A stretch of DNA of 41,787 nucleotides from the IMG/VR virus record IMGVR_UViG_3300049436_000041, positions 1-41,787 of that record; one strand, 5' to 3'. The notes under the pieces are model-generated. The model was not told where the DNA came from. It did no database searches and saw only the letters and a list, made by a program, of their open reading frames with translations. This stretch comes from a virus. Its lineage: Duplodnaviria; Caudoviricetes. The position numbers and the translations under genes are program-made. Shown one piece after another: positions 1 to 41,787 of this stretch; the stretch's first letter is position 1, and every line of letters begins with the position of its first letter.

Positions 1-2
1 CC

Positions 3-1181
3 CTATGAAAGTTGCACTGCCATATAATCTATTTTGCTGGTGCGGAAAACATTTTGCACCACTAACCATGGGATGCCATTCTGGCGGATAATATTTTCTG
101 CCGTGTTTGCATGCCCGGAAACCCAGCCCACGCCATCCAATTCACCCCAGATATTTGCCGGGCTTGTTTCCCGCAGGGCATAAGGGAAAATAGGGTAGCT
201 TCCATCCAGCCCGGCGCGCAGATCCGTGCCCACTGAATAGTAAGGCACCCATAGGCCGCCGTATGGGTCAATATTGGTATCAAAATAGCTGTAGGCACTC
301 CAAACGCCATCGGGCCTGCGCAGCCTGGCGCTATAGCTATCCGGCAGCGTGTCAGAATCCTTATGATTTGCCTTGCAGAATAAAGCTGCATTATCTTCTG
401 TCACACTCCAGCGCCAGGCCGTGGAATCCTGCGCGGGCTCTGAATTGTAAGCCAGGCTGCCACCTATAAAAAGCGGGTATGGATGGCTATTTCCATCCAT
501 ATAAGGCGTAATCAATCCCAGATAGGCCGCCATATAATATGTTGAATTTTTCACAATGATAATGCACCTGCGCCCGTTTGCAATAAACCAGTATGGGATA
601 TCTCCCACCCGCAGCAGTTGCATGAAAGGCCCTTTTGAAGTCATACAGCCACTTTGATGCCTAAAATCAAGCCCGGCATTGTATGAAGTAAAGCCATTCA
701 GGCGCAGCCCGTCATAATCTCCGGTAACATCGCTTTTCCTGCGCGCCGCCACATAGATTTCACTCAAATCATCATTGCCCGGTGCCATCCAGCAACAATA
801 ATTTGCGTCAAGATTTTCCACTGTGCTGAATCGCTTCTGCACCCATGGCGCTGTGATAACAAATGTTATGGAATCGCCATTTACCCAGGCCACGCCGCCC
901 ACCTGCGCTGTGAAGCTGCAAACGCTGCAGGTGAATAGGGTGCCTGCAGTGCCGGTGCCCAGCGCGCCGGATACACTGCCAGCCACGGAAAAATCAGTGG
1001 CGCTTGAAAATGAAACCGTTATAGTTTCCAGCACGCTGGCTGCAGTTCCCAAAATATTTGCAAGTATTCCATTTCCTGTGGCAGCTGGCACCATATCAAG
1101 CGCATGCCCTTTGGTTAAAAATGCATCTAATTTTTCCAGCAAATCAATAGCGCTGCTTGCAGTGCCAATTTCATAACTCAT
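3..1181 (-). CDS. virion structural (tail) protein following the tape measure
   Basis: 392-aa ORF directly downstream of the TMP. N-terminus (ASSAIDLLEKLDAFL) and C-terminus (GELDGVGWVSG...WLVVQNVFR) resemble the post-TMP structural proteins of D3112/YuA-like siphophage tails. Confidence 0.7.
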   Translation of the reverse strand: MSYEIGTASSAIDLLEKLDAFLTKGHALDMVPAATGNGILANILGTAASVLETITVSFSSATDFSVAGSVSGALGTGTAGTLFTCSVCSFTAQVGGVAWVNGDSITFVITAPWVQKRFSTVENLDANYCCWMAPGNDDLSEIYVAARRKSDVTGDYDGLRLNGFTSYNAGLDFRHQSGCMTSKGPFMQLLRVGDIPYWFIANGRRCIIIVKNSTYYMAAYLGLITPYMDGNSHPYPLFIGGSLAYNSEPAQDSTAWRWSVTEDNAALFCKANHKDSDTLPDSYSARLRRPDGVWSAYSYFDTNIDPYGGLWVPYYSVGTDLRAGLDGSYPIFPYALRETSPANIWGELDGVGWVSGHANTAENIIRQNGIPWLVVQNVFRTSKIDYMAVQLS

Positions 1182-1182
1182 A

Positions 1183-4089
1183 TTATCCCCCTATTGCATT
1201 TTTCATTGCCTTCTGGTTAGCCTGGGCCGTGCGCACAAAAACCCGGCTGAATTCTGGCGAAGCTTCAATGCGTTTAAGCAGCAGGCCTTCATCCAATCCC
1301 AGCACGGCAGTAAGGCCTGCCATACTGCTGCCGCCTTGCCGGGCATCCACCAGGCCGCCATCGGCAAACCTGCTGCCACCCCTGCGCACCGTGCCCCTGG
1401 TTACATCAAGGCCGCGCACCATGCCCAAAATTGACGGGTCACCAGAATTTAATCTGGCCAGGAAGGAAAGCACGCCGGGCATTTTAACAATTTTGGCCCT
1501 GGTAACATGCTCATAATTGGAAAGGCGCGCCGGTATACTATCGCTGGTGCCACTTCCAGGCCCCAGCACCAGGCCGCCAGTTGCCACTGATACAGCGCCG
1601 CCGCCGCCACCTGCGCCGCCTGCGCCGCCACCTGCGCCGCCCAATAGGCCGCCCATCATTTTTTGTATTAACAAAGTGGCCAGCATTTGCGCTGCGATCT
1701 GCCGCAGGGATTGCACCACGCTTAGTGCCAGGCCGCGCATAGCATCGCCAAAGTTTTCAGCCTGGTCAATTCCGCTGGTCAAAAAGTTTGTTAAGTCTGA
1801 AGTCAGCGCGCCTTGTACGTCCTGTTTAAACGCTGCCATTCCCATGCCAGCTTTGTTTGTGGAATCCGCCAGGCCTTGCAGCTGGACCTGAAAGTCTGCC
1901 ACGGCCTGGCGCTGTTCATCAGTTATGGCGCTGGCCTGCATGGCCGCTGCGATCTGCCATAAAATGGGCAGCCTTTCCAGTTCAAGCTGGCGCATTTCCT
2001 CTTCAGCCTGAAAAGTCATAGTCTGGCCACTTTCCACCCGGCGCTGGATTTCCTGCCGCGCCTTATCCAGATCCTGCAGCGCCTGCAGCCCTTTTTGTTT
2101 TTCAGCATTGAAGGCCGTTTCTTCTATTTTGCTTTGGAAGTCCTTTGCAGCTTGCACCTGTTCATCAGTTATGGCGCTGGCAGCCATAAGCCCTGCTATC
2201 TGCCGCAGTGTGGGCAGGCGCTGCGCTTCCAAGTTTGATATTTCCTGAAGCCTTTCATATTCGGAAAGCTGGCCCTGCTGTGCTTGCCGGTTAATATCTA
2301 GTTTTTCGTTGCCCAGGTTCCTGATTGCCTTTTCGCCATCATCCTGCAGTTTTGAAAAATCAATTTCCTGATTTCCAGCCTGGCGGAAAGCCTGCACGCG
2401 CTGCTGCCTTTGATCTGGTGCCATTCCCTGCTTTCTCAATAAATCATCCAGGGCCGCCGCCTGCGCTTCAATATCTGCCCGCGCCGCGCTGAATCTATCC
2501 GCCTGCACTTTCTGGATTTTCTTTTCAAACTCCAGGGCCTTTTGCTGCAGGTCTGCCATTTCCTTTGCACGGTCACTTTCCAGCGCTTTCAGCGTGGCTG
2601 CATTTTCCATCACCTTGCTTTGATATTCAGCAGTGGCGCGCACAATTTGCGCTTGCCTTTCATCCCTTATTTCATCCTTGCCCAGGGGTGCGCTTTGCAG
2701 TTTTTCTATTTTATCGTAAAGGGCTTTTTCTTCCTCGCGCGCCTGCTGCAGCGTTAATTTCATCCGGGCCTGGTAGTATTCTTCCAGTGAAGTTATTCCC
2801 TTTTCATACTTCTCTTTTTCCTCGGCTTCCAGCTGCTTTAATTCCGCGCCAGCCAGTTTTGCGCGGGCATCAATCTGTGCCTCTGATAAATCCAGGGCCG
2901 CCTTGCGCTGCTTTTCCTTTAGCCTTTCCATTTCCTTGGCCAGGCTTTCATTGTCGCTTTCATCCTTATCGCGTTTTAATTTCTTCAGCGGCTTTTCCTG
3001 TGAAGGCCCCCATAAAGCTTTTTGCGCGTTCTGAAATTTTGTATTAATCACTTCATCCAGTGCGCTTGAATCGCGGATGATATCCTGCTTGAATTGCTCC
3101 CAGCCTGCCTTAAATTTTCCTTTTAGGAAATTGCCAATTAATTCATAGCTGCGCTGGGCCAGGCTGGAAACCCTGCCCAGAATGAAGGCAATGTGAAGGC
3201 CAAGCCTAATGAATCCATCGGCCAATTGCTTTATTACCCAGCCCGCAAACTCACCCAGTTTTCTAAATCCGTCCACGCCATCACCCGTGGCAGCTTCCGC
3301 CACAGTTTCAAGTGCTGATGCAATCTCAGGGGCAAACCCAGCAGTGAATTGCGTGGCCATGCCCTGCGCTATGCTTTCCATGTCTGTGATGGCATCATTA
3401 GCACGCTGGGCCGCTGCGGCCAGATCCGTATCAATAACCAGGCCCAAACGCTGGGCCTTTTTCCTTAACTCTTCAAATCCTCCATTAGCCAAATCATCCA
3501 CCAGCGGCAGCAGATCCGCGCCGGTTTTTCCAAAATAAGCCATGGCCGCGCCAGTGCGCTTTGCGCCAGGCTCAAGTTTCCCCAGGGCATCAATAATTTT
3601 TAGCAGCCTTTCATCCATCGGCATATTTTCTAGCGCCGTGGTGCTGCCTAATAAATTGGCTGTGGCTTGGCGCGCATCCTTTGCGCCTTTGTCGTAATCA
3701 TCCATGGCCCTGGTGAATTTAATCATAGATTTTGCCAGGGTTTCCTGTTCTACATCAGCAGTGCGTGATGCAAAAGCCAAAGTTGACAGGGTTTCCACAG
3801 TAATGCCGGTTTTCTGATACAGTTTTCCAAGCCCGTCAGCGGTATCCAGGGCCGTTTTAGTCATTGCTGTCAAGCCCGTAATAATGCCCGCCACTGAAAT
3901 TGCCGGTATTATGGCCTTCAGGCCGCCCAGTGAATTAACCAGGCTATTAATGCCGCCTGCGCCAGCGCCTGCAGACCTTTTTGCCTTATCTGATTCATCC
4001 TGCACGCGCTTGAATGCCGCTATTACTTCCGCTGTGCCTTCCGCGCTCAATCTCACCCGCACATCAGGTGCCTGGTTATTTGCCATCAT
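1183..4089 (-). CDS. tail tape measure protein
   Basis: 968 aa, Ala/Gln/Lys-rich and helical. C-terminal ATGGLVLGPGSGTSDSIPARLSNYEHV motif is typical of lambda-like TMPs. Lies after the tail chaperone genes. Confidence 0.92.
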   Translation of the reverse strand: MMANNQAPDVRVRLSAEGTAEVIAAFKRVQDESDKAKRSAGAGAGGINSLVNSLGGLKAIIPAISVAGIITGLTAMTKTALDTADGLGKLYQKTGITVETLSTLAFASRTADVEQETLAKSMIKFTRAMDDYDKGAKDARQATANLLGSTTALENMPMDERLLKIIDALGKLEPGAKRTGAAMAYFGKTGADLLPLVDDLANGGFEELRKKAQRLGLVIDTDLAAAAQRANDAITDMESIAQGMATQFTAGFAPEIASALETVAEAATGDGVDGFRKLGEFAGWVIKQLADGFIRLGLHIAFILGRVSSLAQRSYELIGNFLKGKFKAGWEQFKQDIIRDSSALDEVINTKFQNAQKALWGPSQEKPLKKLKRDKDESDNESLAKEMERLKEKQRKAALDLSEAQIDARAKLAGAELKQLEAEEKEKYEKGITSLEEYYQARMKLTLQQAREEEKALYDKIEKLQSAPLGKDEIRDERQAQIVRATAEYQSKVMENAATLKALESDRAKEMADLQQKALEFEKKIQKVQADRFSAARADIEAQAAALDDLLRKQGMAPDQRQQRVQAFRQAGNQEIDFSKLQDDGEKAIRNLGNEKLDINRQAQQGQLSEYERLQEISNLEAQRLPTLRQIAGLMAASAITDEQVQAAKDFQSKIEETAFNAEKQKGLQALQDLDKARQEIQRRVESGQTMTFQAEEEMRQLELERLPILWQIAAAMQASAITDEQRQAVADFQVQLQGLADSTNKAGMGMAAFKQDVQGALTSDLTNFLTSGIDQAENFGDAMRGLALSVVQSLRQIAAQMLATLLIQKMMGGLLGGAGGGAGGAGGGGGAVSVATGGLVLGPGSGTSDSIPARLSNYEHVTRAKIVKMPGVLSFLARLNSGDPSILGMVRGLDVTRGTVRRGGSRFADGGLVDARQGGSSMAGLTAVLGLDEGLLLKRIEASPEFSRVFVRTAQANQKAMKNAIGG

Positions 4090-4096
4090 TCACCCC

Positions 4097-4444
4097 TTAA
4101 TCCTGCAGGATATCTGGCAGGCGTGGCGGCTTTTCCTTGCTTCCAGCCTGTGCCCTTATATTCCAGCTGATATATTCCACAATATAGCCCTGCTGCGCAT
4201 CCTGCTTTAATTTTTCCTCGAAGGCCACCAGCGCTTCAGCCAGCGGCCACCTGAAAACATCCTGATATTTTTCTATTTTGAATTCAGCCAGGGTGCGCAC
4301 CAGGTCACCCCATTGCCCAAAATCTTCTAAGAATTCGGCGCGCTGTTCTGCTTTTCGGGCTGCGCGCCGCTGCCTTCCATCGTCGCTTCCTTTGTTAAAG
4401 CATTTTGGGAAACATTCAAAAAGCGCAGCCCTTGCTGAAAAAAA
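4097..4444 (-). CDS. tail assembly chaperone, -1 frameshift extension (gpT-like part of gpGT)
   Basis: The -1 frame opens right after a TGA at the T TTT TTT run (A7 at 4438-4444 on +). It stays open through the listed ORF 4097..4300. Confidence 0.75.
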   Translation of the reverse strand, partial: FFSARAALFECFPKCFNKGSDDGRQRRAARKAEQRAEFLEDFGQWGDLVRTLAEFKIEKYQDVFRWPLAEALVAFEEKLKQDAQQGYIVEYISWNIRAQAGSKEKPPRLPDILQD

Positions 4445-4794
4445 TCAGTTATCACTGCAATGATAATGGCTTGCACTTTTTCCTTATCCTTCACATCAGT
4501 AAGGTTTCCAAGCCATTGCGCTGTGGCTTCCGCCATTTCCGGGCACCAGTCCTTGTCTTTTTTTTCCTCTGGAATTATCAGGCCGCCAAGCAGCTGCAGT
4601 GGTATTCCGTTTTCGATCACCGCGCCCATTAAGCGCATGGCAAAATCCTCTGCAGATTCGCTTTTATTTGGCGTTATGTTGTGAAGCCCGGAAAGCTTCA
4701 GCTGGCGCATAACATAATAATCATTTTGCAGCGTGGTGCATTTTATGGCCCTATAGCGCAGGCCCTCAAAGGTATAAATTTCTGGATCTTGCAT
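4327..4794 (-). CDS. tail assembly chaperone (gpG-like)
   Basis: 155 aa between the major tail gene and TMP, with an AAGGGG RBS and a slippery heptamer near the 3' end. Confidence 0.8.
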   Translation of the reverse strand: MQDPEIYTFEGLRYRAIKCTTLQNDYYVMRQLKLSGLHNITPNKSESAEDFAMRLMGAVIENGIPLQLLGGLIIPEEKKDKDWCPEMAEATAQWLGNLTDVKDKEKVQAIIIAVITDFFQQGLRFLNVSQNALTKEATMEGSGAQPEKQNSAPNS

Positions 4795-4848
4795 GATTCC
4801 CCTTTCAAATTTTTATTATTTTCTATTGCTGGCGCTGCCGGTGCGCCT

Positions 4849-4886
4849 AAAAAAAAGGGGCAGCGGGTATGGTGCCCAGCTGCCCC
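4849..4886 (-). terminator. intrinsic terminator after the major tail gene
   Basis: GGGGCAGC...GCTGCCCC stem followed by a run of 8 T on the minus strand. Confidence 0.8.
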
Positions 4887-4913
4887 GCAGGGTAAAGGCC
4901 CAGGCCCTAAAGG

Positions 4914-5732
4914 TTAGGATGCCTTCAGCTTCACAATTCTAAAGTATTGTTCGCCCACTGCCTTTGAAGTATCGGCATATACTTTGCCCTTTAGATTAAA
5001 GGTGCCAAAATCTTCAGTGATAAGGCCCAGCGCGCCATCCGGGTTAAGCCCGCACAGCCAAACATCAACGGCCACGCGCGGCCCCATGGTTTGATTAGGC
5101 GCACTAACATATTTGACATGGCCACGAATGCTGCTTGTGGAAAGCGCCTGCACCGTCCATCTATCATCTGCTGCTGCAATTTCAGGCACGCTTCCAGACC
5201 AAGTTATCAGAGTGCCAGCCACGGCTTTGTTAGTGCCCGTGTAGCTGGAATTCAAGCGGATAAGCCCGGCTGCCAGGTCTAAAGTGTATGCCGATGCATT
5301 CAGCGTGGTGGCCCCTTGTTTCACAGCAGATACGGTTACATCATACGCGCCGATTTCATACCATTTATCAAGCTGCACATCACCAGCAGTGGCTGGCCCC
5401 ACTGCCCTATCAGTTACAGTGGCCACTGCTGCCTGTGTCAGCACTGTATCCGCGCCGATCACTGCCAGTGCAATATTTTCCTTGGTGAATTCAGTGATTG
5501 CCATATTCAGTTCTGCGCTGCTGCCAATGGGCACTTCAGCATAGGTGGCCCGCAGTCCATCCATGGCATTCTTTTTTTCCTTTACTTCCACGCTTGTGGT
5601 TATTTCAAACGTATCCACATTGCCCAGGTGGCGCAGCCCGGTGCTATTTCCATTCGCATCAAACCTATCAAAATAAACGCTGCCCGCGCCCAGGTACAGA
5701 TTTTGCGCATTAGGTGCCAATCCCATTTTCAT
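4914..5732 (-). CDS. major tail (tube) protein
   Basis: 272 aa. NLYLGAGSVYF...LRHLGNV N-terminus and LNPDGALGLITEDFGTFNLKGKV C-terminus fit siphophage tail tube proteins. GGAGG RBS and position also fit. Confidence 0.8.
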   Translation of the reverse strand: MKMGLAPNAQNLYLGAGSVYFDRFDANGNSTGLRHLGNVDTFEITTSVEVKEKKNAMDGLRATYAEVPIGSSAELNMAITEFTKENIALAVIGADTVLTQAAVATVTDRAVGPATAGDVQLDKWYEIGAYDVTVSAVKQGATTLNASAYTLDLAAGLIRLNSSYTGTNKAVAGTLITWSGSVPEIAAADDRWTVQALSTSSIRGHVKYVSAPNQTMGPRVAVDVWLCGLNPDGALGLITEDFGTFNLKGKVYADTSKAVGEQYFRIVKLKAS

Positions 5733-5742
5733 TTCCTCCAGT

Positions 5743-6561
5743 TTATCTAGTTAGAATTGCACAGCCCGCTGCCCCTATTAGGCTGCCGATGGCCGCGCCT
5801 TTACTGCCTTTTTCTGCCCCTATGGCCGCGCCGCCCGCGCCACATGCGCCAATTGCAAAACCACGCAATAAACGCTTTGCAGTGCTGCCACCTTTTGCAG
5901 TTTCGCGCCACTTTTTGCGGTCTAATTCTAAAGCCTGCACCTGGGCGCGAAAGTCTTTGATATCAGCCAGGCATCCACCTAATTCACTTTTGCACTGCTG
6001 CCCCTCTTGCACGGCAATTGCAGTTTTGATGGCTGCCTGTTCTGTTTGCAAAACATAATTTTCAGTTTCCGGCGCTGCCGGTGCCGCCTGGGCCTGTTCA
6101 TTGGCCACCTGGGCTTCCGGCGCGATCTGCGCGGCCTGCTGGCCCGGCGCACCCTGGGGTTTTTCAGCGCCAGGCTGCCCGCTGAATATTTCAGGGCTTA
6201 TCTGTGCTGCCGGAATTACTACAGTTTGCCCAGTGGTGCCGGGCACATATTTTGTAATTATTTTAATGGCTGCGGCTGCGCTTTTGATCTGCTGCCGCTC
6301 TGCATTCCATTGCCTGCGCGCTGCTTCCATTTCCACCTGGCGCTTTGCAATATCATTTTTTGCCCTGTCAATAATCTGCTGCTGGGCGCTGCTGAATGCC
6401 TGGGCTTCCGCCATTCGCGCCGCCTGGCGCTTGTGGGCCGTGTAAAAAGCCACACCTATTGCAAGAATAATAATTGCCTGCACTGCGCAAACTTTCTGCA
6501 GGGTGCGCGCGGTTAATACTTCACTGATGGCCTGCTTAATTCCATCCTTTGAAAGTTCCAA
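5743..6561 (-). CDS. membrane-anchored coiled-coil protein with C-terminal glycine-zipper helix (spanin-like candidate)
   Basis: Probable TTG start at 6561 after a GGGGG RBS, just past the stop of the upstream gene. N-terminal TM (VCAVQAIIILAIGVAFY), two coiled-coil segments, hydrophobic Gly-rich C-terminus. Confidence 0.55.
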   Translation of the reverse strand: MELSKDGIKQAISEVLTARTLQKVCAVQAIIILAIGVAFYTAHKRQAARMAEAQAFSSAQQQIIDRAKNDIAKRQVEMEAARRQWNAERQQIKSAAAAIKIITKYVPGTTGQTVVIPAAQISPEIFSGQPGAEKPQGAPGQQAAQIAPEAQVANEQAQAAPAAPETENYVLQTEQAAIKTAIAVQEGQQCKSELGGCLADIKDFRAQVQALELDRKKWRETAKGGSTAKRLLRGFAIGACGAGGAAIGAEKGSKGAAIGSLIGAAGCAILTR

Positions 6562-6571
6562 AATTTCCCCC

Positions 6572-7024
6572 TTATTTTTCCAGGGATTTTTTTGCCCTGG
6601 AATATTCCACCAGGATTTCAATAAGCGCCTGGCTATAATCGGCCTGGGCATCCTGCGCTTCCGCCCATTCCGTAGTGCCTTCATTCACATCCAGTGCCAG
6701 GCCGCCCAGGCTTTCATCCTTCATAATTTGGGATATTGCCCAGGCGCGCAGCACTTCGTTATCCAGATCCGTGCCAGCGCAGCGGCATTCCACCACTAAA
6801 GTAAGAATTCTATGGGCACCCAGAAAGCCCCTATTCCGTTGTGTATTATCTGGCTTTGGGTTATCGGCCAGCGGAAAAACTGCGGCCCTTTTAAAGGTTT
6901 TGCCGCCCGGTGCCGATTTAATTCTGGATGCTGTTACCTCCAGGCCAGTGGGCTTTCCTGTGGCATTCAGCAGGGCCGCCACGGCTTCCACAATATCTTT
7001 AACCAGTGTATCAGCCATGCTCAT
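6572..7024 (-). CDS. tail terminator / tail completion protein
   Basis: 150 aa. DESLGGLALDVNE motif and position between head-closure and tail tube genes. Confidence 0.65.
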   Translation of the reverse strand: MSMADTLVKDIVEAVAALLNATGKPTGLEVTASRIKSAPGGKTFKRAAVFPLADNPKPDNTQRNRGFLGAHRILTLVVECRCAGTDLDNEVLRAWAISQIMKDESLGGLALDVNEGTTEWAEAQDAQADYSQALIEILVEYSRAKKSLEK

Positions 7025-7335
7025 ACCCTCTGCAGTAACAGTTCAAGCAGCGCGCCTGCGGGCACTACCTCCAGCACGGTATAGGATTGACTCCATACTG
7101 ATGCCTCAGATACTGCGGCAGTATCGCCTTGTTTAATGTTCGGGAAGTGCTCCCGCTTAACCGTGGCCACTTCCACCTGGTGAATAAGTGGCGCGGCAGA
7201 TCCGTCCATTTCTTCTGCCTGCCCGCGCAAGTCGTAAAAGCACTTATGGGAATCCGTTCCCACCGTGATGCTGTGGCGTGAATCCGCCAGCATTACATCC
7301 AAATCAGTGCCTTCATTAGGAAATGAATAAACCAT
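7021..7335 (-). CDS. head-tail joining (head closure, gpFII-like) protein
   Basis: 104-aa beta-rich ORF in the neck position. ATGA overlap with the next gene. Confidence 0.55.
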   Translation of the reverse strand: MVYSFPNEGTDLDVMLADSRHSITVGTDSHKCFYDLRGQAEEMDGSAAPLIHQVEVATVKREHFPNIKQGDTAAVSEASVWSQSYTVLEVVPAGALLELLLQRV

Positions 7336-7349
7336 GCCGCGCCCTTCCT

Positions 7350-7724
7350 CTACTTGCTTGCCGTGGCTTCAGCAATGGCTGCAAGTATATTCTTTTTAGA
7401 TAAGTTGATATCAAGTGCAAGGCCCAGGGCTTCCTGCGCATACTTCACAAGCTGCCCTTTGTTCATTGCATCCAGCGCTATTTCTCCGCCCTGGTTTCCA
7501 TCCGGCGCACCTGCGGGTGCGCTGGCACCTGGTGCACTGCCGCTGCCGTTGCCCGTGTCAGTCATTCCACAGGCTGTGCCTTTGGTAACCACTAAAGATA
7601 GGCTTCCTACTTCCAAACTTCTGGCCGCATCCTCTGGTTCCAAGTCCACTATTTCATTAGGGTTTAAATATTTGATGCCGGGCACAAGGCCCTTAATCAG
7701 CCAATTCACTCTATATTTTGCCAT
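7350..7724 (-). CDS. small head-associated protein with C-terminal HeH/Rho-N-like helix pair (gpFI-position)
   Basis: Likely start MAKYRV at 7724 with an AGGGG RBS. LDAMNKGQLVKYAQEALGLALDINLSKKNILAAI is a Rho-N-like pattern. Follows the capsid gene. Confidence 0.5.
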   Translation of the reverse strand: MAKYRVNWLIKGLVPGIKYLNPNEIVDLEPEDAARSLEVGSLSLVVTKGTACGMTDTGNGSGSAPGASAPAGAPDGNQGGEIALDAMNKGQLVKYAQEALGLALDINLSKKNILAAIAEATASK

Positions 7725-7742
7725 GTTTGCTGCCCCTTTCAT

Positions 7743-7770
7743 GCCGGGCACCGTTTAAACAGTGCCCGGC
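7743..7770. repeat. inverted repeat after the capsid gene with GTTTAAAC in the loop
   Basis: GCCGGGCAC-cgtttaaaca-GTGCCCGGC, with no U-tract on either side. Confidence 0.6.
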
Positions 7771-7783
7771 TGATGATTGCACC

Positions 7784-8713
7784 TTATATGGCATCCTGAA
7801 TGAAATAGCCCAGGTTATCTGCAGCCACTATTTCCGCCACAGATTCACCCACGCGCACCCGCTGGCCGCCGCGCATGCCGATATCAGGATCTGGAATGCT
7901 TCCGGCTACTCTATCACCCCACTGGGCTGTATAACCGAAGGAAACCCGGTCATTAACCCCTGCAAGGCTATCACGATAAATCAAGCTGCAGTGATTGCCC
8001 CATACGCGGGCCAGGGTAGCAGCCTGCCCTTTCTTGGCGCTATTCACCCAGGCCTGGCCCACTAGCACTTCCTCAAGTTCAAACAAGTCTCGAAGGAAAG
8101 CTAGGGGCACTATGCCAGTATCGCCCGTTGTGCCGTTGTAGGCCTTCAGGATGCGCGGGTGCCTGCGCAGCGCGCTGGCCACTGCGTTGCCCAGTACCAT
8201 GATATTTGCGCGCATAACCATGGAATCAAGCCCGGTCATAATATCTTCAATCGGGTCTGATGCCGTTTGCGCGTATTCATTCCATTGGTCATTACCTGTT
8301 AGCTGTACTTTGTTTGCCGTGGCATAACTGCCCGCAGCAAAAACAAGATTTGCACAGCGGATTTCCCTATCAAGGGCAATCAGGTCTGTCAAACTTTCCG
8401 TGGCCTTGCCTTCCGGGTCATATCCCTGTGGCGCGTTTTCAATATCCGCGTTAGGAATAGGATCGTCAAGCGCATAGTCTTTGGTGCTGCCTTCCACTTC
8501 CGTGAAGCCAAATTCTATTTGGCCCGGCTTGCCGGTGCGGCCCACTTTTGTATCAGGCACTGTGAAGCCATCCTGCAGTGCAAACTTGCGATATTTGAAC
8601 ACCTGGGCACTAACAGGCACGCGCGGCAGAACCGCGTCACCTATCAGCCTGGCATTTCTATAGGCAATCGCAATGGCCGTTAAAACTGGTGTTATTGGAA
8701 AAGGTGCTTTCAC
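7784..8713 (-). CDS. major capsid protein
   Basis: 309 aa, GTG start with GGAGG RBS. PVLTAIAIAYRN...PRVPV and LFELEEVLVG motifs fit lambda-E-like capsid proteins. Follows the protease and decoration genes. Confidence 0.88.
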   Translation of the reverse strand: MKAPFPITPVLTAIAIAYRNARLIGDAVLPRVPVSAQVFKYRKFALQDGFTVPDTKVGRTGKPGQIEFGFTEVEGSTKDYALDDPIPNADIENAPQGYDPEGKATESLTDLIALDREIRCANLVFAAGSYATANKVQLTGNDQWNEYAQTASDPIEDIMTGLDSMVMRANIMVLGNAVASALRRHPRILKAYNGTTGDTGIVPLAFLRDLFELEEVLVGQAWVNSAKKGQAATLARVWGNHCSLIYRDSLAGVNDRVSFGYTAQWGDRVAGSIPDPDIGMRGGQRVRVGESVAEIVAADNLGYFIQDAI

Positions 8714-8759
8714 CGCTTTTTCCTCCGTAAAATTGTTTATGGTTTCCTGGCCGCTGCAA

Positions 8760-9443
8760 TTAGCCCAGGGTTACATTGCGCAAAGTTGTGGTATACCACT
8801 TGCCCTGATATGCCACGATTTCCATTGAATCACCTGCAGCCCCACCAAATGTGGCCACATCGCCGCTGCTGCCTGCTCCGTTGAAGCCATCACTGGCCTG
8901 GGTTACGGTATGCGCAGCTGCAGTGCCCGCAATAATCCGCACCACTTTGCCATCATCCGTGGTGGCAGTTGGCGCTGCAATTGTAAGGGCTGCTGCTGTG
9001 GCTTTTGTGATAATAACCACGCCGCGTTTTGCTGTAATAGCTCCATCAACCGCAGCCACCACGGCCACTTCCTGCACGCCAGCGGAAACGGTTAAGCTGC
9101 CAAAGGTTAGCAGGGCCGGAATAATATCGCCGGAAACGCCGGAAACCAGGGCCTTTGCTCCAAAGTTTCCAGATACTGAAAGGGCAATGCCCTTGCCGTT
9201 TGAATCGCTGGTAAGAAAATCGCCACGGGTTACACTGCCACCCAGTAAAATGAAAGCAATTCCGCAGTGGATCACATCGCATCTTTCCCCACTATCCACG
9301 GCAATATTGCTGGAAACGCCGAAAAGCGCATCAGAATTAGCAGCAGCTTTAAGTACGCCGCCATCCGCCGCGCCCGGCTTACAGAATAGATTCGCGCCTA
9401 TGGCTGCCTCGGCATCATAGGTTTTTATCAATTCAGGATTCAT
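8760..9443 (-). CDS. capsid cement/decoration protein (DUF2190-like) with C-terminal extension
   Basis: GGSVTRGDFLTSDSNGKGI...GAKALVSGVSGDIIPAL pattern. Lies between protease and capsid genes, with about 110 extra beta-rich residues. Confidence 0.7.
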   Translation of the reverse strand: MNPELIKTYDAEAAIGANLFCKPGAADGGVLKAAANSDALFGVSSNIAVDSGERCDVIHCGIAFILLGGSVTRGDFLTSDSNGKGIALSVSGNFGAKALVSGVSGDIIPALLTFGSLTVSAGVQEVAVVAAVDGAITAKRGVVIITKATAAALTIAAPTATTDDGKVVRIIAGTAAAHTVTQASDGFNGAGSSGDVATFGGAAGDSMEIVAYQGKWYTTTLRNVTLG

Positions 9444-9518
9444 TGAGTTATCACCTTTCTTATTTGCCCGTGCCAGGCACAGGCGGATTTTTGAAACGTA
9501 CTAGGAAAAGGCGCGCGC

Positions 9519-10025
9519 CTATTCCTGCTTGTTGTTAGCTACGTGCCGCACTGCTGTGGCATAGCTTACTTTTCGGCCTTCCTTTGCTTCCGCGTCAATG
9601 TAGGCCTGGGCCTGCTTCGCCAGCTGCTTTGAATCCGGCGCGCTTTCCTGGGCCGCTGCATTATCCGCAGGCGCTGCCGGTGCGGGCTTAGGTGCATCTG
9701 CCGCCAGATCCGCGCCCACCTGGATTATTTTGGATTTTTCCGCAGCCAGCACGCGGGCCGCTGCTTCATTTCCAGTGGTTTTGCCATCATTCACCATTTC
9801 TGCCACCAGCTTTTCATGGCCGGGCATATTGGTGTTTTGAACTGCCAGAATTCTGGCGCGTTCATTGGTGGCTGATTCCTGGCGCGCTGCCGCCAGTTGG
9901 GTTTCTACTTCTGCCATGGCTTCAGCTTTTGCGCCTGCCTTAGTCTGTGCTATCGCATTTTCTATGGCCACATCCACTTCAGCCTGGCTTTTGCATTCCA
10001 CGCCCAAAATTAAAACCTTATCCAT
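9519..10025 (-). CDS. nested scaffold protein (Nu3-like internal start)
   Basis: Strong internal GGAGGT RBS (10035-10040) 9 nt before an in-frame ATG at 10025, right after the protease domain and a Pro-rich linker. Confidence 0.6.
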   Translation of the reverse strand: MDKVLILGVECKSQAEVDVAIENAIAQTKAGAKAEAMAEVETQLAAARQESATNERARILAVQNTNMPGHEKLVAEMVNDGKTTGNEAAARVLAAEKSKIIQVGADLAADAPKPAPAAPADNAAAQESAPDSKQLAKQAQAYIDAEAKEGRKVSYATAVRHVANNKQE

Positions 10026-10928
10026 GCTCTTATTACCTCCATTTGAAGTGGGCGCGGATGCGCCCGGTTTTCTGGCCGGTGCCTTTTCTTCATTCAGCAT
10101 GGCAATAGCGCCAGCCAGGCTTTTAATTCCATCCGCCAGGCCTGCAGCCACTGCTTTCTGCCCTATGAATAATCGGCCATCGGCCATATTTTTTAAAACC
10201 GTATCCACATCTGTGCCACGGTTTAATGCAATATCGTTCACAAAAATGCTATACAGCGTGTCCACTGTATCCTGTATGCTGGCCGCGCCTTCCAGCGTCA
10301 ATGGCGCATGTTCGCTGGCAATTCTCTTATATTTGCCTGCTGTGATTTCTGTCACCTTGTAGCCTTCTTTGGCTTCGTATTGGCTCCAGTCCACATGCTC
10401 TGCAATCACTCCGATACTGCCTGCAGTGCTGGTTATATCGGCCAGAAATATTTTAGAAGCGCCGCTGGCAATCCAATAGGCTGCACTTGCTCCCATGCCA
10501 TCAATTACTGCAATAATGGGCAGGCTCATGCGATCACGCGCGGCCCGGATGGCCTGCGCCGCCGCCTGGGTGCCATCCACGCTGCCGCCAGGTGAGTCAA
10601 TCAGCAGAATGATGCCTTTTGTCATTTCCGGGTCAGCTTCTGCCTGCGCCAGATCCCGCTGCAGCAGCTGCGTGGAAACGCCGCCAGATATCCGGCTGAA
10701 TAGATTCATCCGTTTTGATATAACCCCTTCCACGGGTAGAATGGCCACGCCATTTTCAATGGTGTAACCCTTTGCGGTATTATCAAATTTTTTGCCCGCT
10801 GCCGCTTCAATTGCCGCCAGGTCTGCATGCTCACCATGCGCATGCCGCCCGTATATGCTAATCATTTCGGCTAGGCGTGTGGGAATGATGGCCCAGGGTG
10901 CTGAAAGCAAATCAATTATACCTTGCAT
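9519..10928 (-). CDS. S49 family (SppA-like) prohead protease fused to scaffold
   Basis: IDSPGGSV, GMGASAAYWIAS, GSIGV and TAGKYK motifs, followed by an Ala-rich coiled C-terminal scaffold region. Confidence 0.92.
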   Translation of the reverse strand: MQGIIDLLSAPWAIIPTRLAEMISIYGRHAHGEHADLAAIEAAAGKKFDNTAKGYTIENGVAILPVEGVISKRMNLFSRISGGVSTQLLQRDLAQAEADPEMTKGIILLIDSPGGSVDGTQAAAQAIRAARDRMSLPIIAVIDGMGASAAYWIASGASKIFLADITSTAGSIGVIAEHVDWSQYEAKEGYKVTEITAGKYKRIASEHAPLTLEGAASIQDTVDTLYSIFVNDIALNRGTDVDTVLKNMADGRLFIGQKAVAAGLADGIKSLAGAIAMLNEEKAPARKPGASAPTSNGGNKSMDKVLILGVECKSQAEVDVAIENAIAQTKAGAKAEAMAEVETQLAAARQESATNERARILAVQNTNMPGHEKLVAEMVNDGKTTGNEAAARVLAAEKSKIIQVGADLAADAPKPAPAAPADNAAAQESAPDSKQLAKQAQAYIDAEAKEGRKVSYATAVRHVANNKQE

Positions 10929-12677
10929 TTATTGCCCCTTTCCGGGTGCTAAATCTTCCCTGTCACCCGTTTCCGTATCATCGCCATCTGGCTCTGCATT
11001 CTGCTTTTCATCCGGCGCACCTGCGGGTGCACTTGCGCCAGGCGCACCTGGTGTGCCTTCAGTTTCTAGGCCATCGCGCAGGCGCATTTGCTTTTCACGC
11101 ACCTGCTGTGCGTGCACATCTTCCCAGTTCTGCCCGGTTAATTCCATGGTTTCACGCTGCCTACTGCTAACCCCTAATTCTATTCTGGCGTTTGCCGCCC
11201 GCACTTCCTTTTCCGGGTCGATGCTGCCGGGTGCATCGCCAATCCATTCAGTGCCCAGGTAGGCCTGGCGCACCACAGGGTTTGCGAAGTATCCCGGCGC
11301 TGGTATTCTGCCGCTGGCCACTGCTTCATCCAGCCAGGCTTCATATATCGGCTGGCAGAAAAAGTCTGCAAGCCAGGTGCGCCGCCCGTTATAAAAGCGC
11401 CAGGCTTCCAGCAGGGCTGCCCTGGCGGCTGAATAGCTGGCCACAAACTGCTTTACCAGAATTTCATAAGGCAGGCCCAGCGCGCCGCCGATCTGCCGCA
11501 GAATAGACTGCACAAAGCCATCAAAGGCTGTATTGGGCCTTTTAGGGTCTGCAAACTGCACCTTGTCACCGTCTGCCAGATCCACAATCAAGCCCGCGCC
11601 CATTTGCAATGGCTTATTAGGATCATTTGCGCTGGTGGAAGCGCCAGCACTGGGAACAATACCAGCCTGGGCCGCAGCAGCGGATGCCGTTAGGTTAAGG
11701 CCTTCGCCCGTTGGCGTTTCTACAAAAACCGTGAAAAGCCCGGAAACTACAGCTGCAGTCAGTTCTGCTTCCGTATATTTCCCCAGCTGGTGCAAGCTCT
11801 CGATCACAGGTGCCAGAAATGGCACACCCCTGGTTTGATCTGGCCGCAGCCTGTCGTATAGATGCAGCACATTTCTGCGCCCGGTTTTTTCTCCAAAAGC
11901 GGCATATCGGTCTGCTTGCCATTTTCCAAACCCCTGCACGCTGCCCGGATGCTGTCGCAAAATGTGATAAGCCACGGGTGCGCCGTAATCGTCTTTTTCT
12001 ACTCCAGCCCACACGGAAAAACCCGTGGATAGTTTGCTGCCATCGCGCATTCCCCTTGCAGGGTTTGCGATTCTATCCGCTTCAATCACTTGAATTCTGG
12101 TTTTATATGGCCATCCTGGCACTGCCTGCATTGGCAGCAGTGCAAAACAGTCACCAGATTCAAGCGCGCTGCGGAATACAAGCGCCTGCAATCCATAAAA
12201 GTTTTGCGTGCGCGTAATGTCACAATTGGCGCTTTCTGCAAATAATCGCCATTCGCTTTCTGTATTTTCTTTCCACTGGGCCACCTGTTCAGGATTCCAG
12301 CCCAGCGTGCGTGCATTAGGCCGCGCCTGCAAGCTTAGGCCTTTGCCCACCACTGCCTGGCAAGTGGTGCCTATTGCGCTGATTGCCAGCGGATGATTGC
12401 GCATCATATCCCGGCAGCGGTCACGCAACATGGGAATATCAGGCAGCTGGGCTGCATCGGCATCACTTTGCGAAGCAAACCAGCCACCCGTCACACGTCT
12501 ATCAAGGCGCGCGCCGTTGTATCCGCCGCGCCCTGATTGCATCAGGGAATCTGCAATAGCCATCATTGCGCGTGCGCGCATCCTGGCTGCGCCCTTAACA
12601 GGCGATAAGTAATTTATAACGCGGTCTGGAATTGTAGGCCGCATGGCTTTGGTAATTTCCGCGTTCAATATTGTCAT
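10929..12677 (-). CDS. portal protein, lambda family
   Basis: RDRCRDMMRN, HLYDRLRPDQTRGVP, SYSAARAALLE and IDPEKEV motifs. Likely start 12677 in an ATGA overlap with the gpW-like gene. Confidence 0.95.
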   Translation of the reverse strand: MTILNAEITKAMRPTIPDRVINYLSPVKGAARMRARAMMAIADSLMQSGRGGYNGARLDRRVTGGWFASQSDADAAQLPDIPMLRDRCRDMMRNHPLAISAIGTTCQAVVGKGLSLQARPNARTLGWNPEQVAQWKENTESEWRLFAESANCDITRTQNFYGLQALVFRSALESGDCFALLPMQAVPGWPYKTRIQVIEADRIANPARGMRDGSKLSTGFSVWAGVEKDDYGAPVAYHILRQHPGSVQGFGKWQADRYAAFGEKTGRRNVLHLYDRLRPDQTRGVPFLAPVIESLHQLGKYTEAELTAAVVSGLFTVFVETPTGEGLNLTASAAAAQAGIVPSAGASTSANDPNKPLQMGAGLIVDLADGDKVQFADPKRPNTAFDGFVQSILRQIGGALGLPYEILVKQFVASYSAARAALLEAWRFYNGRRTWLADFFCQPIYEAWLDEAVASGRIPAPGYFANPVVRQAYLGTEWIGDAPGSIDPEKEVRAANARIELGVSSRQRETMELTGQNWEDVHAQQVREKQMRLRDGLETEGTPGAPGASAPAGAPDEKQNAEPDGDDTETGDREDLAPGKGQ

Positions 12678-12898
12678 TCTGCTATCACTCCACGCACACG
12701 CGGGCCGCCACCCCTGCCCAGCCTTATGCACCATTTTTGCCAGTAGTCAATATTGGCGCGGATTTCAGCCCGATCTGCTAGAACATAGGTGCGGCCCTGC
12801 ACGGTATACTGTCCATCAGGCCGCGCCGCCAGTTGCAAATCAAGATTCAGCCATTCCTGCAAATGCTGTTCTGCCTGTTCTTTTGTTATTCCGCTCAT
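12674..12898 (-). CDS. head-tail joining / head completion protein (gpW-position)
   Basis: 74 aa. GQYTVQGRTYVLADRAEIRANIDYWQ pattern, located between TerL and portal. Confidence 0.75.
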   Translation of the reverse strand: MSGITKEQAEQHLQEWLNLDLQLAARPDGQYTVQGRTYVLADRAEIRANIDYWQKWCIRLGRGGGPRVRGVIAE

Positions 12899-12978
12899 GT
12901 TGCGCATAATAAACCCAGGTGGCAAAGTTTGCCCATGTACTATTTTTTAGAACTGTGGCAAATGTGCCTGGAAATTTG

Positions 12979-13027
12979 AAAAGGCCCGGCGCGCGGGCCG
13001 CGTTTAAACGCGCCCGGCGCGGGCTTT
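12979..13027 (-). terminator. terminator / compound inverted repeat after terL
   Basis: Minus-strand GGCCCG-cgcgc-CGGGCC-TTTT hairpin, next to the palindrome CGCGTTTAAACGCG. Confidence 0.6.
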
Positions 13028-13045
13028 GTGAAATTGTGCTGCAGT

Positions 13046-15169
13046 TTATATTTTTATTCCCTGATTCAATATTTTGTGCCCCTGGCGGCCCTGTGGCTGG
13101 CTGGAAATTAAATTCCCCTTGCCGGTTTCCATCACAAGCTGCTGCAGTTTATCCATATTGCGGAAAGTCATAGGGTCTATAAAATTCTGCAGAATAAAAA
13201 GCGCACCATGCGCATATACGGTTAAATCCAGCGCTTCATTTCTGCCATGCACGGAAACATAAACCCGTTTTAAGCGCCTGGTGCGCTTATCTCGCACAGT
13301 GATTTTCTGTTCACTGGTAAGCTGGCGCATATATTCTTCCGTGGTTTCCTCTGGCAGGTGAATGTATCCGGGCTTAGGGCCGCCATCCAGCGCAGGCGGA
13401 ATGCGCAGCCTGGAATAAATCCTATCTTTTGCGGATACTGTGGCAATATCCCATAGGCGGATATGGTGCCGCTTTGCCGTTCCTTCCTTTGCCAGGCCGG
13501 GCTTGCTCAAATACTCCACACCCTTGCAGGCATAAACCCTGCGGGCCGATATCTGGCGCGGCAGAACGTATTCATAAACCGCATCGGTTTGATCTCCAGA
13601 ATCTACCAGGCATATGGCTGGCCGCAGCATTGCGCCGCCTTCGTGCCGCCATTCCCTTAAAAAGAATTTATCCAATTCTGCCCATACGCTTATGCCGGTT
13701 TCCGGGTCGATAATTGCCCCGGCATCACCCCAAAAAACTTCGTGCGCAATTAGCCAAGATTCCTCACCAGGCCCAAACCCGGTAATCTGTGCCTCTATGC
13801 GCCCGCCGCCGCCGCTCTGCACATCGGCAGTGCCCACAAGCAGGCAGCAGCGTTCAGGGATTAAATGCACCTGCCATGGCCCGGTGCTGGTAGTAGGCGA
13901 AAGCGGGTATTTTTCCAGGCGCTGCGCCAGCATATTTTCATCAAGCTTTTCGCCCGCGCCTTCATCCCAGGTTTCACCCAGGCGCAAATTAACAAATGCT
14001 TTTAATTTTTCCGGGTTGTCTGTGGCCTCAAACCATTCATTTGCAAGTGCACTCCATACTGTGCTTTTCCATGGTGAATAAAGCGCGTTTATGTGAAAGC
14101 CCCTGATTTTATAGCCTTCCATATCCCTGCGGCCCGGAAAGCGCGCGCGCCAGGTTCCTGCATCCAGCATTTTTTGCTTATACTTTTCATCAATACCTTT
14201 GCCGCACTGGGCACAGTGATAGCGGATGCTGCCCTGAATAGGCGCGCCTTTTTCGTCCTTTTCCCACATAAGCCTATATGCACCCGTGCCGAAAATTTTC
14301 TGGTATTGGTGCACATCATCCGGGTTTAAAAAATCGCCCATATCACGCCAAACCAGCGGCTGGCGGAATTCGCAAAAAGGGCAGGGCACCCAATAATAAT
14401 TTTGGTCACTGCGCAGAAAATCATTATCCACCTGCGAAACCCCTTTGGGCTTTGCTGGTGTGCTGCCTTTTAATATTTTTGCATCCTCATATGAATCCGT
14501 GCGCCGCGTGGCTATATCAATCGGGCTGCCTTCCCCTTCGCAGTCCTGTTCATAACCGTCAATTTCATCCATTATCAATATTCTTATTTGGTCGCTGCGC
14601 AGGCTTTTTGCACTTCCGGCTGATGCAAACCTTAAAAATCCTCCATCGAATTCTTTCAGCAGCAGAGTATTTCCGGCGCGCCGGGCCGTGGCAGGCTGTA
14701 TTTTTTTTGCCAGGGCTTCACAGTCTGCAATCAGTGGTGCCATTCTTTTTTTGCTATATTCTTCAGCGGCTTTTGTGCTGCCCTGCACAAATAAAATAGG
14801 GCTGGGGTCTGCATCAATGAAATAACCTGCCACGGCATTAAGCATCGCAGACCACCCCACCTGCGTGCTTTTTCTAAAAATAACCTCGCGCACCTGTGGA
14901 TCACGCAAGGCATCAAAAATTTCACGCTGATAGGATTCTGTGCGCCATGGGCCGGGCCTGCTACTTGTGCCCTTTCTTAGTATTATGTTTTTTTCCGCCC
15001 ATTCGCTTAGGCTTTGATCTGGTGGCGGATTCCACAGCAGGAATATTTCTTTTTCTTTTTGGAATAGGCCGTTTGATAGCTCCCAGGTTACTGGATGCGC
15101 CTGCAGGATCTGCTGCGCCAGCATGCCCGGCAGGTTTTCCTGCGTCATTCTTTCCGCTTTCAGTTTCAT
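13046..15169 (-). CDS. terminase large subunit, lambda GpA family
   Basis: PGPWRT, KSTQVG (Walker A variant), ILIMDEID (Walker B), GSTP, zinc-binding CPFC/CAQC, and RNEALDLTVYA. Start is uncertain (15169, 15148 or 15124). Confidence 0.95.
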   Translation of the reverse strand: MKLKAERMTQENLPGMLAQQILQAHPVTWELSNGLFQKEKEIFLLWNPPPDQSLSEWAEKNIILRKGTSSRPGPWRTESYQREIFDALRDPQVREVIFRKSTQVGWSAMLNAVAGYFIDADPSPILFVQGSTKAAEEYSKKRMAPLIADCEALAKKIQPATARRAGNTLLLKEFDGGFLRFASAGSAKSLRSDQIRILIMDEIDGYEQDCEGEGSPIDIATRRTDSYEDAKILKGSTPAKPKGVSQVDNDFLRSDQNYYWVPCPFCEFRQPLVWRDMGDFLNPDDVHQYQKIFGTGAYRLMWEKDEKGAPIQGSIRYHCAQCGKGIDEKYKQKMLDAGTWRARFPGRRDMEGYKIRGFHINALYSPWKSTVWSALANEWFEATDNPEKLKAFVNLRLGETWDEGAGEKLDENMLAQRLEKYPLSPTTSTGPWQVHLIPERCCLLVGTADVQSGGGGRIEAQITGFGPGEESWLIAHEVFWGDAGAIIDPETGISVWAELDKFFLREWRHEGGAMLRPAICLVDSGDQTDAVYEYVLPRQISARRVYACKGVEYLSKPGLAKEGTAKRHHIRLWDIATVSAKDRIYSRLRIPPALDGGPKPGYIHLPEETTEEYMRQLTSEQKITVRDKRTRRLKRVYVSVHGRNEALDLTVYAHGALFILQNFIDPMTFRNMDKLQQLVMETGKGNLISSQPQGRQGHKILNQGIKI

Positions 15170-15656
15170 TTTCGGTTACCTTTTCGGGTGCCACACCAGG
15201 TGCCTGTGCCAAATGTTCACAAAGCTGCCGGTGCCGCTCATGCAATTTTGTTTTTATTTCAAGCCTATCCAGGCCCTCCAGCTGTGGCGCGATCTGCGCG
15301 GCCAGCGCCAGGATATTCTGGCGCACCGTGAAAAATGCTGCGGTAAGATGCCGGGCAAAAACCTCCATAGGTATTAATTGCCCGCGCCTTTCTGCCAGTT
15401 CAAGTTCCTTTAAGTCTGCAGTGGCGCGCTGCACGCGGGTTTGTTCTTTTTCCAGCAGGCTGGCTTCCCCTGCATCCTCAATATCTTTGCGCAATTTTTG
15501 GCCATACCAGCGCCAGCAGGCCAGCAAATCATATTTGCCGTGGCCTTCCCTGGGCATTCCATCTTCCACCAGGCGCTGGATAGTGCGCACACTGCAATCA
15601 AACTCCGTTGCAATGCGTTCCACGTCCACGATTAATTCCGGCTGCTTATTTGTCAT
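14961..15656 (-). CDS. terminase small subunit, Nu1-like
   Basis: N-terminal wHTH (IATEFDCSVRTIQRLVEDGMP...YDLLACWRWY) and coiled coil ADLKELELAERRGQLIP. Directly upstream of terL. Confidence 0.88.
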   Translation of the reverse strand: MTNKQPELIVDVERIATEFDCSVRTIQRLVEDGMPREGHGKYDLLACWRWYGQKLRKDIEDAGEASLLEKEQTRVQRATADLKELELAERRGQLIPMEVFARHLTAAFFTVRQNILALAAQIAPQLEGLDRLEIKTKLHERHRQLCEHLAQAPGVAPEKVTENETESGKNDAGKPAGHAGAADPAGASSNLGAIKRPIPKRKRNIPAVESATRSKPKRMGGKKHNTKKGHK

Positions 15657-15705
15657 AAAAACGTCAGCGACACGGTTTTAAAACCTCTTTACGTAACAAA
15701 AAGGC

Positions 15706-15749
15706 CGCGCTCGCCGTCACCCGCGTTCTATATCCTGCTGGAAGTACCT
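15706..15749 (-). other. candidate lambda-like cos site (cosQ- and cosN-like)
   Basis: Minus strand AGGTACT-N21-GGTGACGGCGAG, with the 12-mer flanked on both sides by CGCG, about 50 nt upstream of terS. Resembles lambda GGGTCCT...GGGCGGCGACCT. Confidence 0.55.
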
Positions 15750-15901
15750 ACCATCATCCTGGCCATAGGGTATGCCTTGCTATAGCCTGGCTGGTTTGCC
15801 CACAGAATCATTGCCATAAGTTATTCCATTCATTCATCATGGCTGCCATATTAACCCTGGGGTGCGCCCTTTGCCTATGTCTTATTTAATCAAACTGCCG
15901 C

Positions 15902-15932
15902 ATTATATACAAAAGGGGTGCCCGGTATGCAA
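15902..15932 (-). promoter_or_regulatory. possible sigma-70 promoter for the packaging operon
   Basis: TTGCAT-N19-TATAAT upstream of cos/terS. The spacer is non-optimal and it overlaps a hairpin. Confidence 0.3.
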
Positions 15933-15948
15933 TCACCTGGCACCCCTT
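15911..15948 (-). terminator. intrinsic terminator at the end of the accessory operon
   Basis: AAGGGGTGCC...GGCACCCCTT stem running into TTTT on the minus strand. Confidence 0.55.
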
Positions 15949-16011
15949 GCCATTGTCGTTTTAGTTCCTGCTGTCGTTTCACTGTAAAGCAGCAGCAGGA
16001 AAGAATGCCAT

Positions 16012-16368
16012 CTAGTGTGGCGTTTTAGTGCTCGGTGCCATCATGTTCACTTCAATCTGAATGCCAAGCTTCACAGCCATTTCACGCACAGCGCTTTCCA
16101 TATCACCAGGCGCAGGAAAAAACTGTGCCACGGCAGACATTAAAGCCAGGTAGCCTTCCATTAACTGCTTTGCTTTATCATCCGGCAGCATTGGCACAGG
16201 TGGAATACAAGGCCCCATAGTGCTGGGCACCAGAAGCGATTCAAACCAGAAAGCGCTTTGCATTGTAGTTATAAACATCAATAGGCTCAAAAGCTTTGCC
16301 CTTTGAAAATCATCAGCATTCATAGGCTGGCCATCATTAGAGTGTGCTTTTATGAAACCTTTCATCAT
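16012..16368 (-). CDS. hypothetical protein with hydrophobic segment
   Basis: Likely start MMKGF at 16368 after a GGGGGG RBS, just past the stop of the upstream gene. Confidence 0.6.
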   Translation of the reverse strand: MMKGFIKAHSNDGQPMNADDFQRAKLLSLLMFITTMQSAFWFESLLVPSTMGPCIPPVPMLPDDKAKQLMEGYLALMSAVAQFFPAPGDMESAVREMAVKLGIQIEVNMMAPSTKTPH

Positions 16369-16375
16369 TCCCCCC

Positions 16376-18151
16376 TTAATATTCAGTGCTGCAAAACATA
16401 ACAGGAAAGGCCGTGCCGCATGCAATCAGCCTAATCAATTCTTCATTGAACGTGCGCTTTATGCGCGCGCCTTCCGGGTCTGTGCATTCATCAAGAATAG
16501 AAAGCCTGTTCATAGTTTCTTTTCCCACCTGGTGTGGTTCGTCAATATATTCATCATATTCCGCTTTGCGTAAAGCATCCGTGGCCTTTTCCTTTGGCGT
16601 GCCCACTTGCCCTAGATAGAATTCTATGGCTTCCTGCAGGCTGGCCGCTGCCACCCAATCACAATCGTTAAGCTTAAATACTTTGATGGCGCTTTCACAG
16701 CCAGGCGTGGCTGGCGTGCACTCCAATAAGCTGCAGCCATTAGGGCAGCCCTGCACTGGCTTGCATGGGGCATCATCTGCTTGCACCTGGCGCGCCACTT
16801 CATCCGGGCCGGGTGCTGCTGCAATCAGATCCTTGCCGCCCGGCGCTGCCTTCAGATTGCCTTCAGTTATTCCCAGGCTGCCATCCTCTGCTGCGGCATT
16901 GGCCATTTTTTCAATGAACATATTCAAAGGCGTGGCACCCGTTTCTGATTCATCATTCATGGCCCGGATAACATCCTTTGCAAATTGCACAGGGTCAGAT
17001 ACGGTAAAATCCTTGTGAAAATCGCCCGTGGCATCATCGTGCACCTGGTTTCCTTCTGCTTCCTCGAAGCAATACGCCAGCCTTTCAATGCCCATGCTAA
17101 TAACCAGGCAGGCGTGCTGCAGGGCCACCTGCAATGGCGCATCAGCATTGCTTGTGGGCTGCAATTTGCTGGCGCTGTACTGCTTGGCCTGCGCTTCATT
17201 TTCTAACAGGGTAATTTTAAACTGGCCGGGCAAATCTATTTCCAGTGGTGTATCTGCACCAGGCGCGGGCAGGCTGGCAGGATCTGCTGGCAATTCCACT
17301 GCAGCACCAGGCTGTGGCACTTCAGTTTCTGCCGGGCCTTCCAGTGAATCTGGCGGAATAGAAAGCAGCGCGCGCCGTTCATCCTGGCTTAGTTTCACAT
17401 ATGCAAACCCAGGGGTGCACTGGGTGCACTCATGGCCACAGGCCAGCGCACAGCCTGGCACATCTGGCGCTGGGCATTCAGCATTGACGCGCCCTGCCAG
17501 CACTTCAGGTGGCCTGCTCAATACGTTTCCTATTGGATCAAAAGTTAATGGTGCGCTGCGGATAGCGTCCGGGCAAAACCCCAGCTTATCCTTTGCTTTG
17601 TTTCGCTGCTGCCAATAGGTTAGGCTTTTTGATTCAATCCTATCCACTTCCGCCTGGTAGGCTTCCCACAGATCCACGCCGCAGGCTGCCGCAGCTGCTA
17701 ACAGTGTGGTGAAAGCGCCGCCCAGTTCCTTGAAAGGTTCACCGCGTTCCTTTGAAAAAACAAACTGCACCAGTGAATGGCACTTTTCCTGGGCCACGCC
17801 GCAGGCCTGCGCCAGTTCTATAACTTCCTCCAGGTGCCTGAAGGCTCTATGCTCCGGGCTTTCAGCCTGGCTGGCCCCAAACGTGGCAGCCACCCATTGC
17901 GCCATTTCTTTCTGTGGCATCCTGAATTCACGATTAATGGCCAGCTGCACCAGCTGTGCCAGGCTTTTCTGCAGGCCCGCGCCGCGCTTAGGATGCGCCA
18001 GCACAAAGCCCTGCGCGCCTGCTATGTTAATCAGTTCATCTACCAGGTCACGCACTTCCGCTGCAATAACTCCAGCCATCCTGGCTGCTTCTATGCTTAT
18101 GTGCTCCGGTGTTACATTAGGGCTATCTATTTTCATTTGCATTTCCTCCAT
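16376..18151 (-). CDS. mosaic multi-domain protein including a MazG-like (all-alpha NTP-PPase) domain
   Basis: RAFRHLEEVIELAQA...KELGGAFTTL motif, Pro/Ala linkers, two Cys-rich segments, and a distinct C-terminal domain (VFKLNDCDWVAA...FCSTEY). Confidence 0.6.
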   Translation of the reverse strand: MEEMQMKIDSPNVTPEHISIEAARMAGVIAAEVRDLVDELINIAGAQGFVLAHPKRGAGLQKSLAQLVQLAINREFRMPQKEMAQWVAATFGASQAESPEHRAFRHLEEVIELAQACGVAQEKCHSLVQFVFSKERGEPFKELGGAFTTLLAAAAACGVDLWEAYQAEVDRIESKSLTYWQQRNKAKDKLGFCPDAIRSAPLTFDPIGNVLSRPPEVLAGRVNAECPAPDVPGCALACGHECTQCTPGFAYVKLSQDERRALLSIPPDSLEGPAETEVPQPGAAVELPADPASLPAPGADTPLEIDLPGQFKITLLENEAQAKQYSASKLQPTSNADAPLQVALQHACLVISMGIERLAYCFEEAEGNQVHDDATGDFHKDFTVSDPVQFAKDVIRAMNDESETGATPLNMFIEKMANAAAEDGSLGITEGNLKAAPGGKDLIAAAPGPDEVARQVQADDAPCKPVQGCPNGCSLLECTPATPGCESAIKVFKLNDCDWVAAASLQEAIEFYLGQVGTPKEKATDALRKAEYDEYIDEPHQVGKETMNRLSILDECTDPEGARIKRTFNEELIRLIACGTAFPVMFCSTEY

Positions 18152-18605
18152 AAATTATGAATGCCATCGTATTTTCAATAAATACGCGGGTATCAGCATG
18201 CAGCAGCATCCTGCCCTTGTTTTCTGAATACCAGCGCTCTATGTCAAGGAATCCACTTTTAACCATGCCCGTGGTTATCCAATCCAGCACCATTTCCCTG
18301 GCGCAGGATTCCGGCATGCGTAATGGCCTGTTTGTGCTTTTGTTTCCTTCAAACGCCAGCAGCCAATATTCCCAGTGGTGCGGGTTTCTGCGCTGGTGCC
18401 TTATCAATGAATAATTGAATTTTTCCAGTTTGCACTTTCCCACCTTGCCATAAAAATAGGTGCTGTAATTAATCCATTCCGATGGAAGGAATTTTGATAC
18501 ATCATGCAGCAGCGCGCGGATAAGGCCCACCTTTGCATATTTGCGATATTTTAAAACCAGCCATTTATGCCGCAAAACATACTTTAAATAATCCCAGTTT
18601 TTCAC
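18123..18605 (-). CDS. HD-like metal-binding protein (DUF5662-like)
   Basis: RHKWLV...LLHDVSKF...HQRRNPHHWEYW...EMVLDW pattern. Confidence 0.7.
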   Translation of the reverse strand: MKNWDYLKYVLRHKWLVLKYRKYAKVGLIRALLHDVSKFLPSEWINYSTYFYGKVGKCKLEKFNYSLIRHQRRNPHHWEYWLLAFEGNKSTNRPLRMPESCAREMVLDWITTGMVKSGFLDIERWYSENKGRMLLHADTRVFIENTMAFIIYGGNANENR

Positions 18606-18618
18606 GCGGAAACCCCCT

Positions 18619-18873
18619 TTATAAATCCCACAGTTTTTTAAGGTTTAACTTGTTATCCTCACATCGGGCTATATCTTCTGGCCTGCAATCGCCTGCCAAA
18701 ATCATTTTTTCATGATCCTCATACAGTGCTAAAAGCTGCCGGGCCTGCTTCAAATATCCTGGCCATTCTCTGCCGGATATAGAAAGCACATGAATACCCA
18801 TGCACCCGGCGCTTAAATGATGCTGGCAGCACAGTGCGCGCGCCATCATTTCTTCAGTGTGTTTGACTATCAT
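18619..18873 (-). CDS. hypothetical protein
   Basis: 84-aa ORF with ATGA coupling to the upstream gene. Confidence 0.55.
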   Translation of the reverse strand: MIVKHTEEMMARALCCQHHLSAGCMGIHVLSISGREWPGYLKQARQLLALYEDHEKMILAGDCRPEDIARCEDNKLNLKKLWDL

Positions 18874-19289
18874 CGGGCCGCCTTATCCGGGTTAGGCCCG
18901 CAGAAATGTTCATAAATCTTATCGGCTAAAACATCGCTGGGCCTTTCCTCTGCGCGCCGCAGCGTTTCCGCCATCCAGTGGCTGCAGTGGGCTTCCTCAC
19001 AGGTTTGCGGATAATGGCATTCAGTTTGATGGCCATAGTTGCACAGCCAGCAGTTTAAGCTGCCAAATTCTGCAGTGGTGCCGCTTATTATCGGGCATTC
19101 CCCTGCGGCCATCACATCCAGGCCCGCTGGGTATTCATGCGCGTGCAAGGCGGCATCAATCAGTACAGGAAAATCATTGCAAAAAACATCGGCATCAGGC
19201 TTGCAAATGGCGCAGGCACTTATATGGCTTTCAATTGCCTTTGATGCCGCCAGGTGCGCTTCCTTTGCCTTTTCCCATATATTCATCAT
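18870..19289 (-). CDS. Cys/His-rich hypothetical protein
   Basis: 139 aa, GGAAGGGGG RBS, CxxC motifs. Confidence 0.6.
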   Translation of the reverse strand: MMNIWEKAKEAHLAASKAIESHISACAICKPDADVFCNDFPVLIDAALHAHEYPAGLDVMAAGECPIISGTTAEFGSLNCWLCNYGHQTECHYPQTCEEAHCSHWMAETLRRAEERPSDVLADKIYEHFCGPNPDKAAR

Positions 19290-19298
19290 TCCCCCTTC

Positions 19299-19649
19299 CT
19301 AAAATGGGCAATCATCCTGGGCAGCTGCTGCCAGGCTAGGATTTAATCGCCGGTTATTCATTTCCACCATGTTGCACTTTCTACAAAGCAGATTCACTTC
19401 CGGGCCTTCACCCTGCTGCCAGGCTTCCCACTCTGCCCGATAGCGCCGGATGCGCGCCAGGCTGCCTGGCTGCACCAGGTCGTACTCCCTCCAGCCATCC
19501 ACATGATTTATTTCTAGCCTTTCATCCGTGCCACACTCTGCGCAGGTGCCACCCATTGCGGCCACCAGGGCATCATGTTCTTTCTGGTATTTTTCCCGCT
19601 TCCAGCGTGTGCGGTATATCCTCGAAGCTTCAGCACTTTTGAATGGCAT
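19299..19649 (-). CDS. HNH-like zinc-binding endonuclease
   Basis: MGGTCAECG...LEINHVDG...NLLCRKCN pattern. Confidence 0.65.
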   Translation of the reverse strand: MPFKSAEASRIYRTRWKREKYQKEHDALVAAMGGTCAECGTDERLEINHVDGWREYDLVQPGSLARIRRYRAEWEAWQQGEGPEVNLLCRKCNMVEMNNRRLNPSLAAAAQDDCPF

Positions 19650-19658
19650 AAAAACCCC

Positions 19659-20180
19659 TTACATAAAGCGCACCAGGTCTGCTTCCTGGCATTCCTTTTG
19701 ATAAAGCGGGTGCGCGGGCTCATTTTGTGAAGTAATGCAAAAAGCAAAAACTGGCTTTCCGATCTGCTGCAGGATCTGGCGCACCTGGCTGCTGCGCTGC
19801 AAATAACTGCCGTGGTTTCCCCAGGCAGCGATAATCAGCCCGGTTTCCTGGCTGCTGGCGCAGTCTATGATGGCCTTATCATTTTCAGGCCCCACTGGAT
19901 CTGCCACAGCTTTTAAGCCCCTTGGATCTGTGCTGCGCAAAGCAAAAATATTCCGCACTTCTATTGCTCCATATCCCCAGGTGCGCGCCAGGCGCATGCA
20001 TTTCGACACGGTATTATCATCTTTTCTCATATCGGCCACGCTGGGGTTAAGCATTAGGAAAAGCACGCAATTTTTTTTCATGCTGTTAAATAGTCCGGGC
20101 TCGTCTGTCCAATCGCGCCGCAGTGTGTATCTGTATATCGATTTTTCGGCACCAGGGCCAAATCCTGCGCTGTATTTCAT
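19659..20180 (-). CDS. DUF1643 family protein
   Basis: YRYTLRRDW, FLMLNPSVAD..DDNT, NIFALRSTDP, IIAAWG and PAHPLY motifs. Confidence 0.88.
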   Translation of the reverse strand: MKYSAGFGPGAEKSIYRYTLRRDWTDEPGLFNSMKKNCVLFLMLNPSVADMRKDDNTVSKCMRLARTWGYGAIEVRNIFALRSTDPRGLKAVADPVGPENDKAIIDCASSQETGLIIAAWGNHGSYLQRSSQVRQILQQIGKPVFAFCITSQNEPAHPLYQKECQEADLVRFM

Positions 20181-20250
20181 CTTAGCATCCTGTCAAAACC
20201 ACAATATATAGGGGTAAAAAATCGGCCGGCATTCAAAATTTCCACTATAT

Positions 20251-20433
20251 CTAGTGGTTTCCCTTAAATTTCCTTATAGCATTCCGGCTAATTATTTCTT
20301 TCTGGCCGTTCTCAAATTCCACCAGGGCAGAATTGCGCCCGGCGCGCACCAGCACGCGCATGCGCCGCCCATATAGCTGCGCGCGCTTTTCGTTATTTTT
20401 CCAGCTGAAAAAATACGGGTATTCATTTTCCAT
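20251..20433 (-). CDS. small SH3-like hypothetical protein
   Basis: 60 aa, beta-rich (GRRMRVLVRAGRNSALVEFENG), tightly packed after the upstream gene. Confidence 0.6.
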   Translation of the reverse strand: MENEYPYFFSWKNNEKRAQLYGRRMRVLVRAGRNSALVEFENGQKEIISRNAIRKFKGNH

Positions 20434-20439
20434 GGCTGC

Positions 20440-21090
20440 CTACTTTGTGAAGCGGTTAAAAAACTGCCTGAAATATTCTGAAAATTTGGTGGCCATCATT
20501 TTCTGCGCGGTTTCTTCCATCTGCAGGCTTGTCGGTATGCGTTTCAATGTGCTGGCAGGCATGATGGCATATAGGATGCGCGAAAGGCCACGCTTTGCCA
20601 GTCGCTGAAATACTCCCACCCCTGAGATTAAATAGGTGCCTGCACGGCCTTTCCATTGCGGGCTGCCGGTTTTAGTTGCCTTGCGCCTGAAGCGCATTTT
20701 TGTGAATGTGAATTGCTCAGGTATAACTGATTTTTCAGTGGGCCTGGCTCCGGTGCCCGTCAATGGCACAGCCACCCTTTTGCCCTTCATAGGTTCCCTA
20801 ATGCCGCCCTTTTCAAACTTTGAAAGCAGCAGGCGCGGCTTATTATCCACGCCAATTTCAGCAAATGGCCTGCCTTGCTTCGCATTGCTAAATTTAAAAA
20901 TTTTGATTGCCCGATACATGAAGCCAGCCCGGCGCAATGAAAATATCTGATCCATTCTGATGCGCTCTGCCTGCTGTATATCCTTTGCCGTTGCATTTAT
21001 GGCCTGGCTGGTGCTGATGGCCAGATTTTTCTGGCCCCTGGCCGTTTTATCTTTCAATTTTGAATTATCAATTTTCACATCAATCTGCAT
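20440..21090 (-). CDS. basic virion morphogenesis protein, lambda gpZ / minor tail-like
   Basis: 216 aa, very basic. AISTSQAINATAKDIQ N-terminal helix and GVFQR...ILY C-terminal pattern. Confidence 0.55.
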   Translation of the reverse strand: MQIDVKIDNSKLKDKTARGQKNLAISTSQAINATAKDIQQAERIRMDQIFSLRRAGFMYRAIKIFKFSNAKQGRPFAEIGVDNKPRLLLSKFEKGGIREPMKGKRVAVPLTGTGARPTEKSVIPEQFTFTKMRFRRKATKTGSPQWKGRAGTYLISGVGVFQRLAKRGLSRILYAIMPASTLKRIPTSLQMEETAQKMMATKFSEYFRQFFNRFTK

Positions 21091-21147
21091 ATCGTCACCC
21101 CTTCAGCACCCGGCGCAGATCCGCGCGCGCCGGGTGCCTGCATTGCG

Positions 21148-21660
21148 TTAATGAATGGCCAGGTATTTATCAGCGTTCACCACTTGGCGGCCTGCATCCT
21201 TTGCGCGCTTAATGGCCTGATTCACTGATATATGAAATAGGCTTTTGAATTCCCTGGGTGTTATCTGCTGAATATATTTGCAGGTCTGGCACATCTTGCC
21301 GGGCTGGCCATTTTCAAGCAGCGTGCCCTGCAGCGTGTGCCCTGATTTATTGCATTTATCAATCAGCCTTTTTCTGCGCGCAGTGTTTAAACGCTTCCAC
21401 CAGTTCTGCCGCTGTAGCACCTTAACCTTATCCAGGTGCACCCAAATATCTTTACGATTAACCCAGGCGGCCCGCAGCTGCAGCCAAACCCAGCACACTG
21501 GCCAGCTGAAAAATAGCCCACTTAACCACACCCAGGCCAGGAATGATGCCAGCGCCCATTTCCCCTTGCTTTTTGATGCAGGCGGCTTTCCGCCTATGCT
21601 TATAAAAATCATTGCTGCCGTTTCCGTGTGTCTATCCTTTGCCCTTTTGAAAAATTTCAT
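21148..21660 (-). CDS. hypothetical membrane-associated protein with Cys/His motif
   Basis: Trp-rich hydrophobic helix, plus C..GH...CQTC. Confidence 0.55.
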   Translation of the reverse strand: MKFFKRAKDRHTETAAMIFISIGGKPPASKSKGKWALASFLAWVWLSGLFFSWPVCWVWLQLRAAWVNRKDIWVHLDKVKVLQRQNWWKRLNTARRKRLIDKCNKSGHTLQGTLLENGQPGKMCQTCKYIQQITPREFKSLFHISVNQAIKRAKDAGRQVVNADKYLAIH

Positions 21661-21677
21661 CCGTTTATCCTCCAGTT

Positions 21678-22694
21678 TTAAGCTGCTGCTGAATCGGGTA
21701 TTGCATCATATAGCTGGCCTTCCAGAAGGCGGCCTGCTTTCTTTTTTCCCACCATAACCATGGGCACTGCATTAGGGCCTGCCGCTTCCTGGCAGCAATG
21801 CACATGCCCGTTGCAATCAATAAACAAAGGCGGCTTTCTAGCCTTTCCATTATGCGTGCTGATTTCTTCGCCGGGCAGTGCGGGCCGCCATTCACCCCAC
21901 TGTTTGAAATGAAAAGGCACCCCATTAAGCCTGGCTTGCGTTTCCAGAAAGCGCACCCAGTTGGGATTAGTTGGCATTGCATCCGGGCCGCTCTCGCCGC
22001 CTGCAATTATCCAATCAATACCAGGGCCGCAAAGGGCATCATGGTGATGATGCAATTCTGCTGGGCATTCTGGCGTGCCTATTCCATGGTGCATTCCGGC
22101 GCATCCACGCTGGCCGCCTAACCATTGCGTGCCACCTATCCCGCTTATCAATCCAATGCTGCCTAAAAGTGGCTCACATGAAATAAAATGCCGCCAGGCT
22201 GCAATCCTCAAAAGCCATGGGATTCTTTCCACGGCCCGGCGCTGGTTTTCCACAGTGGTGCCTATCCAAATATTTTTTGGCACTTCCTCCAATGATGGCC
22301 AGGGCCACAGTGATGCCGCCCTTTCAATCCTCTTAGTCAATAGCAGCCAGTCAATATTAGGGGTTTTCTGTATCAGTTCAAAAAGCCTGGCGCGCTGCGC
22401 ATCAATCAGTGCGTGGTTTTCAAAAATATCGCAAAGGCTGGAAGCAAAAACGCGCATCCGCCTGCCTTCCTTTTCCAGCTTCCGCTGCCATGATAGCGGC
22501 TTTTTCCAATATCCGTCAGAAAGCATATACCTGAATTTTTCAGGCCCCCATGCGCCCTTGAATCTGCGCCCGTATTTTGGGTTTTCCATATCCCTTTCTG
22601 CATAACAATGCGCGCAGGCTTCGCTTATTTTTTCGCAGCCTATCGCAATATTAAAAGTGCCATCAGCCCATGAAATTCCAGTAGTTTCACCCAT
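21678..22694 (-). CDS. phage Gp37/Gp68 family (DUF5131) radical-SAM-like protein
   Basis: TGISWADGTFN..GCEKISEACAHCYAE, WLLLTKR, FISCEPLLG, WIIAGGESG and FHFKQWGEW motifs. Confidence 0.9.
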   Translation of the reverse strand: MGETTGISWADGTFNIAIGCEKISEACAHCYAERDMENPKYGRRFKGAWGPEKFRYMLSDGYWKKPLSWQRKLEKEGRRMRVFASSLCDIFENHALIDAQRARLFELIQKTPNIDWLLLTKRIERAASLWPWPSLEEVPKNIWIGTTVENQRRAVERIPWLLRIAAWRHFISCEPLLGSIGLISGIGGTQWLGGQRGCAGMHHGIGTPECPAELHHHHDALCGPGIDWIIAGGESGPDAMPTNPNWVRFLETQARLNGVPFHFKQWGEWRPALPGEEISTHNGKARKPPLFIDCNGHVHCCQEAAGPNAVPMVMVGKKKAGRLLEGQLYDAIPDSAAA

Positions 22695-23055
22695 TGCTGC
22701 CCCTTTCTTCTATATATCCGCACCTATCCATTTTTTCTATTTCCGCAATTATCAGTGCCGCTGCTATTACCAAATCGCGCCGGGCACCTTTGGGTTTCCA
22801 GTATTCAATACTGAAGGCCCAGCCAGGATAAGGCCTATCAGTTTTCACTGGCGTGCCGGTCTGCAGCGCGCTGCCTGCGTTAAGCGCATAAGCTCCACCA
22901 CTGCATGCTAAATCGCCGGTTTCATGGCAATCATCGTCATGGGCAGCAGTCCATCCTTCCTGGTGGATCTGGCGCGCCCTTTCCTGGCGCACATCCTCCA
23001 GCGCCAGGCTATTATGCTGATATATTTTGCTGGTTATTTCCTTCTGATTGTTCAT
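22687..23055 (-). CDS. conserved phage protein, all-alpha NTP-PPase-like
   Basis: ERARQIHQEGWTAAHDD...WKPKGARRDLVIAAALIIAEIEKMDR. Likely start MNNQ at 23055 with an AAGGA RBS. Confidence 0.65.
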   Translation of the reverse strand: MNNQKEITSKIYQHNSLALEDVRQERARQIHQEGWTAAHDDDCHETGDLACSGGAYALNAGSALQTGTPVKTDRPYPGWAFSIEYWKPKGARRDLVIAAALIIAEIEKMDRCGYIEERGSNG

Positions 23056-23197
23056 TCTGCTTTCCTTCCCCTTCCGGGCCAGGCGCGCCGCCATGGCAGC
23101 TGCACTGGCATTTTTGGTTTTGCTCTGTTGAGCAATTGCGGCCCAGGCAGCTTTCATGGTCTGCACTTAGGCATTCAATAGTAAGCCACTTTGCCAT
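23012..23197 (-). CDS. small Cys-rich hypothetical protein
   Basis: ATG at 23197 with a TAAGGA RBS. Fills the gap after the dnaC-like gene and carries a CQCSCH motif. Confidence 0.4.
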   Translation of the reverse strand: MAKWLTIECLSADHESCLGRNCSTEQNQKCQCSCHGGAPGPEGEGKQNEQSEGNNQQNISA

Positions 23198-23207
23198 TTC
23201 AAAATCC

Positions 23208-23939
23208 TTAATGCCGGAATGATTCCCAGGTGAATTGCACAAACATGCCGCCGCCTTCCTTCAGCCTGTCGAATGCCCGCGCGCCCAGATAATTCTGCAA
23301 ATCAATTCGGCTAACATTGGTTAAAATAATGCTGGGTTTCACATCCAGATATCTAGTATCTAGCACCTTGAAAAGCTCCACAGTTTCACTTTCAGTGCCA
23401 TATTGCACGCCCACTTCATCCAGCACCAGCAAATCCACTTCAGTGAATGCCTGCAGGATCTGCTTTTCAGTTGTTTTTGAATCGCGCCGCCAGGTGGCCC
23501 TGATGGCTTCTATTAATTCAAAGGCCCTGGTATACCTGCAGGTATACCCTGCAGATATAACCTGCTTAACAATGCCCAGGGCCAAATGGGTTTTTCCTGT
23601 GCCAGGCGTGCCAGTGAAAACCATGCAGGTGCCATTTTCTCTGCAGCTTTTGAAATTGCTGCAGTAATTCCGGGCAGCGCGCATGGCTTCCTTTTGCCCT
23701 TCGTTCACTGCCTTGTAAGTTTCCAGGCCCTTTGAATAAAACCTGGTAGGCATGCAGGCGCGTTCCATTGCCTTTGTGAATGCTTCCTGGCGATCCCTGG
23801 CAGCCCTGGCTGCAATACATGCCGGGCAATCAGTCCATTCATTCCAATCATTCACGCGCCTGGCTATGAAGCTGCCATGCTCCGGGCAATTGTCCTGCTT
23901 TGTTTCTGGGTCTGCTTCCACAATTTTTAATTGATTCAT
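23208..23939 (-). CDS. DnaC/IstB-like AAA+ helicase loader
   Basis: Walker A GTPGTGKT, Walker B LLVLDE, ILTN, and N-terminal CPEHG...CPAC. Confidence 0.92.
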   Translation of the reverse strand: MNQLKIVEADPETKQDNCPEHGSFIARRVNDWNEWTDCPACIAARAARDRQEAFTKAMERACMPTRFYSKGLETYKAVNEGQKEAMRAARNYCSNFKSCRENGTCMVFTGTPGTGKTHLALGIVKQVISAGYTCRYTRAFELIEAIRATWRRDSKTTEKQILQAFTEVDLLVLDEVGVQYGTESETVELFKVLDTRYLDVKPSIILTNVSRIDLQNYLGARAFDRLKEGGGMFVQFTWESFRH

Positions 23940-24550
23940 AATCTCATTATTCCATCAGTGCCCCTTCTGGCACCGTCCGAAAAATCGCCACCTATTCCTA
24001 TTTTATTGCCCCTTTTTTTATGGCCACCAGCAGCAGGCCGGAATGCCTGGCGCGTTTGTGCGCGCCCTTCTCTGTTGTAGTCTCTGGTAGTCTCTTGTGT
24101 AGTCTCTGATATATGTTTGCCGGTTTCCGGCAGGCTTGTCTGCCGGTTTTCGGCAAGCTTGTCTGCCGCTTTTCGGCAATCCAGTTTGCCGCTTTTCGGC
24201 AATCCAGTTTGCCGCTTTTCGGCATACTGGGAAATGCAAACTGCCAGCGCTTCAAAATCCACACGATAATGCACAGTACATGGCACACCCATGGCTTTTT
24301 CCTGCCAGAATCCAAGTGCTTTAAGCTTCCGGCGCGCGCCATCCTGTTCATGCCTTGAAAGGCATATTTCCTGCTGCCATTCCTTCATGGTTTTATAAAA
24401 CCATCCATCAGGAAGCTTTGCGCGTTCACTCCAGTACACTGCCTGTGAAAGCATAAGGCCTGCAGTTGCACTTTCACAGATCCTGGCAAGTATCGGCTGG
24501 AATGCTACGGGCCTTTCCAGCATGGCCCTAACCACATCATTTAAAGGCAT
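23936..24550 (-). CDS. replication initiator (lambda O-like, N-terminal wHTH)
   Basis: RPVAFQPILARI...LMLSQAVYW...WFYKTMKEWQQE motif. Contains iterons and lies upstream of the DnaC-like gene. Likely ATG at 24550. Confidence 0.85.
   Translation of the reverse strand: MPLNDVVRAMLERPVAFQPILARICESATAGLMLSQAVYWSERAKLPDGWFYKTMKEWQQEICLSRHEQDGARRKLKALGFWQEKAMGVPCTVHYRVDFEALAVCISQYAEKRQTGLPKSGKLDCRKAADKLAENRQTSLPETGKHISETTQETTRDYNREGRAQTRQAFRPAAGGHKKRGNKIGIGGDFSDGARRGTDGIMRL
24115..24229. repeat. replication origin iterons, five 23-bp tandem repeats
   Basis: GTYTGCCG-N5-CGGCA units start at 24115, 24138, 24161, 24184 and 24207, inside the initiator gene. Confidence 0.85.
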
Positions 24551-24909
24551 ATTTCTTTGCGCTCCCACCCGCGTTTTGATAACTGGTACATGATAAAGCG
24601 GAATGCCGGGTACATCCTGGCCGCCGCAGTCAGTTTCACATATGCATCTTCAGCAATGTGCCCGCCCTTTATTTCATGGATTTCTAGGCCATCGGTGCGG
24701 GTAACAAAAAAATCTGGCGTGTACCACATTTGCCTGCCCCGTGGCGTGAAACCTATAAAAAGCTTAATGGCTTCAAAGTCATATCTGATAATGCCTGAAT
24801 CTGGCGTGCGCACCTGCGCTTCCAGCCAGGTAGCGTGCTGCATTTCGGTTTTATTCATCCGGCGCGCTGGCATGTGGCCCAGCTGCCTGAAGCTTTTAGG
24901 AAAGTTCAC
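24541..24909 (-). CDS. PD-(D/E)XK nuclease, DUF1064-like (possible resolvase)
   Basis: YTPDFFV...IHEIKG motif. Confidence 0.75.
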   Translation of the reverse strand: MNFPKSFRQLGHMPARRMNKTEMQHATWLEAQVRTPDSGIIRYDFEAIKLFIGFTPRGRQMWYTPDFFVTRTDGLEIHEIKGGHIAEDAYVKLTAAARMYPAFRFIMYQLSKRGWERKEICL

Positions 24910-25529
24910 TTTTTTGCCTTTGCCTTTCTGCCCTTCAGGGATTGCGCCAGGGCTGCCGCTCTGCTTTCACCAGGCGCAGGCCTGCGCGGGCCGCCTGCAG
25001 GATCTGCTGCGCCGGTTTCCGGGCCTTCATCCGGCAGGGTGCGCGCCACGGTTTCCATGCATTCCTGCACCAGGTCTGCAGGAAGAAGGCGCAGGCCCAG
25101 CTGCCTTATAACAGTGGATGCCAGCACGGCTTCCCGGCTGGCCATATCATCTTCAGTGGCTTCCACTAAAAACATTTCACCCGTTGGCGTGTTTTTCGTG
25201 CCCTTTATTTTTTCGCGCGCGCCTGCCGTTTTGCGCTCTGCGATTTTTTCCACCATTATTTCCTTTGAATATTCCAGGCCGTTTTCCAGATCTAAGACAA
25301 TAACGCAAACAATCCTGGCCTCTGGTGTATCGCGCACCAGCTTGTTATTAACTTGCACGTTTCCCCACCTGGCCAGGGCTGCTTCCACAAACTTAACGCT
25401 GGCCCGCGTCACCACGTCACCGCTGCCATCATCCATGGGTTTTGAATACCTGGCCAGGCGCGCAAATGCTGGCCGCTTGCAATCTTCTATAAGTTTCGCG
25501 CGTGCTTTCTTTTCGTCGCGTTCTTTCAC
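24906..25529 (-). CDS. conserved phage protein, putative recombination partner of YqaJ
   Basis: CKRPAFARLARYSKP...SVKFVEAALARWGN...LDLENG pattern. Function is inferred only from proximity to yqaJ. Confidence 0.45.
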   Translation of the reverse strand: MKERDEKKARAKLIEDCKRPAFARLARYSKPMDDGSGDVVTRASVKFVEAALARWGNVQVNNKLVRDTPEARIVCVIVLDLENGLEYSKEIMVEKIAERKTAGAREKIKGTKNTPTGEMFLVEATEDDMASREAVLASTVIRQLGLRLLPADLVQECMETVARTLPDEGPETGAADPAGGPRRPAPGESRAAALAQSLKGRKAKAKK

Positions 25530-25960
25530 ATTTCCCCCTTTTCTATTTCTATCTGGATGCAGGCCGCCAGGTAATCATTAGGGAAGCACTCTGCCCAGGC
25601 CTGCTGCACTGGCGCTTCCAGTTCTTGAATAAAAGCCACAGAAAATTTTATGATAGTTCCTTTAATCCTATGCTGTTTGCCATAGCCCAGGCTCAAAGTA
25701 ACAAGGCGGCCCGGCATGCATGTTTTTTCATTCCATCGCGGCCCATAGCGCCGGTATTCAATCGTTTTAATTCCGGCGCAGAATGCATCATAAAATTTTC
25801 TACGCAAAGGAATGAACAATGGCCGCAATCTGGGCCGCCCGGTTTCATCCAGAATTATGTGCACCATTTTTGATGAATCCGGGCCGCATTCACAAAGCAC
25901 GCCACAGTGCCCGCACTTGCGGCAGCGTGGCCCGCAATCTATATCAGAATCACAGGGCAT
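25526..25960 (-). CDS. ASCH/PUA-like domain protein with N-terminal Cys cluster
   Basis: LFIPLRRKFYDAFCAGIKTIEYR matches the ASCH GxKxxExR motif. Confidence 0.75.
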   Translation of the reverse strand: MPCDSDIDCGPRCRKCGHCGVLCECGPDSSKMVHIILDETGRPRLRPLFIPLRRKFYDAFCAGIKTIEYRRYGPRWNEKTCMPGRLVTLSLGYGKQHRIKGTIIKFSVAFIQELEAPVQQAWAECFPNDYLAACIQIEIEKGEM

Positions 25961-25961
25961 T

Positions 25962-27017
25962 CTATTCCCCTTCCTTTATCCACTCGCGTTTCCAGAATGG
26001 CCGCACATACGGCTGGCCGCCTGGCTGTTCAATTGTGAATTTTTTAAGCTGTGCTGGTGTGGGCTTCAGTGCCTGCGCCAGCGCCTGCCAGTTGGTAACC
26101 TGGCGCACCCCTGGGCGCACCCAGGCCAGTGTGCCGAAAATTCCCTGGGCTTTATCCGCGCTCTGAAGTATGGCGGCCAGCCTATTGCGCACCAGCATTT
26201 CCGCTTCCTCTGCGCGCTGCCGGGCCAGCTGGGCCTGGCGATATTCCAAAGCAATTGCATTAATTGCCTTGGTGGCCTGCAATACTCTGCCGGTGCCGTT
26301 TGCATATTTTTTTGCAAGGTATGGCTGCCACCCGGCGCTGGCATCAATTTCTGGCGGCACCTTTTTCAATATGTGATTATTCCAGAATCTGGTGGCCACG
26401 TTTATGATTTCAGATTCCAGCGATTTATTGCGGGCAATGCGATATAGGGCCAGGTTTCCTGAAATTTTAGGGCCTGCACCTATAATGGCGGCCAGATCCC
26501 AGCTGCCATAATCTGATACAGCCATATAGTGTGCGCATTGGGTTAAGTAATGCAGGGGCACCTGATCCGTCCCTTGCTCACCCCATTCATCAGCACCCCA
26601 GATTCCACTTGTTTTAAGTTCCAGGCCTTTTTCAAGTCCGGGCAGCAGTCCATCCATGGTGGCCAGCAGGAAGCTGTGCTGCTTGTGCCGCACAATTACC
26701 TGGGCATCACTGCCGGTGCCGAAAATTTGCACTCGATTTTTTGGAAAGGCCCGCGCTATTTCCACGCCGCGCAGCAGCGCCTTTGCCTGCAGCCCTTCGA
26801 TTTCGCAATAAAGCCTAGCCATGCCCGTTTCCAGATAGTTGCCCCACCACATGGCCTGCGTTTGTTTTTTAGGATCTGCGGCCCCTATTTTTTCCAGGTA
26901 TACATCCAGGGCAGTGCGCCATGGATTAATGCCCAGCAGCGCCGCAATATCCGTGCCTGTCATTCCTTTGCGCCGGGCCTGCAGCCACTTTTGCCTATCA
27001 TGTTCACTTAGCATCAT
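25962..27017 (-). CDS. YqaJ-like (lambda exonuclease family) recombination nuclease
   Basis: WLQARRKGMTGTDIAALLGINPW, LATMDG, LELKT and YLTQCAHYM motifs. Confidence 0.92.
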   Translation of the reverse strand: MMLSEHDRQKWLQARRKGMTGTDIAALLGINPWRTALDVYLEKIGAADPKKQTQAMWWGNYLETGMARLYCEIEGLQAKALLRGVEIARAFPKNRVQIFGTGSDAQVIVRHKQHSFLLATMDGLLPGLEKGLELKTSGIWGADEWGEQGTDQVPLHYLTQCAHYMAVSDYGSWDLAAIIGAGPKISGNLALYRIARNKSLESEIINVATRFWNNHILKKVPPEIDASAGWQPYLAKKYANGTGRVLQATKAINAIALEYRQAQLARQRAEEAEMLVRNRLAAILQSADKAQGIFGTLAWVRPGVRQVTNWQALAQALKPTPAQLKKFTIEQPGGQPYVRPFWKREWIKEGE

Positions 27018-27135
27018 TCAAACTCATAGCCAGGGCCGTTTAATTTGCGCGCGCCCGCAATAATCAAATAGCAAAACGCTGAAGCCAGAATATAAAGCCC
27101 TACAAAAATTGATAAATACATGGTGCACCCCTGGG

Positions 27136-27666
27136 TTAAATGCGTGCGTTTTTTTGTTCGCTGTATACTTCCCCTCTGATATCTGCCATGGTTAGCGGCC
27201 CTATTTTGTGCGGGTATTCATGTGAAAGCCTAACAATTAGCAGCGCTTTTTCCAGTGATGGCCGCCCGCCATTCATCAGCTGGCCCACCCTGCCTTTTGC
27301 CATTCCCAGCTTTGCCATAAGCGCGCGCTTTCCTATCTTGTCCATCCATTCATAAAAGCGCTTTGAAGGCTCACCCAAATCACTTTTTATTATGGTCATT
27401 TCATGCACTGAAATTTTCCAGCCAAAGTCTGCCATGGTTAGCGGCCCTATTTTGTGCGGAAAATGTTGTGATAGCGCCACAATCTGCATGGCATCCACCT
27501 GGCGCGGCACTCTGTGGCAGTTTCCTGGTGATATCCAAGAATAAATCAGCGTTTTATTTTTCTCCAAACTATTGGCAAGCCTGGAAGGCCCAAAGGCCCT
27601 AACCCATTTTTTGAATCTATCGGAAACGCAAGGCCTTTCAATTTTGGCCTTTGGCCATGTTTTCAT
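27136..27666 (-). CDS. tandem double-HTH (Cro-like) regulator
   Basis: Two homologous halves, each ending in PHKIGPLTMAD. Likely start 27666 after a GGGGG RBS. Confidence 0.6.
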   Translation of the reverse strand: MKTWPKAKIERPCVSDRFKKWVRAFGPSRLANSLEKNKTLIYSWISPGNCHRVPRQVDAMQIVALSQHFPHKIGPLTMADFGWKISVHEMTIIKSDLGEPSKRFYEWMDKIGKRALMAKLGMAKGRVGQLMNGGRPSLEKALLIVRLSHEYPHKIGPLTMADIRGEVYSEQKNARI

Positions 27667-27779
27667 ATGTAACCCCCGGAAAGCCAGCAGGCGCTGGCAG
27701 TGGCTGATATTTTTCATTTATTTATTTTCATAAACTCTGCTTTTTTGCGCGGGCTCACCAGGGCAGAATTTATGAAAAC

Positions 27780-27808
27780 AATCTAATTTAAGAAAAGCTT
27801 ATTTTCAA
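27780..27808 (-). promoter_or_regulatory. sigma-70-like promoter for the regulator/recombination/replication operon
   Basis: TTGAAA-N17-TAGATT in AT-rich intergenic DNA. Confidence 0.5.
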
Positions 27809-27967
27809 ACTGAAAAAACAAAAATGGCTGCTGGTATAGTGAAATTTTTTTGCTAATTGCCAGGAAGGCCCACTGCGGAGTATTCTTTTTCCACGGCAAT
27901 GGGCTTGCCGTTCTTGCTTTTCCCCTGCAGGGCCAGTGCATACCAGGTGCGCTGGCCCTGTTCTTAT

Positions 27968-28564
27968 TTATGGCAGCAGCGCCCGCAGGCGCACCCCAGA
28001 TTCCAGCACCATAGTGCAAGCCAGAAGCACATTACCCTGGCCGCCATATACTTCAGAAAGCCTGTCAATTTGCGCAATCGTTCTAGGCGGCAGCTTATAA
28101 GACATGGGCACTTTTTCATCATACTGGGTTTCATTCAGCTGCAGCGGGCTTTCCAGGCGGCAGAGTATTTCCGCGCCGGTCTGAATTGCACTGCGCTGTG
28201 ATAGGAAAATGGCACCCAGCGCTTTAATATCGCGCACCACTTTTGCGGCCAGTTTATAGCCCTTTGCTTTTGTGGCTTTATCTTCTGCGGATTCCTGAAG
28301 CGGCCCGGCTTCCGGCTGCTGCAGCGCCACGCGGTTTTTATCCCAGTATTCTGATAGCTTATCAATTCTGCGCTTTATTCCTATTCCGCCAGCTGCGTTT
28401 GATTCCTGAATTATCCTGTGCACGCTGCTTTTCCCCAGCCCGGTGCGCGTTGCGATCTGGCGCACAGATAGATTTTTCATATGTAAAGCAATAACATGGG
28501 CCTTAATCTCGATGGAAGCGCCGCTGCGGCCCGGCTGCTTTTTGTTTTTCTTGTCAAATTTCAT
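27968..28564 (-). CDS. HTH DNA-binding regulator with possible C-terminal ribbon-helix-helix
   Basis: LSVRQIATRTGLGKSSVHRII is an HTH. VPMSYKLPPRTIAQIDRLS is RHH-like. Confidence 0.7.
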   Translation of the reverse strand: MKFDKKNKKQPGRSGASIEIKAHVIALHMKNLSVRQIATRTGLGKSSVHRIIQESNAAGGIGIKRRIDKLSEYWDKNRVALQQPEAGPLQESAEDKATKAKGYKLAAKVVRDIKALGAIFLSQRSAIQTGAEILCRLESPLQLNETQYDEKVPMSYKLPPRTIAQIDRLSEVYGGQGNVLLACTMVLESGVRLRALLP

Positions 28565-28600
28565 AATTTTATTTTTCCTTTTTTAATACAGCCTGCAGGT

Positions 28601-28630
28601 AATCTATAACCCAGGGGTGCACCGTGTCAA
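28601..28630 (-). promoter_or_regulatory. sigma-70-like promoter of the HTH regulator
   Basis: Perfect TTGACA, then N18, then TAGATT, just downstream of a terminator. Confidence 0.6.
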
Positions 28631-28632
28631 AC

Positions 28633-28670
28633 AAAAAGGGCCGCAGGATCTGCCAGCGATCACTGCGGCC
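28633..28670 (-). terminator. intrinsic terminator closing the early gene cluster
   Basis: GGGCCGCAG...CTGCGGCCC stem followed by TTTTTGTTT on the minus strand. Confidence 0.7.
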
Positions 28671-28695
28671 CAGGGGTGCACCAGGCTGCGGCCAC

Positions 28696-28908
28696 TTATT
28701 TTGTGGCGGCAGCCCTTTGATAATCTTCATGGAAGTACCCTATAGAATAATGCAGAGAATCCAGCGCCCGGCAGCGGGCCATTTCATCCTGGCGCTTTGC
28801 CTTTAAATTAATAGCATCCTCCAGGCACAGCCTGGCGCTGCTTGCCATTTCGCCTTCGCTGGCGTGCTTTTTCGCCAGTTCAATAACTGCGGAAAGTTCC
28901 ATTATCAT
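28696..28908 (-). CDS. small early hypothetical protein
   Basis: ATG at 28908 with a GGAGGT RBS. 70 aa, with its own promoter. Confidence 0.7.
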   Translation of the reverse strand: MIMELSAVIELAKKHASEGEMASSARLCLEDAINLKAKRQDEMARCRALDSLHYSIGYFHEDYQRAAATK

Positions 28909-28943
28909 GGTTAAAACCTCCAGTGTGTTTAAACATACCCATA

Positions 28944-28970
28944 TTATCGGCATATTTTCCAAGGGCATTA
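28944..28970 (-). promoter_or_regulatory. sigma-28 (FliA/SigD)-type promoter
   Basis: TAAT-N15-GCCGATAA, intergenic, about 35 nt before the start codon. Confidence 0.7.
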
Positions 28971-29002
28971 GAATTATTTTTCATGCACCAGGCGGCCCGG
29001 CA

Positions 29003-29233
29003 TTAGGCCTGGGCTTCCTGCAAATTATTAATTGATTCCTCCAGCCCCTGGCTGGCGCTTTCCAGCTGTTCTGCAGCTTCCTGCATGGCCTGGCCACGCT
29101 CTGCAGCCTGCAGGCCTTCCGGCAGGTTTTCCAGGGCTTCCACTTCAGCTTCCTGCAGCATTAAAACATCTGCCTGGATATCCTCCAGTTTTGCGATTAT
29201 TTCTGCAATTTGTTTCCGGCGCTTTGCGTTCAT
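29003..29233 (-). CDS. small acidic coiled-coil phage protein
   Basis: GGAGGA RBS. MNAKRRKQI...LENLPEGLQAAERGQAMQEA is a pattern common among phage hypothetical proteins. Confidence 0.75.
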   Translation of the reverse strand: MNAKRRKQIAEIIAKLEDIQADVLMLQEAEVEALENLPEGLQAAERGQAMQEAAEQLESASQGLEESINNLQEAQA

Positions 29234-29282
29234 TGCTTAATCCTCCAAAGGCCCGCCGCCAGGCGGCAGCGGGCCGGGTTAT

Positions 29283-29915
29283 TTATGCCGCCTGGTTTTC
29301 TTTCTTTCCATCCACTTCCATTTCCTGGCCAAAATGATTGCAGTTTGAATCCGGGCAGGTAGGCACTGCAATTTCCAACCACATGGCAGTTGTTCGCACC
29401 GTGTAGCCACATTCCGGGCAGCAGGCCTTTAACATCCTGGTGCCTTGTTTTTTCGGGCCGGTGCTGGTGCCTGCTGCAAACTGCATGGCCGCGTGCGGAT
29501 ATGCGCCCACCTGGCCTTCAATTTTTACCCAGCGATCTGCGAAAACCGCGCCGGGCTGCGTGGCTGTCATTTTTCCTTCAAGGCCCAGGGAATGTGCCAC
29601 GCGGGCAAAAACCTTGCCGTGCCCTTTATCCAGGCCCACTGCTGCATGCGTTAATTCATGGGCCACGATAGCGGCCACTTGCATGGGCTCTGCCTGGTTA
29701 GGATGCACAAAAATTTCATGGGTGCCATCGTTACTGGCAGCGGGTGCCCAGCATACGCCGATGGCATTCTTTTTTTTGCTGCCAGTGAAACCGCAGCTTA
29801 TACGGTATTTCGGCAAGTTGTAGCCTATTTCATTGAATAATGGCCGCATTGCTTCAGCTACTTTTACCAGCCAGGCTTCCCTTATCGCATCACGTTTGAT
29901 ATTTTTTTCTGCCAT
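29283..29915 (-). CDS. SprT-like zinc metalloprotease
   Basis: HELTH...GHG zincin motif and C-terminal CPECGY zinc ribbon. True start is likely MAEKN at 29915 (GGAGGA RBS). Confidence 0.8.
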   Translation of the reverse strand: MAEKNIKRDAIREAWLVKVAEAMRPLFNEIGYNLPKYRISCGFTGSKKKNAIGVCWAPAASNDGTHEIFVHPNQAEPMQVAAIVAHELTHAAVGLDKGHGKVFARVAHSLGLEGKMTATQPGAVFADRWVKIEGQVGAYPHAAMQFAAGTSTGPKKQGTRMLKACCPECGYTVRTTAMWLEIAVPTCPDSNCNHFGQEMEVDGKKENQAA

Positions 29916-30022
29916 TTTTATTTCCTCCATGCTCTCCATATCGTTTAAACGCGCCGATACTTTAGGAAAAAAATCATTTTTTATAAAAAAAATGGGGTGC
30001 CTTTTTGGGGCACCCCTGGGTT
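29905..30022. repeat. copy 1 of a ~118-bp terminator-promoter-RBS-start cassette
   Basis: Near-identical to 30623-30741. Confidence 0.9.
29938..29964 (-). promoter_or_regulatory. sigma-28-type promoter
   Basis: TAAA-N15-AACGATAT with an upstream A/T tract. Confidence 0.6.
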
Positions 30023-30043
30023 TTTGGTGATGGCGGCCCAGCT

Positions 30044-30286
30044 TCACATAAGCTGGCAGTATTCCCTGGCGGCCTGGCGATCTGCCACCAGGCCGCCTGC
30101 CTGGATATCAAGGTGCTGCGCTGATATATGCAGGCGCTTGCCCGGCAGCAGCTTTCTGAATTCTATTTCTGCCAGGCGCAGCGCCTTGCCGGATGCTGGA
30201 TTAATGCTGCTGCCGATCACTTGAAAATTAAATCTCCGATCATAGCGCCCGTTGTTTATCGTAACAATGCCGTGAAAATATTTCAT
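30044..30286 (-). CDS. small early hypothetical protein
   Basis: ATG (MKYFHG) at 30286 after a GGAGGA RBS. Confidence 0.6.
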   Translation of the reverse strand: MKYFHGIVTINNGRYDRRFNFQVIGSSINPASGKALRLAEIEFRKLLPGKRLHISAQHLDIQAGGLVADRQAAREYCQLM

Positions 30287-30300
30287 GCCTGTATCCTCCA

Positions 30301-30330
30301 AAAAGCGGGCCAGGTTTCCCTGGCCCTTTT
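30301..30330. terminator. hairpin with A/T tracts on both sides
   Basis: AAAA-gc-GGGCCAGG-tttc-CCTGGCCC-TTTT. Confidence 0.5.
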
Positions 30331-30333
30331 CTC

Positions 30334-30633
30334 TTATAGCCTGGTATAAAGTCCGGTTTCACGTTCAAAAAGACTGCAAAGGCCATCAAAATATATTCCA
30401 TCATGGCTGGCCAGCGTTTGCACTTTTCCGCCGCGCACTTTCAAAAATTCCACCTGGTACAAGTCAGAAGGCTGCAGGGTAATGCGCACATGGCTAACCA
30501 TTTTTGCATTGCGCATGATTTTAAAAGTTAATGAATCCGCGCTGCCCAGCATATTGTGTGCGCCTGTCATTGCAATAAATTGCTTGCCGCCTAATTGCGC
30601 CAGGATTGTTTCCGCCACTTGCTTTTCCGCCAT
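30334..30633 (-). CDS. conserved small phage early protein
   Basis: AETILAQLGGKQFIAMTGA...FERETGLYTRL is a pattern common in phage hypotheticals. GGAGGA RBS. Confidence 0.75.
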   Translation of the reverse strand: MAEKQVAETILAQLGGKQFIAMTGAHNMLGSADSLTFKIMRNAKMVSHVRITLQPSDLYQVEFLKVRGGKVQTLASHDGIYFDGLCSLFERETGLYTRL

Positions 30634-30741
30634 TTTCATTTCCTCCATGCTTTCCTTATCGTTTAAACGCGCTGATACTTTAGCGGAAAAATCATTTTTT
30701 TATAAAAAAAATGGGGTGCCTTTTTGGGGCACCCCTGGGTT
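30623..30741. repeat. copy 2 of the ~118-bp terminator-promoter-RBS-start cassette
   Basis: Near-identical to 29905-30022. Confidence 0.9.
30656..30682 (-). promoter_or_regulatory. sigma-28-type promoter
   Basis: TAAA-N15-AACGATAA with an upstream A/T tract. Confidence 0.6.
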
Positions 30742-30757
30742 AATTCAGCAATGAAAA

Positions 30758-31009
30758 TTAAAATAGGCTTTTCTGCGCTGCCGCCTGGCCCACTTCAAAA
30801 TCAAAGGTGCACCCAGGGTGCTGCGTGCTCCACTTTTCCATCCACTGCTGGGCCATTTTTCTGGTGTTATCTCTGGCGCTTGCCAGGCCTGCGCCATGAT
30901 TTTTTCCGCCGCAAATGCAATCACATTCCTTTTGTTTTGCCAGGTAGCAGCGCGCATCGCAGCGGCCCTGGCATCCATCGGAATTATAAACGGCAATCAA
31001 TGTGGCCAT
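30758..31009 (-). CDS. small Cys-rich (zinc-binding) protein
   Basis: RCDARCYLAKQKECDCICGGKNHG. Abuts the stop of the upstream gene. Confidence 0.7.
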   Translation of the reverse strand: MATLIAVYNSDGCQGRCDARCYLAKQKECDCICGGKNHGAGLASARDNTRKMAQQWMEKWSTQHPGCTFDFEVGQAAAQKSLF

Positions 31010-31507
31010 TCAGCGTTCCTCATAATCCGGGCAGCATGTGCTGGGGTGCGGGCCGCCGCAATAATAGCAGCCTTCCGGGTGCACCCCTGTGATTTCCTCT
31101 GCTTCGCGCTGCAGGTGCCGCTGCAGGAATCCATCACCAGCCTGCCGGGCAGTGCCCAGCGCAGCCTGGGGTTTTTCTTCTGGCGGCAGTATCTGCGCAC
31201 TTAATAGGGTGCCGGTGCCGCTTGTGCTGTTTACTGCTTCGCAAATAGCCTGGCGCAGATCCGCCCAGGCCAGGTGCCCTGGATAGATTGCCACGGCCTG
31301 GCCGCTTTCATCCTTCATCAGGATCTGCGCGGCCATCACCTTTTCAATGGGATAAGCCTTTATAGTTTCCACACCCTGCGGCCCGGCTTCCTTCCTGCGT
31401 GAATATCGCTGCACATTCACCACTACCTGGCCGGATTCATCAGCAATGATGCGCTGATAGCATCCTGTGCGGCATTCCCTAATCACCTTTTCCCCGTTCA
31501 AAAGCAT
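31010..31507 (-). CDS. hypothetical protein with C-terminal zinc-knuckle-like motif
   Basis: AAAGGTGG RBS and CYYCGGPHPSTCC. Confidence 0.65.
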   Translation of the reverse strand: MLLNGEKVIRECRTGCYQRIIADESGQVVVNVQRYSRRKEAGPQGVETIKAYPIEKVMAAQILMKDESGQAVAIYPGHLAWADLRQAICEAVNSTSGTGTLLSAQILPPEEKPQAALGTARQAGDGFLQRHLQREAEEITGVHPEGCYYCGGPHPSTCCPDYEER

Positions 31508-31521
31508 ATGCCACCTTTCCC

Positions 31522-31614
31522 TTATCTGCCCAGCACGCGCTGGGCCTTTTTAATTGAAAAGTAAATTTTAAGAACTGCCCCTGCAATCACTAAAACTGTC
31601 AAAAATTCGATCAT
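31522..31614 (-). CDS. 30-aa single-pass membrane peptide (not in the ORF track)
   Basis: MIEFLTVLVIAGAVLKIYFSIKKAQRVLGR, with an AAGGGGG RBS. First ORF after a sigma-28-type promoter. Confidence 0.65.
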   Translation of the reverse strand: MIEFLTVLVIAGAVLKIYFSIKKAQRVLGR

Positions 31615-31635
31615 ATTAACCCCCTTTTAGTGTCC

Positions 31636-31663
31636 TTTTCGGCATACCTCTGGGAATACTTTA
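31636..31663 (-). promoter_or_regulatory. sigma-28-type promoter (leftward)
   Basis: TAAA-N16-GCCGAAAA; the -35 region reads CTAAAGTAT as in the cassette copies. Confidence 0.6.
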
Positions 31664-31696
31664 GCACTTTTTTTGCCCGGCGCTTTATTTTTTCCC

Positions 31697-31723
31697 TAAA
31701 GCCCAGGCACCAGGTGCCGATAA
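31697..31723 (+). promoter_or_regulatory. sigma-28-type promoter (rightward), perfect consensus
   Basis: TAAA-N15-GCCGATAA, 22 nt before the ATG of the only convincing plus-strand gene. Confidence 0.8.
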
Positions 31724-31745
31724 GGCAGCCTGAAAGGGGTTAATT

Positions 31746-31961
31746 ATGACAAATGAACAGAAACAAGAAAACAGGCTGGTTATGAAGCTGCAGGCAGCCC
31801 TGGCTGCTGCCGATGATAGGCTTAGTGAATTGCTGGCCACGCCAGAAAATGATGCTGTGGTGCTATTGCTGCGCGCGGCCATTCTGGATGCTGAAAGCTT
31901 TTTCCCGCCCTCCGATTATACAGGCCGCAGCCTGGCTGAAATGGAAAAGGCCGCCTGCTAG
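31746..31961 (+). CDS. small acidic helical hypothetical protein
   Basis: 71 aa, AAAGGGGT RBS, own promoter, occupies an otherwise empty interval. Confidence 0.7.
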   Translation: MTNEQKQENRLVMKLQAALAAADDRLSELLATPENDAVVLLLRAAILDAESFFPPSDYTGRSLAEMEKAAC

Positions 31962-31967
31962 GCGGCC
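31945..31967 (-). terminator. terminator of the lysis cassette, overlapping the convergent gene's stop
   Basis: GGCCGCC-tagca-GGCGGCC-TTTT on the minus strand. Confidence 0.55.
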
Positions 31968-31996
31968 CAGGGGTTTTAAAGGGCATGGCGGCCTTC

Positions 31997-32266
31997 CTAT
32001 GGCTTCTGGCCGCCTTCCAGTTTTTCCTTTGCTTCCTTCACTTGATAGATGGCATCCATTATTTTAGGCAGGGTATTAACTCCATAAAGCGCGCCCACCA
32101 AAATTGCCACCATTTCCGTGCGCTCTGGTATTGCTTTATTATGAAGCGCCACAGCGCACCAGGTCAAAATCACAATCAGGCTGCCATATCTGGCCCAGCT
32201 GGCCTGGCCGTTATCCCGCAGCACGTTGCGCAATTCCAGAATAATGGCTTTAAGCATTGCTTTCAT
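31997..32266 (-). CDS. holin-like two-TM protein with M-K-A-M dual start
   Basis: Directly downstream of the endolysin. GGAGG RBS before ATG AAA GCA ATG, two hydrophobic helices and a charged C-tail. Confidence 0.65.
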   Translation of the reverse strand: MKAMLKAIILELRNVLRDNGQASWARYGSLIVILTWCAVALHNKAIPERTEMVAILVGALYGVNTLPKIMDAIYQVKEAKEKLEGGQKP

Positions 32267-32846
32267 TAATTGCGCCCTCCAGCTTTGCGCACAGTATGAG
32301 AAAATCAGCCAGGCCATTAGTGCCGCCATTTACAATTTTGCGCACTTTGGCCCATTCGTGCATCCGGGCCGCCCGATAGCACCCGCGTTTATAAAAATAA
32401 TCAGCAAATAAACTGGCCGCAATTGCTGGCTGGCAGGCTTTGTCCGGGTCTGCATCATCACTAGGGTCTGCAGGATCGTCCACCAGATCCACGCCCAGGG
32501 AATTGCTGGCCGTGGAATAATTCGCCGCGCCGGTTAGCTGAATGAAACCACGCCCGGCATATTTCCAGGCATCTTCTGCGCTGCGGTTTCCCAGGGCAAT
32601 GCGCACCCGTTCATTATCAAAATAATGTTTTATAAAATAGGCCTTGTCTCCATATTCGTGCACGGGCTTGAAAGTGTAGGCCGTTTCAATTGCCACAGTG
32701 GCCAGGGCTGCTATAGCTACCTCATTGCAATAGCCCGGCATAGCTGCCAGGCATCCTTCGATCAGTGGCCAATTAGCTGCCACTGCTGCAATATTTTTGC
32801 AGCCCAGCAGGGCCGCTATTTTCTCCGGTTTAAGTGGAAACGCCAT
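32250..32846 (-). CDS. endolysin, glycoside hydrolase family 19
   Basis: ATVAIET, YAGRGFIQLTGAANY and VRKIVNGGTNG motifs. Likely start MAFP at 32846 (GGAGGG RBS). Confidence 0.9.
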   Translation of the reverse strand: MAFPLKPEKIAALLGCKNIAAVAANWPLIEGCLAAMPGYCNEVAIAALATVAIETAYTFKPVHEYGDKAYFIKHYFDNERVRIALGNRSAEDAWKYAGRGFIQLTGAANYSTASNSLGVDLVDDPADPSDDADPDKACQPAIAASLFADYFYKRGCYRAARMHEWAKVRKIVNGGTNGLADFLILCAKLEGAINESNA

Positions 32847-32847
32847 A

Positions 32848-33303
32848 TTATTTGCCCTCCATTTCTCCATTCATACAGCGCAGCGCCCTAATATCCATGG
32901 TGATTTGATCCAAGCGGCTGCGCACTTCGCCATATTGTGAATTAACCTGCTGTAAAATCATTGAATCGCCCTTATCTGCCCGCGCTTCCACTTCCATTGC
33001 CTTTGCCACGGCGCGCGCTTCCACATCCCTTATATGGCTGCGCATTCTTTCTTCCTGGGCCTCAGCAGCGCTTGATAGTCGGTTTTCCATTTCTATCCTT
33101 GATGAAACCTGCCGGGCTTCAGAATCCTTTATGGCGGCCATCAAATCCCTGTTATTTTTTTCGGCCAGGGCCTGCGCCGCCTTAATGTCTTTGTTGAGTC
33201 CTGAAAAAATGTAGCCCACCACAGCAATGCCTATCGGCACCAAAATTGCCACGGCCAGTGCTAAAATTGTTGCCAGTTCCACATGATTTGCAGCTTGGTT
33301 CAT
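32848..33303 (-). CDS. single-TM coiled-coil lysis-associated protein
   Basis: N-terminal TM (TILALAVAILVPIGIAVVGYIF) followed by a long coiled coil. GGAGG RBS. Upstream of the endolysin. Confidence 0.6.
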   Translation of the reverse strand: MNQAANHVELATILALAVAILVPIGIAVVGYIFSGLNKDIKAAQALAEKNNRDLMAAIKDSEARQVSSRIEMENRLSSAAEAQEERMRSHIRDVEARAVAKAMEVEARADKGDSMILQQVNSQYGEVRSRLDQITMDIRALRCMNGEMEGK

Positions 33304-33366
33304 TCCTATATCCTCCCGATATTCAGATTATCACCCAGGCCCACAGCGCTGCGGCTATCTTTTTAT

Positions 33367-33825
33367 TTAAGACATTTTGAACTGATCCGTGGTGCGCGCC
33401 GGGCCTTCCACTTCAGAAAATACTGGCGTTATTCTTAACTTAATCCACTGGCCCGCGCCGCCATCTGAAGTGCATTGCGCCAGCGTGTATAAATAGCTGG
33501 TGCCCGTCAAACCAGTTGTGGTGCGCACCACGGCATCATTAATCAGCACTTCCACCTTATAGCTGCCTAAAACGCCAGCAGCCACGCTGGCGGCATCCTG
33601 GTGCACTATTTCACGCGCGCTCTGTGCATACTTGTTTCTGTGCGCCCAGGTCAAAGTTACATCGCCGGAAAATGTGGTGCCATCGGGCCAGTATTCGCCA
33701 TTCACCTGCACCTTTCCAGGCGGATAGGGTTTTGCGGCCCTGGTGCCTGGCGTGAAAGTTATCTGGCTGGCGCTGGCTATCGGCAGCACTTTCCTGCTGG
33801 TATATGGCAAAAGCTTTAAATACAT
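33367..33825 (-). CDS. detached C-terminal part of the central tail-tip protein
   Basis: YLKLLPYT...RAAKPYPPGKVQVNG...VTLTWAHRNK resembles the segment that normally continues the tail-tip protein of this tail type. Confidence 0.65.
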   Translation of the reverse strand: MYLKLLPYTSRKVLPIASASQITFTPGTRAAKPYPPGKVQVNGEYWPDGTTFSGDVTLTWAHRNKYAQSAREIVHQDAASVAAGVLGSYKVEVLINDAVVRTTTGLTGTSYLYTLAQCTSDGGAGQWIKLRITPVFSEVEGPARTTDQFKMS

Positions 33826-33837
33826 AATTGCACCCCG

Positions 33838-34086
33838 TTAAATATATCCAAAAAAATCACCCCAGGCTGAAGTGGGCACCATTGAAGGAAGCGCCGGGCC
33901 TACATAGACAATTGCAGGTGCCAGTCCTGGGCCGTGGCAGGTATTCAAAAAAATAACATCAGGCGTGGCTGGCGTATAGTTTTCATGCTCGGTGCCAAAG
34001 GCCACATCTTTCATGGGCTTATATTGCGGCAGTGTGTCTGGCGTGTAACCTTCAGCGCCTTTTTCGTATAAATTCCAGAAAGCCAT
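33838..34086 (-). CDS. small hypothetical tail-region protein
   Basis: 82 aa, GGGTG RBS, operonic. Confidence 0.55.
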   Translation of the reverse strand: MAFWNLYEKGAEGYTPDTLPQYKPMKDVAFGTEHENYTPATPDVIFLNTCHGPGLAPAIVYVGPALPSMVPTSAWGDFFGYI

Positions 34087-34094
34087 ATTTCACC

Positions 34095-34883
34095 CTATGC
34101 AATTCTCACCATAATAACCCAGCTGCAATTATTAGTTGAAAGCCCGAAAACTGGCATGAAAGTTCCAAGCACTTCCCCTTCATCAATTGGCACCTGCACT
34201 GGTGAATTAAAAACCCTGAAATTTAAGCCCAGGGCAATAACATTGTAAAGTCTGCCACCATAATAAAGGGTTCCACCCAGGCTATCTTTCACGCAATGCT
34301 CAATAGGATAGTAAAGATATCTGCCGCTGCGCGTTTGCCCTGGAAACACGTTTGCATCCTGGTGTGGAGCGTTTGCCGTTGTGGATGAATAAGGCGTGCT
34401 GCCGTTCCTTGTCATCAAATATACATAACTGTTATCAGTAGCTGTGCCTGCATCATTTCTGAATCCATGCACATAAGTATAAACTGCAAGGCCCAATGGA
34501 AAAGGCACCAGGCTGAAAATGCCACCCATAACCGTTTCCGCACTCTGTGTGGGCTCGTACCAGCAGTCAATAATAAAACTGTAAGGGGTTGAATATATGT
34601 TTACGGTGGCCCCATTTGTATTAATGTTCGCGCGCTTGCTGCCGCAGGTTGAATTATTCTGATTAAACATTTGCACCTGCAAAATATTTGCTGCAGGGCT
34701 TGTGAATTGCGCATAAGAAATGCGGCCATCAGCGCTATTAATTTTCCACTTATTGCTGCCCTGATCCGTCCATCCCAGAGCTGATAATTCTGATCCAATA
34801 TTTGCCAAAATATTGGCTGTGTTTGTCACGCCGGTAAGTTTCAAATATCTAAAGCTTTGATTCAGATAGCTAGGGATTGACAT
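34095..34883 (-). CDS. putative tail/receptor-binding structural protein
   Basis: 262 aa, beta-rich. N-terminus GVTNTANILANIGSELSALGWTD is paralogous to the adjacent gene. Confidence 0.6.
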   Translation of the reverse strand: MSIPSYLNQSFRYLKLTGVTNTANILANIGSELSALGWTDQGSNKWKINSADGRISYAQFTSPAANILQVQMFNQNNSTCGSKRANINTNGATVNIYSTPYSFIIDCWYEPTQSAETVMGGIFSLVPFPLGLAVYTYVHGFRNDAGTATDNSYVYLMTRNGSTPYSSTTANAPHQDANVFPGQTRSGRYLYYPIEHCVKDSLGGTLYYGGRLYNVIALGLNFRVFNSPVQVPIDEGEVLGTFMPVFGLSTNNCSWVIMVRIA

Positions 34884-35691
34884 TTTCTGCCCTCGTAAAA
34901 ACTCTCAGATATCCCGTATTGCTTGTTTTAATGTTAGTGGCGCGAAAGCTTCCCGTCACGCCAGGCCCCATGGGTGCCGTTACTATTTGCCCATATGCAT
35001 AACTGTCTGGTGCCCACATAACGCAAGGGAAATGGCCCCAGTACGTATAGGGTGAGGAATATTTGCAAATCATAATGGGAGAGAATAAGGGGCAGTTTGA
35101 TTGATACTGATACATGGATTGCTTGTATATTGACTGTGCCCTGGTAGATGTTGAGTAAGAACTATCGCCGCTATCCCTTGCAAACCATGATCCCAAATAA
35201 TTAGCATTTCCAGATAATGTGCCAGTGTCACCGCGCGGGCCGTTGCTGCAGATAAATGGCTGAAAAATAGAATCACTGCTTTCTGGCCAAAGCTCGACGC
35301 GAAAACAGAACATGGTTTCAGGGGTTGCCCTGGCCGTTTCTATCCAGAATAAGTCTGGTGAAATGTGGATAAAAACATTTGTCCCGCCTGCATCAATATC
35401 TATCGTGCTCGACGTTTGATTATTTATCAGGTAAGTGCCCGCGCCTTTATCATAAAAATAAGCCTTCAGGCGCGTGGCGGATATTCTTGAAAGCGTAATT
35501 TCCAGATATCTGCCATCTAATCCATTCACAGGCGTGCGCCATGGGCCGGTGCCCACTCCGCTGGTATCAGTCCACCCGCAGGCCACCAGCGCTGTGTTTG
35601 CAGCGCTGATTATATTGGCCACATCGGTGCACCCTGAAAGCATGGTATACCTTTGAATTTTCGTGAACATGGCGCCGGTTTCTGGCATCAC
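34870..35691 (-). CDS. putative tail/receptor-binding structural protein
   Basis: 273 aa. GCTDVANIISAANTALVACGWTD is paralogous to 34095..34883. Confidence 0.6.
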   Translation of the reverse strand: MMPETGAMFTKIQRYTMLSGCTDVANIISAANTALVACGWTDTSGVGTGPWRTPVNGLDGRYLEITLSRISATRLKAYFYDKGAGTYLINNQTSSTIDIDAGGTNVFIHISPDLFWIETARATPETMFCFRVELWPESSDSIFQPFICSNGPRGDTGTLSGNANYLGSWFARDSGDSSYSTSTRAQSIYKQSMYQYQSNCPLFSPIMICKYSSPYTYWGHFPCVMWAPDSYAYGQIVTAPMGPGVTGSFRATNIKTSNTGYLRVFTRAENVNP

Positions 35692-35698
35692 TAACCCC

Positions 35699-36235
35699 TT
35701 ATGAAGTCTGGGCCTTTACATTTAAAAGCAGCCCGGTTAAATAGAAAATATCTTCAGTTGAATTATAAAGCATCTGCACCACGTCAATAGCTGCAGGGTA
35801 TGCAGTCAGGGCCACATTAGGCACGTTTGCAGGCCTCTTAATCTTAGTGTCAAAGGTTATTTTCCTGCCGCCTGTGCCATCCTGCTTAAACTCGAAGCGC
35901 AGCAGCTGGCCATCCTTCGCGCCAGTTGGATTGCCCAGCATTCTATCGCCGCCCAAAGTAACCCGGAAAAGGTTTCCTTTTGTCGCATCCACTGCAATGG
36001 TGGCTGCATCCGTCAGATTGAAAACTGCACTGGCAATATTTCCCTGAAAATTTCCATCTGCACCCAGGTATTTGCTGGCAGGTTTTCCAGTGGGCAGCGC
36101 CAGCACTCCGGGCTTATTTTCATCCATGGCAGTTATATGTGCGCTGCGCTTTTCCGGGCTGCCGCCATCGCCTTTGAAAACTACATTTGCCGCGCCAGTG
36201 GGCGCTGCTGGTGTTTTATTGCTCCAATAATACAT
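35699..36235 (-). CDS. tail fibre-like protein
   Basis: LTDAATIAVDATKGNLFRVTLGGDRMLGNPT...KQDGTGGRKITF resembles a common fibre C-terminal beta-sandwich. Confidence 0.65.
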   Translation of the reverse strand: MYYWSNKTPAAPTGAANVVFKGDGGSPEKRSAHITAMDENKPGVLALPTGKPASKYLGADGNFQGNIASAVFNLTDAATIAVDATKGNLFRVTLGGDRMLGNPTGAKDGQLLRFEFKQDGTGGRKITFDTKIKRPANVPNVALTAYPAAIDVVQMLYNSTEDIFYLTGLLLNVKAQTS

Positions 36236-36244
36236 AGTGCACCC

Positions 36245-38296
36245 CTAATCATTAAGCAGCACTGAATCATCACCCGTGTCTATGATTTCGTGCCCTTCGT
36301 AATCGCCCACAGCATCCTGGCCATTGTGGCTGATGAAATAAACGCGCGCGCCTGCGGAATGATCCTGCGGAAAAGTATCATAAACGCCGCGCACAATGCC
36401 CTTTATTGTAAAGCTGCCATCACCATTATCATCAATGCTCTGCCAGGCGCATATTTCCCCATTATCGGCAAATAGCAAAAGGTTTTCACCCCTATCGCGG
36501 CCCACTTCATCAGTGGTGAATATTTCATCCAGATCCACGCCGGATATGGTGAAACCCGCAGTATCTAATGCTGCAGTTTTTCTGCTATAGCTGGCAGCCA
36601 GCACGCCGCTGGGTGTGAAGTATCCTACATCATTCATTTGCCGGTAATCGTCCGGGCTGCTTTCCTTCGCCATCACCAGAAAGCCCTTGCTAACATAATC
36701 GCCACGGGCCGCAGCAATCAGCATGCGTGGCGCGCCGATGCCATCCAGCAGCTGGTGTGGCGCTTCATATACAGTGGCAGCAGCCACTGGCAGAGGGTCG
36801 CTGATAGGATCTGTCCACCCGCTGCCGCCTGGCGGATTATAGGCAGTATAATTTGCCTTGAAAATATCCTCACAGATTTCAATTTCCATCATGCCATCCT
36901 TCAGATTTCCATAATTAATGGCAGTGGCACGCACTGGCATGCCATCCACACCCAGTGGCGGCCAGGTAAGTTTAAACGCGCTGCCCATGCGCAGCGCCCA
37001 GGCTTTCCTGTTCACTTTAATGCGCCCTTTACCGATTGGATAGCTACTTGCGCGCAATTCCCTATTGCAAGCTTTTTGGGCCGCTGCAGCATTGGTGAAT
37101 CCAGAAAAATCAAAGGTTTTGCTTTCCAGTTCACCATTTCTGATGGAAAAATTAGCGCTTTCCTGCGCCTGCACAGTTGCGGTTTTCCAGTTTTGGCGGC
37201 TCGTATAAGTCACCTTAACCTGGTTAATAGTATCCTCCCAGCTGCCGCGCGAAAATTCGCACTCCGCAATATCATCCTGGTTAAGTTCTAGCAAATCACC
37301 TTCATCATAATCTGGCCTGGCAAGCTTCAAAGTCCATAGGCCTGTGCTTGGATCTTGAAAGCAAACGCCATCAATGTGCTGCAATATCAATTCAATAATT
37401 TTATCGGCATCCTTTGGTGTATCTAAAAGCATGCTGATGCCAAATTCTTCATTGGCCAGGGTAACCCCTGCCTGATAAAAGCTTGCCAGGTCGATGCGCT
37501 CTGCAGGAAAACCTAGCGCCCATATTTTTGAAGTAAGGCATTCATAAATTATTTCGGCTGGGTTTGCATCGCCGTTTATGTTTGATTCATCGGCAGCCAG
37601 GCCCAGATTTGCCGGGCAGCGCCGCAAAACAAAAGCCAAATTTTTTATATACTGCGTGGTGCCTAAATACCACGTTTTGCACACCAGGTGGCATATGCGC
37701 CGATAGGCCGGGTATGTTATGGCAAGCTCATTGCTCATGTATGCATCACTTTGTTGCGCCTGGTTTCCAGGGTAGAAAGTGGCATTTCCAGATATTCCGC
37801 CTTCCCTATCATCGCCGCCAAAAATATCAGGTGAATTCACATAAAGGCTAACCGTGCCATCAGCATTAGTCACTGGCGCAGGTGAATATTTGATACCAAA
37901 CCATCTATTGCCCGGCAGCTGGCTGCCGCCTGCCCAGTCTAGTGCCTTGTAATCTTCACCAGTGCCCGCCAGGATTTCCACCAGTTCATCCACAGGCCCA
38001 TGGCAAAGGGCCAAATCCATGCCTAAATAATATTTGTATCCTGCGGTATAGGTTGCCCCGAATGAAAAAATGCCTTTGCTTTTCTTTATCGGCTGGCACT
38101 TATAATGCCCATACCAAACCACGTTTGGTGATTTCAAGCAGCAGGTGCCCCAGAATACTGGCACGCTGCGGCCATCCTGCGCAGTGGGCACCTGCAAATC
38201 ACCCAGCGCGCTGGCTTTTGCATTCGGCACTTTTGCCAGAATGCCTGATAGCACCGTGGTTCCTACATAAATCAGCGCTAGTACCCACCAATACAT
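36245..38296 (-). CDS. central tail-tip protein (gpJ-like hub), lacking its usual C-terminal segment
   Basis: PTAQDGRSVPVFWG, GYKYYLGMDLALCHGPVD, DANPAEIIYECLT and RGVYDTFPQDHSAGARVYF motifs. Likely ATG at 38296 after GGAG. Confidence 0.85.
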   Translation of the reverse strand: MYWWVLALIYVGTTVLSGILAKVPNAKASALGDLQVPTAQDGRSVPVFWGTCCLKSPNVVWYGHYKCQPIKKSKGIFSFGATYTAGYKYYLGMDLALCHGPVDELVEILAGTGEDYKALDWAGGSQLPGNRWFGIKYSPAPVTNADGTVSLYVNSPDIFGGDDREGGISGNATFYPGNQAQQSDAYMSNELAITYPAYRRICHLVCKTWYLGTTQYIKNLAFVLRRCPANLGLAADESNINGDANPAEIIYECLTSKIWALGFPAERIDLASFYQAGVTLANEEFGISMLLDTPKDADKIIELILQHIDGVCFQDPSTGLWTLKLARPDYDEGDLLELNQDDIAECEFSRGSWEDTINQVKVTYTSRQNWKTATVQAQESANFSIRNGELESKTFDFSGFTNAAAAQKACNRELRASSYPIGKGRIKVNRKAWALRMGSAFKLTWPPLGVDGMPVRATAINYGNLKDGMMEIEICEDIFKANYTAYNPPGGSGWTDPISDPLPVAAATVYEAPHQLLDGIGAPRMLIAAARGDYVSKGFLVMAKESSPDDYRQMNDVGYFTPSGVLAASYSRKTAALDTAGFTISGVDLDEIFTTDEVGRDRGENLLLFADNGEICAWQSIDDNGDGSFTIKGIVRGVYDTFPQDHSAGARVYFISHNGQDAVGDYEGHEIIDTGDDSVLLND

Positions 38297-38300
38297 AGGC

Positions 38301-39119
38301 CTACTCCAATCCACTGGAAAACGGGTTTTTTTCTGGAATCCATTGGAATCCATTAAAGTTTGCCCCGTTGTTAAATTTCGGCACACATCCCTGCGCGCCA
38401 TCATAAGTGCGATCACATCCAGCGTATACTGTAACCTCATCGCCCACTTGCAGGCCGCCCATGGGGTTAATCAAAACAATCTGGCTGCCGGTATGACTAA
38501 AAATCATTCGCCTTGAAAACTCTTTTTGCAGGAATCCAAGATTAAACCAGCCATTAGCCTTTGAACTGCAGGCGCTGATAGTCACTGTAATGCCATCTGT
38601 GGAAATGTCTGAAACCGTGCCGGTTATTTTCCAGAATGCATTCACAATTCCGCAGCCCGCATCAAATAGAATGTGGTTGCATTGTCTTTGATACAGCGCT
38701 GTGCACAGTGCCCGCCGCAGCACTTCAGTATCCGGCGCGCACTCCAGTTCACATTCATCATCGGTATTAAAGCGGGCCAGCAGCACGCGGCCCGTGAATG
38801 CCACTTTCATTTCACTTTCAGATTCACCATAGTGGCCCCTGTATATCAAAAGGCTTAATGGGGTGCTGGGAATGAATGAAACAAAAAGCTGGGCAATAGA
38901 ATTATCTGCCGGAATTGTCACAGTAATATGGCCGCCTTTCACTTCCTGGCTGGCCGTTGTATTTGTTCTGCCGATTATTTCAGGGATAAATTTTGCACCC
39001 TGAAAGGTTATTTCTTCCGGGCCGCTGGTATACCTCCAGGTGGCTTCTGAAGTGGCAAAAAGATAAAGTTCATAAGGCTGCCCGCTTTCCAGGCTGCTTT
39101 CCTTAGCATCAAAAGTCAT
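38301..39119 (-). CDS. tail-tip protein, DUF2163/BR0599 (lambda gpL-like, Fe-S Cys motif)
   Basis: QRQCNHILFDAGC...AGCDRT...C..KFNNGANFNGFQWIPEKNPF. Confidence 0.88.
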   Translation of the reverse strand: MTFDAKESSLESGQPYELYLFATSEATWRYTSGPEEITFQGAKFIPEIIGRTNTTASQEVKGGHITVTIPADNSIAQLFVSFIPSTPLSLLIYRGHYGESESEMKVAFTGRVLLARFNTDDECELECAPDTEVLRRALCTALYQRQCNHILFDAGCGIVNAFWKITGTVSDISTDGITVTISACSSKANGWFNLGFLQKEFSRRMIFSHTGSQIVLINPMGGLQVGDEVTVYAGCDRTYDGAQGCVPKFNNGANFNGFQWIPEKNPFSSGLE

Positions 39120-40834
39120 GCTGTAACCTCCAGGGGTAATTCAATTAAATCCAGCACCACTTCCGCCACGTCCCTTGCGTGCCAGTTTAACTCTGGCTCA
39201 TCATTGGCCAGGCGCACCCGGTTAAGAAATGAAACCATGGTGCTGCCGGGCAAAATATCTTCAGTGGCACTCAGTTCACTATCTAGGGTTAGGGTTTCAA
39301 TATTTCCGCCATCGCTGCTTGAAACCACTTTTCTATAAAATACTCTGCCGGTGCCATCTAGCATTCTAATGGCCAAATATCTGCGCGCAGGCTGGGAATA
39401 TTGGAAAGCAGTATAGCCACTTTTTTCTATCACTAAAGTGGGCTCACCTGCTGAAGTGGTATTTATTTGCACCAGGTCATTCTGCCAGCTGGGCATCCAG
39501 AATGATTTCTGCTGCCCTTTGCGCAGCGCCAGCCAGGCGCGATAATTGGCAATTTCTGCCCGGCTTTGCAGTGTCAGCAAATAGCCTTGCACCTGGCCCA
39601 CTGTCACGCCACTGCGGTTAATCTGGCGCTGCCCACCTGTTGAAAAATCCATCAGCCTGGTGATAGCGGCATAGCTGTGCGCGCGATCATTCACCAGGTT
39701 AGGCTGCCATGGCAAAACATCATACCCATAAACCAGGGCAGGCGCTGCTGCAGTTACATCTGGCGCTGGATCACATTGAAAAGCCAGATTGCAATCAAAA
39801 ATGCTGGATGAAAGCCTGGCCAGGCTTGTTTCGCCATCAATAATGCCGGTTAAGCCAGGTATGCAATAGGTTTTTTGGTCTGCAGCCCAGCTTGCATTTA
39901 TCGGCGCGGTCAAAAGTATTCTGTCATTTTCCACGCTGGAAATGCTGGCAGCTTCAGTGGTGAAAAAATCGCGCCAGATAATTATCACGCCGCCTGCCCG
40001 GAATTTTGTTTGCTGCGTGTCACAATAAACAATTGTGCCGCCTGCCGATAAATTCTGCAGCAGTAGCCTGGAATCTGGCCAGAATGGCACGCAATATATA
40101 CGCCCGGCATTTCCATAAAGCATAGCTTCCATGGCCGCCGCCTGGCGCTTATCAGTTGGCAATATTGCAATATCAAGGCGCGTGCGCGGAATTCTCCGCA
40201 GGCTGAAGCGCTGCTCTTTTCCTGAATAGCCCGCCATAATGTTTGTTAGGTATTGGGTTTTTTCTTTTACTGCTTCACCCCAGTCTGGCATGGCTGGCAC
40301 AACAATAACGCGCATGCCCTGCACCGTTTCATCTGTGCCAGTTTCATCATTCACCTGCCATCTGGCTGTGGCTGCTATTGTCACATCTCCATCACGCGGC
40401 ACTGCAGCATAATAGTTCCTGCTGTGCTGCGGGCCGATATCATGGGGCAGCCCGTGCGGGTTTGATACTTCCAGATTTCCACTACCTAAAATTAAAATAT
40501 CTGATACTGTGCGCAGCTTATCCCTGTGCGTGTTCCATACGTTTATAATCCATTCCACCCTATTCAAAACAAAGCCCAGATTTTTCTTTCTGGGTGTGAC
40601 AATTATCTTGTCTAGTATTTCCTCGAAGCATCCCAGCACATTGCCGGATAGCTGGCGGCCCGGCTCCGGGCTCACCAGCGCATCATAATCAAGGTTAATA
40701 GGATTGCCCGCCATAGAATCCGGCGCGGTTATTCCGCGCACCGTCCACAGATCCCGCGCGCAGTCTGCCGTTAAATTTGGCACTGCCACATAGGAAGTGG
40801 TGCCCAGAAATATTTCGCCCGCGTATTCCATCAC
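39116..40834 (-). CDS. virion structural (distal tail) protein
   Basis: 572 aa. PDWGEAVKEKTQYLTNI...EQRFSLRRIPR and RKGQQKSFWMPSW motifs. Upstream of the BR0599-like gene. Confidence 0.75.
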   Translation of the reverse strand: MMEYAGEIFLGTTSYVAVPNLTADCARDLWTVRGITAPDSMAGNPINLDYDALVSPEPGRQLSGNVLGCFEEILDKIIVTPRKKNLGFVLNRVEWIINVWNTHRDKLRTVSDILILGSGNLEVSNPHGLPHDIGPQHSRNYYAAVPRDGDVTIAATARWQVNDETGTDETVQGMRVIVVPAMPDWGEAVKEKTQYLTNIMAGYSGKEQRFSLRRIPRTRLDIAILPTDKRQAAAMEAMLYGNAGRIYCVPFWPDSRLLLQNLSAGGTIVYCDTQQTKFRAGGVIIIWRDFFTTEAASISSVENDRILLTAPINASWAADQKTYCIPGLTGIIDGETSLARLSSSIFDCNLAFQCDPAPDVTAAAPALVYGYDVLPWQPNLVNDRAHSYAAITRLMDFSTGGQRQINRSGVTVGQVQGYLLTLQSRAEIANYRAWLALRKGQQKSFWMPSWQNDLVQINTTSAGEPTLVIEKSGYTAFQYSQPARRYLAIRMLDGTGRVFYRKVVSSSDGGNIETLTLDSELSATEDILPGSTMVSFLNRVRLANDEPELNWHARDVAEVVLDLIELPLEVTA

Positions 40835-41787
40835 GCCACCTTTTTCACTGCAAAATTCTGAAAAAGTTTATAAATATCCGCGCCCAGGGTTACTTCATCG
40901 CCTGCCAGATATCCATTTCCCACTGCCTTGGTGCGAAAAACTGAAGGCGCAGTGCCAATTAGACACGGGCCGCCCTCATCTTTTTCTGCATATATTCTTA
41001 TGGGCAGCAGCACTGCTTGCGTGTTTACGCTTGAAACCGTGAAAGCATCCAGTGCTGTGGTGTGCGGTATGGTGCCGGGCAAATCGCGCAGCCCTTTGTG
41101 GCTGGAATGGCCCTGCTTTCCTGTCCATCCCACCCTATCATAGGAAGTATTAGGCCCTATGCTCACCCATTTATCCGTGAATGCATCCACATCAATGCGT
41201 ACAAAGGCTGCATTAACATAGCTGTTTTGCTCTGGCAGCCCATAGGCAAATGGCGCATACATGTTGGTATCATCTTCCACTGGATATTCCGCAGTTTCGC
41301 CGCCTGATATCTGGCCCCAAAAATATTGGCCACCAGTCCAATTTCCGCCATTTTTTGTGAGAGAAAAACCAAACCCCAGGGCATGGAATATTCCGGCGCT
41401 GCGTTCCACAATCACCACATAATTATCATTTCCATCATTGAAAAAATGATAGGCAAAGTTTGCAGCCACATTCACAACAATGGCCGCGCCGCACACTCTG
41501 CCATCACTTGCACCCAGGGGTGCGCCGCTTAGATTGTTGTACCAGCTGCCGCCGCTGCCTGCTTCAAAACCACTGCTTAAATACATGGCCAGCGTTGGCA
41601 CATTACAGGCCAGCAGATAGTGCCCGTTAAATGGGTCACCAGTCTGAATAGTTCTGAAATGGGCATAAATGCCGCCCTTATGCAGGTGGCATCGCCACCC
41701 GGTGCCGCTGGCTTGTGATGCATCCACAGTCCAGCCTTGTGTTACCAGCCAGGCTGCCAGCTGTTGAATCAAATCAGTTTGTGAAGT
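40831..41787 (-). CDS. virion structural (tail) protein, 5'-truncated by the window edge
   Basis: Frame is open to 41787 (TSQTDLIQQLAAWLVTQGW...). Second member of the post-TMP structural pair. Confidence 0.7.
   Translation of the reverse strand, partial: TSQTDLIQQLAAWLVTQGWTVDASQASGTGWRCHLHKGGIYAHFRTIQTGDPFNGHYLLACNVPTLAMYLSSGFEAGSGGSWYNNLSGAPLGASDGRVCGAAIVVNVAANFAYHFFNDGNDNYVVIVERSAGIFHALGFGFSLTKNGGNWTGGQYFWGQISGGETAEYPVEDDTNMYAPFAYGLPEQNSYVNAAFVRIDVDAFTDKWVSIGPNTSYDRVGWTGKQGHSSHKGLRDLPGTIPHTTALDAFTVSSVNTQAVLLPIRIYAEKDEGGPCLIGTAPSVFRTKAVGNGYLAGDEVTLGADIYKLFQNFAVKKVA

What the first reader, a model, noticed from the sequence alone, without database searches (positions are those of the whole stretch)
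28944..31723. Phage early genes appear wired to the host flagellar sigma factor (sigma-28/FliA/SigD)
Seen: five intergenic elements, each shortly upstream of an RBS and start codon, match one consensus. They are TAAA-N15-GCCGATAA (+, 31697-31723, perfect), TAAA-N16-GCCGAAAA (-, 31663-31636), TAAA-N15-AACGATAA (-, 30682-30656), TAAA-N15-AACGATAT (-, 29964-29938) and TAAT-N15-GCCGATAA (-, 28970-28944). All have upstream A/T tracts. I saw no good sigma-70 promoter in this cluster, whereas the downstream regulator and replication genes have TTGACA/TTGAAA promoters. Known: TAAA-N15-GCCGATAA is the FliA/SigD consensus, and FliA is freed from FlgM only after hook-basal body completion. No sigma factor is encoded in the window. 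Inference: the small host-takeover or anti-defence genes would be expressed only in flagellated, motile cells. This would be a phage read-out of host motility state, fitting a flagellotropic lifestyle or a state-dependent infection decision. Two of the five are copies of one duplication, so there are four independent instances.
Basis: partly seen in the sequence, partly recalled or inferred. Interest (0 to 1): 0.9.

Follow-up and report, generated by a model that had tools for sequence, protein, structure and literature searches.

The report
Flagellar-sigma promoter island in a phage
An uncultured 42-kb bioreactor phage carries a row of five sites (four strong, one weaker) matching the promoter type that bacteria use for late flagellar genes, each just ahead of small unknown genes, and has no detectable sigma factor gene, so it likely borrows its host's sigma-28; whether this lets it sense host motility is untested.

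Summary
All five sites lie at the stated coordinates, and they are the only intergenic ones among 24 loose matches. All five share an unremarked C before, and G after, the TAAA box, as in the sigma-28 consensus. Four sit 21-22 nt before a start codon. A matrix from 41 sites of other phages ranks four of them first in the genome; the fifth is weaker (rank 10). The near-complete genome shows no sigma factor or integrase. A complete temperate sister has an integrase and no such site.

The motility-sensor and flagellotropic reading is not shown. The host is unknown (only named relative: an Acidobacteria MAG), RNA data were uninformative, a tail-fibre protein folds like the pilus-binding fibres of JBD30, and flagellotropic Chi has no such island in the 41 kb scanned. 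I found no paper on such an island; the nearest precedents are prophage fliC-P (FliA promoter) and CtrA sites in phages. This scan noted the pattern before on other DNA (at least ten findings).

The parts
31696..31723 (+). Sigma-28-type promoter P1, CTAAAG-N14-GCCGATAA, exact core consensus; back-to-back with P2
   Evidence: score 20.7
31746..31961 (+). 71-aa ORF of unknown function, start 22 nt after the P1 -10 box; hairpin on the opposite strand at 31948-31968
   Evidence: no family hit
31636..31664 (-). Sigma-28-type promoter P2, CTAAAG-N15-GCCGAAAA
   Evidence: score 22.5
31522..31614 (-).
30758..31507 (-). Two further ORFs of the predicted P2 unit: 165 aa (31010-31507) and 83 aa, Cys-rich (30758-31009); no convincing family hit
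30623..30741 (-). Cassette copy 2: terminator-like hairpin (30713-30735) overlapping motif AACCCAGGGGTGC (30729-30741), A/T tract, promoter P3, RBS, first codons
30656..30683 (-). Sigma-28-type promoter P3, CTAAAG-N14-AACGATAA
   Evidence: score 22.1
30044..30633 (-). Predicted P3 unit: 99-aa phrog_9437 protein (30334-30633, start 22 nt after -10), hairpin 30307-30326, 80-aa ORF (30044-30286)
29905..30023 (-). Cassette copy 1: hairpin 29994-30016, motif 30010-30022, A/T tract, promoter P4, RBS, first codons
29938..29965 (-). Sigma-28-type promoter P4, CTAAAG-N14-AACGATAT (duplicate of P3)
   Evidence: (score 17.4)
29003..29915 (-). Predicted P4 unit: 210-aa SprT-like/phrog_6361 protein (29283-29915, start 22 nt after -10) and 76-aa phrog_4068 protein (29003-29233)
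28944..28971 (-). Weaker sigma-28-type promoter P5, CTAATG-N14-GCCGATAA; may nest a weak sigma-70 pair (TTGGAA-19-TATGTT)
   Evidence: (score 8.2)
28696..28908 (-). 70-aa ORF of unknown function, start 35 nt after P5
28601..28630 (-). Sigma-70-type promoter TTGACA-18-TAGATT with the candidate operator AACCCAGGGGTGC (28608-28620) in its spacer
27968..28564 (-). 198-aa HTH protein (Pfam HTH_23 above cut-off); candidate binder of the operator motif (inference)
27136..27808 (-). Sigma-70-type promoter TTGAAA-17-TAGATT (27780-27808) and 193-aa Cro-like protein with a duplicated domain (a single copy in sisters L476 and L477); operator motif at its 3' end (27125-27137)
34095..35691 (-). Two paralogous fibre-type tail proteins; the model of 34870-35691 matches JBD30 baseplate chains of 317 and 305 aa (bears on the receptor question)

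Best explanation
The 28.7-32.0 kb island is a set of five short transcription units, each headed by a sigma-28-type site (four strong, one weaker), which are likely read by RNA polymerase carrying the host's sigma-28 (FliA-family) factor, so that these small genes would be expressed soon after DNA entry in cells where sigma-28 is active. Shown: the sites, their spacing and position, the hairpin-promoter-RBS cassette and its duplication, no detectable sigma or integrase gene, sigma-70-type boxes on the next two regulator genes, and the same promoter row in unrelated phages. Inferred: (1) the phage is a virulent derivative of a temperate lineage, and the island replaced the integrase/immunity region that sister G001 has at the same place; (2) the island is the first wave, followed by sigma-70-driven regulators; (3) the HTH protein binds AACCCWGGGGTGC sites at its own promoter and ahead of P3 and P4 to time the switch; (4) the gain is strong first-wave expression in the swimming or dispersal cell state that the phage mostly meets, and it is an accessory boost rather than an on/off gate, because the regulator and replication genes have their own sigma-70-type boxes.
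For: Sites far above chance and intergenic only. Match to TAAAGTTT-n11-GCCGATAA. Uniform distance from the -10 box to the start codon: 22, 21, 22, 22 and 35 nt; 10 of 30 sites with a start in other phages also fall at 21-24 nt. No sigma domain in G000 (PF04545, TIGR02479, PF04542, PHROGs). By synteny with complete G001 only about 100 nt appear to be missing at the contig ends. Recurrence: among the first 80 loci (76 contigs) holding an exact CTAAAG-N14-GCCGATAA, 10 loci (7 contigs) hold two or more sites at <=1 mismatch. With a 20-nt spacer control it was 2 of 80 loci, on one contig, in a tandem coding repeat. Those sites share unselected flanks (TT after CTAAAG in 34 and 33 of 41, G after the -10 box in 34 of 41, A-tract upstream). 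No protein of the window matches any of G004-G010 at tblastn E<1e-4, which argues against a shared phage-made reader. G001 has integrase and ParB-like genes and no site scoring >=12. Precedent that a phage gene can use host FliA: PMC10705468.
Against: No transcription start or reporter data. RNA-run contigs lay over all gene classes and cannot show starts. The host is unidentified and its FliA untested. No relative in the lineage shows the sites: G001 lacks them, and L476 and L477 end about 1 kb and 0.6 kb upstream of the recombinase. P3 and P4 lack the extended -10 GC, and P5 scores low. The matrix core is circular, because the training sites were picked with the same consensus. Most exact single matches in IMG/VR are chance (about 830 vs about 620 control stretches). 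Six cultured phages showed no island: phi1402, phi1422, the Silvanigrella phage and Tunturi 1 whole, Tunturi 3 in 49 of 97.6 kb, Chi in 41 of 59.6 kb. 'Early' timing rests on position and gene size alone.
Confidence: 0.62

Rival explanations
1. State gate: the island encodes factors that commit the phage to lysis, or hold it back, so infection proceeds only in flagellated cells where FlgM has released FliA.
For: All small-gene units are on sigma-28-type sites. The island sits where the temperate sister keeps its lysogeny region. No terminator was flagged on the coding strand between P5 and the HTH regulator gene, so P5 could read into it. Analogous CtrA 'lytic deferment' proposal (PMC9437464).
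Against: The regulator genes have their own sigma-70-type boxes. No function is known for any island protein. The fibre fold matches a pilus binder. Chi, which needs a flagellum, has no such island in the part scanned.
Confidence: 0.17
2. The reader is a host sigma-28-family or look-alike sigma whose regulon is not flagellar (WhiG-like, or a life-stage master regulator as in Bdellovibrio attack phase), so the sites track a developmental stage and not motility.
For: FliA heads 92 of 140 attack-phase promoters in Bdellovibrio, many of them non-flagellar. WhiG controls sporulation (abstract listing PMC12871210). The G009 capsid's best cultured match is a Silvanigrella phage, 27.6% identity.
Against: The only named relative of this phage is an Acidobacteria MAG, not a predator. 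Two cultured Bdellovibrio phages lack the island. This rival overlaps with the best explanation and differs only in what the sigma reports.
Confidence: 0.13
3. The two boxes are read by a phage-made factor (a divergent sigma or activator) or are sites of a phage regulator, or the units run from weak nested sigma-70 boxes.
For: One other island phage encodes a FliA-like region-4 protein (G005) and G008 a weak region-4 match. Weak sigma-70-like pairs overlap four sites. Two HTH genes follow the island.
Against: No sigma domain in G000 by four searches. No shared proteins among island phages. The HTH genes have a separate candidate operator. The two-box geometry and fixed distance to starts fit a promoter.
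Confidence: 0.06
4. Chance matches in A/T-rich intergenic DNA, inflated by one duplication.
For: Only three strong independent sites; the prior-free word search was not significant.
Against: 0 of 300 Markov genomes had three sites >=17.4. 15 other gaps of 35 nt or more score <=1.3. Shifted spacers give nothing comparable.
Confidence: 0.02

Closest known systems
Class 3 flagellar promoters read by sigma-28/FliA (E. coli consensus TAAAGTTT-n11-GCCGATAA; PMC2859248, passages seen)
   Same: Both boxes and the 14-nt spacing after TAAAG (4 of 5 sites; one has 15 nt).
   Different: On a phage, ahead of non-flagellar genes; two sites lack the extended -10 GC, one has TAAT; activity untested.
Prophage flagellin fliC-P of Enterobacter under a host FliA-type promoter (PMC10705468, passages seen)
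   Same: A phage gene likely transcribed by host sigma-28.
   Different: There it is one flagellar gene in a lysogen. Here it is five units of small non-flagellar genes in a phage without integrase.
CtrA sites in pili/flagellotropic Alphaproteobacteria phages, 'lytic deferment' (PMC9437464, abstract and passages seen)
   Same: Phage cis-sites for a host motility or cell-state regulator ahead of small uncharacterised genes.
   Different: CtrA is a response regulator shown to bind and regulate. Here it is a sigma factor, inferred from sequence. FliA does not occur in that paper's main text.
FliA attack-phase regulon of Bdellovibrio bacteriovorus, TTAAG-N16-CCGATA (PMC3627812, abstract and passages seen; Table S2 not seen)
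   Same: Same promoter class used for many non-flagellar genes.
   Different: Host genes. No evidence that this phage infects a predator; cultured phi1402 and phi1422 lack the island.
Pseudomonas phage JBD30 baseplate and gp47/gp48 tail fibres (PMC11445458, abstract and passages seen)
   Same: Homologous tail-tip proteins and fibre fold.
   Different: 10-13% identity in the fold match; an extra paralogue pair; receptor of this phage unknown.

Membership tests
Sigma-28 (FliA/SigD/WhiG) promoters | -35 box TAAAG(TTT) | tested here: met
   TAAAG in 4 of 5 (TAAAGTA in 3), TAATG in 1
Sigma-28 (FliA/SigD/WhiG) promoters | -10 octamer GCCGATAA | tested here: met
   exact in 2, one mismatch in 1, two or three mismatches (extended -10 GC lost) in the duplicated pair
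Sigma-28 (FliA/SigD/WhiG) promoters | 11-12 nt between octamers (14-15 nt after TAAAG) | tested here: met
   14 nt in four, 15 nt in one; other spacers give no strong site
Sigma-28 (FliA/SigD/WhiG) promoters | Non-coding, oriented towards a gene, with room for a start site and RBS | tested here: met
   5 of 5 intergenic, 21-35 nt before a start codon
Sigma-28 (FliA/SigD/WhiG) promoters | Transcription start just downstream of the -10 box | tested here: inconclusive
   Only assembled contigs of one RNA run; they cannot show starts
Sigma-28 (FliA/SigD/WhiG) promoters | Activity depends on fliA | not testable with these tools
   needs a reporter or in vitro transcription
Host-read (not phage-read) promoters | No phage sigma factor | tested here: met
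   a small gap at the contig ends remains
Host-read (not phage-read) promoters | Host encodes sigma-28 and flagella | tested here: inconclusive
   Host unknown. Nearest named record is an Acidobacteria MAG. Some Acidobacteria genera have flagellar genes (bioRxiv 2021.04.09.439258), but the MAG's link to that family is my recall and was not confirmed
Flagellotropic phage (Chi-like) | Chi-type fibre genes gp31-gp36 | tested here: not met
   No clear homology; best profile E 0.009 in a 14-sequence set. The tail-tip proteins are homologous to both Chi and JBD30
Flagellotropic phage (Chi-like) | Adsorption needs a rotating flagellum | not testable with these tools
   uncultured
Host-state lytic deferment (CtrA type) | Host regulator binds phage sites and changes phage gene expression or lysis timing | not testable with these tools
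   sequence evidence only

The most novel reading that the evidence does not exclude
A virulent phage has replaced its ancestor's repressor/integrase switch with a host-sigma-28 switch: the island's proteins are made only in swimming cells and decide whether infection goes ahead. This is one case of a convergent, unpublished class of motility-gated phages across several phyla, with a related sigma-28 input just before the lysis cassette of cultured phage Chi.
Probability: 0.17. Interest if true: 0.88.

Novelty: new variant of a known kind. Interest (0 to 1): 0.64.

Why it matters
Phage early genes are generally held to use the housekeeping sigma or a phage polymerase (own knowledge). A recurring island read by the flagellar sigma factor would tie the first wave of infection to the host's motility or life stage, and would give a sequence signature for host state in uncultured phages. 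This genome adds three things: a lineage whose only named relative is acidobacterial, a complete temperate sister without the sites, and a pilus-type fibre fold, which suggests that sigma-28 wiring need not mean flagellum binding. The sites are short and can be tested at once in E. coli K-12 fliA and flgM mutants.

Tried and rejected
Host search: MCP, endolysin and tail-tube homologue searches gave one informative name. The GTDB scan found only 37-56% capsid relatives. Cluster look-ups for 10 proteins from G004-G010 gave no organism names. No CRISPR-spacer search was possible.

Bdellovibrio-host idea: phi1402, phi1422 and the Silvanigrella phage have no island (best scores <12, 16.4 and 16.2, scattered); rejected for this phage for lack of support. 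Acidobacteriota controls: Tunturi 1 (whole) and Tunturi 3 (49 of 97.6 kb) had 0 sites >=14; Tunturi 2, 4 and 5 were not fetched.

Lineage conservation: G001-G003, L387, L390, L476 and L477 have no strong site, but only G001 fully covers the matching region. Read data: DNA runs differ at 3 places in 8 kb, none in the sites, which is too close to inform. RNA run X7 gave 16 short contigs over early, middle and tail genes; one begins at 31724, right after P1's -10 box, but contigs cannot show starts, so I do not count it. Small-share runs were not used for habitat.

No tRNA and no Rfam match above a gathering score in 27.0-32.5 kb. The Atlas gave only unnamed viral clusters for the 100-aa protein and a Cro-like lead for the regulator.

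Literature: ten full-text searches (eight aimed at phage plus sigma-28). I saw listings only, except the papers cited. PMC4690887 and PMC9266447 mention the terms only in a plasmid table or in references; PMC11924767 has no promoter passage. Subscription journals are largely absent from the library and no supplements were read, so a prior mention in a genome paper cannot be excluded.
Full report
What the DNA is. The window is a whole 41,787-nt virus record, held by bioreactor metagenomes. It encodes a lambda-type terminase, portal and protease, a B3/JBD67-like capsid (58%), a siphovirus tail, a GH19 endolysin, a RecE-like recombinase and O/DnaC-like replication genes. A complete IMG/VR genome, G001, is syntenic at about 45-70% protein identity. 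The two genes at the window's ends are about 100 nt apart in G001, so the window appears nearly complete (the tool's completeness estimate is 88%). No integrase was found. No sigma domain was found with PF04545, TIGR02479 or PF04542.

Observation. The five sites are as described. All five have C before and G after the first box, against 1 of 19 coding matches. The published E. coli consensus is TAAAGTTT-n11-GCCGATAA (PMC2859248, passages). Start codons lie 22, 21, 22, 22 and 35 nt below the -10 boxes (the script's 19, 19 and 32 used starts one codon too far out). P1 and P2 are back to back and share a similar RBS. P3 and P4 are two copies of a hairpin, A/T tract, promoter and RBS cassette. Against: P3 and P4 lack the extended -10 GC, P5 has TAAT, weak sigma-70-like pairs overlap four sites, and a prior-free word search was suggestive but not significant.

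Recurrence. A scan of IMG/VR for back-to-back sites gave 7 loci, of which 2 hold strong pairs (G004, G005). An exact-consensus scan stopped at 124 loci (about 830 estimated), against about 620 for a 20-nt spacer control, so most single matches are chance. Clusters are not: 10 of the first 80 loci (7 of 76 contigs) hold two or more sites at <=1 mismatch, against 2 of 80 control loci, both on one contig in a tandem coding repeat. The 44 test and 42 control loci without full flanks were left out of this count. In whole records the good sites fall in one region ahead of small ORFs. These phages share no protein with the window at E<1e-4. A matrix from 41 of their sites ranks P2, P3, P1 and P4 first in the window and P5 tenth. 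Its core columns are circular, its flanks are not. Nulls: 0 of 300 Markov genomes had three sites >=17.4, and 2.31 Mb of related loci held 7.

Lineage and host. G001 carries integrase and ParB-like genes between recombinase and lysis genes and has no site >=12. The partial sister G003 shows a divergent repressor-like pair with a TTGACA box. Two closer sisters for the recombinase end too soon to show the island. The only named near relative is an 'Acidobacteria bacterium' MAG contig (tail tube 68%, second of 66 non-self hits; capsid 64%); binning of phage contigs can err. The genome lacks 28 of 64 six-base palindromes in its first 40 kb, which suggests a restriction-rich host but does not name it. 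FliA in the host is untested.

Receptor. The 392-aa tail protein matches a 318-aa JBD30 chain (E 7e-17). A model of 34870-35691 (pLDDT 89) matches only JBD30 baseplate chains (E 7e-6 and 2e-5). In JBD30 the gp47/gp48 fibres bind type IV pili (PMC11445458); assigning those chains to gp47/gp48 is my inference from their size. Chi's fibre genes show no clear homology, though their folds may be unsolved. The flagellotropic reading is therefore unsupported, not excluded.

Controls. phi1402, phi1422, the Silvanigrella phage, Tunturi 1, half of Tunturi 3 and 41 kb of Chi have no island. Chi has one site of score 20.6 inside the end of gp36, before a hairpin and the lysis genes. CTCAAGTT and GCCGAT are invariant in five related phages, but so is a neighbouring 19-nt run, and a site >=20 occurs about once per 770 kb of background. 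It is a lead only.

Second layer. AACCCWGGGGTGC occurs 6 times exactly (17 times at <=2 mismatches against 2.65 expected; motif found post hoc). Exact copies lie in the spacer of the TTGACA promoter of the HTH gene, at the end of the Cro-like gene, in the hairpins before P3 and P4, in the gap before the terminase genes, and once in a coding region. It is a candidate operator.

Mechanism. Most likely the host sigma-28 holoenzyme transcribes the island on entry; sigma-70-type promoters then supply regulators and replication genes, and a phage HTH protein times the switch (all inferred). I favour a state-matched boost over a strict gate, because the downstream genes have their own sigma-70-type boxes. 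What the island proteins do is unknown.

Known and new. The promoter class is textbook. One prophage gene under FliA (PMC10705468) and CtrA-wired phages (PMC9437464) are in print. I found no paper on a sigma-28 island in a phage without integrase (searches listed under Tried and rejected). Earlier notes of this scan report the same pattern in at least ten other genomes; they are unchecked and I do not count them as support. Verdict: real feature, sigma-28 reading likely, motility gating unproven; a new variant of host-state-wired phage regulation, interest 0.64.

Noticed in passing
L470:10093-10120 (+) (Salmonella phage Chi NC_025442, 40092-40119): Sigma-28-like site (score 20.6) inside the 3' end of gp36, about 170 nt before a hairpin and the lysis genes; box cores invariant in SP-124, Enc34, Stilesk and Redjac, but neighbouring codons are equally invariant. 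A second, intergenic site at L470:20345-20372 faces antisense to gp56.
   Followed up: partly
window 15853-65, 17406-18, 27125-37, 28608-20, 30010-22, 30729-41: Exact AACCCWGGGGTGC copies, mostly at regulatory gaps; candidate operator of a phage HTH protein.
   Followed up: partly
L119:13671-14249 (G005): An island phage encodes a protein with a FliA/WhiG-like region 4 only (TIGR02479 E 1e-8, far below cut-off), close to a sialic acid synthase SpsE gene; possible sigma mimic or late regulator.
   Followed up: partly
window, whole: Strong avoidance of 6-bp palindromes (28 of 64 absent in 40 kb; G001 lacks 8, phi1422 lacks 26).
   Followed up: partly
window 27136-27717: Cro-like regulator with an internally duplicated domain (61-nt repeat, 246 nt apart); sisters L476 and L477 have a single copy.
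   Followed up: partly
window 24147-24220: Three 23-nt tandem copies inside the O-like initiator gene, likely origin iterons; they also give false sigma-28-like matches.
   Followed up: no
window 36245-38440 and 33367-33825: The phrog_1101 tail protein is in two separated genes with fibre-type genes between them; the same split is seen in G001, G003 and L387.
   Followed up: partly
L372 (G009) 833-5759 and L381 (G008) near 5988: Several island promoters of other phages appear to nest TTGACA/TTGAAA-like and TAnnnT boxes around the sigma-28 boxes (read by eye).
   Followed up: no
L111:16280-16330 (G001): A tRNA-3'-half-like sequence beside the integrase, probably attP (read by eye); could name the host if searched against genomes.
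   Followed up: no
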